Below, one piece after another: positions 1-42,478 of a stretch of 42,478 nt of DNA (position 1 is the stretch's first letter; every line of letters starts with the position of its first letter). The translations under genes and the position numbers were made by a program. The stretch comes from an uncultured archaeon. Lineage in GTDB: Archaea; Iainarchaeota; Iainarchaeia; Iainarchaeales; JAAZKV01. The notes beneath the pieces were generated by a model that was given only the letters and a program-made list of their open reading frames with translations, was not told the origin of the DNA and ran no database searches. The DNA lies in NCBI GenBank assembly GCA_964402905.1, contig CAYODU010000002.1, forward strand, positions 1 through 42,478, written 5' to 3'.

Positions 1-426
1 CCAAATTTTGGAGTAGAAAGAATGGGCGCCCCCGTGAGAAGTTATGCGCGAATTGACAAAACACAAATTAATTTGAGAGAACAAGTTTACTCTGCAGATT
101 ATGCATTGATACTCGATCCAACGCTTTTGACTGGACTTACTGAAGAAGTTTCGAATTTGATAATAGTTAATTCAAACAAAAAACCAAGCGAACTAAATAT
201 TAAAACAAAAGCAAAAGTAAAGTGTGTTGATATTACTAGTATTGCATTAAAAGTAATTGGAAAACCATTTGTAAATATTGCTTCTCTTGGCGCGTTTGCA
301 GCAATAACTGGTGAAATTTCTCTAAAAGGATTGGAAGAAGCAGTTCATGAAAAAATGGGTTCAAAGGGCCCAATAGTAGAAAAAAATATTAGTGCGATAA
401 AAGAAGTGTATGAAAAAGCAAAGTGA
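1..426 (+). CDS. porG: Pyruvate/2-oxoacid:ferredoxin oxidoreductase gamma subunit, 5'-truncated by window edge
   Basis: The frame is open from base 1 (PNFGVERMGAPVRSYARID...), matching the conserved FP.FG.ERRGAPV core of POR/VOR gamma subunits. So the gene starts upstream of the window, not at ATG 22. It is followed by delta, alpha and beta genes in canonical order. Confidence 0.85.
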   Translation, partial: PNFGVERMGAPVRSYARIDKTQINLREQVYSADYALILDPTLLTGLTEEVSNLIIVNSNKKPSELNIKTKAKVKCVDITSIALKVIGKPFVNIASLGAFAAITGEISLKGLEEAVHEKMGSKGPIVEKNISAIKEVYEKAK

Positions 427-431
427 TTTTT

Positions 432-713
432 ATGTCAGATAAAGAAAAATTAAAATTTAATAAGGGGGCAATTATTCATGAACCTGGTTCAACAAAAAAA
501 TATAAAACAGGCGAGTGGAGAACATTTAAACCGAGTATTGATAATGCAAAGTGTATTAAATGTGGAAAATGTTGGGCAAATTGTCCAGATGCAGCAATAA
601 TTCATAATAAGGATGGTAGCTTTGCAATTAATTATGAGTATTGCAAGGGTTGTCTTATTTGTGAAAAAGAGTGTCCTGTAAAAGCAATTAGTCATGTGCT
701 TGAGGAAAAATAA
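432..713 (+). CDS. porD: Pyruvate:ferredoxin oxidoreductase delta subunit (2x[4Fe-4S] ferredoxin-like)
   Basis: Two CxxCxxCxxxCP clusters (CIKCGKCWANCP, CKGCLICEKECP) in about 93 aa. ATG 432 lies 5 nt after a GTGAT Shine-Dalgarno-like element. The ORF-track start at 423 is a GTG overlapping the porG stop. Confidence 0.9.
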   Translation: MSDKEKLKFNKGAIIHEPGSTKKYKTGEWRTFKPSIDNAKCIKCGKCWANCPDAAIIHNKDGSFAINYEYCKGCLICEKECPVKAISHVLEEK

Positions 714-744
714 TTCAGAAAAAAAGATTTCGAAGGTTTTGTTT

Positions 745-1890
745 ATGGTAAAAAAAGTTGTTATTAGTGGAGCAGATGCGATTGCAGAAGCAGTTAAATT
801 GTGTAAACCAAAAGTTTTGCCGATGTATCCCATTACTCCAAGTACATTGATTCCAGAAAAATTAAGTGAATTTGTTTTTAATGGAGAAATGCAAGCAGAA
901 ATGATTCATGTGGAATCCGAACACAGCGCTGCTTCTGCATTATTTGGGGCATACGCTACGGGGGTACGCGCATTCACTGCTAGTGCAAGCAATGGAATAG
1001 CACTAATGCACGAATTAATACCAATTATTTCGTCTGCAAGATTTCCTGCGGTGATGGCTGTAACAAATAGGACGATAAGCGGGCCAATAAATATTTGGAA
1101 TGACCACAGTGACTCAATGAGCGAAAGAGACCAAGGCTGGATACAGTTTTATTGTGAATCAAGTCAAGAAGCTTTTGATACAACAATAATGGCTTATAAA
1201 ATAGCCGAAAAAGAAAATGTTTCTTTACCAGTAATGGTTTGTATAGATGGTTTCTCATTAAGCCATGTTTACGAACCAGTGCAGATAGAAGAACAAGAAA
1301 AAGTAGATTCTTTTTTGCCAGAATACAAACCAAAAGATTTTTTAGATACAAAAAAACCAAAGTCTTTCGGCCCAATCGCGTTTCCAAATAGTTTTTTTGA
1401 ATTCCATGAACAAGAACAATTGGCGATGCAACAAGCACTAAAAGAAATTCCGCTTGTGCACAAAGAATTTGAAAAAGAATTTGAAAGGAAATACGGGAAT
1501 GGTTTAATAGAATTAATAAAAATGAGTGACGCAAAATTTGTGATAATTGCGATGGGTACTGCGGTTGGTACTGCAAGAGTTGTTGTTGAAAAATTACGAA
1601 AAAAAGGAGAGAAAGTGGGTTTAATAAAACTAAAAACATTTAGGCCCTTTCCCGCAGAAGAAATAAAAAAAGCATTGAAAAATGTTAAAGCTCTTGGAGT
1701 GATTGATAGACACGCTTCTCTTGGAAGCGAAGGTGCGCTAACACTTGATGTAAAAGCAGCTTTGAAAGATGAGAAAGTAAAAGTAGAAGGATTTGTTGCG
1801 GGGTTAGGCGGAAGAGACATTAATTCGGAGAAAATAGAAAAGGTTTTTGAAACACTAAAAAAAGGCGGAAAGGGGTTTTGGTTGAAATAA
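745..1890 (+). CDS. porA: Pyruvate:ferredoxin oxidoreductase alpha subunit
   Basis: N-terminus MVKKVVISGADAIAEAVKLCKPKVLPMYPITPST is typical of POR alpha, and the gene sits between delta and beta. ATG 745 is preferred over track start 694 because it removes the overlap with porD and follows GAAGGT. Confidence 0.9.
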   Translation: MVKKVVISGADAIAEAVKLCKPKVLPMYPITPSTLIPEKLSEFVFNGEMQAEMIHVESEHSAASALFGAYATGVRAFTASASNGIALMHELIPIISSARFPAVMAVTNRTISGPINIWNDHSDSMSERDQGWIQFYCESSQEAFDTTIMAYKIAEKENVSLPVMVCIDGFSLSHVYEPVQIEEQEKVDSFLPEYKPKDFLDTKKPKSFGPIAFPNSFFEFHEQEQLAMQQALKEIPLVHKEFEKEFERKYGNGLIELIKMSDAKFVIIAMGTAVGTARVVVEKLRKKGEKVGLIKLKTFRPFPAEEIKKALKNVKALGVIDRHASLGSEGALTLDVKAALKDEKVKVEGFVAGLGGRDINSEKIEKVFETLKKGGKGFWLK

Positions 1891-1906
1891 TTTTTAGGAA
1901 AAGGAA

Positions 1907-2821
1907 ATGATTTTTATGGTAGTAATGAGTATAGACGAAAAAGAGCTTTTTGCAAGCGGGCACAGAGCTTGTGCTGGTTGTGGAGAATCCCTTGCAATAC
2001 GACACATAATGAAGGCAGCTGGAGAAAAAACAATTGTAGCACAGGCAACTGGTTGCATGGAAGTGGTTTCTTCGCCTTATCCCGAAACTTCTTGGGAAGT
2101 ACCTTGGATTCACTCGGCATTTGAAAATGTTTCGGCAGTAGCATCTGGAATAAGAGCTGCATTAAACATGAAGGGTGATAAAGAAACAAATGTAATTGCT
2201 ATTGGCGGAGACGGCGCAAGTTTTGATATTGGTTTTGGTTCCCTGAGTGGGGCACTTGAAAGAGGAACAAAATTTTTGTACATAGCAACAGACAATGAAG
2301 CTTACATGAATACCGGAATACAAAGAAGCGGAGCAACATTTCCATATGCAGCAACAACAACAAGTCCTGCTGGAAAAGTTATTCACGGAAAACAACAACC
2401 AAAAAAACCTTTACCATTTATTGTTGCTTCTCATGGAATAGAATATGTGGCAACAGCAAGTGTAGCAAATTTAATTGATTTAAAAAATAAGGTACAGAAA
2501 GCACTAAAGATAGAGGGACCTTCATTTTTACATGTTTTTGTTCCATGTGTTCCAGGATGGAAAATTGATTCTTCAATGACTATTGAGATAGCGCGAAAGG
2601 CAATTAACTCTTGGGCGGCGCCGTTATATGAAATAGAAAAAGGGACACTGAAACTAACACAAAAACCCCAGAAAATTCCTATAGAAGAATATCTAATGCT
2701 TCAAGGAAGATTTAAGCACGTTACCCCAAGTATTGCAGAAAAAATACAGATATATGTTGATGAGAGAAAAAAGTTTTTAGAAGAAAATGATGGCAAGAAA
2801 ATATTTGATGCACTATTCTAA
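1907..2821 (+). CDS. porB: Pyruvate:ferredoxin oxidoreductase beta subunit (TPP-binding)
   Basis: N-terminal Cys motif HRACAGCGE and the TPP-binding signature IAIGGDGASFDIGFGSL...NEAYMNTG. In-frame alternative ATGs at 1916 and 1925. Confidence 0.9.
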   Translation: MIFMVVMSIDEKELFASGHRACAGCGESLAIRHIMKAAGEKTIVAQATGCMEVVSSPYPETSWEVPWIHSAFENVSAVASGIRAALNMKGDKETNVIAIGGDGASFDIGFGSLSGALERGTKFLYIATDNEAYMNTGIQRSGATFPYAATTTSPAGKVIHGKQQPKKPLPFIVASHGIEYVATASVANLIDLKNKVQKALKIEGPSFLHVFVPCVPGWKIDSSMTIEIARKAINSWAAPLYEIEKGTLKLTQKPQKIPIEEYLMLQGRFKHVTPSIAEKIQIYVDERKKFLEENDGKKIFDALF

Positions 2822-2891
2822 GTTTTGATTAATTTAATTATTTGTTTGTTATTTTAATTTTTGCATATGGTTAACAAATTATACACTATTT

Positions 2892-3458
2892 CTAAAAATA
2901 ATTTTTGTGAATTATTTTTTCAAGTGGATTCTTTGAAACAATTATTTTTTCGTCTACAGAACGAATTTTTCTGTCATCAGAATCAACAAAAGAAGCGCTT
3001 TGCTTTGGGTAACCAAGAGCAATTAAAAGTAAACCATAGTGGCTGTTGGGGATGCCAAGCAAACGGTTTATTTGCCCCCAAGAAACACTTCCAAGGCAAC
3101 AAGAAGCAAGTCCTTCACTCTGTGCCAAAAGCAAAATATTTTCTATTGCAAGCCCCGCATCCATTTCAATATTCCTTGATTTTATTAGCGTGTTTGATAA
3201 AATAACAATGTAGGCTTTTGGTTCTTCTCCTCTTTCTGGACCCGAAGCAAAAGAATAATTTTTCCATTCTGTGCAATCAAATAATTTTAGAAGTAAATCT
3301 TCTCTATTAACAATAATATATTCAAGTGGCTGGAGATTCATTGCGCTTGGAGCAAGTCTTGCAGCTTCAATGAGCTCTTCGAGCAAGTCGGCAGAAACCC
3401 GTTTATTCAAAAACTTTCTGATACTCCTTCTATTTTTGATTGCCTCAAATGTCTCCAT
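2892..3458 (-). CDS. Nitroreductase family protein (FMN-dependent)
   Basis: N-terminal AIKNRRSIRKF plus LIEAARLAPSAMNLQP is the nitroreductase-fold signature; 188 aa. Confidence 0.8.
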   Translation of the reverse strand: METFEAIKNRRSIRKFLNKRVSADLLEELIEAARLAPSAMNLQPLEYIIVNREDLLLKLFDCTEWKNYSFASGPERGEEPKAYIVILSNTLIKSRNIEMDAGLAIENILLLAQSEGLASCCLGSVSWGQINRLLGIPNSHYGLLLIALGYPKQSASFVDSDDRKIRSVDEKIIVSKNPLEKIIHKNYF

Positions 3459-3524
3459 TACTTATCATCAGTTCGATTATTATTTATGCATATGTAATTT
3501 TTCTATAAAAAGGGTATATTTTTA

Positions 3525-4169
3525 ATGACTCTTTTAAGAAAATATTTTGGTGTTAAATTGAAGGTTTTTTTGTTAAGACATGGAGAAACAACTGGGGACA
3601 TTGAAGACCGTTACGGCGGGGATTACGATGACCACTTAACAGAAAATGGAAGAGAAGAATCTGCAGAATTAGCTAAACGACTTGAAAACAAGAATATACA
3701 AAAGTTTTTTGTTAGCCCAAGAATAAGAGCAATTGAAACATCTTTAATAATTGCAAAAAGTGTTCCTGGAAAATATATTACGCTAAGCGAGATTCGTGAA
3801 AGAAATTCTTATGGCGTTTTAACAGGATTAACAAAAAAAGAAGCGCAAAAAAAGTTTGAAGAAGAAGTTGAAGAAATTGAATCAAATAACCCTTATCACA
3901 AATTAGCTAATGCAGAAGATTACTTTGATTTTGCAGAGCGAGTGCTGGGAGCATTCAATAAAACTGTTGAAGAAGAATTTGAAAACAATACTGAAGCAAT
4001 TGCATTTATTACTCATGGTGGGCCTATAACAGCAATTTTTAGAGAAATTTTGGGTTTTGAGTTAAAAGGGATAAAAGACTGTGCTCTTTTTGAACTAGAA
4101 TATGATGGCGATGGATTTGAAATTATTTATGCCCACGATGTAAAATCAATTGAAGCTGGGTTAATCTAA
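3525..4169 (+). CDS. Histidine phosphatase family protein (phosphoglycerate mutase-like)
   Basis: Catalytic RHG motif (FLLRHGETTGD) and distal ITHGGPI. Alternative start at TTG 3558 (MKVFLLRHGET) has a GGTG 6 nt upstream and fits better with the TATA-like ctataaaaag at 3503-3512. Confidence 0.8.
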   Translation: MTLLRKYFGVKLKVFLLRHGETTGDIEDRYGGDYDDHLTENGREESAELAKRLENKNIQKFFVSPRIRAIETSLIIAKSVPGKYITLSEIRERNSYGVLTGLTKKEAQKKFEEEVEEIESNNPYHKLANAEDYFDFAERVLGAFNKTVEEEFENNTEAIAFITHGGPITAIFREILGFELKGIKDCALFELEYDGDGFEIIYAHDVKSIEAGLI

Positions 4170-4188
4170 AAAATATAGAAAAGCTTTT

Positions 4189-4956
4189 TCATTTTAATAA
4201 TCTTTGTACTCTTTCAAAAGGCAAACCGCTTTTTTCGCAAAGAGAAATTATTTTTTCTTTGTTTCCTTTTAGTCCTTTCCAATCAATAACAATCATTTCT
4301 GCTTTTGTGTAATCAATCATTTGTGCAAGCGTATCCTCATTTAAATTATCTAAATTGTAGTGGGGGCAGATGTGCCCGAAAGAAAATTCTTTTCGTAAAA
4401 CAAGCTTGGTAAAATCCGGGGCATAGTGGCCTCCGCCTAAACCTATACAAATTTTGTCATTATTTTCTTTCAAAGTAGTTTCAACAACATTTTCTGCAAC
4501 CATTCTTGCGTACTCTCTGTTGTTCCATTCTTTTAGCGAGCTCCCAAGTTCAATAAAGCAAACATTTTTCCCTTCAACGAAAGGGCCATGGTGGGTTACT
4601 TCTAAACAAACACTGAAGTGAGCGTGTCCGCGCTTTGCTTCTTTTTCAAACCAGCGCACGTAATTGCTTTGAATTTTTGGAAGAGAACCTACAAGCTTTT
4701 TTGGTGTTCCGCCATAATCGGCGTTCCCAAAGTTACCGATGCTATGCGAAGTTAAAGAAGTTGTTCCTGCAACGCTTTGGTGTTTGGAAACAACAATAAT
4801 TTTTTGTTCTGCGACTTTTTCAAGTTGGAGAGCGATAGTGTCAATATCAAATTCGTAATAATTTGCCCATTTTGGCAAACCAATTTCTTTGAGTGCTTGG
4901 GCAATAGAAACACTCGCCTCATCTTTTAGAGCGCAAACAATTGCAATTTTTTCCAT
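4189..4956 (-). CDS. dtdA: D-aminoacyl-tRNA deacylase, archaeal type (DTD2)
   Basis: 255 aa with segments I associate with the archaeal tRNA_deacylase family (VVSKHQS, LTSHSIGNF, LEVTHHGP, FIELGSS..EW). Confidence 0.75.
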   Translation of the reverse strand: MEKIAIVCALKDEASVSIAQALKEIGLPKWANYYEFDIDTIALQLEKVAEQKIIVVSKHQSVAGTTSLTSHSIGNFGNADYGGTPKKLVGSLPKIQSNYVRWFEKEAKRGHAHFSVCLEVTHHGPFVEGKNVCFIELGSSLKEWNNREYARMVAENVVETTLKENNDKICIGLGGGHYAPDFTKLVLRKEFSFGHICPHYNLDNLNEDTLAQMIDYTKAEMIVIDWKGLKGNKEKIISLCEKSGLPFERVQRLLK

Positions 4957-5015
4957 AACAATTATAACAAAATATAAGTTTAAAATACTCTTTTTTTAGT
5001 AGAGTTACAACAGTT

Positions 5016-6041
5016 TTATTTCACAGAAATTTCACTTATTATTCTTTCTAAACGAACTATAGTCTCTTTTTTTTCTTTTTTCATTTGATACTTTTCAAGA
5101 AACTTTTTATGGCGTGACCGGATTTCTTTTGCTGAAGCTTCTCTTATTTTTTTATCATTAACAATTCCTTTTTTCACCATATTTATCCCCATGTCGGTTG
5201 GTGAAAAGTAACTTTGCATAAAGTTTTTTTTACTTGTTATTTTTAAAATAATTTTTTTCAAAACAGGGAAAGCATTTATATCGCGATTATAGTTTATTGC
5301 AATTTTTCCATATGTTTTTTTATAAAAAGGATCAATCATTACCTTGTCTTTTATATCAGCTGTAGCGGCTTCATACGCCAGATTAACTTCATGTGTTATT
5401 GGGAGATTCCACACTGGAAAAGTTTCTATTTTTGCATAGCCCGCATCTATACCATTTTTCTCCAAGTGATAAATCTGGCTCAGGCAAAAAAACATTTTTC
5501 CACTGTCGGCGCCAATTCCCGTGACAACAATCATTTTCTTTTTTGTTTTTAAAAAAGTTTGTGAAGCAAAACCATTTTTTCCAAAAACGTTCTCTAATTT
5601 CTTTGGATAACCGCTTATTGTTTTTGTTGTAAGAACCTTGATACCTTTTTCTTCAAGCTTTTTTTTGAATTTAACTGATTTTTTTTGCTTGTTTGTGTAC
5701 ATGCCTAAGACAACACATAAAAAATCAAGCCCCTTTTCTTTTAATTTTTTTATTTCATATAAAGCAATTTCTTCAATCTTTTTTTTGCTTGTGCCCCAGG
5801 TATTGTTCTTGTTAAGTTCTTTTGAGTTAATGCAGTAAACAAAAGCAGTTTCTTTGAATCTTTTTATCATTTGTAATTTATTATCTTTTTTGTACCCGGG
5901 CAAAACTCTTGCTGCATGCTCATCTACAAGTAAGTGCCCGCCGATTTCAATGTAAAGTACATCAAATTTGTTTCTTCTTTTTTGTAGTTCTGTTATTTCT
6001 GCGTTAAAGTATTCTTTATTATTAAAAGCGTTCTGAGGCAT
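5016..6041 (-). CDS. DUF1846 (UPF0371) family protein, short form
   Basis: LYIEIGGHLLVDEHAARVLPGY, GADSGKMFFCLSQIYH, AGYAKIETFPVWNLP, NLAYEAATADI, INYNRDINAFP and SPTDMGINM follow the DUF1846 consensus as I remember it. At 341 aa it is well below the ~500 aa I recall for the family. Confidence 0.7.
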   Translation of the reverse strand: MPQNAFNNKEYFNAEITELQKRRNKFDVLYIEIGGHLLVDEHAARVLPGYKKDNKLQMIKRFKETAFVYCINSKELNKNNTWGTSKKKIEEIALYEIKKLKEKGLDFLCVVLGMYTNKQKKSVKFKKKLEEKGIKVLTTKTISGYPKKLENVFGKNGFASQTFLKTKKKMIVVTGIGADSGKMFFCLSQIYHLEKNGIDAGYAKIETFPVWNLPITHEVNLAYEAATADIKDKVMIDPFYKKTYGKIAINYNRDINAFPVLKKIILKITSKKNFMQSYFSPTDMGINMVKKGIVNDKKIREASAKEIRSRHKKFLEKYQMKKEKKETIVRLERIISEISVK

Positions 6042-6152
6042 CTTATCATTTAGATTAAGTTAAAGTAATTAATAAGACTTTTACTGTTATTTTGTCTAAT
6101 TTATAATTAGTTTTTTAAGGTTTATCAAGCCAATTTTAACTGAGGTGTTTTA

Positions 6153-6305
6153 ATGGTAGTAGAATACGGTGAATTCAAAGGAAACAAACTAATAATTTTG
6201 AAGAGAAACGAAGCAGATAACTTTCCATTCCAGTTTGGAAAAGGAAAAGCAAAGTTAATAGTTGAGAACTTTGATGCAATAAAGACTTTTGCTGAAGAAG
6301 AATAA
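6153..6305 (+). CDS. Small hypothetical protein (50 aa), below the ORF-track cutoff
   Basis: ATG 6153 preceded by TGAGGTG (strong anti-16S match) at 6 nt spacing. Product: MVVEYGEFKGNKLIILKRNEADNFPFQFGKGKAKLIVENFDAIKTFAEEE. Followed by oligo-T tracts. It sits alone in a 396-nt spacer. Confidence 0.5.
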   Translation: MVVEYGEFKGNKLIILKRNEADNFPFQFGKGKAKLIVENFDAIKTFAEEE

Positions 6306-6437
6306 ACTTTTTTGTTTTGCTTACATATTTTTTGCTTTTATTTTTAGGCAGTGTGTATACAGAAACGTTTGTTCTTTTTTCTTTAGTTATTGATTTTCTT
6401 AGTTAAGTATTTATATTGAAAAGCATTTATTCTTGCC

Positions 6438-8465
6438 ATGGTACTAACTAATCTTTTTAATCCTAAAGTAGTTGCTGTTATAGGGGCATCAAACACGCCC
6501 GGAAAAGTAGGTTATGCTATAATAAAAAATCTCATGGAAGCTGATTTCTCGGGAGAAATAATCCCAATTAATATTAAAGAAAAAAAAGTTCAGGGGATAA
6601 CTGCTTATCCATCCGTACTAAAAGTAAAAAAAACGATTGATACTGCGATAATAGTTGTTCCTGCAAAAGTTGTTGTACCAGTGATGCAGGAGTGTGCTAA
6701 AAAGAAAATTAAGAATGCTGTTATAATAACTGCCGGTTTTTCTGAAACGGGGGAAGAAGGAAAAAAAATTGAAGAAGAAATAAGAAAAATAGTTGAGAAA
6801 CACAAAATGCACGTTGTTGGGCCCAACACGCTTGGGATAATCAATACTGAGAACGGTTTTAATGCTTCTTTTTCATCTACTTTCCCGAGTCAAGGTAATA
6901 TTGCGGTTGTTTCTCAGAGTGGCGCCCTTTGCACAGCAATACTTGACTGGGCGAGACAAGAAAAAATTGGTTTTAGTAAATTCATTAGCACCGGAAACAA
7001 ATCTTTTATGAGTGAGTGCACTTACTTTTCTTTTCTTGAAAAAGATACTCGGACAAAAGCAGTTCTTGTATATATGGAATCAGTAAGAAATAATGAATTG
7101 TTTTTGCATGCTGCTGCAAAGCTTGCTAGAAAAAAAACAGTTGTTTTGCTTAAATCGGGCAGATCTCCTGCAGGACAAAAAGCTGCTTCTTCTCACACTG
7201 GGGCTCTTAGTGTTGATGATAATATTTTTTCTGTAGCTTGTGATAAAGCAAATGTTATAAGAGTTAATTCAATAGAAGGATTTTTTGATATGGCAAGATT
7301 GTTATCAAAAATAAAAAAGCTTGATGGTTTAAATTTAGCTGTTGTTACTAATGCGGGTGGTCCAGGAGTAATAGTTGCAGACTCTGCATCCGTACACAAT
7401 TTTCCTTTACCTGAATTCAGCAAAAAAACTTTGGATACAGTAAAAGAAATTAATCCACATGCATCTAATCCGCTTGATCTTATTGGAGATGCTCAGCCGA
7501 TTGATTATAGGACTGCACTAAAAGTTCTTCAAAATGATCCAAAGATTGATTTTGTATACACTTTGCTTACTCCACAGAGTATGACTGATCCAGACAGAGT
7601 GGCCGATATAATTGTTGAACTTAACACGAAGAAACCAATTATTTGTTCTTTTATTGGAGGAACAAGCGTAAGCCATGCAAGGCGTTACATGCGAGAGAAT
7701 GGGGTTTCAGAATTCGAGACTCCTGAAAGAGGCATAAAGGCTCTTTCAAAACTTAAAAATTATTTTGAACGAAAAGCAGTTAAAAAAATCTTTGAGCAGA
7801 AAACAAATCCTCTCCCAGAAACACAAAAAGTTATTGCAGAAAAAAGTTTGTTATCTATGCCCGAAACATTTAACATATTAAAAGAATTTAACATCCCTTT
7901 TTGCAAAACAGTTTTTATTTCAAAAAAAGAGGATATAGAAAAAATTGAAATTAATTTTCCAGTTGCATTAAAGGCTGCTGGGGGAATTCCACATAAAACG
8001 GATCTTGGTTTAGTCAAAGCAAATATTACAAATAAAGATGAACTTGCTAAGACTGCTGAAAAAATGTTTGCAAAGCTTTCTGAAATAAAAAAGCCAGTGC
8101 TTTTGGCAGTGCAAGAAATGGTTGTTGGGCAGGAAGTACTTGTCTCAAGTATTACAAATGAGTTTGGAAAAATAATTACTTACGGACTTGGGGGGATATT
8201 TGTTGAGATAATGAAGGATGTTTCGCAAAAAATTGCTCCAATAAATGATTCAGATATTGAGGAAATGCTTAGGGAAGTAAAGGGAACAAAAGTGCTTCTG
8301 GGCGCGAGAACAAAAAAGAAGTATGATTTAGAATCATTAACAAAAATAATAAAACAAGTTTCTTTGCTTGCATTAACTTATCCTGAACTCAAAGAAATTG
8401 AGCTCAATCCGGTGATAGTAACTGAGAACGGCGCCTTTGCAATAGACGCAATAATGGTGAAATAA
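6438..8465 (+). CDS. acd: Acetate--CoA ligase (ADP-forming), fused alpha-beta
   Basis: N-terminal CoA-binding motif VAVIGASNTPGKVGYAI, a succinyl-CoA-synthetase-like middle part (VSQSGAL, phosphohistidine-type SSHTGAL) and a C-terminal ATG-grasp domain; 675 aa. Confidence 0.9.
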   Translation: MVLTNLFNPKVVAVIGASNTPGKVGYAIIKNLMEADFSGEIIPINIKEKKVQGITAYPSVLKVKKTIDTAIIVVPAKVVVPVMQECAKKKIKNAVIITAGFSETGEEGKKIEEEIRKIVEKHKMHVVGPNTLGIINTENGFNASFSSTFPSQGNIAVVSQSGALCTAILDWARQEKIGFSKFISTGNKSFMSECTYFSFLEKDTRTKAVLVYMESVRNNELFLHAAAKLARKKTVVLLKSGRSPAGQKAASSHTGALSVDDNIFSVACDKANVIRVNSIEGFFDMARLLSKIKKLDGLNLAVVTNAGGPGVIVADSASVHNFPLPEFSKKTLDTVKEINPHASNPLDLIGDAQPIDYRTALKVLQNDPKIDFVYTLLTPQSMTDPDRVADIIVELNTKKPIICSFIGGTSVSHARRYMRENGVSEFETPERGIKALSKLKNYFERKAVKKIFEQKTNPLPETQKVIAEKSLLSMPETFNILKEFNIPFCKTVFISKKEDIEKIEINFPVALKAAGGIPHKTDLGLVKANITNKDELAKTAEKMFAKLSEIKKPVLLAVQEMVVGQEVLVSSITNEFGKIITYGLGGIFVEIMKDVSQKIAPINDSDIEEMLREVKGTKVLLGARTKKKYDLESLTKIIKQVSLLALTYPELKEIELNPVIVTENGAFAIDAIMVK

Positions 8466-8570
8466 AACTATTTCCATTTAACAAATTTTGTAATAAATTT
8501 AAAAAACACTATTTATAGGACACTTTTGTGTGGGTTCCCGCTTTTAAATTTTTTTAGGTAAAAACTCTAT

Positions 8571-9521
8571 ATGAAAAAAATAGGTTCTTTAAAAGTTGAG
8601 AATGGTGCATTTCTTGCGCCCATGGCTGATTATACAAATGTTGCTTTTCGAACCCTTTGTAGAGAATATGGCTCAGTGTTAAATTATACTGAATTAATTT
8701 CCTGTAAATCAATTATTTATAAGAATTCAAAAACGATTAAAATGCTAAAAGTAAGTGAAAAAGAAAAACCGGTTTTTTTACAACTTTTTGGTTCTGAAGC
8801 AAATGATTTCGAAAAAGCTATTGAAATTGTGGAACAAAAGTTTCCAAATAATTTTGCAGGGTATGATCTTAATTGTGGTTGTGCTGTACCAAAAGCACTG
8901 AAAGGAAAATATGGCGTTTATTTAATGGATCATCCAAAGCTTGTTGGAAAAATAATTGCTTCAATGAAAAAGTCAACAAAAAAACCAGTCACAATAAAAA
9001 TGCGCACGGGGCGCGAAAAGGAAAATTTTTTAGCGGTGGCAAAAGAAGCAGAAAAAAATGGTGTCGATGCAATTTGTCTTCATGCGCGCCTTGGTTCACA
9101 AGGTTATTCCGGAAAATCGGATTGGGATAAAATAAAGAAAATAAAAAAAGCAGTGGGTGTTCCAATTATTGGAAATGGGGATGTTGAATCAGTTTTGGAT
9201 TATGAAAGAATGATTAAAGAGACTGCTTGTGACTTTGTAATGGTTGGCAGGGCATCAATTGGAAATGCTTTTCTCTTTAAGCAGATAACACAATTTGTTC
9301 ACGGAAAAAAGATTTCTGGGAGAACAAAAAAAGATTTTTTTGCTGAAGGAAAAAGATATTTTGAATTAGCACAAGAATTTTCTTTGGGTGTGAATGATTT
9401 GAGGGCTTATTTTATAGGTTTTGCAACTGGTTTTATTGGAGCAAAACAAATGCGTAATGAATTTGCTTTATCAAAATCAATAACTGAAATGGAAAAAGTT
9501 TTTGAAAAACATTTTTCTTAG
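8571..9521 (+). CDS. dus: tRNA-dihydrouridine synthase
   Basis: LAPMADYTNVAFRTLCREYG, DLNCGCAVPK (catalytic Cys region), ICLHARL and IIGNGDV are Dus-family TIM-barrel motifs. Confidence 0.9.
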   Translation: MKKIGSLKVENGAFLAPMADYTNVAFRTLCREYGSVLNYTELISCKSIIYKNSKTIKMLKVSEKEKPVFLQLFGSEANDFEKAIEIVEQKFPNNFAGYDLNCGCAVPKALKGKYGVYLMDHPKLVGKIIASMKKSTKKPVTIKMRTGREKENFLAVAKEAEKNGVDAICLHARLGSQGYSGKSDWDKIKKIKKAVGVPIIGNGDVESVLDYERMIKETACDFVMVGRASIGNAFLFKQITQFVHGKKISGRTKKDFFAEGKRYFELAQEFSLGVNDLRAYFIGFATGFIGAKQMRNEFALSKSITEMEKVFEKHFS

Positions 9522-9587
9522 TAGAGTGTTTTTTAAAACTGTAATGAAATTTTTATTTTTCTTAAATTCTTTTTCTATTTTTTCAGT

Positions 9588-9707
9588 TTATCTTTTCAAG
9601 TATGATATTGATGGTTGGGAAAATATTTTTCTGCATTTGTCTGAGCAGAATTTTTCTCCTTCACTTGCTTCAAAAATTATTCCGCAACGCGGACACATTC
9701 TTTGCAT
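9588..9707 (-). CDS. Small zinc-ribbon protein (39 aa, CPxCG...FCSxxC type), below the ORF-track cutoff
   Basis: ATG at 9707 preceded by AAAGGTGAG 4 nt upstream. Product: MQRMCPRCGIIFEASEGEKFCSDKCRKIFSQPSISYLKR. The CxxC-x12-CxxxC pattern with FCS resembles TRASH/FCS/DUF2116-type fingers. A TATA-like atttaaaag lies about 45 nt upstream. Confidence 0.4.
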   Translation of the reverse strand: MQRMCPRCGIIFEASEGEKFCSDKCRKIFSQPSISYLKR

Positions 9708-9792
9708 TTTCTCACCTTTGCTAAAATATTCTCTACGGGGTAATAGCTTTTAAATCCGATTTTTGGTTGTCGTAAAAGTGCTTTATTTTGTT

Positions 9793-10314
9793 TTATTCAA
9801 AGAATTGTCTGTCAAGTTCGGCTGCTGAACGTTTTAGCTGGTTAAAAACACGGTCTATGTCATCTTCTATTTCTTCAATAGTTCTTTCAATACTTCTACT
9901 TCTTGCAGAGTAGTATTTCCCGTTCTTTTCAATTAAACCTGAACGTAGGAGATTGTTTAAGTGATTAATAGTGCTTCCTCGTGACATCCCTATTCTCTCT
10001 GCTAATGCGGTACTTGTTAGAGCTTCCCCTTTTTCAGTGGCTATAACTATTTCTTTGAATACTGCTGCTGCATTTTTATCCTTATCAATTGGTTCAAAAA
10101 AGCCTAAACTAGAGCAGATCCATGCAAATTGGTGGTCAAAATCGCTTTTCATTGGGCGTTCTACTTTTCTCACAACTACCTTAAAGTAGCTTCTTCTTGG
10201 AGAAAGGTGCTTTACTGCGCCCTTCATTATTGGCAAATGGTAAGTATCCCTTTTTATTATTTGGAGAGCATTATTTCTGTTTTCTTTTTTGCTCTCTTCT
10301 CGATTTTCTCCCAT
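9793..10314 (-). CDS. Winged-helix DNA-binding transcriptional regulator, divergent from grpE-dnaK-dnaJ
   Basis: HTH-like core LTSTALAERIGMSRGSTINHLNNLLRSGLIEKNGKYY, followed by a coiled-coil-like tail. ATG 10314 is preceded by GGTGAA. Confidence 0.6.
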   Translation of the reverse strand: MGENREESKKENRNNALQIIKRDTYHLPIMKGAVKHLSPRRSYFKVVVRKVERPMKSDFDHQFAWICSSLGFFEPIDKDKNAAAVFKEIVIATEKGEALTSTALAERIGMSRGSTINHLNNLLRSGLIEKNGKYYSARSRSIERTIEEIEDDIDRVFNQLKRSAAELDRQFFE

Positions 10315-10332
10315 ATATTCACCAAAAAACAG

Positions 10333-10380
10333 CTAAGATGTTTGTCTTAGAAACTATTTAAAAACCTTTTGTCTAAGAAA
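10333..10380. promoter_or_regulatory. Candidate operator plus TATA box in the regulator/grpE divergent spacer
   Basis: Inverted half-sites CTAAGA (10333-10338) and TCTTAG (10345-10350), and a third CTAAGA at 10373-10378. The 13-mers tttgtcttagaaa (10341-10353) and tttgtctaagaaa (10368-10380) differ at one base and bracket the TATA-like tatttaaaaa (10355-10364). Confidence 0.45.
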
Positions 10381-10450
10381 TACGTATATTGTCCACACAG
10401 TTTAAACAAAAATGGTATTTTTTAAAAGGATTTTGTTTTTTGGTGTTATA

Positions 10451-11032
10451 ATGAATAAAGGAAAAGAAAAACAAAAAGAGTCTGTTCAAGAGCCTGTAGA
10501 ACCACAGGATGAAAAAGAGACTAAAAAAGGGAGTATCTTGGAACTAGAAAATGAGATAATTTCTCTTACAAATACACTTAAACGGCTTCAAGCAGATTTT
10601 GAAAATTACCAAAAGCGAACAGAGAGACAAAATAACGAATTCAGACAATTTGCAAGTGCAAGTATTATTGAACAATTACTTCCAGTGCTTGATTCTCTTG
10701 AACAAGGGATGAAACATAGCAAAGAATTGGTTTTGATTCACGACCAGCTAAATTCAATACTAAAGAAAAATGGTTTGGAAAAAATAGTTGCCACAAAGGG
10801 ATGTAACTTTGATCACGATAAAATGGAGTGTTTGATGCAAGAAGAATGCAAAGAAGTTGAAGAAGACAAAGTAGCGAATGTTTTGTTAACAGGATACACT
10901 TTAAACGGAAAAATACTTAGACTTGCAAAAGTAAGTATAAGAAAAAGTAATTCTAAAGAATCGGAAACTGGAAATGAAGATAAAGATGAAAATGAAAATA
11001 AAAGTAAAAATGAAAAAGAAAATTTTAAATAA
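10451..11032 (+). CDS. grpE: Nucleotide exchange factor GrpE
   Basis: Coiled-coil N-terminal region with LKRLQADFENYQKR, then LLPVLDSLE; sits directly upstream of dnaK. ATG 10451 follows GGTGTTAT. The in-frame ATG 10412 (ORF-track start) is an alternative. Low-complexity acidic/Lys tail. Confidence 0.85.
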   Translation: MNKGKEKQKESVQEPVEPQDEKETKKGSILELENEIISLTNTLKRLQADFENYQKRTERQNNEFRQFASASIIEQLLPVLDSLEQGMKHSKELVLIHDQLNSILKKNGLEKIVATKGCNFDHDKMECLMQEECKEVEEDKVANVLLTGYTLNGKILRLAKVSIRKSNSKESETGNEDKDENENKSKNEKENFK

Positions 11033-11055
11033 ATTATTTTTATTGAGGTGGTATA

Positions 11056-12930
11056 ATGAGTAAAATAATTGGAATTGATCTCGGAACATCAAATAGTGCA
11101 GCCGCAGTACTTGAAGGGGGTAGACCAAAAATAATTCCTTCAGCAGAAGGAAATACAGTTTATGGAAAAGCCTTTCCAAGCTATGTTGCATTTTCAAAAG
11201 ATGGAAAAATGCTTGTGGGAGAACCCGCAAGAAGACAAGCAGTAACAAATCCAGAGCGAACAATTACGAGAGCCAAAAGAAAAATGGGTACTTCATTCAA
11301 ATACAAAATTGATGATAAAGAATATACTCCTCAGCAAATATCAGCTTTTATTTTACAAAAAATAAAGCGTGACGCAGAATCATTTTTAGGAGAAAAAGTT
11401 GACAAAGCAGTAATAACAGTTCCTGCTTACTTTGATGACAATCAAAGACAAGCAACAAAAGATGCTGGAGCAATTGCTGGACTTGAAGTTGTAAGAATAA
11501 TTAACGAACCAACAGCAGCATCACTTGCATATGGTTTAGACAAAAAAAATGATTCAAAAATACTTGTATTTGATTTGGGTGGTGGAACTCTTGATGTAAC
11601 TATAATGGAACTGGGCGATGGAGTCTTTGAAGTAAAATCAACTTCAGGTGATACTGAACTTGGTGGAACAGATATGGATGAAGAAATAATAAAATACATC
11701 GCAGAAGAATTCAAAAAAGAACAAGGCGTTGATATTACAAAAGATCCAATGGCATTACAAAGAGTAAGAGAAGCTGCAGAAAAAGCAAAGATTGAATTAT
11801 CAACTACAACAGAAACCGACATCAATCTTCCTTATGTAACGGCTGATGCAAATGGTCCAAAACACTTAACGCTTAAATTAAATAGAGCAAAACTTGAAAC
11901 ACTTATTGAGCCAATTATTAAGCGTTGTGAAAAACCTATTACACAAGCGCTAGCAGATGCAAAGCTTACTGCTGCAGACATAAGTAAATTAATTATGGTT
12001 GGTGGGCCCACAAGAATGCCTGTTGTACAACAATTCGTAAAAAAAGTTACTGGTATTGAACCCGAAAGAGGGATTGATCCAATGGAATGTGTTGCAATGG
12101 GGGCTGCTGTACAGGGCGGAGTTCTTAGTGGTGAAGTAAAAGATGTTTTGCTTTTAGATGTCACTCCCCTTAGTCTTGGAATAGAAACCCTTGGAGGGGT
12201 TTTTACAAAAATAATTGATAGAAATACTACAATTCCTACAAAGAAATCTCAGGTTTTTTCAACTGCTGCAGATAATCAATCAACAGTGGATATACATGTT
12301 TTGCAGGGAGAAAGACCCCTAGCAAAAGATAATAAAACTCTTGGGAGATTCCAGTTAACAGGAATATTGCCTGCGCCAAGAGGAATACCGCAAATTGAAG
12401 TGGCATTTGATATTGATGCAAATGGAATAGTAAATGTTTCAGCAAAAGACAAGGGCACAGGAAAAGAACAGAGCATAAAGATTGTTGCTTCACAAAAACT
12501 TGGTGATGCAGAAATAGAGAAAATGAAGAAAGAAGCTGAGGCACATGCAGACGAAGATAAAAAAGTAAAAGAAGAAATCGAAATAATAAATAATGCAGAT
12601 GCAACAGTTTATTCAACAGAAAAAATGCTTGAAGAAATAAAAGATAAGATTTCAGCAGAACAAAAAACAAGTGTTGAAGAAAAGTTAAAGGCTTTGAAAG
12701 ATGAAATGGCAAAAGAACCAAAAAATGTATCAACAATAAAAACAAAGTTTGAAGAACTAAATAAAACACTTCAGGACGTTGGTTCACAAGTATACAAGAA
12801 TGCACAGCAAGAACAACAAGCAGGGCAAGAACAACAATCATCTAGTGGAAAAGAAGAACAAAAACAAAATAAAGGGGATGATAAAGTTGTTGATGCCGAA
12901 TTCGAAGAAAAAGACGATAACAAAAAGTGA
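11056..12930 (+). CDS. dnaK: Molecular chaperone DnaK (Hsp70)
   Basis: [27 protein letters not shown] and other canonical Hsp70 signatures over 624 aa. GAGGTGGT Shine-Dalgarno upstream. Confidence 0.97.
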
Positions 12931-13025
12931 ATTACAAAAAGTAAATCCCGAAATAAAATTATCAAAATCTGAACGTACAGGAAAAGATTGTGCCAAGGGT
13001 AATGCACAAAGAAATAAAAAAGAAG

Positions 13026-13054
13026 TGTGGTTTGCAAGTTAAACCACATTTCTT
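13026..13054 (+). terminator. Hairpin plus T-rich tail downstream of dnaK
   Basis: Perfect 8-bp stem TGTGGTTT/AAACCACA (13026-13033 and 13041-13048) with a 7-nt loop, followed by tttctt. Confidence 0.4.
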
Positions 13055-13096
13055 AAAGCCTTTTAGTCAAAATATTTTAGTGATATTGTGCCAGTA

Positions 13097-13408
13097 ATGC
13101 AAAGAAGAGAAAGTGTATTCGCCGGGGTTGCGAATTTTTTTCGAGAAGGGAACAAAGATTATTGGGAAGGACAGCGTTTTTTGGCCCAAAATAGATTGTT
13201 AATGGGCAAAAGTAGAGATGCTGTAGCAGACGCTATTCTTTTTTCACGAGCTTCAAGAAAACTTGAACAAATAAGAGCAAATGAAATTAAAAGAGGTGCA
13301 AGGCAGTTAAGTAAGGCTACAAGAGCACGCAGAAATTCTGCAATAAAAGCAATTGCACGAACTGAAGGTATGCAACGGAGAATTAAATTAACTCCACCAA
13401 AAAAATAA
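13097..13408 (+). CDS. Hypothetical basic Arg/Ala-rich protein inserted between dnaK and dnaJ
   Basis: Open frame of about 103 aa from ATG 13097 (GTG 13088 in the track). Product is rich in R, A and K and ends RIKLTPPKK. I recognise no family. Locally less AT-rich than the surroundings by eye. Confidence 0.4.
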   Translation: MQRRESVFAGVANFFREGNKDYWEGQRFLAQNRLLMGKSRDAVADAILFSRASRKLEQIRANEIKRGARQLSKATRARRNSAIKAIARTEGMQRRIKLTPPKK

Positions 13409-13470
13409 ATTTAAGTAAAGATTATTTTAATTGTAATTAATATTTGTTTTAAAAAAATGGTTGATTTTTA

Positions 13471-14592
13471 ATGACTGATTATTATTCTGTGTTGGGTTTA
13501 AAAAAAGGGGCTTCTGTTGACGAAATAAAAAAAGCATATAAGAAACTTGCTAAACAATATCATCCAGATGTTTCTAAAGAAGCGGATGCTGAGAAAAAGT
13601 TTAAGGAAGTAGTTGAAGCTTATCAAGTGCTATCTGACCCAGAAAAAAAGCAGAACTATGATAACTATGGGGATGCCTACAAGAATTTCCAAGGTTACCA
13701 AGGGTATGGTGGGCAAAGTTATGGCGCGGGCTTTGATTTTGATTTTGAAGATATATTCAATCAATTTACCGGCTTTGATTTTGATTTAGGAAATCTTTTT
13801 GGCTCAAGAACAAAATCAGCACAAAAAGATAATGGTTCCAATATAAAAGTGGAGTTATCTCTGAGTTTTAATGAAGCTGTTTTTGGTGTAACAAAAGATA
13901 TTATTTATGAAAGAATTGTCCGCTGTGAAAAGTGTGGGGGTAGTGGTGCACAAGGTGAATTAAAAGACTGTGATATTTGCAAAGGAAGAGGAGTAGAAAT
14001 CCGCCAACAAAGAACTCCGTTTGGAATATTTCAAACACAAACCGCTTGTCATAAATGTCACGGGAAAGGAAAAATTGCTGAGAATGATTGTAAAGAATGT
14101 AATGGAAATGGATTTATAACAAAAAAAGAGAAGTTAAGTGTAAAGATACCTGCGGGAATAGCAACAGGAAACCATTTACGTTTACAAGGAAAGGGAAATC
14201 AGGGTAAGCATGGAGAAGGGGATTTGTATGTGCTTGTTTTTGTTGAAATGCACGAGATATTTAAGAGAGATGAATTTGATATTTATGCTGAAATACCAAT
14301 TTCTTTTTCTGAAGCAGCTATGGGTGCGACAATAGAAGTACCCACACTAAAAGGCAAAGCCGATTTAAAGATTCCCGGAGGAACACAAACAGGAACAATA
14401 TTCAAAATGAAGGGGAAAGGAATACAAATAGTAAATTCTAGCTCAGTTGGAGACGAATACATTAAAGTTATTGTTGAAACACCAAAGAAAATGTCTAAAA
14501 AAGAAAAAGAGTTGTTTGAAAAACTTGAAAAAGAAGAGAAGACTGCAAAAAAAAGAAAGACTTTTTTTCAAAGGATACTTGGCAAGTTCTGA
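13471..14592 (+). CDS. dnaJ: Co-chaperone DnaJ (Hsp40, type I)
   Basis: J-domain DYYSVLGL...[14 protein letters not shown], a G/F-rich linker and four CxxCxGxG zinc-finger repeats ([32 protein letters not shown]). Confidence 0.97.
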
Positions 14593-14633
14593 CCAATGAA
14601 AAAGAATTTATATCCAAAGGGCTTTATTATTTC

Positions 14634-15149
14634 ATGACAAAAAAAGTGTTTGTTTTAATAACTCTTGTTGTTCTTGCGTTATTTGTACTTTCTTTTGGTT
14701 GCACTACAAGTAATTTGGGTTCGGTTAGTTCACAGGATTTATCTTTATTACAGGAAAAATATGGTGTTAAAGATAATTTTTCTCCGAATTTGGGCGTAAT
14801 GAATAACTATGTAAGCGAGCTTTCAGTACTCAGAGCAAGAAGTTCTCTTGGGATAACAAATGTTCTTGAAGCTGAACTTAATTCCGCACAAGCTTTTTAT
14901 TACTTTCAAAAAGCAATTAGCGAATCACAGCTAATAACCACCGAGAAAGATTTTTGTAGTTCAAAAGAATTTATTGATGTAAAAAATTATATTGAGTTAT
15001 CGCTAAATTATTCAAACAAAGCAGTTAATTTGATCTCTTCTTTTAATTTAGAAGAGCTTTCATTATTGCGAACAGATCAATTAGAAATTGTAAGCCAACT
15101 AAAAAGTGATGCGCTAAATATTCAGAGTGATTTGAAGAAACGCTGTTGA
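14634..15149 (+). CDS. Hypothetical secreted protein / putative lipoprotein
   Basis: N-terminal signal-like MTKKVFVLITLVVLALFVLSFGC with a lipobox-like SFGC followed by TTSN. The remainder is hydrophilic. Confidence 0.55.
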   Translation: MTKKVFVLITLVVLALFVLSFGCTTSNLGSVSSQDLSLLQEKYGVKDNFSPNLGVMNNYVSELSVLRARSSLGITNVLEAELNSAQAFYYFQKAISESQLITTEKDFCSSKEFIDVKNYIELSLNYSNKAVNLISSFNLEELSLLRTDQLEIVSQLKSDALNIQSDLKKRC

Positions 15150-15197
15150 TTTCTTTAGTAGCTTTTATTAAAAAGCTTTTTCTGTAGATTAATAATT

Positions 15198-15791
15198 ATG
15201 AATAAATCTTTTTACAAAAAGGGTGCTGAAGCGGAACTGACAGAAACCGTTTTTCAAAGCGAAAAAGCGATTTTAAAAGAAAGAATTCCAAAGAGCTATC
15301 GCAGTAGTGAACTTGATTTAAAGATAAGAAAACAAAGAACGCGTTCCGAGGCCAAATTATTTAAAACAGCGGCATTAAAGGTTAGGGTTCCAAAAGTTTT
15401 TGAAGTTAATGAAAATGTTTGCTCTATTTTAATGGAATTTGTTGAAGGGAAAGTGCTAAAAGATGTGGTTGAAAAAGAGCCTAAATTATGCGAAAAAGCT
15501 GGTCAACAAATAAAATTAGTTCATTCACTTGGAATAATACATGGTGATCTCACTACATCAAATCTTATTGTGACTCCCAAAAAGCAAATTTGTTTTGTTG
15601 ATTTTGGGCTAGGTTTTTTTTCAAAGCGAACAGAGGATATTGCAACTGATTTAATTGTTTTCAAAAAAACTTTTAATGCAACTCATTCTTCGTTAAAAAA
15701 CGGTTGGGAAAAAGTAATGGCGGGTTACAAACCCAATAAGGAATTATTAACAAAAATGGCTGCTATTGAAAAAAGAGCGCGTTATCATTAG
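15198..15791 (+). CDS. bud32: Kae1-associated serine/threonine kinase Bud32 (KEOPS subunit)
   Basis: KGAEAEL N-terminus, RTRSEAKLF, ILMEFVEG, GIIHGDLTTSNLI, VDFGL and ATDLIVF match the small RIO-like Bud32 kinase. TATA-like tttattaaaaag lies about 25-30 nt upstream, so the transcript is possibly leaderless. Confidence 0.9.
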   Translation: MNKSFYKKGAEAELTETVFQSEKAILKERIPKSYRSSELDLKIRKQRTRSEAKLFKTAALKVRVPKVFEVNENVCSILMEFVEGKVLKDVVEKEPKLCEKAGQQIKLVHSLGIIHGDLTTSNLIVTPKKQICFVDFGLGFFSKRTEDIATDLIVFKKTFNATHSSLKNGWEKVMAGYKPNKELLTKMAAIEKRARYH

Positions 15792-15994
15792 TTTATTATA
15801 ATTGTAATAGTTGTGTTATTTCTACAAAAAAGTAGTTGTAAATTAGAAAATACTGCTTTTATTAAAATGCCGCCTTTATTTTTCATCCGAGAGTTTGGTT
15901 TATAAATGTTCTTTTTCAGGAATATGTTATAGTTTTGTTGTTCTTTTCTAAGCCACTGAAAAAGGGGTTAGAAAGGTTAAATGTAAGTGATTTT

Positions 15995-16411
15995 ATGGCT
16001 AAAAAAGCAAAGGAAAAAGTTGAGTCGGTTGCACAGCTCGATAAAAAAGAGACTATGGAAACAGTGGTTTCTCTTGCTAATGCAGGTCATTCCCCAAGTA
16101 AAATAGGAATTATTTTAAGGGATGAATATAATGTTAAAAACTTTAAGGAATTAACAGGAAAAAGTGTTCAGGAAGTACTCAAAGAGTATAATTTGCTTGG
16201 AGAGATGCCAGAAGATATGCTTAATTTGATAAGAAAAAGTGTTATGCTTTTCAATCACATGGAAAAAAATAAAAAAGATTATTCTGCTAAAAGAGGATAT
16301 GAATTGACAGTTTCAAAAATAAGAAAGCTTGGAAGATACTATTCATCAAAAGGAAAAATTCCTGCTGATTGGAAATATACTTCTGAAAAAGCGGCTTTAC
16401 TGGTGAAGTAA
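15995..16411 (+). CDS. rps15: 30S ribosomal protein uS15 (S15P/S13e)
   Basis: SPSKIGIILRDEYNV, TGKSVQEVLKE, MPEDMLNLIRKSV, NKKDYSAKRGYEL and SKIRKLGRYY fit archaeal S15. ATG 15995 follows AAGTGAT. The track start at 15935 is a TTG extension. Confidence 0.9.
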   Translation: MAKKAKEKVESVAQLDKKETMETVVSLANAGHSPSKIGIILRDEYNVKNFKELTGKSVQEVLKEYNLLGEMPEDMLNLIRKSVMLFNHMEKNKKDYSAKRGYELTVSKIRKLGRYYSSKGKIPADWKYTSEKAALLVK

Positions 16412-16510
16412 ATGGATGTGAAAGTCGTTTTAGTAGAAAATAAAAAAATTTTGTTTGAAGGAAAAGGATTAGAAGCATTAAAAGAAGTTGATGGGATTTT
16501 AAGTAAGTGA
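16412..16510 (+). CDS. Possible 32-aa micro-ORF between rps15 and rps3ae
   Basis: ATG 16412 lies 5 nt after GGTGAA. Product: MDVKVVLVENKKILFEGKGLEALKEVDGILSK. Its stop overlaps the SD region of rps3ae. No homology recognised. Confidence 0.2.
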   Translation: MDVKVVLVENKKILFEGKGLEALKEVDGILSK

Positions 16511-16515
16511 TTTTT

Positions 16516-17112
16516 ATGGCTGCAACAGATAATAAAGCATCAACAGGAAGAAGAAAAACTGTTGATAAATGGAAAAAGAAAAAATGGTTTTCAGTAGTCG
16601 CATCAAAAGTATTTGATAGCCGTCCTTTGGGTGAAACTCCTGCAGAAAAACCGATTAATTTGATTGGAAGAACGATGAAAGTTACTCTTGATACTGTTAC
16701 TGGGCAAAGAGCAAAAAGAGATATAATAGTTTTTTTTAAGTATGCTGATGTTCAAGGACAGACAATAAACACAAAAATATCTAAATTCCAGCTCAATAAA
16801 GGGACTTATAGTAGACTAGTTAGAAGAAGAAACAGTAAAGTTGATTTTATTGGAAAAATTCGTGTTGTGGGCGGAGAAGCAAGGCTTACTATTGTTGCTA
16901 TAACAGAAACAAAGGCTACTAAAAAACAAAAGGCTGGAATAAGAAAATTAATTTCAAAAGAAATTTCTATTTTAAACGGAAAGCAATTCGAAGAAGTAGT
17001 TAGAGAAACTCTACTTGGAAGCTTTTCAAGTGATTTACAGAAAAAAGTTTCAAAAATATGCTATATAAAAAGAGTTGTGGTGGCAAAAGCAATTTTTACA
17101 GAGGCTAAATAA
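16516..17112 (+). CDS. rps3ae: 30S ribosomal protein eS1 (S3Ae)
   Basis: VDKWKKKKWFSVVASKVF...LGETPAEKP.NLIGRTMKVTL is the S3Ae N-terminal signature. ATG 16516 follows AAGTGAT plus 5 nt. Confidence 0.92.
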   Translation: MAATDNKASTGRRKTVDKWKKKKWFSVVASKVFDSRPLGETPAEKPINLIGRTMKVTLDTVTGQRAKRDIIVFFKYADVQGQTINTKISKFQLNKGTYSRLVRRRNSKVDFIGKIRVVGGEARLTIVAITETKATKKQKAGIRKLISKEISILNGKQFEEVVRETLLGSFSSDLQKKVSKICYIKRVVVAKAIFTEAK

Positions 17113-17134
17113 ACATTTTGAGGCTAAATAAATC

Positions 17135-17827
17135 ATGAGTCTAATAGAATTAGCTTTGGTTTTAGCTTTCCTTTTTTTATTCTCTATTTTTTCTCATAAG
17201 AAAAAGCTTTTGAATTATGAAGGAATATTTATCGCAAATGCAGTTGGTTTGGCAGCAATAACTTATGGGCCAAATTCGCTACTTTGTTTTTTTGCAGTAG
17301 TAATGTTTTTTGTAATTGGTGAAATTGCAAGTACTTACCCCAAGAAAAAACACGAACAGAGAAATCTTTGGAATGTTGTTGGGAATTCCTTGCCAGCGCT
17401 TGCAATTCTTTCACTTGTGGTTATTTACCCAGAATACTCTTTTTATTTTCAGCTAGGCTTTTTTGGAGCTATTTCGGCTGCACTTGCTGATACACTTTCA
17501 TCAGAGATTGGTTATTATTCAAAGTCAAAGCCAGTTCTTATAACTACATTCAAAAAAGTTAATAGGGGAATTGATGGTGGAGTAACTCTGCTTGGAGAAT
17601 ATGCGGCACTTGCTGGTTCAATTGCAATTGCTCTGCTTTATTTTTTAGTTACACAAGAAATTTTTTCAGCAATAGTTATTATCTTGGCAGGGATTGTGGG
17701 AACAAATGTAGACTCATTATTTGGTGCATTATTTGAAACAAAAAAGATTTTAAATAACACCCACGTTAATCTTATTGGGAGCACTGCAGGAGCACTATTT
17801 GCTTTTCTGCTAAGCTTTTTTTTGTAA
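17135..17827 (+). CDS. DUF92 (TMEM19-like) integral membrane protein
   Basis: Polytopic membrane protein with the GAISAALADTLSSEIG motif (family ADT..SE.G) and GIDGGVTLLGEYAALAGS. Confidence 0.7.
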   Translation: MSLIELALVLAFLFLFSIFSHKKKLLNYEGIFIANAVGLAAITYGPNSLLCFFAVVMFFVIGEIASTYPKKKHEQRNLWNVVGNSLPALAILSLVVIYPEYSFYFQLGFFGAISAALADTLSSEIGYYSKSKPVLITTFKKVNRGIDGGVTLLGEYAALAGSIAIALLYFLVTQEIFSAIVIILAGIVGTNVDSLFGALFETKKILNNTHVNLIGSTAGALFAFLLSFFL

Positions 17828-17848
17828 GTTAATTATTAATGTGGTTAG

Positions 17849-18367
17849 ATGGCACTTGAAATAATATATTTTATTGAACTAATAGTTGCGTATGTAGTAC
17901 CACTTTATTTTGCAAACGCAGCCCCGATAATATTTCATGGAAAAAAACCTGTTGATTTTGGAAAAAAAATTGGTAATAAAAGAATCCTTGGTGATGGAAA
18001 AACAATTCTTGGGGCACTCTTTGGAATAGTAGTTGGTTCTTTCTGTGGAATTTTGATTTATTTAATTTTCCCTGAAATACAGATAATTTCATCCAATTAT
18101 ATTTTACTCGCATTTCTTTTATCTGCCGGAGCAATACTCGGTGATATCGTAAAAAGTTTTTTTAAGCGTCGCGTAGGCATTAAAAGCGGGGAAAAATGGT
18201 TTTTAGTTGACCAACTTGATTTTATTATTGGTGGGCTTGTTTTGAGTTCTTTTTTTCGCTTGCCCGAGATAGAATTAATTGTGTTTTTGTTTGTTGTAAC
18301 AGTTTTTGTTCACACTGCAACAAATATTGCTGCTTTCAAATTAAAACTAAAAAAGGTCCCTTGGTGA
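17849..18367 (+). CDS. carS: CDP-archaeol synthase (CDP-2,3-bis-O-geranylgeranyl-sn-glycerol synthase)
   Basis: 172-aa membrane protein with YFANAAPIIF..KPVDFGK....RILGDGKT.LG and the C-terminal DQLDF motif typical of the DUF46/CarS family. Confidence 0.8.
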   Translation: MALEIIYFIELIVAYVVPLYFANAAPIIFHGKKPVDFGKKIGNKRILGDGKTILGALFGIVVGSFCGILIYLIFPEIQIISSNYILLAFLLSAGAILGDIVKSFFKRRVGIKSGEKWFLVDQLDFIIGGLVLSSFFRLPEIELIVFLFVVTVFVHTATNIAAFKLKLKKVPW

Positions 18368-18371
18368 AAAA

Positions 18372-18866
18372 TTGAAAAGAAAAAAGAATTCTTTTGATAA
18401 AAAGATTTTTGTATTTTTAATAAAGTTTTTCTTGATATTTTTTATTCTTAATACAATAATATCTTTTTTGGATTTTCAATGGTTGAATAATTTTGTTGCA
18501 GTGGTGGTTGCCACAATATCCTTTTCTACTAGTATTTCAAGCATTGTTTTTGTGGGGCAACAACAATTCATTATAACGAATTATTGCCTTGGTTTTGTTA
18601 GTATTGCAATGTTAGCTGCGCTAATATTTTCTCTTTCAAAACCGGATATAAGAAAAAAATTTGTTGTTTTTGTTTTAGGGGCAATCATTTTATTTATTTT
18701 GAACATATTTAGAATTGTTATGGTGTTGTTTTCTGCTAAAATTGGTTTTGATGCACAACTAATGCACACCCTTTCATGGTTTTTGATGAGTGCATTTGTT
18801 CTTTTGATATGGTTTTATCTAATGCTTTTCTTTTCAAAGAAAAAAATGTTATCAGATCTACTGTAA
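18372..18866 (+). CDS. Exosortase/archaeosortase family protein, short form
   Basis: 164-aa polytopic protein with ordered Cys (ITNYCLGF, C72), Arg (LNIFRIVM, R114) and His (LMHTLSWF, H132), each inside a successive hydrophobic segment. This is the family's signature arrangement. TTG start lies 5 nt after GGTGA, which overlaps the carS stop. Confidence 0.6.
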   Translation: MKRKKNSFDKKIFVFLIKFFLIFFILNTIISFLDFQWLNNFVAVVVATISFSTSISSIVFVGQQQFIITNYCLGFVSIAMLAALIFSLSKPDIRKKFVVFVLGAIILFILNIFRIVMVLFSAKIGFDAQLMHTLSWFLMSAFVLLIWFYLMLFFSKKKMLSDLL

Positions 18867-18936
18867 ACAGTTATGCGTTTCTTTTTTGTAGTGAAAGTTC
18901 TTAATTTTGAAAAGCATTTTTTGTAATTGTTACTCT

Positions 18937-20553
18937 CTATTCTTTTTCTTCAATGTTACCAACAATCTTTTCAATTATCTTTGTGAATGCTGGTCTAGTA
19001 ATGAATACTCCGATTAATGCTCCTACAATAGCAACTACTGCAAAGCCGTATAACTTATCTAAACCTGGATAATTTCTTGAGAATAAAACAATCGGGCCCA
19101 TTACACCAATTATTGTGAAAGCCGAAGTCATTATTATGAATAAAGCCGCTTTTGCTCTCTTAATAAGTGATTCGGTAGCCCCACCTTTTCTTCCAATTAT
19201 CTCATCAGTAATAACTATTTCTGAATCAACTCCGGTTCCTATTGCTGCGATTAATCCTGCGAAAGCAGCTAAGTCAAGTGGTCTTTGTGTTAGAGCAATG
19301 AAACCAAGGTTAAGAAGAACTTCGCTTGTACCAATAATAAATATTGGAATGATTAGTTTTATCATTCTGTATCTTATTGCTATTACTGCTCCAACTGTTA
19401 AAAAAGCAATTATTCCCATTAGGAATACATTTGTAAGGAATGATTCTCCGAGAGAAGGGGAGATAGTTTCTTTTGAAATACTTTTAACAGGGGTTGGTAA
19501 AGAACCGGATTCAAGCAAAACAGTTAGTTCTTCTAAATCGCTTCTTGCTTCTTCAACAGTTTCTCTTGTACCGCTTATTCTTAAATTACTAAAGCTTTTT
19601 GCTTGTGAAATATCTGTCACATCTTCATTTGTTATTCCTTCTGTTAAGCCAATTACTTGTTCTGCGTGCAACGCTCCCCAAATCCAAGCGATTCCATCTT
19701 CTTCTTTTTGCACAGTCACTTCAAATCCCGCATTTTTTAGTTCTTGAACAGCACCTGCTCCAAGATCAGGAGAAACAATAGCGTTCTTTGTCTGACCAAT
19801 TGCACTCGCTAAAACATTTGAATCAAAACCAGCTGGGTCATAAACTACCACATTTAGTTTTGAATCTTCTATTAATCCATCAATATCTGTTTGCTCTGGA
19901 ATTCCGCTTAATCTGTTTCCTATGTAAAGCAAACTCTGATCATTATCGTATTGGTCTTGTGTTAACACGATAAGTGCATCAGGTTTATCTAAAAAGAAAA
20001 TTGTTTTTTCGCATTCATAAACTGGTTTTCCATCAGTACCAAAAGAAACTGCGCTACATTGGTGGAAAGTTTTTTCTTTGAAACTTAGTGTTGCATTTTC
20101 ATTTAAAACAAATGGTAAACTCCACTCAAATAAAACTCCAGTTTTGAATACTCCGTAAGAATTATCTCCGCGCAAAACTTTTTTTATTTCATCTCCGGTG
20201 AAAACAATTTCTCCGTTTAAATTCGCTTCAAATTTTCCTTGTTGTCTTATACGCGATTCTATTTTTTCAAGTTCTATTGGATCTGTTTCCGAAACCTGTA
20301 TCATAATATATTGTGATCCAACTGGAGAAACAATTACATCTTTTAATCCTGAAGGATCTATCCTTTGTGAAATTATACTTGCTATTCTTGATATTTCATC
20401 ACCCGAAACAGGATTTTGTAATTCAACCTGATAAAGAGTTCCTCCTTCAAAATCAAGTCCTAGTTTTACTCCCATATTCATTATTATTCCAACAGCAATC
20501 AAAATTGCTCCGACAAGAAGCAGTATTCTCCAATACTTAATCAAAGGATTCAC
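18937..20553 (-). CDS. secD: Protein-export membrane protein SecD
   Basis: N-terminal TM helix then GLDFEGG, a large extracytoplasmic domain and a C-terminal 5-TM bundle. GTG start overlaps the secF stop (GTGA) and follows AAGGTGAG. Confidence 0.85.
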   Translation of the reverse strand: MNPLIKYWRILLLVGAILIAVGIIMNMGVKLGLDFEGGTLYQVELQNPVSGDEISRIASIISQRIDPSGLKDVIVSPVGSQYIMIQVSETDPIELEKIESRIRQQGKFEANLNGEIVFTGDEIKKVLRGDNSYGVFKTGVLFEWSLPFVLNENATLSFKEKTFHQCSAVSFGTDGKPVYECEKTIFFLDKPDALIVLTQDQYDNDQSLLYIGNRLSGIPEQTDIDGLIEDSKLNVVVYDPAGFDSNVLASAIGQTKNAIVSPDLGAGAVQELKNAGFEVTVQKEEDGIAWIWGALHAEQVIGLTEGITNEDVTDISQAKSFSNLRISGTRETVEEARSDLEELTVLLESGSLPTPVKSISKETISPSLGESFLTNVFLMGIIAFLTVGAVIAIRYRMIKLIIPIFIIGTSEVLLNLGFIALTQRPLDLAAFAGLIAAIGTGVDSEIVITDEIIGRKGGATESLIKRAKAALFIIMTSAFTIIGVMGPIVLFSRNYPGLDKLYGFAVVAIVGALIGVFITRPAFTKIIEKIVGNIEEKE

Positions 20554-21590
20554 TTTCTCACCTTTTCAACGAACCAAAGTAGTATTGGTGCATTCATTAA
20601 CCAAGTAGAAATAACGTCTCCAATTAAACCAAACAATAATATTGCAGCGATTTGGTAAATTACTTCGATTTGGTAAAAATAAGAAACGATTATCATTGCA
20701 ACAAGTGCTGCCAGAGTAGTTCCTGTCATTGTTAAACCAGTTTTCATTGAAGTAGTTGCCTTTTCTCCCGGAGAACCTGTTTTTCCTTTTAACATTCTTG
20801 ATGTTAGCATTATGTCTGTATCAACAGAGTAACCCACAAGCATTAGTAGTGCTGGAATTGTTGTAAGTGACATGGGTATTCCTAGTAAAGCCATTCCTGC
20901 TAATCCGGCAAGAACATCAAAAATCATTGCTTGAATTATTGCTATTGATGGAACAACTTGTCTGAATGCAAGGAAAATTATTACTACAATTACTATCATT
21001 CCTATTATTGAAATAAATATTGCTGATTGCATTGATGCTGCTCCAAGGGTAGGAGAAATTTCTCTTTTTTGGAATTCTACATCACTTCCTAAACCAAGTT
21101 TTTCAACTAAAACATTTTGTAATTTAACAGAAAAATCTTCTTTGTGTTTTGCCAGAGCATCTTGTGCCGCTAATAATGCTAATTTTGAATTACTGAATTC
21201 TTGTGCACTTCCGCCAAGTTTTTCTATAACTTGGTTTGAATAAGAAATTGAATCAATATCATTATCTAAATTCAATTCAGCTAAATTCAAAAGAGCCTCT
21301 GCTTCGCTTACAATAGGGTCTTTACTGTACTGTATGTATGCTCCGTATCCAGTTGGCGAAGCAATAGTTGATACTTTTAGATCAACAAGAGTGAATTCTT
21401 GTCCCAAAGATGAAACAATTTGTTGTTCTGACAGGGGGCTAGAAGAACGGACAATTAAAACGTTTCCTCCAGTTAAGTCAATTCCGGGGGTCAAACCTGG
21501 GAAAATTAAAATAAGTATTAGCATTGGTATGAGCAAAACGATTGGAACAATCATGTATTTTTTGTAGCGTTTGCCAAAATAGTCGTCCAT
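20550..21590 (-). CDS. secF: Protein-export membrane protein SecF
   Basis: TM1 then GIDLTGG, a periplasmic-type domain and a C-terminal TM bundle. Immediately upstream of secD, the archaeal secFD order. ATG 21590 (MDDYFGKRY) is preferred to the TTG at 21611. Confidence 0.8.
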   Translation of the reverse strand: MDDYFGKRYKKYMIVPIVLLIPMLILILIFPGLTPGIDLTGGNVLIVRSSSPLSEQQIVSSLGQEFTLVDLKVSTIASPTGYGAYIQYSKDPIVSEAEALLNLAELNLDNDIDSISYSNQVIEKLGGSAQEFSNSKLALLAAQDALAKHKEDFSVKLQNVLVEKLGLGSDVEFQKREISPTLGAASMQSAIFISIIGMIVIVVIIFLAFRQVVPSIAIIQAMIFDVLAGLAGMALLGIPMSLTTIPALLMLVGYSVDTDIMLTSRMLKGKTGSPGEKATTSMKTGLTMTGTTLAALVAMIIVSYFYQIEVIYQIAAILLFGLIGDVISTWLMNAPILLWFVEKVRK

Positions 21591-21761
21591 TAGAATCCGT
21601 CCGTGCCTCAATAGTTTAATAGTATAGATTAAAAACTTGCTAAGCCTTAAATATGTTATGGAAACGGCAAAAAAAGGGCGGTTTTGTATAAAAAGCGCAG
21701 TATTTTTTTGATTTTGTTTTCCAATTAAAATATAGTTTTTTTGTTTTTGGATGTATCTTGT

Positions 21762-22733
21762 ATGAATTTAAAGTATCTTGAAAAGCCAAGCGTTTTGATT
21801 GATGCGGCTTTTTCCCGCGGAAGAAAAGCAGCGGCAAATTACAAAGATCAAAAAACTTCTTTTTATACCATTAAAGGAAAAGAAATTGCACGAATCGATG
21901 CGTCTTATGAGTACATTGAAAGTGTTTTATCAAAAACAGTTAAAGAATTTCCAAGTATAGATAAGTTACCGCTTTTTTATCATGATTTATTTGAAATAAT
22001 AATTGATATTAATGAAATTAGGAAAGCACTTTCAAGTATGACATCTGTTTTGAGATTAATGAAAAATATTCGAAGAGAACAGATAATAAAATTAAAGGAA
22101 TTAAAATTTGAAAAAAATGCTGTGAAAACTGCTAAAGATTTTTCAAAGGTTTATTTTGGTAGAACAACTTCAATGCTCAATGGGCTTTCAAAACAGATTG
22201 AGGTTTATAATGATGCAATAAAAAAACTTCGCGAATTACCTGCAATAAAAACAGAGGAAGAAACATATTTTTTGGCAGGAATGCCTAATGCAGGAAAAAG
22301 TACTTTGCTTTCTAAGGTAACTTCTTCAAAACCAAAGGTGGCAGCATATCCTTTCACTACAAAAGGACTTAATGTGGGGCACTTTTTCAGAAAATATTTT
22401 CCAGTGCAAATAATTGATACGCCGGGTTTGCTTGATAGGCCTCTAAATAAAAGAAATAAAATTGAATTAAGGGCAATAACTGCATTCCAACATTTGAAGG
22501 GAACAATCATTTTTGTTGTTGATCCAATGGAGAACATTAAAGAACAAAAGAATTTGTTTGATGAATTAAGAAAGCTTTTTACAAACCAAGGTTTTTTTGT
22601 AGTAATAAATAAAACAGATATTTCTTCTGAAGAACAAATTAGTGAAGCTAAAAATACTTTCAAGGATTTTTTTGTTTTGCTTGAAGGAAAAGATACAAAT
22701 AATCTAAAAGAAGAATTGTTGAAGATTAAATAA
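21762..22733 (+). CDS. NOG1-family GTP-binding protein
   Basis: NOG1-type N-terminal helical domain followed by G1 GMPNAGKST, G2 FTT, G3 DTPG and G4 NKTD. ATG 21762 lies about 27 nt after the TATA-like aattaaaatata. Confidence 0.85.
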   Translation: MNLKYLEKPSVLIDAAFSRGRKAAANYKDQKTSFYTIKGKEIARIDASYEYIESVLSKTVKEFPSIDKLPLFYHDLFEIIIDINEIRKALSSMTSVLRLMKNIRREQIIKLKELKFEKNAVKTAKDFSKVYFGRTTSMLNGLSKQIEVYNDAIKKLRELPAIKTEEETYFLAGMPNAGKSTLLSKVTSSKPKVAAYPFTTKGLNVGHFFRKYFPVQIIDTPGLLDRPLNKRNKIELRAITAFQHLKGTIIFVVDPMENIKEQKNLFDELRKLFTNQGFFVVINKTDISSEEQISEAKNTFKDFFVLLEGKDTNNLKEELLKIK

Positions 22734-22744
22734 TTTTCAAAAGC

Positions 22745-22777
22745 AGAGTCTTATACATAATAAGAACTCTTGTTTTT
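22745..22777 (+). terminator. Imperfect hairpin plus T-run after the NOG1 gene
   Basis: agagtctta / taagaactct arms (one bulged base) around the loop tacataa, followed by tgttttt. Confidence 0.3.
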
Positions 22778-22896
22778 GCCTTCAATAAGTTTCCTTCTCT
22801 TTTTTTGCAAGACTTCTTTTAAAAAACCTTACTATTTTATCTTCTATTGGCCACGCGAATCTTAATTTATTTTTTCGCTTGCAGCCGGTGTTTGTT

Positions 22897-23136
22897 ATGA
22901 ATGAAATCATAGAAATAATGGAAGAAATCCTTGATGATCGGACAGTTCCGAGAAATATCAGGGCAAAAGTAGAAGAAGCTGTTTTGAAAGTAAAGCAGGA
23001 AACTGTTACTACTCTTAGTGAAGCAGTCTATCTTTTGGACGACATTAGTAATGACGTTAATATGCCGGAGCATACAAGAACCGAAATTTGGCACGCAATA
23101 TCATTGGTAGAAGCTGCCAAAGAAAAAATGAAGTAA
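22897..23136 (+). CDS. UPF0147 family protein (small archaeal helical protein)
   Basis: DDRTVPRNIRAKVEEA ... LLDDISNDVNMPEHTRTEIW matches the archaeal UPF0147 pattern; 79 aa from ATG 22897. Confidence 0.75.
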   Translation: MNEIIEIMEEILDDRTVPRNIRAKVEEAVLKVKQETVTTLSEAVYLLDDISNDVNMPEHTRTEIWHAISLVEAAKEKMK

Positions 23137-23174
23137 AAAAATTCTGGTGGCCAACAATTAATTGGTGTTGTTGG

Positions 23175-24704
23175 TTGGAAAAAGCTCAAGAAATTTTGTC
23201 CTATGCTGAAACGAAAAATATTGTTATATCAAAGAACGCTGTTTCTATTCTTGAAAAAGAAAATGAGTGGAAAAGATTTTTGGATGAACTAACCGAAGAA
23301 GGAAAATTTTTTATTGATCCAAAAACATTGGAAACAAAGCTCAGACACACAAAGCTATCTCATACAATTGAAGAAGTCGAAATAAGAAAAACTCGTTTTA
23401 ATGCACAAGCAAAGGAAAGAGCACCTAATTTTCGTGTAATGGAAGAATATGATGTTACAGGAAAAAGCATTTCTGAGGGAAAAGTCGGTGACTTTCTAAA
23501 GCTTTTTAGAAGCAAATTTAAGTTGTTATCGGATATGCTAAGAGAAAGGCACAATCTTGCTCCTGTTGAATTAAGCCACTTAAAATCAGTTCCAAAAAAT
23601 CAAAATGTTGATGTAATTGGAATAGTAAATAAGAAGTGGACAACAAAAAATAATAATATTGCTTATGAAATTGAGGATCTTGAAACAAAATGCATAGTAC
23701 TTGTAATGGAAAAAGAGAAGGAGCTTATACGCAAAGCAGAGAGAATACTTGAGGATAATGTTGTGGGAATCAAAGGAACAAAAATTGGAGATGGCTTTAT
23801 TATAATAAAAGAAATTTATTGGCCGGACATGCCGATTGCATCGCCTAAATTACTAAGTGAAGAAGTTTATTCAGGTGGAACAAGTGATTTTCATGTGGGC
23901 AGTAACTTTTTCTTGGAGGACGCAGTAAAAAAGTGGATTGATTATTTAAATGGAAAAGGCTTAGAAGGAAAAAGACTTGAGAAAATAGGTAAGCTTCAAT
24001 ACTTATTTGTAAACGGAGACAATGTTGCTGGCATAGGAATTTATCCGGGACAGATTGATGATTTAGTAATAAAAGATATTTACAAGCAATATGAAAAGTT
24101 TGAGGAAATAATGTTGCAGATTCCGGAGTACATACAAGTTTTTATTTGTCCTGGACAGCACGATGCTGTTAGGCGAGCTGAACCACAGCCAGCTATTCCA
24201 GAAGAGTTTGTTCCAAGATTAAGCAAACTAAGAAACTTTCATTTTATTTCTTCTCCATCATGGGTAGAAACAGAGGGAATCAAAAATCTTGTTTATCATG
24301 GTCCAAGTGTACATGATTTGATAAGTAGTGTTAGTTTTCTTGATATGAATAAACCCCAAGATGGAATGGTTGAACTATTAAAGAAAAGAGATTTGATGCC
24401 AAAGTATGGTGGAAAAAATCCTTATGTTCCCGAAGGAAGAGATTATATGGTAATAAAAGAAATTCCTGATTTAGTGTGGATGGGGGATATGCACCATAAT
24501 GGTTATGCAACTTATCGCGGAGCAACAGTAATTAATGGAGGCTGTTGGGAAGCTCAAACAGATTTTCAAAAAAAGATAGGGCATCATCCAACACCCGGTG
24601 TTTTTCCTATGATTAATCTTAAGAATCGGCAGATATCCGAAGTTTATTTTATGCGCGATAATATTGAAAGAGATGTATCAACAGAAGAGGGGGTTATTCA
24701 ATGA
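23175..24704 (+). CDS. polB: DNA polymerase II (PolD) small subunit DP1 (3'-5' exonuclease)
   Basis: Calcineurin-like phosphoesterase motifs DFHVGS, NGDNVAG, PGQHD and GDMHHNG, with an OB-fold-like middle part. No in-frame ATG lies near the N-terminus. TTG 23175 (MEKAQEILSYAE) with GGTG 8 nt upstream is my best start; the track start 23088 would overlap UPF0147. Confidence 0.88.
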   Translation: MEKAQEILSYAETKNIVISKNAVSILEKENEWKRFLDELTEEGKFFIDPKTLETKLRHTKLSHTIEEVEIRKTRFNAQAKERAPNFRVMEEYDVTGKSISEGKVGDFLKLFRSKFKLLSDMLRERHNLAPVELSHLKSVPKNQNVDVIGIVNKKWTTKNNNIAYEIEDLETKCIVLVMEKEKELIRKAERILEDNVVGIKGTKIGDGFIIIKEIYWPDMPIASPKLLSEEVYSGGTSDFHVGSNFFLEDAVKKWIDYLNGKGLEGKRLEKIGKLQYLFVNGDNVAGIGIYPGQIDDLVIKDIYKQYEKFEEIMLQIPEYIQVFICPGQHDAVRRAEPQPAIPEEFVPRLSKLRNFHFISSPSWVETEGIKNLVYHGPSVHDLISSVSFLDMNKPQDGMVELLKKRDLMPKYGGKNPYVPEGRDYMVIKEIPDLVWMGDMHHNGYATYRGATVINGGCWEAQTDFQKKIGHHPTPGVFPMINLKNRQISEVYFMRDNIERDVSTEEGVIQ

Positions 24705-27700
24705 CCGAAATAAAAAAAGATTTTGATGTGAAAGCCCCTTTACGCATAAAAAAGTATTTCAAGAATATGCGAGAAAAAATAAATGTTGAATACGATATTG
24801 CAAAAAAAGCTAAGGCAAAAGGATTTGATGTAAGCACTGAAATAGAAATGACTCCGGCAGTGGATTTAGCTGATAGAGTAGAAACACTTATTGGGCTTGA
24901 GGGACTTGCTAAGCGATACAGAGAAGTACTTCCCACATGTGGAGATGATAGAAGAAAAACATATTTCCAATTGTTTAGAGAAATAATGGAACAAAAGTGG
25001 TGCAAAATACCCGATCCACAAAAAAGACTTGAAATAGGAATTAAGTCTTGCTTGTTAATTGAAACAGAAGGAGTTGTTGTTGCTCCGCTTGATGGATTGC
25101 CGCGGGTTGAAATAAATAAGAATCCAGATGGCAGCAAATATGTTGATATTTTTTTTGCAGGGCCAATACGTGCTGCTGGTGGTTCTTCAACAGTAATACC
25201 GTTGATTTTAGGAGACTATGGAAGAACTCTTCTTGGTCTTGACAAATACAAACCCACACAAGATGAAATTGAAAGATATGTTGAAGAAATAGATATTTAT
25301 CAAACAGAAATAATTTCTAGACAATACAAATTACCTGCTGAAGAGATAAGAATAATTGTAAAAAATTGTCCAGTTTGTGTTAATGGTGTTCCTACTGAAG
25401 AAGAAGAAGTATCGGTTCATAGAGATCTTGCAAGAATCCCCACTAATCGTGTGCGCGGTGGAATGGGTTTAGTAATCGCTGAAGGGCTTGCACTAAAAGC
25501 ACTTTGGGTAATGAAAACTGCTAAACAACACGGACTTAATTGGGATTTCCTTGAAAAAATAGTTAAAGTTGAGAAAACACAAACCACAATTGAAATCAAA
25601 CCAAATAACAAAATTCTTGATGGTTTAGCCGCAGGAAGACCAATACTTGGTTATCCGGGGCGATGGGGTGGCTTTCGTATACGATATGGTAGAGGAAGAA
25701 ATACCGGTATAATGGCCAAGGCGATCAATCCCGCATCAATGATAGTTTTTGATGAGTTTATTGCTGTGGGTACACACGGAAAAATAGAGCGTCCTGGGAA
25801 AGCAACACAATTTTTTCCATGTGATATTATAGATGGGCCCATAGTACTGCTAAAAGACGGCGCAGTAAGAAGATTGAACAATACTATTGATGCTGAGAAT
25901 GTAAAATCAAGAATAGACAAAATTCTTTATATTGGAGATTTGCTGACAACCTATGGTGATTATAGAAAAAGTGCTCACCCACTGGTGCCAAGTGGATATG
26001 TTGAAGAATGGTGGAAACTTGAGCTAAAAAAACTTTCTAGAGAAAAAAATCTTTCTGAAAAATTTAATTTGGAAAAATTTTTTAATAATCCTTTTGATGT
26101 TACTGAAGAAGAAGCAATTTTTCTTTCGCGTGAAACCAAAATTTCGCTTCATCCAAAATATATTCATTACTATAAAGCGCTAAATGGAAAAGAAATAATG
26201 GAACTTCATAATTTCTTTTTGAGTTCAGAAATAATAGAAGAGAAAAGTGAAAACGAAAATGGGAATAGTGTAAAAACAAAAATTCTTCTAGAAAATAAAG
26301 AAAAAGAAAAAAAGTTGCTTGAGAAAATCGGTTTGCCTCATTACATTGAAAAAGAAAAAATAGTGATTGATGAATTTGCAAAAACAATAATTGAAACTTT
26401 TTCCATAAAAGAAAAAAAAGAAAGTAGTTCAGAGGATGTTCTTGAATATTTGTCACAGATAAGTGGTCTTGTAATAAGAGACAAATCAGGCACATTTATT
26501 GGCGGAAGAATGGGTCGCCCAGAACAAGCAAAGCCAAGACAAATGAAAGGAAATCCTCATGTATTATTTCCAATCGGTTTGAAAGGTGGGAGCACAAGAA
26601 GCATAAACAAAGCCATTGATATGAATAATAATGAGTTTGGGGGAGTCAAAGTTGAAACAGCAAAATATTATTGTGTAAAATGCAAAAAAGAAATTTTTTC
26701 ACCTTATTGCGCCGAATGTGGGGAAAGAACAGTCCGAATGAATTATTGTAAAGCATGTAAAAAAAGTGTTATTGGTTCACAATGTAAGCGGTGCGGGGCA
26801 ACATCAGTTCTTTCCGGAGAAGAAGAAGTGCCTCTGCGCGAAATGTTTGAAAAAGCAAAAAACAATCTAAGAGTAAGCATTCCTGATATAGTTAAAGGGG
26901 TAAAAGGAATGATTTCAGATTCAAAGGAATGTGAGCCGATTGAAAAAGGTATTTTGAGGGCACGACAAAATATACATATCTTTCGTGACGGAACATCTCG
27001 TTTTGAACTTTTGAATGCAACAATAACTCACTTCAAACCCAGAGAAATTAATCTTAGTGTTGAAAAAGTAAAAGAACTTGGATACACAAAAGATTATTTT
27101 GGAGAAGAGATAACTGATGACGAACAACTAATAGAAATTTTTCCACAAGATATTATTGTAAATGAAACTTGTGGGGATTGGTTACTAAGTGTTTCAAAAT
27201 TTATTGATGAATTGCTTGAAAAATTTTACAAAGAAAAGACACATTATAATGCTAAGACAAAAGAAGATTTAATTGGTGCGCTTGTTTTGGGGCTTGCTCC
27301 ACACACATCAGCAGCAGTTGCTTCAAGAATACTTGGTTATACAAAGGCAAGACTTGGTTTTGGGCACCCGTATTTTGTTTGTGCTAAAAGAAGAAATGTT
27401 GATGGAGACCAGGATTCGATAATGCTTTTGATGGACGGTTTATTGAATTTTTCTAAAAAATATTTGGCAAATAGAAACGGTGGCAAAATGGACGCGCCAA
27501 TTGTATTTTCAATAATAATAAATCCGACTGAAGTTGATGCCGAAGTATATGAAATGGAAACATGTGCTGAGTATCCACTTGATTTCTATGAAAAATCATC
27601 AAAGATTTGCGAGCCTTTCCTTGATAATATCAGCATAGTAAAAGATAATCTTGGAAAAGAAAGCCAGTACACAGAAATCGGTTTTACTCATAGCACTGAT

Positions 27701-27934
27701 ACTTTTGATGAAGGGCCAAAGACTTCGCGTTATATACAGTTAAAAACAATGGAAGAAAAAATTCAGCGCCAAAATGCTTTACAGAAAAAAATAGTTGCTG
27801 TTGATACAAAAGATTGTTTGGAGAGAGTGATGGGTTCGCACTTTTTGCCAGATATAATAGGAAATGCAAGAGCATTTTCGCGTCAGACATTTAGGTGCAC
27901 CAATTGTAATGAAAAATATAAAGAATTCCTCTAA
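24701..27934 (+). CDS. polC: DNA polymerase II (PolD) large subunit DP2, main frame ending prematurely at a frameshift
   Basis: ATGA overlap with DP1. N-terminus KKYFKNMREKINVEYDIAKKAKAKGFD, clustered Zn-finger Cys motifs (CVKCKKE..CAECGE..CKACKK..CKRCG) and the catalytic region VDGDQDS. The frame stops right after the first CxxC of the terminal zinc finger (FRCTNCNEKYKEFL*). Confidence 0.93.
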   Translation: MTEIKKDFDVKAPLRIKKYFKNMREKINVEYDIAKKAKAKGFDVSTEIEMTPAVDLADRVETLIGLEGLAKRYREVLPTCGDDRRKTYFQLFREIMEQKWCKIPDPQKRLEIGIKSCLLIETEGVVVAPLDGLPRVEINKNPDGSKYVDIFFAGPIRAAGGSSTVIPLILGDYGRTLLGLDKYKPTQDEIERYVEEIDIYQTEIISRQYKLPAEEIRIIVKNCPVCVNGVPTEEEEVSVHRDLARIPTNRVRGGMGLVIAEGLALKALWVMKTAKQHGLNWDFLEKIVKVEKTQTTIEIKPNNKILDGLAAGRPILGYPGRWGGFRIRYGRGRNTGIMAKAINPASMIVFDEFIAVGTHGKIERPGKATQFFPCDIIDGPIVLLKDGAVRRLNNTIDAENVKSRIDKILYIGDLLTTYGDYRKSAHPLVPSGYVEEWWKLELKKLSREKNLSEKFNLEKFFNNPFDVTEEEAIFLSRETKISLHPKYIHYYKALNGKEIMELHNFFLSSEIIEEKSENENGNSVKTKILLENKEKEKKLLEKIGLPHYIEKEKIVIDEFAKTIIETFSIKEKKESSSEDVLEYLSQISGLVIRDKSGTFIGGRMGRPEQAKPRQMKGNPHVLFPIGLKGGSTRSINKAIDMNNNEFGGVKVETAKYYCVKCKKEIFSPYCAECGERTVRMNYCKACKKSVIGSQCKRCGATSVLSGEEEVPLREMFEKAKNNLRVSIPDIVKGVKGMISDSKECEPIEKGILRARQNIHIFRDGTSRFELLNATITHFKPREINLSVEKVKELGYTKDYFGEEITDDEQLIEIFPQDIIVNETCGDWLLSVSKFIDELLEKFYKEKTHYNAKTKEDLIGALVLGLAPHTSAAVASRILGYTKARLGFGHPYFVCAKRRNVDGDQDSIMLLMDGLLNFSKKYLANRNGGKMDAPIVFSIIINPTEVDAEVYEMETCAEYPLDFYEKSSKICEPFLDNISIVKDNLGKESQYTEIGFTHSTDTFDEGPKTSRYIQLKTMEEKIQRQNALQKKIVAVDTKDCLERVMGSHFLPDIIGNARAFSRQTFRCTNCNEKYKEFL

Positions 27935-28146
27935 GTGGTCGCTGTTATAAATGTGGAAAAGAAACAATAATACTTACAATACATCAGGGATCTGTTAGAA
28001 AATATCTCAAGATTGCACAGAATATGGCTCGCCAAGAACACTTGTCAGATTATCTAATACAAAGACTTGATATGATTGAAAAAGAAATTGATTCAGTATT
28101 CAAAAATGAGAAAGTTGATCAAAAATCATTGTTTGAATTTGTTTAA
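27922..28146 (+). CDS. polC: C-terminal segment of PolD DP2 in the -1 frame (continuation of 24701..27934)
   Basis: The -1 frame reads RIPLSGRCYKCGKETIILTIHQGSVRKYLKIAQNM...LFEFV*. This is the expected continuation (..CN.KY.R.PL.G.C..CG...LT...G.V.KYL) of the DP2 C-terminus and has no start codon of its own. Confidence 0.85.
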   Translation, partial: RIPLSGRCYKCGKETIILTIHQGSVRKYLKIAQNMARQEHLSDYLIQRLDMIEKEIDSVFKNEKVDQKSLFEFV

Positions 28147-28167
28147 ACAAATAGTTTTGGTGAATTT

Positions 28168-28425
28168 ATGAATACAAAAAAAGAAGTTGAAGAAATAAAA
28201 AAAAGAAACGCTCGCGTGGAAGCGGACAAAGCCTGGGAAACAAGCTGGGTAAGAAAAGGAATAATTGCGGTTCTTACTTACCTCGTGATTGTTTTGTTTT
28301 TCTTTTCAGCAGGTTTGCCAAACCCTTTTGTTAATGCAGTGGTTCCGACAGTTGGTTTTATTTTATCAACGGCATCATTGCCCTACTTCAAAAAAATATG
28401 GCTAAAAAAAGTTTACAAGAAGTAA
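28168..28425 (+). CDS. Small 2-TM membrane protein, hypothetical
   Basis: GGTGAA Shine-Dalgarno 4 nt upstream. Charged N-terminus (EEIKKRNARVEADKAWE) then two hydrophobic helices; 85 aa. Confidence 0.55.
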   Translation: MNTKKEVEEIKKRNARVEADKAWETSWVRKGIIAVLTYLVIVLFFFSAGLPNPFVNAVVPTVGFILSTASLPYFKKIWLKKVYKK

Positions 28426-28500
28426 GTGCAGAGATATTTTTAATATTAGAATATTTTAAAGGGCTTTAATTAACTTTTTATTTTTTGTTTTTGTAAAGAA

Positions 28501-29721
28501 CTACATAGTTTTAAATAATTCTTTTTCTAGGGCCATTTTTATTTTACTTGCATCAAAACCAAGCTTTACAAGTCTTGTCTGTCCCTTAATACCTTTTCCG
28601 GAATTAGTTACCAAAATTAGTCCATACATTTCAAGTTCGTTAATGTATTGTCTGTACCATCTACTGGTTATAGTTCTTTCACCGAATTTTTTTGCAAGAT
28701 CTAAATAAGCTTCAAAAATTTCTCCACTAAACAAAACTCCTTTCTCTACTTCGCCATTAACTTTTGTAAAACCCCTTTCTCTTAGGCTTAGCATTGATAT
28801 TGCGTATAGTACAAGTTGTTGTTGTTGTGGTAGAGTAGATATCATTGAAATAATTATTTCTTCTTCTACACTTACCTTTGCTTTTTCAACTAAATCATCG
28901 CTTACTATTCCAAGTTGAGAAGAATCTGCGATTTCTCCGGCTCTTTGCATAAGCATTACTGCTGTTCTTGCATCTCCGCTTTCCTGTGCAGCAATTGCTG
29001 CTGCTAGTGAAATAGCGGGTTCGGTTACACTATTTTCTCGAAAAGCTTTTTCGCATCTCTCTGAAATAATTGCTTTTAGTTCGTTTGCATTGTATGGATT
29101 AAAAACAAGTTCTTTTTCGCACAAAGAACTTTTTGTTCTCGGATCAAGTTTTTCTTTAAACATTAAATTGTTTGATATTCCTATTACTGTTAAAGAACCT
29201 TTTTTTACTTCATCATTTGCTCTTGATATGGAGTACATCAATTCATCAATGTCCTTTACTTTGTCTATTTCATCAAGCACAAGAATTATGTGTGCGTTTT
29301 TTTCATCTGTAAAAGATAACAATTTTTCGTAAACAAAACTCGCGCTAAAACCAAGGAAATCATTTTCTGGTTGGAGGGCACGAAGAGTTTTTATCAGTAC
29401 TTTGTATTTTGATGGGTGACTCCGACAATTCACATAACAAGAAAATACTGGCATATTTCTTTTTTGTACAAAATCTCCGAGCTGTTCAACCACATGTTTT
29501 ACTGTGGATGTTTTGCCAGAACCGGTTTTTCCATAAATAAAAAAGTTGTTTGGCTTAGAATTTTTTAGCACGGGGCTTAGACCCTGTGTTACTTCATTGA
29601 TTTGTGTTTCTCTGAAAGGAAGATTCTTTGGGATATAATGCGGAGAAATAATGTCTTTATCCAAAAACACAGTTTCTTTGTTTAGTTGTTTTTCAAAAAT
29701 ATTTTCTGTTTGTTCTTCCAA
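28501..29721 (-). CDS. cdc6: Orc1/Cdc6 replication initiator
   Basis: AAA+ Walker A YGKTGSGKTS, Walker B ILVLDEID, sensor region GDARTA and a C-terminal winged helix. TTG start at 29721 is preceded by TGAGGGGAT plus 4 nt. Confidence 0.93.
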   Translation of the reverse strand: MEEQTENIFEKQLNKETVFLDKDIISPHYIPKNLPFRETQINEVTQGLSPVLKNSKPNNFFIYGKTGSGKTSTVKHVVEQLGDFVQKRNMPVFSCYVNCRSHPSKYKVLIKTLRALQPENDFLGFSASFVYEKLLSFTDEKNAHIILVLDEIDKVKDIDELMYSISRANDEVKKGSLTVIGISNNLMFKEKLDPRTKSSLCEKELVFNPYNANELKAIISERCEKAFRENSVTEPAISLAAAIAAQESGDARTAVMLMQRAGEIADSSQLGIVSDDLVEKAKVSVEEEIIISMISTLPQQQQLVLYAISMLSLRERGFTKVNGEVEKGVLFSGEIFEAYLDLAKKFGERTITSRWYRQYINELEMYGLILVTNSGKGIKGQTRLVKLGFDASKIKMALEKELFKTM

Positions 29722-29893
29722 TAAAATCCCCTCAATACTGGCACAATAAGTTCCACTAATTTACTTCCACTAATAATAGCCCTTCCAACAATTAATATAT
29801 TTGTTGTTTGAAAAATGAACTTTTATTTATTCTAAACATAGGGTTTATATATTTTTTACATAAGAATTAGTTATTAAAAGCGCTTTTAGCGGG
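29722..29893. other. Candidate replication origin (oriC) spacer between cdc6 and sepF
   Basis: Divergent spacer next to orc1/cdc6. It contains three TTCCA-core repeats followed by a ~90-nt very AT-rich tract (29790-29880) that could act as an unwinding element. Confidence 0.45.
29751..29792 (+). repeat. Three direct TTCCA(C/A)(T/C)AAT repeats (ORB-core-like)
   Basis: ttccactaat at 29751-29760 and 29765-29774; ttccaacaat at 29783-29792. The TTCCA core recalls the TTCCA..GGAA core of archaeal origin recognition boxes. Confidence 0.5.
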
Positions 29894-29902
29894 GTGGTAT
29901 TT

Positions 29903-30259
29903 GTGGGATTTTTTAACAAAGTAATGGTTAAAGAAGAATCAGTTGATTTAGAAGACTTTTTGAATAACTTGGATGAAGTTCAAGAAGAAACTTATGATAA
30001 CGCTGATGCCTTCGTTAAACCAATGGATTTAGTTGTTGATGCAGATGTATCAGCAATAATGAACGAAGTAAAACAAGGAAATATTGTATTAGTTAATATT
30101 GCCGATTTAGCAAAAAGAAATGCGATGAAACTAAAGGAATTAATCGGAAGCGTAAAAGGCGAAGTTAAAGCTATTGATGGTGATATTGCAAGAATATCTC
30201 AAGGAAGAGTACTTGTTACTCCATCAAAAGTAAAAATAATTAAAAGAAAAGGACAGTGA
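29903..30259 (+). CDS. sepF: Cell division protein SepF (DUF552)
   Basis: MGFFNKVM amphipathic N-terminus, acidic linker (VDLEDFL), then GNIVLVNIADL...IDGDIARISQGRVLVTPSKVKI, co-linear with archaeal SepF as I recall it. GTG 29903 follows GGGGTGGT. The track start GTG 29894 is an alternative. Confidence 0.8.
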   Translation: MGFFNKVMVKEESVDLEDFLNNLDEVQEETYDNADAFVKPMDLVVDADVSAIMNEVKQGNIVLVNIADLAKRNAMKLKELIGSVKGEVKAIDGDIARISQGRVLVTPSKVKIIKRKGQ

Positions 30260-31062
30260 AGGAAATGTTTTTAGGCAATCCGTCATTGCCTTTAGAGTTC
30301 CCTGTTAATGAAGCGCTTAGCAAAGTTAATGGAATTCTCACAAAAAAAAATTGGCACAATTTCGAAGTAGGGAACCTAAAAATGGTTCTTGTGCCATACT
30401 TTTTTTTTCATTATCACTACTATATTGAAAGCGAAAACAAAGAAGAATCAAAAAAAGTTATTGAAAAATCTTTTGATGGTTATTTGGCGCTTAATGGCGT
30501 TACTTTGGAAATGGAAAAAAATTCTGCAGATCTAATAAAAAAATATTTGAAAAAGCTTTCCAATGAAGCACCTAGTATGCCCTTTGAAGAAAAAGAAACT
30601 CTTCTTGAAAAAAAAGAGTGTGAAAAAGTAATTCGTTTTAAATCAGCAGAGCACTTTAAAATACCAAAAGAAAATATTCTCATTTCAAGTATTAAAAAAG
30701 TTTTTTTCCCGCTGTATGAAACATTCATTGAAGTAAATAAACAAAATTTTGAAATTGTTATTAATGCTACGAACGGAGAAGTCCTAGGTATTGGTGCTGT
30801 TCCTGAAAGAGAAAAAGGTTTCTTGGAATTAACAAAAGAAACTCTTACGGAATTAAGCGAACCCAAAGCATGGCTTACATATTCAAAGGGACTTTTCACA
30901 GAAACAGGAAAAGCAATCGGGGGCAAAGCAAAAAATGCTACACAAATTATTCCAAAGATTTCAGAAAAAAAAAGTTTATCATCAATTTTCTCAAGCAATT
31001 GGTTTCTTTTTTTGATTATTATTCTTGCATTGTTTTTAATTTACCTTGCGCTTTTTGTATAA
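30256..31062 (+). CDS. Hypothetical C-terminally anchored membrane protein translationally coupled to sepF
   Basis: GTG 30256 overlaps the sepF stop (GTGA); ATG 30265 is an alternative. Single C-terminal TM helix (WFLFLIIILALFLIYLALFV). Two internal modules share the pattern hK.VhhPhY...N(A/L).NG. Confidence 0.6.
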   Translation: MKEMFLGNPSLPLEFPVNEALSKVNGILTKKNWHNFEVGNLKMVLVPYFFFHYHYYIESENKEESKKVIEKSFDGYLALNGVTLEMEKNSADLIKKYLKKLSNEAPSMPFEEKETLLEKKECEKVIRFKSAEHFKIPKENILISSIKKVFFPLYETFIEVNKQNFEIVINATNGEVLGIGAVPEREKGFLELTKETLTELSEPKAWLTYSKGLFTETGKAIGGKAKNATQIIPKISEKKSLSSIFSSNWFLFLIIILALFLIYLALFV

Positions 31063-31141
31063 ATTATATCTAATGGCTCAATGATCAAAATATTAATAAT
31101 TATTTTATTTTGTGCTTTTAATTGCTTTTTTTGTTTTGTTC

Positions 31142-33799
31142 TTATCCCGTAACATATGGTCGTGAAGTGCACAAAGAAGAGCTTGCATCGGTAGCAACAA
31201 CACTTTCCTCTGTTTGTTTTATTGAATCAAGTATTTCGCTTGAATTCCAGAAAAGAGTCCAGTTTGATTCTGCTAAAGTATTGCTTTTGTTTACACAAAC
31301 ACTTTCTTCTCTTATTGCATTAAACAAATCGCTTAAAGTTAATACTCTAAAAGGCGTTTTGCTTGAATCAATTTGAACAAAGCAATTGTTTTGATTTGGT
31401 TCGCAACTGTCATCTAGGCTATATACTCCAAAAGAAGAATTTATCCTTATATAATTTGCATTTGATTGCATTTCACTTGTTTGGGGTACATACAAAACAC
31501 TTTCAAGGTAAAGCGAATTATTTGGTTTTGTTGCTCCCAAAAAGCTTAGATCAAATTCTCCTGCTGAAATGTTTGTATCAGGTTCTCTGTAAGGTAACAT
31601 TTCATCTGAAACAGAAATGTTTTTACAGCCTTCTCCAAGAGTACTTCCAACACCTGTCCATAAAGTAAATGCATCATAATAATTCACTTCTCCGCCAGTG
31701 TAGTAAATACTAAAGTTGGTGTTAGCGTAACCATTAATGTCAACAACTTTTGCAAAGAGTGGTGAAGCAAAACCAGTGTACATTTTAACATCTGATAAAT
31801 CGGTTTCTTCGTCATTTTTATTAAACTCCATCAAAGTTCCTCGTTTTAACATATTTGCTGAGTTAAGTGAAGAAAGAATTTTTGGGATATCGTCTTCAAA
31901 CAAATCATTTGGGCTGTCATAGAAAAACCAATCAAATGAATCGGGTTGCACTAGTGAAGGAGTGAGATCAATTGTAAGTTGTACAGACGGATTTAATTCT
32001 CCGTTTATGAAAAATCCAATTTCGCCACCTTTAATAGTTATTATTACATGGTACTTGCCTGCGCTTATTGGGCTATCAACGCTAAAAGGATATCCTCCAT
32101 AAGTAAACTCTGCGTTAGTTAAGAGCTCTTTTAGGAGAGAAATATTTGCTACAGCGTTTTGTCCTTCAAAGATACTATAATTTTCTAGTCCATTCTGTGA
32201 AAGGAAAAGACTATACCGTTGATCATCACTAAAACGATCTACTGAACTTTGTATATCTTGTACAGAAAAATTCTGTGATTTTATGTAAGCATCAAACTGT
32301 GTTGTCTCAGCCTCTTTTTCCCTTAGAGTTTGCAGTTCTCCTGCATCATTATTTCCTTGTAGTTCAATGTTGATTTCATTGCGTATATCCATAGTTTTTC
32401 CTATTTTTCTTGCTAATTCAACCAAGAACTCGTTTTGTGAACAATAAACCCAGTCATCATTATCTGCGCCATCGATTGCTAATGAGTCGTCAAGTGTTTT
32501 TTCATCACACTCATCAATAGAAACAATTTCGTTGTTGCTATTTGTGCTTCCTCCAAAGCCGATATTAATTCTTGGAACATAAGATTCGCCAGTCTCTCCA
32601 ATCATTCCATTTTCTCCGATGCACCCAGTGAAATCATAATTTGATTTTGTTCCGATTTGGAATTTTTGTTTGTCAAGTAAACCAAATTTATAAGAGATAG
32701 GTTTTGATGAAGTATTGTTTAAATAATACTGGTTGCATGCGGGTGTAATAAGTGTTGGTACGGTATAGTTAACATCAAGCCAAACAAAAACACTATTTAT
32801 TGGCAAATGGCTTTTGTCTACTGTAAGATTTCCACGTATAACCATTTCTCCATTAAACTTGTCTATACCCCAGCCAACATAATTTTTATCAATACTTCCG
32901 GTAATCCCGTTCCCAGTCCACCTTAATTCATAGTTATCCAGATTAATATCGAGAGGAGATCTATTAGCTAAAGTAAAAACAATTTGTTTATTGTAAACAC
33001 CAAACTTTTCTGTAAAACCCGTATTCAAATCATTTGTTCCAGAAACAATTAAAGAAGGAAAACCAACATATATGTTGTTAACAAATTGTGAAGAGTACTC
33101 GCTTGGCATAGTATTAGCGATTGGAGAATTGGCTATTTTTAATGCATAAGTGTGTCCGCCCGCAGTTGCTAAATTATAACTGATTGTGTTTTGATCACCT
33201 ATCCCTTCTAGTTCTGTGCTTTTTACAGTGCATCCTCCGGATGAAGTGCATTTGTAAAGTCCTGATGATTGTGGTGTCCCAAAGGTAGCACTACTATTTG
33301 TTGTTGTTGGATTATTAAGAGCAATGTTTTCATCTAAAAATATACCTCCAAAAGCCATTTCTTTTTGTGTTACTCCATTGTCAAATACAAAGTTGTATTT
33401 TCCAAAGCCACTTGCTGTTAGTGTGGCCCCCGGAACCCCAAAAAAAGGATAATTGATATTATTGACTTGTATTTCCGAACCTACAACGCAACCCGAAACA
33501 GAAATTGTTGGGTCAGCAGTTTCCAAAGAAGAGCTGTTTACGCAATTAGCTACTCCACATGTGGTCCCACCTCCGCCACCCCCTCCTCCGCAGCATATAG
33601 CTCCATTTCCTGAGGGACATCTTGTTCCACAGTGGCCCCAATCATCACAATTTATTGTGCCCCTACTGCAGGCTCTTCCATTGTTATAATTAAAATTGCC
33701 CCAAGTATTTCCGTATTTTGTCCCAAGTGCAGTGACTTCGCACACAAATAAACTAAAAACAAAAATAAAAATTAAAAACAAAATAAATCCTTTATTCAT
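31142..33799 (-). CDS. Large secreted surface protein (885 aa), signal peptide, Cys-rich/Gly8 N-terminal module, no anchor
   Basis: GGGTGA Shine-Dalgarno. ATGA overlap with the upstream gene. Signal-like MNKGFILFLIFIFVFSLFVCEVTALG. CSRGTINCDDWGHCGTRCPSGNGAICCGGGGGGGGTTCGVANC. Many N-x-S/T sequons. No C-terminal hydrophobic segment. Confidence 0.75.
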   Translation of the reverse strand: MNKGFILFLIFIFVFSLFVCEVTALGTKYGNTWGNFNYNNGRACSRGTINCDDWGHCGTRCPSGNGAICCGGGGGGGGTTCGVANCVNSSSLETADPTISVSGCVVGSEIQVNNINYPFFGVPGATLTASGFGKYNFVFDNGVTQKEMAFGGIFLDENIALNNPTTTNSSATFGTPQSSGLYKCTSSGGCTVKSTELEGIGDQNTISYNLATAGGHTYALKIANSPIANTMPSEYSSQFVNNIYVGFPSLIVSGTNDLNTGFTEKFGVYNKQIVFTLANRSPLDINLDNYELRWTGNGITGSIDKNYVGWGIDKFNGEMVIRGNLTVDKSHLPINSVFVWLDVNYTVPTLITPACNQYYLNNTSSKPISYKFGLLDKQKFQIGTKSNYDFTGCIGENGMIGETGESYVPRINIGFGGSTNSNNEIVSIDECDEKTLDDSLAIDGADNDDWVYCSQNEFLVELARKIGKTMDIRNEINIELQGNNDAGELQTLREKEAETTQFDAYIKSQNFSVQDIQSSVDRFSDDQRYSLFLSQNGLENYSIFEGQNAVANISLLKELLTNAEFTYGGYPFSVDSPISAGKYHVIITIKGGEIGFFINGELNPSVQLTIDLTPSLVQPDSFDWFFYDSPNDLFEDDIPKILSSLNSANMLKRGTLMEFNKNDEETDLSDVKMYTGFASPLFAKVVDINGYANTNFSIYYTGGEVNYYDAFTLWTGVGSTLGEGCKNISVSDEMLPYREPDTNISAGEFDLSFLGATKPNNSLYLESVLYVPQTSEMQSNANYIRINSSFGVYSLDDSCEPNQNNCFVQIDSSKTPFRVLTLSDLFNAIREESVCVNKSNTLAESNWTLFWNSSEILDSIKQTEESVVATDASSSLCTSRPYVTG

Positions 33800-35475
33800 T
33801 TTTTCACCCTTTTATAAGTTGAAAGAATAATTAGTATAGCAACTATTGCAATAAGTATTGCTGTTACCACAATAAATGGGAGTATTTTTTCGCTTTCATT
33901 TCCGCTACTTAAAGGAATACATTCTGCTCGACAACAGTCTCCTTGCGCTGTTTTGTATGATCCGCCATTGCAGACAAATCCACTTTCACAAACAACACCA
34001 CCACAAAAAGCATCAAGGATATTACCGTTTTCATCAACTGCAATATCAGAAACAGAATTGCTTAAGTCAGTTGAGCTATTAAGTTTTATGTCAAACACCT
34101 GTTGTTTTTTTACATCAAGATCATCAACAACTAAAGTTAGATTTTTTTCCTCAACAGAATAATTTTTTGTTATGGATGTGAGAACACTGTTCACAGTGTC
34201 TTCATTTAAAGTGTTTTCATTTTCCAAAAGAATTATTTTTGCATTTATAAGTGCTTTTGTTAATTTTACTTCAAGAACAGAATTTTGTTTATTATAACCC
34301 CACTTTACGTTTACAGGGAGAGCTGTCTTTACATCATATGCATCGGTAAGAGATTTCAAATCAACATCAAAACATTCTCTTTCATATTCCTTTTTGTCTT
34401 TTTTTGTTACAGTACAGAGTCTGTCAAATGATTTTACAGACAAAGAAAATTCTTTGCTTAGGACTTCTCCAGAATCAATTATTGGAATATTGGCATACTC
34501 CTCTTCTTTTTTATTTCCTGCTTCAAATACTTCAATTCCCAAAGAAAAATTGTCAAATGCTATTTCGCTGGAACCATCAGAAAGCCCAGAAATTACAGCT
34601 GTTACTTTGTACTCTTTTTTTTCAATTCCGCTGATAAAAACTTTTCTTATTTTTGCAGTGGGGCCGGAAACAATTAATCTATTCTTGTAAATAGATTCAC
34701 TTTTACCTGATGCATTTTTCAAAACAATATTTATTTCGTAAACTGAAGAAATAATTGGGGCAGTCAATGAAACATCAATTGTTTTTTCTTCTCCGGCAGA
34801 AATTGAGGCAAGCGAAAAATTTTCTTCTGTTGGATTTGCACAAAAAGCAGTTGCCCAATCACAAAAAGAAATACTTAATACTAAATTCTTTTGCTGTACT
34901 TTTGAATCATTTCTTACAACAACTTTTCCACTGAATTCTTCTCCAGAGTTAACTGTAAAACCGGTTTGTCCAGAAACATTTTCTTTTCCAAAAACAGTTT
35001 TTGTTCTGTCAATGATAACTCTTTTATCCTCTGTTCCTTTAACAGAAAAGTTTTCTGAGAGTGGGTTGTAGAGAATATTGCTTGCCCCTATTAATTTTGA
35101 TTTTACTGCCCAAGCATAAATATCAAGGCGATAGTTTCCTGCCTTTTGTGGTGGCAGATTAAAATCAATTCTTTTTGTAGTGTTAGGCAGAGTCCAGATA
35201 TTTGAAATAATTGATTCGCTTACAATATTGCCACTGCTAAATTGTGAAGGGTAACTATAATCGCCTTCTGTTATCTGTAAAACAATTTTTCCATCGAGAA
35301 GTGGGTAGGCTTCAAGATTAGTAAGATAAAGGCTTCCCGTAATACTTTGGTTCGTATCAAACACTTCTTTACTCATGTAAATTTGTCCAAAACCATTCCA
35401 ATTTAATTCGTCTGAAGGCAGGGCAAATGCTGCTCCGAAAAGCAAAATCAAAAACAAAATACAAAATCCTTTCAT
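33796..35475 (-). CDS. Surface protein (559 aa) with signal peptide, beta-sandwich-like repeats, C-terminal Cys knot and TM/basic tail
   Basis: ATG 35475 follows GTTGAT plus 4 nt. Signal peptide MKGFCILFLILLFGAAFA/LP. C-terminus CGGVVCESGFVCNGGSYKTAQGDCCRAECIP-LSSGNESEKILPF-IVVTAILIAIVAILIILSTY-KRVKK. Confidence 0.75.
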   Translation of the reverse strand: MKGFCILFLILLFGAAFALPSDELNWNGFGQIYMSKEVFDTNQSITGSLYLTNLEAYPLLDGKIVLQITEGDYSYPSQFSSGNIVSESIISNIWTLPNTTKRIDFNLPPQKAGNYRLDIYAWAVKSKLIGASNILYNPLSENFSVKGTEDKRVIIDRTKTVFGKENVSGQTGFTVNSGEEFSGKVVVRNDSKVQQKNLVLSISFCDWATAFCANPTEENFSLASISAGEEKTIDVSLTAPIISSVYEINIVLKNASGKSESIYKNRLIVSGPTAKIRKVFISGIEKKEYKVTAVISGLSDGSSEIAFDNFSLGIEVFEAGNKKEEEYANIPIIDSGEVLSKEFSLSVKSFDRLCTVTKKDKKEYERECFDVDLKSLTDAYDVKTALPVNVKWGYNKQNSVLEVKLTKALINAKIILLENENTLNEDTVNSVLTSITKNYSVEEKNLTLVVDDLDVKKQQVFDIKLNSSTDLSNSVSDIAVDENGNILDAFCGGVVCESGFVCNGGSYKTAQGDCCRAECIPLSSGNESEKILPFIVVTAILIAIVAILIILSTYKRVKK

Positions 35476-35534
35476 CAAAATCAACTCATAAATATAATTT
35501 TTCTATTATTTAATCCTGCCCGCAAATGCATTTT

Positions 35535-38500
35535 TTACTGCACTCCACTAATCTTTCTGCTCCCCGCGGTTTCCATAGAAACAAAATCTGTTATATCAAC
35601 TGTTCCATAAGTTATGCTTTGTCCGAAAGTTTTTACTAAAGAACTTTCAATTTGTGTGGAATTAAATGGAACATAATCTTCTCCTACAAAAGTTGCTTTA
35701 AGAGAGTCTCCGTCAATCCATGCAAGCACATTTGGGTTATCGGTTCCAATAATTATTTTTGGATTATTAATTGCAGTATAAACTGTTTGTGACAAATAAT
35801 TGAGATCCACAAGGCGTTTTATGCTGTATATAATTCCCTGCTTTGCAGGAATACTTACTGGGACGCTTGTGAGATCATACGAAACGGTTTCAACAGAATT
35901 ATTAAGATGAGTTTCCGGTTGGCTTTGTATAAAGCTTGTGTGTGGGGTAATACTTGTTTCCAAGAGTTCAGAATCCTGATTGCCCAAAATATTCAAGTCA
36001 ACTCTGCTTATTTCTTTTGCAGGGCTAATTGAAATATTTATTTTTCCTTGAATAAATGCAGTTTGTGCTGAAGTAATTTCGCAAGAATCTAGCGCAAGCG
36101 CACTTTCATCCTGAACACAAATTGGTTTGCCCAAAGGATCAAATTCAAAATTCCAACTTGTCTTTTTATGAACAACATTTCCGTCTTTGTAATTAATAAT
36201 AATATTTCCATCAATCGCTGCCCCGTATGGCCCAGTATCCCCAAAGTAATCATTGTTAATGTCAATGAAACGGAATTGCAGAGTATCTATTTTGCCGACT
36301 TCATTTTCAAGGTTAAAGCTTAAACCATAGTACTTTACTGGGTTATTTCCAAAATCATAATTGTTATCCCAGTTCATATCCACAAAATTCACATAATTTC
36401 CATCAACAAGATATGCGCTGTTTTCAATATTAATTTCTTGGTTAACAGTAGATCCCCAAGTCTGTACAATAACATCTACATATGTTGTTACAAAGCCTGA
36501 CCCCGTAACAGTTGCTTTCGGAGTGAACACTACAGTAGTGTAATTTGGTTTATTTGTGTTTAACTCATATCCAAATGCATTAATGTTTACAGAAGGAATC
36601 AAATAATCTCCAATCGCAATGTATTGACAGTGGTTTGTAAAAACTAAATCCATTTCACTTGTATTGCTAATTGTAAAATCAAAATAATCTTTTGAAATTG
36701 CAAAGCACTGATTGGGATTAGACAAGTGCACATGTGCTCTTGCCGCAATAGCAAACTTGTTTCTTGTTTTATCAGCAAACTTTGCCTTGACAATCAAAGG
36801 ATAATAACCTAAAATATCAGTAAAATTTGGAGCACCTTTTGTCGAATCAAATGTAATATTTTTCCCAGTAATAGTGTATTTTCTTTGTGCATTCGCATTT
36901 ATTGTTTTTTCTATTTTACAAGAATCGCCTTCAGAAGTATTGCATAAAAGCCCCACATCAATAGAAATAGTAACTGGTCTGGAACAATGATTTTTTATAG
37001 TAAAATCTTTTTGATTGCCCCAATAAAGATTTATTTCTTCTTCAAAATAAGAATTTTGTGTTGAGCCATCTGAACTGATATCAATGCATGCAAGACTTGG
37101 GTCGTTTGCATTACCTGAGCCAGCATAAATTTTTTGCCTGTTAATCGGAGCATACTCGTTTTCTTCATTATTTGCATTAACAGAAACATAAACACAATCC
37201 TGCATATATTCATAAACGCCGTCTATTTGTTGAACAAAATAATTTTCATCAATGTTTTCGCTTGGAGCTGAAAGACTATACTCTCCCACTTTTACTTGTT
37301 GTGTACTTCTACAGTTCCTATCAACTTCAATTGAAACATCTGATATAATTGGGTTTCCAGAGCCAAACCTATCAGTAACTTCTCCGTCAAATAACTGGTC
37401 AGGGAATCCTGCAAGGAACTCAGCGCTAAGAAAAAGAGTTTTTCCTATTGACTTTGCATCAACAAAACCTACAAATGTATTTTGGTCAAAGTGCGCTACA
37501 ATAACAAGCCAGTTAGTTGAATTAAATTTGTCTGCATAAACTCCCGTATCAAAAGTTGTGCTTACACCACGTGGAGAAATATTTACTAAACTGCTTGAAA
37601 GAATTTTTTCTGTTGTAGTTTTACCGCCGTCAAAGAAAATATTTCCTTTGCTTGCACTATAGTTTGCTGTCAGGCTTGGCTGTCCAGAATAAGAATAAAT
37701 TTTTAAGGAACCATTTGTAAGAGAAGTTTTTGTGTTGTTTCTTAGCTGTATTGAAAGATCATTTTCTTGTTGTGGATAAATAGTGACTTTCTCTATATTG
37801 TTAATATTATTTGATTTTATATTAAATAATCGGTTACCAAGTTTTAAACTGAAAAACATACCACTATGTATTGGCTGGCCTACAAAGAATTCTTCATCCT
37901 GTAAAGGGGTTTCTGAAGCGCCCACAGAATTACTCGAATTTTTTTCTTTTGCCCTGTATTGGAATAACAAACTATCATTATTTTCTGCGTTAGGACTAAC
38001 TTTAATTGATGCTACAAAAGAATAAGTTCCAACAGGTACATTTTCATTGCCCCATATATACCCTGCTTGTCCAAAATAATTTATGTTGTTACAACTAGTA
38101 GGAAAATAATAATTATCGTCGTGGATTCCTGAAATAGAATCATTTGTTGAATTATTGCATTTGAATAAGTTTTGTTCTTTTCGGTAAGGATCTGGATCGT
38201 TTGGAACAGAATTTGTAAATTCTACAGGGCCATTAGCTCGAACCATGCCAAGCAACGTGTTATAACTAATCGGGGCTCTTGTTATAATATCAAACTTTAA
38301 GTTGTACTCTCCATTAATATCTAAAGCTATAACACTTGATTGTGGGGTATAATAACTTTCATTTTTTGAATAAACATCATCAAAATAAACACTTACATTA
38401 GAATCGTTTTCTCTGCAATCAGGATCGCTATCACCACATTGAGCTTCATTGCAAATGTTGTTGCTTCCGCAATCACAATCAGGGTCTCTTGCTCCGCAAG

Positions 38501-40634
38501 ATATAGTGCATTGCCCATCAGCTACACATGATTCGCAATCATTATCATTAGTGGAGTCACATTGTTCTGGGCAAATTTGGTCATTTGATACACAAGGTCC
38601 GCAATCAGGATCAACATCGCATAAATCATTACAGTAACCATCTGCTCTGCAAATACCTTGGGTGTAAAGCTTGATTAGTAATGAGTTTTCTCCAAAAGCC
38701 AATCCGTTTAAATAAATTGTATTTGGAACATAGTTAACTGCTTTACCAGTAACCGCAAGTTGAGAATTCTTCTCGTAACCCTTGCTTGTAAAAAAACCGC
38801 TTGATTGTGAAAGTTTTTCGCTAAAAACCAAATTATTTTCTTCAATAAAAAAAACATTTACATCAGCATTAGTAATTCCTGCGAGTGTTTGTGCATCAAC
38901 TAATTCTATTTTCAAATAAGCGACATCAATATTAATATTAACATCAAAGTTGACTGTTTGATTTACATCGATGTCTTTTGTGTGAGTTATCTCTGAAAAC
39001 GCCCCATCAAAGTAAGCGGATGCAGCATAAGTTCCCATTGGAATTTGTGGGTAATTTGCTACGCCTGTGCTGTTGGTCAGAATTCCATCTTTTTTTAATT
39101 TCCAATTTTTTATTTGAATGCCGTCAATAATTATGTTAAGGTATAAAAATGCGTTTGCTCTTTGAAGCAATTTTCCGTTGCTTGATTTAACTGTTATGGT
39201 TGCCATGCCACTGTTTGAAGAATTAGCTTTTTTCAAAACTATTGTTTCATAGGAATCAGTAAGTTTAAGCAACGCAGGTTTAAATGGGTTGTATAAGTAA
39301 CCTTCTTTTTCCAAAGTAGCAAAAGCATGTGTGCTCATAATAGAAAGCCCTGTTCTTTTGTACAAACCATTTTTGTCAGTAACGTTTGGTGCACCAGTGT
39401 AATAATAAGAAGTATTATCTGGTGTGGTTCCAAAATACACTCCATTGCTATCAGGAATTGCGTCAAACATTTCAACATTGACATTTGATAAAGCGTTTCC
39501 ATCTTCGTCAACAACTTTAAAGAAAACCATTCTCTTGTCTTCCGGTCTTATTTCTGTTAGCTTAATCATAAGTGTTGTCGTCTGTCCCTTTTTGATATTT
39601 ATGAATATGTTTGAGTCAGCGCTAATCGGGTAATAGTTTTCGTCGCTTATAGTTATCGCATAACTTCCTTCTTCAAATATCTTCTCAGCCCAGCCACCAT
39701 TATCTGTTATTGCATAATCATTAATTGGGCCCTTGTGGAAACTCACTCTTATTTTTGAAAGCATTGTGTTTCCATTAGTTCCTGAAGAATAAACCCCAAC
39801 TTTTGCCGTGCCTGTGTTTGGATCACTAATCTTTTGGAGAGTTATATCAAATCTGTCTTTGTTAGTGGGCAAAGTAACTGCAGTTCCAAGAGCCTCATAA
39901 CCTGGAGCATATGCTTCTGTAACAATAAATGCACAGTTGTTTTCGTTTAAAACAAATAATCCATCATTTGAAGCGTCATCAAGATCAGTAACTCTTTTTA
40001 CTTGGCCTGGGATATCTTTGTTGGCACACTTAAATTTTATGTATGACATTCCATAACTATCAACAATTGTATTCATTGTTTCCGAACTAATCAGACCCAC
40101 TGTGTAAGTTGAAGGAAAAATTTCTTCTTCTGATGCCCTTTCAAGTAAAATACTATTTTCTTTATCGCTTAGTTCAATAATTTCATCTTTAATTCGTTTG
40201 TAACCATCTTTGCTTGCAGAAATAACCCCGAAAAAGATTGGGGGATTGCCAAAAAATATTGAGCCGGCTAATTCAAAAAAATTTTGTTTAATTGAATTTG
40301 TTGTAACAAAAGCTTTTCCATCTGCACTCGTTCTTTCGCTGAAAATTTCGTTATTTATGGTTCCCGCAAGCATAACTCCTCCCAGAGAATTTTTTGTTTG
40401 CGAATCATAAACACTGAAAGTAATATTGTAGGGTGAAGTAAATTTCACTAAGTAAAGAGAAAAACCAAAGATAAAAAGAACAATCAATAAAAATAAAACA
40501 AAACTTGGAATTACTTTGTCAATAGGGTCGATTATCTTGTATACATGTGTTTTTGGATCAATTTTGTCTAGTAAACTATACCATTTATCTTCAAAAAGAT
40601 AGTAGAAATTTTTTATTTTCTCAGAAAAACTCAT
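35535..40634 (-). CDS. Giant N-terminally anchored surface protein (1699 aa) with PEGA/CarboxypepD_reg-like repeats and a Cys/Asp-rich DPDC module
   Basis: ATG 40634 follows GGTGTTGAT plus 4 nt. 44-aa cytoplasmic head (KIKNFYYLFEDKWYSLLDKIDP...IIDPIDK) then a TM helix (SFVLFLLIVLFIFGFSLYLV). Repeated ~90-aa modules ending in GY-type motifs. Cys/Asp knot at aa 662-740. Long Asn/Ser/Thr-rich ectodomain with many sequons. Confidence 0.8.
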   Translation of the reverse strand: MSFSEKIKNFYYLFEDKWYSLLDKIDPKTHVYKIIDPIDKVIPSFVLFLLIVLFIFGFSLYLVKFTSPYNITFSVYDSQTKNSLGGVMLAGTINNEIFSERTSADGKAFVTTNSIKQNFFELAGSIFFGNPPIFFGVISASKDGYKRIKDEIIELSDKENSILLERASEEEIFPSTYTVGLISSETMNTIVDSYGMSYIKFKCANKDIPGQVKRVTDLDDASNDGLFVLNENNCAFIVTEAYAPGYEALGTAVTLPTNKDRFDITLQKISDPNTGTAKVGVYSSGTNGNTMLSKIRVSFHKGPINDYAITDNGGWAEKIFEEGSYAITISDENYYPISADSNIFINIKKGQTTTLMIKLTEIRPEDKRMVFFKVVDEDGNALSNVNVEMFDAIPDSNGVYFGTTPDNTSYYYTGAPNVTDKNGLYKRTGLSIMSTHAFATLEKEGYLYNPFKPALLKLTDSYETIVLKKANSSNSGMATITVKSSNGKLLQRANAFLYLNIIIDGIQIKNWKLKKDGILTNSTGVANYPQIPMGTYAASAYFDGAFSEITHTKDIDVNQTVNFDVNINIDVAYLKIELVDAQTLAGITNADVNVFFIEENNLVFSEKLSQSSGFFTSKGYEKNSQLAVTGKAVNYVPNTIYLNGLAFGENSLLIKLYTQGICRADGYCNDLCDVDPDCGPCVSNDQICPEQCDSTNDNDCESCVADGQCTISCGARDPDCDCGSNNICNEAQCGDSDPDCRENDSNVSVYFDDVYSKNESYYTPQSSVIALDINGEYNLKFDIITRAPISYNTLLGMVRANGPVEFTNSVPNDPDPYRKEQNLFKCNNSTNDSISGIHDDNYYFPTSCNNINYFGQAGYIWGNENVPVGTYSFVASIKVSPNAENNDSLLFQYRAKEKNSSNSVGASETPLQDEEFFVGQPIHSGMFFSLKLGNRLFNIKSNNINNIEKVTIYPQQENDLSIQLRNNTKTSLTNGSLKIYSYSGQPSLTANYSASKGNIFFDGGKTTTEKILSSSLVNISPRGVSTTFDTGVYADKFNSTNWLVIVAHFDQNTFVGFVDAKSIGKTLFLSAEFLAGFPDQLFDGEVTDRFGSGNPIISDVSIEVDRNCRSTQQVKVGEYSLSAPSENIDENYFVQQIDGVYEYMQDCVYVSVNANNEENEYAPINRQKIYAGSGNANDPSLACIDISSDGSTQNSYFEEEINLYWGNQKDFTIKNHCSRPVTISIDVGLLCNTSEGDSCKIEKTINANAQRKYTITGKNITFDSTKGAPNFTDILGYYPLIVKAKFADKTRNKFAIAARAHVHLSNPNQCFAISKDYFDFTISNTSEMDLVFTNHCQYIAIGDYLIPSVNINAFGYELNTNKPNYTTVVFTPKATVTGSGFVTTYVDVIVQTWGSTVNQEINIENSAYLVDGNYVNFVDMNWDNNYDFGNNPVKYYGLSFNLENEVGKIDTLQFRFIDINNDYFGDTGPYGAAIDGNIIINYKDGNVVHKKTSWNFEFDPLGKPICVQDESALALDSCEITSAQTAFIQGKINISISPAKEISRVDLNILGNQDSELLETSITPHTSFIQSQPETHLNNSVETVSYDLTSVPVSIPAKQGIIYSIKRLVDLNYLSQTVYTAINNPKIIIGTDNPNVLAWIDGDSLKATFVGEDYVPFNSTQIESSLVKTFGQSITYGTVDITDFVSMETAGSRKISGVQ

Positions 40635-40675
40635 TCAAATCAACACCGCTAAAAGAGCCCAATAGAAAAAGAGTT

Positions 40676-40692
40676 AAGTAATTAATAAAGCT
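40676..40692 (-). promoter_or_regulatory. TATA-like element upstream of the giant-protein operon
   Basis: The minus strand reads gctttattaattac about 45-55 nt upstream of ATG 40634, leaving a short leader that carries the GGTGTTGAT Shine-Dalgarno. Confidence 0.3.
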
Positions 40693-40761
40693 TTTCATTG
40701 CTGTTTTTCTATGGAAATGTGTATTTCAAAAACAGTTTTTTTTATTTTGATTTATTTGCCA

Positions 40762-42478
40762 TTAAATAATATTAATTTTCAGCTGTTTTGCAATTTCTTC
40801 AGAAACCTTTTTTCCCAAAAGAGCCTCTACTTTAGTTAAATTGTTTTTTACTTCGCTTGGTTTAGTTATTTTTGCATTGTACAAGCGCCTAGCTCTTACT
40901 CTTCCAATTCCCTTTAATTCAACAAGTGGCAATAATTCTTCTTTTACTCCGTGTTTTATTCTAAGAGAAATTTTTTTGCTCGGGAGGATATGTCTTTCTT
41001 CATCTATTACTTTGGATAATTCTATTGTAGAGTACGCGAGCCACTCAATTATCCGCGTTTTTCCAAATAGCACGCCTGGGGCTAGGCCAAATTCTTCAAA
41101 TAAAGCCTGTTCTCTTTTTTCATTAATCCATTGCTCTAGCATTAATGCAGAAAAAAACTTTTCTACAGAACCTTGTTCGTAAAGCAATTCTTCCATTGGA
41201 AAAGGCAATTCGTTTGTGCGAGAATTAAATTCTTCAAAAATCAATCCTGATAATTTTTTTGGTAGTGATAGTAAAGGAAGAAATTCAAAACAATTAGTCC
41301 ACGCGTACAAATAACTAATTGCATTAAAATTCTTTTTTTGTTTTAAAGTATCAATTAATTTTTTTGCACTTAACGGATCTAAGAACAAATCACTTACCCT
41401 TTTTCCAATTGGGGTAGCAACAAAGTACTCGCCTTTTTTTTGTACAAAACCCCACTCTTCTAAATCATCAATTATTTCAAGTACTTTATCAAACAATTCC
41501 GAAACACTTCCTATTTGCTTTGCGTAAAGCGTTTTTTCAAAAAAAGTCCACGCGCTTTTAGTATTATAAATATCTTGTGTTGAAATGAGTGCGAGTAAAT
41601 GCATTCTAAGAACTGGAACAATTGATAGCTTTGAAATAACTGCTTCGGTTTCACCATTTACATATCTTTCAGAGAAAAGTTCTTTTTGATTTTCACTATT
41701 TGCAATAATAATACTTTTGCCTTCACTAGAAAATTTTGGGCGACCTGAGCGCCCCGCCATCTGCTTGTATTCTCTTACAGAAATTAATTCCATTCCATAT
41801 TTTTCGAAGCGATAAAGCGATGGAATAACTACTATGTCGGCTGGAACATTAATTCCCGCTGCAAGCGTTGGGGTAGCACAAATAATTTTTATTTTTCCTT
41901 TGCGAAAATTATCTTCCACAACTTTTCTTTGTTCTCCAACTAGCCCCGCATGATGAAAAGCGCTTCCATTCAAAATGCATTCACTAAGAGAAATGCATTG
42001 TTCTGTAGGTTGTTCTAGTGCTCCCAAAACTTTTTCAGAAATCTTTTTTACAAGAACTATGTCTTCGACAAATTTTTTTGTTTTCTCAGAAAGCTTTTTT
42101 GCCATTCCCTCAGCTCTTTTTCTGGAATTCATGAAAACCAATAATTGTTTATTGTTTTCAAGTGAAAATTCAACTAAATTTTCTAGGGACAAATTATCTT
42201 TTGAGGAATCATTGTATTCTATTAATTGGTCAAGCAAAATACCTTCTCTTAGTTTTGTTGGTCGAAAGTCGCTTTCAATGAGTTCTGCACCAAGCCACTC
42301 CGAAAGTTCTTTAGAATTTGGTATTGTAGCACTCAAACCAAGTATTTTCAAATCAGGGCTAGCGTTTCTTAGTTGTGTAATTGCAATTTCTAAAACAGGG
42401 CCTCTATCTGAATCAATTTCATGTAATTCATCTACCACAAGACAACCAATATTTTTTAACCACTCAGCTTTGTGTCTT
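40762..42478 (-). CDS. hel308: Hel308/Ski2-like ATP-dependent DNA helicase, N-terminus cut by window edge
   Basis: The frame stays open to the window end (..RHKAEWLKNIGCLVVDELHEIDSDRGPVLE = DExH box), so the track start at 42438 is artificial. Also SAT motif GLSATIPN, HHAGL, motif VI QMAGRSGRP, and a C-terminal winged-helix/ratchet/HhH-like tail (LKGIGRVRARRLY). Confidence 0.88.
   Translation of the reverse strand, partial: RHKAEWLKNIGCLVVDELHEIDSDRGPVLEIAITQLRNASPDLKILGLSATIPNSKELSEWLGAELIESDFRPTKLREGILLDQLIEYNDSSKDNLSLENLVEFSLENNKQLLVFMNSRKRAEGMAKKLSEKTKKFVEDIVLVKKISEKVLGALEQPTEQCISLSECILNGSAFHHAGLVGEQRKVVEDNFRKGKIKIICATPTLAAGINVPADIVVIPSLYRFEKYGMELISVREYKQMAGRSGRPKFSSEGKSIIIANSENQKELFSERYVNGETEAVISKLSIVPVLRMHLLALISTQDIYNTKSAWTFFEKTLYAKQIGSVSELFDKVLEIIDDLEEWGFVQKKGEYFVATPIGKRVSDLFLDPLSAKKLIDTLKQKKNFNAISYLYAWTNCFEFLPLLSLPKKLSGLIFEEFNSRTNELPFPMEELLYEQGSVEKFFSALMLEQWINEKREQALFEEFGLAPGVLFGKTRIIEWLAYSTIELSKVIDEERHILPSKKISLRIKHGVKEELLPLVELKGIGRVRARRLYNAKITKPSEVKNNLTKVEALLGKKVSEEIAKQLKINII

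Follow-up and report, generated by a model that had tools for sequence, protein, structure and literature searches.

Archaeosortases are enzymes thought to replace the membrane tail of a protein by a lipid anchor, and they belong to the exosortase/archaeosortase family, whose members are intramembrane cysteine proteases regarded as putative transpeptidases. To our knowledge, ArtA of Haloferax is the only archaeosortase whose part in lipid anchoring has been examined by experiment. ArtA is roughly 300 aa long, and PssA uses CDP-archaeol, the product of CarS. [quoted passage not shown]

The locus described here lies in a 42,478-nt stretch of DNA, referred to below as the window, from an Iainarchaeota (Diapherotrites, DPANN) archaeon of lake water. 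Three membrane-protein genes, encoding a DUF92 protein, CarS and a 164-aa sortase-like protein, are packed on its plus strand (17135-18866). The 164-aa protein resembles the H. volcanii ArtA in the TIGR04178 core, the Cys-Arg-His triad, the polytopic membrane architecture and the genomic tie to a gene that serves the synthesis of polar lipids in archaea. It differs in having only about half the length of ArtA (164 vs roughly 300 aa), in residing in a DPANN archaeon instead of a euryarchaeote, and in the identity of the linked gene, since carS acts one step upstream of the pssA and pssD that accompany artA. Both are presumed to remove a TM helix from the C-terminus of their substrates and to couple this step to lipid anchoring (PMC7157517).

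Gene layout and family assignment

The DUF92 gene (17135..17827, plus strand, ATG start, 230 aa) is separated by a 21-nt spacer, GTTAATTATTAATGTGGTTAG (17828..17848), from carS (17849..18367, plus strand, ATG start, 172 aa), and a spacer of only 4 nt (AAAA) leads to the sortase ORF (18372..18866, plus strand, TTG start, 164 aa). Downstream and convergent on the minus strand are the protein-export genes secD (18937-20553) and secF (20550-21611), assigned as a secDF pair through PF02355 / PF07549 matches. A Shine-Dalgarno-like GGTGA (18363..18367, plus strand) overlaps the TGA stop of carS, 4 nt 5' of the sortase TTG (CCTTGGTGAAAAATTG), which is consistent with translational coupling between the two genes. 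Both the packing with 21-nt and 4-nt spacers and the overlapping GGTGA had been described in an earlier sequence-only reading of this DNA, and the ORFs were found at exactly the coordinates given there. After the upstream in-frame stop, TTG is the sole start codon available, and it is credible as the start because N6, F8, D9 and K10, just 3' of it, are kept in the two nearest homologues. The sortase gene is, judging from this arrangement, probably co-transcribed and translationally coupled with carS. Scanning for sigma-70 promoters and terminators was uninformative, as expected in an archaeon, and a viral contig scan found nothing. No RNA run was found to contain the locus.

The carS product scored 182.2 bits against the NF003114 equivalog model (cut-off 148) and 138.9 bits against PF01864, and its residues 9-172 aligned to the CDP-archaeol synthase structure PDB 5GUF with E=3.6e-27. 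By equivalog HMM and similarity to the CarS crystal structure, carS is thus assigned as a CDP-archaeol synthase gene. The TIGR00297-like polytopic protein encoded upstream reached 168.6 bits with PF01940 (cut-off 27.5) and 146.5 bits with TIGR00297, under the 205.85 cut-off, so it is a DUF92 member outside the curated TIGR00297 equivalog. A total of 180 homologues were collected at E<=1e-10; among the best 120 of them, every organism-named one belongs to Diapherotrites, Iainarchaeum or an unclassified archaeon, and no domain fusion of DUF92 was seen among these 120 matches. The AlphaFold2 (AF2) model of the protein (pLDDT 91.3) has 8 helices, and its resemblance to CdsA or CarS in fold and profile is weak and non-significant.

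The sequence-only reading had treated DUF92 as uncharacterised, which is not wholly the case, since the plant phytyl-phosphate kinase VTE6 is presumably a DUF92 (PF01940) member. The gene heading the trio clearly encodes a PF01940 protein, the family ascribed to VTE6 / TMEM19; VTE6 phosphorylates an isoprenoid monophosphate. By this analogy the window DUF92 is probably an isoprenoid-lipid phosphate kinase-type enzyme, and its isoprenoid-lipid role would then be tied to carS rather than to the sortase. No characterised archaeal DUF92 protein was found in the literature searched. The archaeal lipoprotein enzymes AliA/AliB (PMC12462473) were considered as candidate DUF92 proteins, and a term search of the paper on them gave no mention of 'DUF'.

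The 164-aa protein matched the family signature TIGR04178 with 36.5 bits (cut-off 23, E=4.4e-9) and the Pfam family PF09721 with 17.2 bits, under its gathering score of 25.7. A word-index homologue search with the sortase as sole query returned 4 matches, and an exhaustive HMM search with the sortase profile returned 238 cluster representatives. All 107 aligned homologues matched TIGR04178. C72, N111 and R114 are invariant in 107/107 homologues, while H132, G74 and W136 are each kept in 106/107. Cys72, Arg114 and His132 had been picked out beforehand as the sortase-type residues in successive TM segments; their positions are correct, each within or beside a hydrophobic segment, and their conservation in homologues, on which that reading was said to depend, is borne out by these counts. 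By signature match and residue conservation, the 164-aa ORF is a genuine, minimal member of the exosortase/archaeosortase family.

None of the named subfamily cut-offs (ArtA-ArtH, pacearchaeosortase, heimdallarchaeosortase) was reached by the protein. The best-scoring named models were ArtD (TIGR04175; 37.4 bits vs cut-off 125), pacearchaeosortase (NF033505; 29.8 vs 80), ArtE (TIGR04124; 28.0 vs 95) and exosortase X (XrtX, NF046081; 26.1 vs 170). These four models have 150-170 positions and align nearly full-length, but the window protein scores far under their cut-offs and none of the 107 homologues comes close. No conserved carS linkage was found in the literature for these four subfamilies. 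ArtH gave 6.8 bits vs a cut-off of 200, and the models of ArtA, ArtB, ArtC, ArtF and heimdallarchaeosortase had no match to the protein at E<=10. Across the 107 homologues, the best E-values with named models ranged from 1e-8 to 1e-17 (lowest 2.8e-17), and 41 of them matched the ArtA model (TIGR04125) at E<=0.001 (best E 1.2e-10). As the named cut-offs were all missed, the protein is therefore placed, by profile score, in a separate DPANN clade of mini-sortases of 150-210 aa with no curated model. The initial archaeosortase assignment thus stands at the level of the TIGR04178 signature, but not at that of any named Art subfamily.

The AF2 model of the 164-aa protein (mean pLDDT 96.1, pTM 0.89) contains helices at residues 6-32, 36-49, 75-86, 93-123 and 128-155 and a beta-hairpin at 53-67. 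According to this model, the sortase crosses or enters the membrane with about five helices and has a short beta-hairpin, and the triad residues lie within TM helices or beside them. From the helix boundaries and the positive-inside rule we infer that Cys72, Arg114 and His132 would face the outer leaflet of the membrane. A PDB sequence search gave no solved relative, and the best Foldseek hit against the PDB had E about 2.

The carS-sortase pair in related genomes

The order carS→sortase on the same strand was found in 46 related loci examined by sequence and in 1 contig by gene table only, with a gap of -14 to +7 nt between the two genes in 43/46 loci. Searches for related loci with 3- and 6-sequence alignments led for the most part to the same family-level clade. 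Their carS form 8 clusters at 60% identity and their sortases 9 clusters at 50% identity (single linkage in both cases), GC ranges from 26 to 52%, and identity to the proteins of the window falls across the lineages to 34-43% for carS and 25-30% for the sortase. The pairing is kept in loci L055 and L053 as well; no carS was found in the 142 nt upstream of the sortase-clade member at locus L054. Judged by protein length, no carS-sortase fusion occurs among 150 listed representatives, the longest of which has 237 aa.

A 10-gene neighbourhood, RIO-S15-S3Ae-DUF92-carS-sortase-SecDF-NOG1-PolD, is common to the closer relatives, so part of the carS-sortase adjacency is simple inherited gene order. 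The full block is kept in the 7 loci from GTDB and in about 33 from metagenomes, and most instances of the adjacency are consequently not independent. DUF92 adjoins carS only in these closer relatives. Across relatives, the DUF92-carS spacer measures about -55 to 246 nt or contains an insertion of ~1-2 kb. In deeper lineages a minus-strand SppA-like gene sits between DUF92 and carS, and in two distant carS-sortase loci DUF92 is absent within 5 kb. Since DUF92 is separated or missing in the deeper and distant loci, the conserved core of the locus is, by gene order, carS and the sortase as a two-gene unit. The synteny suggested at the outset had comprised DUF92, carS and the sortase; the carS-sortase part of it recurs in the 46 loci, distant lineages included, but the block of three has not been conserved as a unit.

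In every long related locus, the export genes secD/secF lie no more than about 3 kb away from carS-sortase. This includes L010 and L017, in which the order is SecF>SecD>..carS>sortase, DUF92 and S3Ae are absent, and SecD shares only 27-28% identity with that of the window. In terms of gene order, the adjacency is of the archaeosortase/polar-lipid gene linkage type, with carS and not pssA or pssD as the partner.

A sister clade of mini-sortases (P0165, P0170, P0172 and others), some members of which are named Nanohaloarchaea by NCBI, shares the length class and the conserved motifs, and the profile search picked it up with E-values of 1e-19 to 1e-27. The genes at its loci are, in order, Hef helicase-(DUF460)-sortase, then one for a 263-aa polytopic protein and one for a T2SSE-type pilus ATPase; carS was not found beside these sortases in the loci examined.

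Proposed lipid anchoring and rival explanations

The arrangement of the genes, the family assignment, the conserved triad, the confidently modelled fold and the operon-like adjacency kept in relatives were observed as described above. By analogy with ArtA and with the artA-pssA-pssD linkage, the function of the mini-sortase would be C-terminal cleavage and lipid anchoring, and the same analogy points to its catalytic activity, its substrates, its lipid acceptor and a biochemical coupling to CarS. The explanation held to be best, and given moderate confidence, is that the mini-sortase lipid-anchors Sec-exported proteins and that co-expression with carS matches the lipid supply. The substrates would be Sec-exported proteins with a C-terminal short motif, a TM helix and a basic tail. 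Cleavage at the motif would proceed via a thioacyl intermediate on Cys72, and the new C-terminus would be joined to an archaeal phospholipid through its amine head group. This lipid donor would derive from CDP-archaeol, and its supply would be matched to anchoring through carS-sortase co-expression. For DUF92, a part in phosphorylating or salvaging isoprenoid lipids upstream of CarS would be more likely than one in the sortase reaction itself.

The C-terminal scan of all ORFs of the 42-kb window gave a sole candidate substrate, a 562-aa protein encoded on the minus strand (33796..35484). It has a hydrophobic, signal-peptide-like N-terminus and ends with ...EKILPF-IVVTAILIAIVAILIIL-STYKRVKK, namely a short motif abutting a TM helix and then a basic tail; its designation as a sortase substrate is speculative. 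One further tripartite tail was found in the related loci with a different motif (PVPDYS... vs ILPF... in the window), and a shared C-terminal sorting motif was not established from these two candidate tails of the window and related loci. Scanning with NCBIfam gave no match of a known CTERM sorting model for the candidate substrates or the 50-aa tail, and no PGF-CTERM substrates were detected among the candidates. None of the sortase-adjacent genes of relatives (223-, 245- and 166-aa ORFs and MJ0538-like genes) encodes a protein with a tripartite C-terminus, which leaves no neighbour as a dedicated substrate.

The strongest competitor, which carries appreciable weight although it is considered doubtful, accepts the sortase as real and takes its place behind carS as inherited gene order within a housekeeping envelope-biogenesis string, S3Ae-DUF92-(SppA)-carS-sortase-SecDF, with possible co-transcription for convenience and no direct biochemical hand-off between CarS and the sortase. 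The non-independence of most instances within the 10-gene block agrees with it, as do the persistence of SecDF within 3 kb even in the rearranged L010 and L017, the sister mini-sortase clade without a carS link, and the nature of CarS, which makes the precursor of all polar lipids and is hence a general housekeeping enzyme. However, DUF92, S3Ae, SppA and the orientation of SecDF vary, and carS→sortase alone keeps its junction of mostly -14 to +7 nt. Tight junctions are usually maintained by selection for co-expression, and an independent precedent ties archaeosortase genes to lipid head-group genes.

A more far-reaching version of lipid anchoring, possible in principle but unlikely, treats carS and the mini-sortase, together with DUF92 in closer relatives, as a self-contained, minimal DPANN module of lipid activation and anchoring. 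DUF92 would here be a CTP-dependent kinase, distantly related to CarS/CdsA, that restores the phosphate of scavenged lipid (isoprenoid or archaeol). CarS would turn the product into CDP-archaeol, and the acceptor onto which the sortase anchors surface proteins would be CDP-archaeol itself or the head-group derivative made directly from it. If true, this would be a direct enzymatic hand-off and would identify the lipid donor of archaeosortases.

It is quite improbable that the mini-sortase is a purely hydrolytic intramembrane protease attaching no lipid, which would release or process proteins anchored by their C-terminus or serve in the quality control of membrane proteins with SppA and SecDF. 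The literature leaves ArtA as a one-step transpeptidase unsettled, an SppA-type signal peptide peptidase is present in the same neighbourhood in deeper lineages, and the mini-sortase lacks roughly half of the length of ArtA and so may lack lipid-binding elements located there; yet the Cys-Arg-His triad common to transpeptidating sortases is conserved, H132 included, and the conserved pairing with a lipid-activating enzyme would be hard to explain if the enzyme were a hydrolase only. That the ORF is non-functional, either a hydrophobic ORF that arose by chance in AT-rich DNA or the decayed remnant of a longer archaeosortase, may be suggested by the unusual TTG start, the 33% GC of the window, the short length for the family and the 4 word-index matches, but it is scarcely credible and effectively refuted by the 238 cluster representatives of similar length with invariant catalytic residues, the AF2 pLDDT of 96, the conserved N-terminus right after TTG and the orthologues at the same position in 46 loci plus the gene-table-only contig.

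Significance for archaeosortases and DPANN surface biology

With its full triad, the 164-aa enzyme would be close to a minimal catalytic core of the family, which makes it attractive for structure determination and in vitro reconstitution. For annotation, the putative clade to which it belongs constitutes a group of mini-sortases without a curated subfamily model. The pairing with carS provides an independent comparative-genomic link of archaeosortases to the CDP-archaeol branch, complementing that of artA-pssA-pssD, and it extends the linkage of archaeosortase and lipid genes to DPANN archaea, whose surface biology and lipid acquisition are poorly understood. In these organisms, the conserved carS-sortase pairing suggests that the anchoring of surface proteins is tied to lipid supply.

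Family identity and layout of the mini-sortase

The three genes, namely DUF92 (17135-17827, plus strand, 230 aa, ATG start), carS for CDP-archaeol synthase (17849-18367, plus strand, 172 aa, ATG start) and the 164-aa mini-sortase (18372-18866, plus strand, TTG start), were recovered by ORF calling exactly where a sequence-only reading had placed them, with spacers of 21 nt (DUF92-carS) and 4 nt (carS-sortase) read from the sequence. The carS stop lies within CCTTGGTGAAAAATTG, where, as had been claimed, the stop codon TGA forms part of a GGTGA placed 4 nt ahead of the sortase TTG. This TTG is the sole start codon after the in-frame upstream stop, and N6, F8, D9 and K10, right after it, are kept in the two closest sortase homologues. 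The reading of the 164-aa gene as a chance ORF was refuted. The carS assignment is secure, with 182 bits against NF003114 (cut-off 148), 139 bits against PF01864 and E=3.6e-27 against the CarS crystal structure 5GUF.

The 164-aa protein almost certainly belongs to the exosortase/archaeosortase family, as had been proposed, scoring 36.5 bits against the family signature TIGR04178 (cut-off 23), with weaker full-length matches to ArtD (37.4 bits, cut-off 125), pacearchaeosortase (29.8, 80), ArtE (28, 95) and XrtX (26, 170). Searching 1.84 billion cluster representatives exhaustively with a profile (E<=1e-3) yielded 238 relatives; among the 150 listed, none exceeds 237 aa and the full-length ones mostly have 150-210 aa. 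All 107 relatives aligned for conservation match TIGR04178, and none of them neared a named-subfamily cut-off. The proposed catalytic residues Cys72, Arg114 and His132 are found at their predicted positions, inside or beside hydrophobic segments, and are conserved as expected: C72 and R114, together with N111, are invariant in this alignment, and H132, G74 and W136 are each present in 106 of the 107 relatives. Since close homologues already carry the automated label "exosortase/archaeosortase family protein", the family assignment is correct and not new; the uncurated part is the clade.

The AlphaFold2 model built from this alignment (mean pLDDT 96.1, pTM 0.89) contains helices at 6-32, 36-49, 75-86, 93-123 and 128-155 and a beta-hairpin at 53-67. 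No solved structure resembling it was found by sequence search or by fold search. Under the positive-inside rule the basic stretches (the N-terminal KRKK, residues 89-96 and a KKK tail) are assignable to the cytoplasmic side, so C72, R114 and H132 would point toward the outer face of the membrane.

Conservation of the carS-sortase pairing

The sortase very probably forms an operon with carS. A 42.7-kb contig encoding a homologue of 40% identity repeats the gene order of the window (RIO-S15-S3Ae-DUF92-CarS-sortase-(223 aa)-SecD-SecF-NOG1-PolD). Close and mid-distance loci, comprising seven GTDB species representatives and 35 metagenome loci that were fetched and mapped by tblastn, have carS directly ahead of the sortase on the same strand wherever upstream DNA is present. 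In total, the arrangement was seen in 46 fetched loci and one gene-table-only contig, and the distance from carS stop to sortase start is -14 to +7 nt in 43 of the 46 (outliers -97, +17 and +84). These loci fall into eight carS clusters at 60% identity and nine sortase clusters at 50% identity (both single linkage), with a GC content of 26-52% among those sampled.

Distant family members are more informative for the clustering than close and mid-distance relatives. Two of their loci, L010 (homologue P0099, 452-kb contig) and L017 (P0155), read SecF>SecD>...<MJ0538...carS>sortase> and continue with unrelated genes; S3Ae is absent, DUF92 is missing within 5 kb, and SecD is just 27-28% identical to that of the window. 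In both, an MJ0538-family gene and a 53-54-aa Cys-rich (CxxC...CxxC) ORF lie divergently upstream of carS (minus strand, L010 3633-4378 and L017 3575-4358) and form a second conserved neighbour pair in distant carS-sortase loci. The 52%-GC locus L055 (P0078) reads <SppA carS>sortase> <SecD with a carS-sortase gap of 0 nt, and in L053 (P0086) the ORF ahead of the sortase ends in ...LGLKKVPW, the CarS C-terminal signature.

DUF92 is attached less firmly. In deeper-branching relatives a minus-strand gene of ~300 aa, assigned by visual inspection to the S49 (SppA-like) signal peptide peptidases, intervenes between DUF92 and carS (L005 3470-4372, L006 3293-4225, L008 3444-4412 and L009 3516-4424) or immediately precedes carS (L055 1-384). 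Together with SecDF, the SppA-like gene makes the neighbourhood an envelope-biogenesis cluster.

No carS was found at the mini-sortase loci examined from a second large clade, some members of which are named Nanohaloarchaea at NCBI (L011-L016, the loci of P0165, P0170, P0172, P0174, P0199 and P0202), nor in the 142 nt of upstream sequence at L054. The sister-clade gene has Hef/DUF460 on one side and, on the other, genes for a polytopic 263-aa protein and a T2SSE ATPase. The Hef helicase/nuclease, with or without DUF460, is always upstream; downstream, five of the six loci carry the 263-aa protein with a GGAD motif, a ~350-aa coiled-coil protein and the T2SSE-type ATPase, L015 being arranged differently. 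By its motif the 263-aa protein is possibly prepilin-peptidase-like, and the gene content points to a different, pilus-related surface biogenesis context. The sequence-only reading had described DUF92, carS and the sortase as tightly clustered; the carS-sortase part recurs in 46 loci, and adjacency of DUF92 to carS in the closer relatives only. Given the looser DUF92, and a second clade and L054 without carS, the conserved unit is carS plus sortase inside one clade, rather than all three genes or the entire family.

DUF92, candidate substrates and the host

The DUF92 protein is a clear member of PF01940 (168.6 bits) and falls below the TIGR00297 equivalog cut-off. The plant enzyme VTE6, whose name as phytyl-phosphate kinase is confirmed, and human TMEM19 are, we take it, also members of PF01940, and the family, called uncharacterised before, is therefore presumably not entirely so. 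Among the best PDB fold matches of its AlphaFold2 model (pLDDT 91.3) are CdsA (4Q2G, E=0.12, probability 0.85) and CarS (5GUF, probability 0.89, TM-score 0.48 on target), neither significant. Local profile-profile alignment with hhalign paired DUF92 146-203 (DGGvTlLG...vDSlFGA) with CarS 47-112 (GDGKTiLG...GDivKSF) at P=0.0011 and a probability of 21%, and this CarS region also matches Pfam CTP_transf_1. These matches hint that DUF92 could be a distant relative of CTP-dependent lipid enzymes; such kinship would suit a role as an isoprenoid-phosphate kinase that partners CarS and not the sortase, again as a hint.

The sole window protein with the expected C-terminus is a 562-aa protein (33796-35484, minus strand) with a hydrophobic, signal-peptide-like N-terminus, ending in ...EKILPF-IVVTAILIAIVAILIIL-STYKRVKK. 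A candidate tail in a related locus reads ...PVPDYS-LISILSLLAIVVFILV-RKK, so that the two carry different motifs, in a scan that covered the window and related loci. The candidate proteins matched no known CTERM model, and no dedicated substrate was found among sortase-adjacent genes in any locus. The 562-aa gene is one of three consecutive large genes at 31142-40634 (minus strand; 1699, 562 and 885 aa) with essentially no Pfam/NCBIfam matches, probably a surface-protein operon; the 562-aa and 885-aa products have N-terminal signal peptides, and their genes overlap by 4 nt. A 171-aa protein without family match (14634-15149, plus strand) begins with the signal peptide MTKKVFVLITLVVLALFVLSFGCTTSN, with a lipobox-like LSFGC at its end, which makes it a candidate archaeal lipoprotein with an N-terminal lipid; archaea have recently been described to have AliA/AliB-type lipoprotein enzymes (PMC12462473).

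The window (33% GC) carries the archaeal housekeeping genes PolD, Cdc6/Orc1, SepF, S15, S3Ae, SecDF, NOG1, DnaK and PFOR, and its sequence is present in lake-water metagenomes. DUF92 homologues with an organism name are labelled Candidatus Diapherotrites, Iainarchaeum or plain archaeon, and the GTDB loci recovered as relatives are Iainarchaeum MAGs. Together these place the host among the Iainarchaeota (DPANN). At 29894-31062 (plus strand) the gene for SepF (121 aa) overlaps by 4 nt the next gene, whose 268-aa product has no family match, ends in a single hydrophobic helix lacking a basic tail (...NWFLFLIIILALFLIYLALFV) and may be a tail-anchored SepF partner. In the region 27880-28146, the ORF for the PolD large subunit (DP2; 24701-27934) terminates at ...FRCTNCNEKYKEFL, and the apparent remainder of its C-terminus (RIPLSGRCYKCGKETIILTIHQGSVRKYL...SLFEFV, then stop) continues in another frame as far as 28146, an apparent frameshift near 27920-27935 that reflects either misassembly or a genuine disruption.

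Proposed role of lipid supply and the meaning of the pairing

By homology with ArtA, the archaeosortase A of Haloferax volcanii, the sortase would recognise exported proteins bearing a C-terminal tripartite signal and cleave at the motif via Cys72, with Arg114 and His132 completing a sortase-like triad, and the new C-terminus would end on an archaeal lipid; a sortase that is a hydrolase only we judge improbable. CDP-archaeol, the product of CarS, is the substrate of PssA. In H. volcanii, cleavage and lipidation of ArtA substrates both require PssA and PssD, and in Methanosarcina there is artA-pssA-pssD synteny (PMC7157517). A carS-sortase operon therefore fits the same lipid-gene logic, one step upstream, and co-operonic expression would match the supply of activated lipid to anchoring.

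The main rival holds that the pairing is an inherited housekeeping gene order within an envelope-biogenesis string, which also holds SecDF and SppA and much of whose 10-gene neighbourhood is kept in closer relatives; yet the carS-sortase junction alone survives every rearrangement seen, and we regard this account as possible and the less likely one. A carS-linked, lipid-anchoring mini-sortase is the picture we lean towards, and real biochemical dependence on a CDP-archaeol-derived lipid is put forward tentatively.

The enzyme family, small archaeosortases and the archaeosortase-lipid gene link are already known. As far as literature searches show, the uncurated DPANN/Iainarchaeota mini-sortase clade is new, as is its close, conserved coupling to carS, a result not expected to greatly surprise a specialist. 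As a minimal enzyme, the mini-sortase is useful for studies of structure and mechanism, and its pairing with carS bears on the lipid-donor question of archaeosortases.

Follow-up and report, generated by a model that had tools for sequence, protein, structure and literature searches.

Three co-encoded, undescribed surface proteins restricted to Iainarchaeota, and a fusion that supports a link between stalk and putative tip

We analysed a 42478-base stretch of DNA (the window) from a genome of the Iainarchaeota (Diapherotrites), in which three co-directional genes, here called the triad, occupy 9493 bases (22%). An earlier note, made from the sequence alone, had described a block of about 9.5 kb, over a fifth of the window, with products of 1699, 559 and 885 aa: an N-anchored giant, a middle protein with a signal peptide and a C-terminal TM segment, and a secreted protein without an anchor. 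Both the open reading frames and the hydropathy profiles agreed with that layout. Homologues were found for each protein, with E-values down to 0, and frames of such length are unexpected by chance at 33% G+C, so we take all three to be real genes. The gene 2 frame alternatively spans 33796-35484 (562 aa, from TTG); the 559-aa start (ATG at 35475) was preferred because it fits the homologue alignment. The ATGA overlap that the note had placed at 33796-33799 was read directly from the sequence, and scans of the window with Rfam and for tRNA genes gave no hit. The features of the locus, in the direction of transcription, are as follows.

40682..40694, minus strand: BRE/TATA-like promoter element AAAGCTTTATTAA, ~50 nt upstream of the giant's ATG
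35535..40634, minus strand: gene 1, giant protein, family A3, 1699-aa ORF with ATG start
40512..40634, minus strand: conserved cytoplasmic head, giant aa 1-41, YYxFEDKWYxxLDKIxxKxPVYKIIDPIDKVIPSF
40437..40511, minus strand: predicted transmembrane signal-anchor, giant aa 42-66, from hydropathy
38670..40436, minus strand: proximal stalk, giant aa 67-655, putative repeated prealbumin/CarboxypepD_reg-like beta-sandwich domains
38415..38651, minus strand: species-specific 18-Cys insert, giant aa 662-740 (C662-C740)
36600..38345, minus strand: family-specific distal region, giant aa ~764-1345, also present in class F giants
35538..36599, minus strand: C-terminal region, giant aa ~1346-1699, not found in fused giants
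33796..35475, minus strand: gene 2, middle protein, family A2, 559-aa ORF from ATG
33919..34005, minus strand: juxtamembrane 6-Cys module, middle protein aa 491-519 (C491, C496, C502, C514, C515, C519)
33814..33885, minus strand: predicted C-terminal TM helix, middle protein aa 531-554, from hydropathy and conserved in A2; KRVKK is encoded at 33799-33813
33796..33809, minus strand: gene 2/3 junction, Shine-Dalgarno-like GGGTG (33805-33809) and ATGA stop/start overlap (33796-33799)
31142..33799, minus strand: gene 3, secreted protein, family A1, 885-aa ORF with ATG start
33542..33712, minus strand: Cys/Gly-rich N-terminal insert, last protein aa 30-86, present in some relatives
32684..33541, minus strand: about three Ig-like beta-sandwich domains, last protein aa 87-372, AF2 pLDDT 80-90
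31160..32683, minus strand: conserved globular module, last protein aa 373-880, also C-terminal in class F giants

The giant has 21 homologues and one hydrophobic segment, within aa 34-68 by Kyte-Doolittle hydropathy, and is predicted to be a single-pass membrane protein with its N-terminus inside. The head is the best-conserved portion of the A3 alignment; after the TM helix a conserved FSSPY follows, and a small-x-small cleavage site is absent. Because the helix has ~25 residues and no cleavage motif, the signal-anchor is probably uncleaved and would form a permanent type II anchor. Weak Pfam matches to CarboxypepD_reg, PEGA and fn3_3 were observed in the proximal stalk, and its internal repeats align with one another (hhalign). 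The window's giant scored 15 bits against PF13620, below the cut-off of 32.3; its orthologues P0026-P0029 have precomputed PF13620 matches, and paralogous head-bearing giants, whose stalk is homologous to that of the giant, reach 63-145 bits. The 18-Cys insert consists of four C-x5-6-C-x3-C-x5-7-C units with DG..C...C..DPDC and is absent, or swapped for unrelated inserts, in 8 relatives in the A3 alignment. The C-terminal region closes with a conserved ...ISG(V/T/S/A)(Q/N), here ...ISGVQ, and may serve for docking.

In the middle protein, hydropathy places a signal-like segment at aa 1-24 and, ahead of KRVKK, a TM segment within aa 527-558. It is predicted to be a type I membrane protein made up of a signal peptide, a beta-sandwich ectodomain, a 6-Cys knot, the TM helix and a basic tail; the six Cys are invariant in all 9 sequences of the A2 alignment. 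No relatives of this protein were found outside triads, and it is also absent from the fused giants described below. Two familiar membrane-protein types were considered and rejected for the triad. An archaeal type IV pilin-like identity fails since the N-termini of genes 2 and 3 are ordinary Sec-type and gene 1 opens with its 41-aa head and a TM helix, and PGF-CTERM/archaeosortase anchoring fails since no C-terminus carries PGF and no NCBIfam match was found.

The sole hydrophobic segment of the 885-aa protein is an N-terminal signal-like stretch (aa 1-28), and its C-terminus reads ...SRPYVTG; hydropathy thus predicts a secreted protein without an anchor. It has 12 homologues, and an exact-sequence database look-up returned no record. 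The Cys/Gly insert is present in 4 of 11 sequences (A1 columns 30-130), with only C86 invariant, and its AF2 pLDDT lies below 50. The globular module models as one compact fold (sub-model pTM 0.78, pLDDT 74.7), with a Cys/Gly-rich core, a helical segment and a beta-rich body. It holds the most conserved motifs of A1 and has conserved acidic and aromatic residues (D432, E430, R653, W714, W851, Y583 and Y627), and its most conserved loop region (aa 373-453) was modelled at low confidence. A Foldseek search of the full 885-aa model against PDB gave generic Ig-like matches only (TM <= 0.13), and the C-terminal module had no significant match in PDB or BFVD, the best BFVD match having E 0.0019 and probability 0.28. 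A HAP2/fusexin class II-like fusogen was rejected for the 885-aa protein: no fusexin/HAP2 structure was among the listed Foldseek PDB matches of either model, and the protein has no TM helix.

The earlier note had recognised no characterised family, and profile searches confirmed this: nothing rose above threshold for the three proteins in Pfam, NCBIfam, PHROGs or PADLOC, and PDB sequence-profile searches with the A1, A2, A3 and A5 alignments were empty. Weak Pfam matches to Wzt_C and Laminin_G_3 were not reproduced when all A2 and A5 members were scanned and were therefore taken as chance matches. Viral origin and membership of a defence system were rejected for lack of matches in PHROGs, PADLOC or viral contigs, and hhalign probabilities below 2% led us to reject paralogy between any of the three.

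The ectodomains of the three proteins have even numbers of Cys and are acidic and rich in N-x-S/T sequons; the sequon richness claimed before holds, at 1.6-2.2 per 100 aa in the triad compared with 0.51 for 11 cytoplasmic proteins encoded in the window, and most of the excess follows from N/S/T-rich composition, which alone predicts 1.1-1.6 per 100 aa. Support for the proposed beta-sandwich content comes from aa 86-370 of the 885-aa protein as modelled by AF2 (pLDDT 80-90) and from CarboxypepD_reg matches in the giant's relatives. A Cys-dense segment is indeed present in each protein (18, 6 and 8 Cys, the last at C44-C86). As a shared design the idea did not stand: in most relatives the Cys block of the giant and the N-terminal block of the last protein are either missing or unrelated, so that both are lineage-specific inserts and only the middle protein's module is conserved. 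Identity to relatives is 28-60% for the triad proteins, compared with 58-77% for Orc1, PolD and Hel308, a faster divergence that is expected for exposed proteins. We conclude that the triad is a real, undescribed and phylum-restricted surface-protein system.

To place the locus among its relatives, we compared 4 loci, 19 from a genome scan with the A1 alignment and 3 seeded from the giant. One of the note's refuting outcomes was a triad or gene order not conserved in relatives; instead, the order of giant, ~560-aa and ~850-aa protein was kept in all ~25 related contigs that are long enough. These loci span Ca. Iainarchaeum and Ca. Forterrea, and the triad is single-copy and universally present within the sampled phylum. 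Translational coupling of genes 2 and 3, also proposed before, is borne out by a stop/start overlap in 22 of 22 distinct junctions (ATGA; once GTGA; once TAATG), each with a purine-rich GGTG/GGAG 8-14 nt upstream, and the two genes would be translated as a coupled pair. Gaps between genes 1 and 2 range from -4 to 127 nt. Some loci could accommodate an internal promoter ahead of gene 2, in which case expression of the giant could differ in level from that of the gene 2/3 pair. In the window we considered ATTATATTTA at 35489-35501 as such a candidate; it lies too near the ATG for canonical TATA-to-start spacing and is not conserved across loci. Upstream of the giant, a AAAAGCTT(T/A)AT(T/A)AA element was observed 45-90 nt before the start in 13 related loci. 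The BRE/TATA-like motif by itself is not over-represented within the window, so the evidence for this promoter is its conserved position only.

The giant's head is common to otherwise different giants. A profile search covering 1.84 billion representatives returned 797 clusters at E<=1e-3, with the head nearly always at the extreme N-terminus; where extensions precede it, they are K/E-rich and have no signal peptide. The motif YYxLEDK(W/Y)YxxLDKI...PVYKIIDPIDKxxPSF, followed by a TM helix, has 11 invariant positions in alignment A4. We defined head-bearing giants as proteins of >1000 aa with this motif directly before a TM helix, and the window's giant is one of them. No Pfam model covers the head, it is confined so far to Iainarchaeota/Diapherotrites, and no description of the motif or of the three-gene operon was found in the literature searched. 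Specialised N-terminal signals are known from giant repeat adhesins, namely the bacterial extended signal peptides of ESPR type, the YSIRK signals and the LapA N-terminal retention module. The likeness extends to tandem Ig-like domains, a conserved, family-independent N-terminal element before a hydrophobic export segment, and a working domain that the stalk carries distally. The triad head differs in that it is unrelated in sequence, archaeal, and joined to a ~25-residue helix without a cleavage motif.

Parts of the triad are fused in paralogous giants of the same phylum. Seventeen of these single-chain giants (class F) align by hhalign to positions 1-1370 of the giant profile (probability 100%, E 4e-73), the alignment ending at about A3 profile position 1370, and their C-termini align to positions 324-815 of the 885-aa-protein profile (probability 99.9%, E 1.6e-34). 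The matched parts correspond to giant aa 1-~1345, then 885-aa protein aa ~385-880. The giant's distal region alone also matched the middle of class F (probability 99.1%, E 4.9e-19, 536 columns). One class F giant lies on the same contig as a triad (L001), and no relatives of genes 2 or 3 were found after class F genes. The stalk-and-tip idea of the earlier note thereby gains independent support, and the fusion supports a link between stalk and "tip". As stalk, distal region and module occur in one class F polypeptide, the triad module most likely sits on the outer tip of the stalk that gene 1 encodes. A fusion or fission among paralogues shows functional linkage, not necessarily for continued binding of the split products. 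A partial Mantel test controlled for Hel308 gave r 0.51 between the giant and the 885-aa protein (p 0.0015, 11 species), a mirror-tree signal that could also stem from shared fast surface-protein evolution, with distances near saturation. Partial correlations of the middle protein with the other two were weak (0.25-0.27, p 0.06-0.09), and it is tied to them by synteny and coupling only.

These observations suggest that the three products probably build one cell-surface structure. Gene 1 would supply an N-in giant with head, signal-anchor, a stalk of about six prealbumin-like domains, a variable hinge and the distal region; gene 2 would supply a type I membrane protein whose juxtamembrane module is disulfide-knotted; and gene 3 would supply a secreted protein in which three Ig-like domains accompany a globular module of ~500 aa with an unrecognised fold. 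The gene 1 stalk would carry this module at its outer end, and the parts that fused giants lack would hold it there non-covalently, namely the last ~350 aa of the giant, the Ig-like N-terminal portion of the secreted protein and the middle protein, which may act as an anchored adaptor. As the working end, the module would bind, and possibly act on, an external ligand or surface. We give a probability of roughly 0.55 to this explanation as a whole, from a conserved operon of Iainarchaeota to a single surface assembly with the module on a split stalk. In line with it, the window also encodes SecDF. Tetrabrachion of Staphylothermus marinus, a C-terminally anchored coiled-coil stalk with a non-covalently bound protease, offers an analogy, in that a long membrane-anchored stalk carries non-covalently bound surface partners, as proposed for the triad. 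The triad stalk differs in being N-anchored and built of beta-sandwiches, and its partner has no known domain.

A wider reading, which we hold as speculative, is a phylum-specific display system in which the head couples hundreds of giant ectodomains to one intracellular partner and the triad is the universal core. Candidates for the partner are a factor for insertion or targeting and the division or cytoskeletal machinery; SepF and a conserved tail-anchored protein adjoin the triad in many genomes. A dedicated anchored adaptor would present the new-fold globular module on the split stalk. If true, the head, found on roughly 800 giant-protein clusters, could represent a new type of signal for sorting or anchoring in archaea, and the module could have a new fold that serves ligand binding or catalysis.

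Among the alternatives to a single stalk-borne assembly, a two-component S-layer would make the middle protein a SlaB-like membrane stalk, the 885-aa protein a SlaA-like canopy and the giant an accessory envelope protein. In the Sulfolobales, as here, a secreted, anchorless beta-sandwich protein stands beside a co-expressed partner with a signal peptide, beta-sandwich domains and a C-terminal TM helix, and the pair is fast-evolving and lineage-restricted. Genes 2 and 3 show this topology of anchor and Ig-rich secreted partner, adjacent and coupled, in a set that is single-copy, universal and fast-evolving in the sampled phylum. The resemblance is topological only: no sequence or fold similarity to SlaA/SlaB or other S-layer proteins was found with Pfam, NCBIfam, PDB profiles or Foldseek, the anchor gene comes first and the partner second, and inspection of the alignment revealed no evident coiled-coil stalk in the middle protein. 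The triad unit also includes a third, N-anchored giant, and since the secreted module is found fused at the end of such giants, a displayed tip fits better than a lattice tile. Another S-layer candidate has been proposed for Iainarchaeota by homology and lattice modelling, the 1039-aa MSTP-like protein A0A2G9N319 (bioRxiv 10.1101/2024.05.28.596244). By its description it differs from the triad proteins, and no MSTP-like (DUF1608-type) domain matched the triad proteins in Pfam at E<=1. We consider the S-layer reading improbable.

It is similarly unlikely that three independent surface proteins are co-transcribed for common regulation and a common export route and form no complex; the 885-aa protein could, for example, be an enzyme or binding protein that is released, and the middle one a receptor unrelated to it. 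The three families are mutually unrelated, the middle protein has no evolutionary link to the fused giants, and the conserved acidic and aromatic residues of the module could equally suit a soluble lectin or hydrolase. Strict order, coupling and single-copy co-inheritance across the sampled phylum exceed what co-regulation alone needs, however, and the fusion architecture and the co-variation of giant and 885-aa protein point to joint function.

The least probable alternative is a host-contact apparatus by which a DPANN cell would adhere to its host or to a partner, as the earlier note had suggested by analogy with episymbiotic lineages. Large Ig-repeat surface proteins are typical adhesins, large surface proteins serve host contact in other DPANN lineages (PMC8204110), and the hypervariable inserts (hinge, secreted N-terminus) and fast divergence would fit an arms-race interface. 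The episymbiotic rationale is not supported. A putatively free-living life has been ascribed to the Iainarchaeota (PMC12892359), so that contact with a host does not follow. Among the genes of the window are those for PFOR, CDP-archaeol synthase and an acetyl-CoA synthetase-type enzyme (ADP-forming), and the good conservation of the working module throughout the phylum speaks for one common ligand over diverse hosts.

Most lineage-specific families of DPANN archaea are predicted to be membrane-bound or extracellular without known function, and giants described among them include the SPEARE proteins of Nanohaloarchaeota and the murein-transglycosylase-domain giants of Woese- and Pacearchaeota (PMC8204110). 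The triad resembles these as a set of lineage-specific, very large, extracellular proteins of small-genome archaea with a proposed surface-interaction role. It differs in that they carry recognisable enzymatic or adhesion domains, whereas the triad has generic beta-sandwiches and unrecognised modules; a split, coupled three-gene architecture was not described for them in the literature searched. DPANN envelopes are almost entirely uncharacterised, and the operon is a concrete, phylum-wide, single-copy target. It offers three undescribed families in fixed order, clues to assembly in its coupling and its split and fused architectures, and a ~500-aa module with a confident model and no relative in PDB or BFVD. 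If confirmed, the complex would reveal the surface organisation of a DPANN lineage that is putatively free-living and would provide handles (antibodies, tags, cryo-ET landmarks) for organisms not yet cultivated.

The three genes singled out in the earlier note were recovered at exactly its coordinates, all on the minus strand, and the ATGA shared by the last two was read directly at 33796-33799, with GGGTG 6 nt before the gene 3 ATG. Hydropathy confirmed the topologies it described: a type II giant with a short cytoplasmic head, a middle protein with a signal peptide and a C-terminal anchor, and an 885-aa protein with a signal peptide alone. Our counts also agreed with the Cys-dense segments and sequon richness reported there. 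The triad proteins have 1.6-2.2 sequons per 100 aa vs 0.51 in cytoplasmic proteins, much of this excess being due to composition. None attained any threshold in Pfam and NCBIfam scans. The features are as follows.

35535-40634, minus strand: gene 1, ORF of the giant, 1699 aa
33796-35484, minus strand: gene 2, ORF of the middle protein; ATG at 35475 gives the 559-aa product, a start that agrees with homologues
31142-33799, minus strand: gene 3, ORF of the 885-aa protein
40512-40634, minus strand: giant aa 1-41, the head, a shared N-terminal element with the TM helix next to it
38415-38651, minus strand: 18-Cys block in the giant's hinge; other inserts or none in relatives
40682-40694, minus strand: BRE/TATA-like element, the window copy of an element conserved upstream of gene 1

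A word-based search covering 5.8 billion sequences found few, lineage-restricted homologues (12 of the 885-aa protein, 8 of the middle protein, and ~10 full-length giants), with Candidatus Iainarchaeum, Diapherotrites or "archaeon" as named sources. With the 885-aa family as query, a scan of GTDB genomes, one for each species, gave 23 loci, Ca. Iainarchaeum and Ca. Forterrea among them. When profiles of the three families were built and run against every ORF of all loci, the co-occurrence and gene order that the earlier note had left to be checked in related MAGs held: giant, ~560 aa and ~850 aa follow one another in every sufficiently long contig, with minor exceptions at three loci. The same triad was found in contexts seeded independently from giant homologues, and in the first four contexts. 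Among the exceptions, the giant of L022 is broken into three consecutive ORFs (3415-8187), and the middle gene of L024 (8283-8900) has merely 206 codons and aligns with the profile only over its C-terminal third; either case may reflect an assembly error, a pseudogene or genuine variation. At the third locus, L006, another full-length member of the 885-aa family (264-3074) immediately precedes the giant gene, so that the genes run copy, giant, middle, copy. Triad proteins diverge at about double the rate of proteins encoded nearby, with 28-60% identity to relatives vs 58-77% for Orc1, PolD and Hel308.

All 22 distinct junctions of genes 2 and 3 preserve a stop/start overlap, 20 as ATGA, one as GTGA and one as TAATG, each with a purine motif of GGTG/GGAG type 8-14 nt upstream, encoded by part of the middle protein's conserved KRV(K/R)K tail. 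The spacing between genes 1 and 2 ranges from -4 to 127 nt across loci. In 13 loci a AAAAGCTT(T/A)AT(T/A)AA element is kept 45-90 nt before the gene 1 start codon, and by its form it is probably a BRE plus TATA box.

In the alignment, conservation of the giant is highest at its cytoplasmic N-terminus, YYxFEDKWYxxLDKIxxKxPVYKIIDPIDKVIPSF, with the TM helix directly after it; the aa 1-41 region falls under no Pfam model. Otherwise different giants of 1600-2600 aa, with CarboxypepD_reg, PKD, Big_1 or SdrD_B repeats, start with the same head. A head profile searched against 1.84 billion representative proteins, clustered at 50% identity, matched 797 clusters at E <= 1e-3, of which 405 remained at E <= 1e-10. 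Nearly all matches fall within residues 3-70 of proteins 1200-3250 aa long; shorter ones presumably represent fragments of genes. Few members carry a taxon name, and these names are Diapherotrites or "archaeon", except for one assignment to Izemoplasmatales; the contig of that member is 4.4 kb long, and its cluster also contains an archaeal sequence. Head-bearing giants (including collected proteins P0031-P0181, with beta-sandwich repeats) appear confined to Iainarchaeota/Diapherotrites. Where N-terminal extensions precede the head, they are K/E-rich and lack a signal peptide, which fits a cytoplasmic location.

After the helix, giant aa ~67-655 form a repetitive beta-sandwich stalk. The hinge and the N-terminus of the 885-aa protein (33542-33712, minus strand) are insertion hot spots: some species have no insert there, and the Cys-rich inserts of different species are unrelated. 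The window's 18-Cys block consists of four tandem C-x5-6-C-x3-C-x5-7-C units with DG...DPDC motifs, and only 4 of 11 relatives have a Cys/Gly block at the N-terminus of the 885-aa protein. The ~950 aa beyond the hinge are specific to the giant's orthologous group. Its extreme C-terminal ~60 aa (about aa 1640-1699; 35538-35720, minus strand) include a conserved ISGxQ end and match the C-termini of other head-bearing giants with modest scores (P0126 27, P0177 17 and P0031 13 bits). In most relatives of the 885-aa protein the last residues are CxxRE(I/A)LG(G/S), and neither of these two C-termini corresponds to a known sorting signal.

Running the three family profiles over all collected proteins revealed head-bearing giants of 2170-2570 aa whose C-termini match the 885-aa family (class F; P0157, P0098, P0088, P0132, P0163, P0039 and P0034 among them). 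In profile-profile comparison of 17 aligned members, class F columns 1-1215 matched the giant profile 1-1370 (probability 100%, E 4e-73) and columns 1704-2202 matched the 885-aa-protein profile 324-815 (probability 99.9%, E 1.6e-34), while nothing aligned with the middle protein. Because repeated beta-sandwich domains could inflate the first of these alignments, we repeated the comparison with the giant-specific distal region only: giant aa 752-1699 alone vs the class F middle alone aligned over 536 columns, corresponding to giant aa ~764-1345, with probability 99.1% and E 4.9e-19. One chain therefore exists with head, TM helix, stalk, distal region, a ~490 aa linker and globular module, and the triad is its split counterpart. 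In L001, a class F gene (19191-20627, minus strand) lies 8 kb from the triad on the same contig, so the two are paralogues, not alternatives. The gene contexts inspected had no relatives of genes 2 and 3 downstream of class F genes. Immediately after the class F giant of L028, five small co-directional ORFs (88-129 aa; 8259-10013) without a Pfam match may encode small secreted partners.

A mirror-tree test (11 species, Hel308 as control) gave partial correlations of 0.51 (p 0.0015) for giant and 885-aa protein, 0.27 (p 0.06) for 885-aa and middle protein, and 0.25 (p 0.09) for middle protein and giant, which is supportive but weak because distances are large. That the three proteins are independent and merely co-transcribed seems improbable to us, being a poorer account of the fusion and the strict coupling than one surface assembly, which we put at roughly 0.55.

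The middle protein is uniformly conserved in alignment, with six invariant juxtamembrane Cys, and homologue and collected-protein profile searches found no relatives outside triads. In the 885-aa protein, AF2 modelled aa 86-370 confidently as about three Ig-like domains and, in a separate model, aa 366-885 as a compact unit (pTM 0.78, pLDDT 74.7). This unit holds the strongest motifs of the family: CIGENGMIGxTGE, PRINxGFGG, IDECD, DWVYCSQKEFLVEL, WFFY, YWTGFASS, LPYREPD and WTLFWN. Structure searches with it gave nothing significant in PDB (best E 0.024) or BFVD (best E 0.0019, probability 0.28), and a sequence-profile search of PDB found no match. The module is likely the working end of the assembly; a putative binding site would accord with the Cys pairs and the acidic and aromatic residues that it conserves.

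Gene structure, topology, synteny, coupling, the head common to these giants and the fusion homology are observed; from them we infer contacts and a function as follows. Transcription would start at the conserved promoter, and the giant would be inserted Sec-dependently as a type II protein (SecDF is encoded in the window), its head staying cytoplasmic. The anchored middle protein and the secreted 885-aa protein would be made as a coupled pair, and the giant's stalk would display the globular module at its far end, retained there by segments absent from the fused paralogues, namely giant aa ~1346-1699, the Ig-like domains and the middle protein.

An S-layer of SlaA/SlaB type formed by genes 2 and 3 agrees with their topology; it is nevertheless unlikely, having no homology support and a competitor, an MSTP-like protein of 1039 aa that earlier work put forward for the Iainarchaeota S-layer (bioRxiv 10.1101/2024.05.28.596244). 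Least likely is the host-contact apparatus of the earlier note, whose episymbiotic premise is lost, since a putatively free-living lifestyle is attributed to Iainarchaeota (PMC12892359) and the genes of the window are unlike those of an extremely reduced symbiont.

The single surface assembly, as proposed, would work like known ones whose anchored stalk displays a partner bound non-covalently, and may be likened to giant repeat adhesins with special N-terminal signals, but it belongs to neither by any tested defining feature. No description of the three families, the head motif or the module was found in family libraries or the searched literature. We place the triad among archaeal cell-surface protein assemblies, with these elements as putatively new; it is a solid, testable target.

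The window itself is archaeal (~33% G+C), encoding PolD DP1/DP2, Orc1/Cdc6, SepF, a Hel308-type helicase and SecDF, along with DnaK/DnaJ/GrpE and ribosomal proteins. PFOR subunits, an ADP-forming acetyl-CoA synthetase-type protein, DUF92 and CDP-archaeol synthase (22-2821, 6438-8465, 17135-18367) indicate fermentative energy metabolism and at least one lipid-synthesis step of its own, matching a putatively free-living lifestyle. Next to the triad, a 268-aa protein without a Pfam match (30256-31062, plus strand) is tail-anchored, its one TM helix lying at the very C-terminus, and there is a 4-nt overlap between its start and the stop of SepF (pair at 29894-31062, plus strand). The pair also adjoins the triad in L001, L002, L006, L008, L012 and L030-L032, and in Iainarchaeota the tail-anchored protein may serve SepF as a membrane partner.
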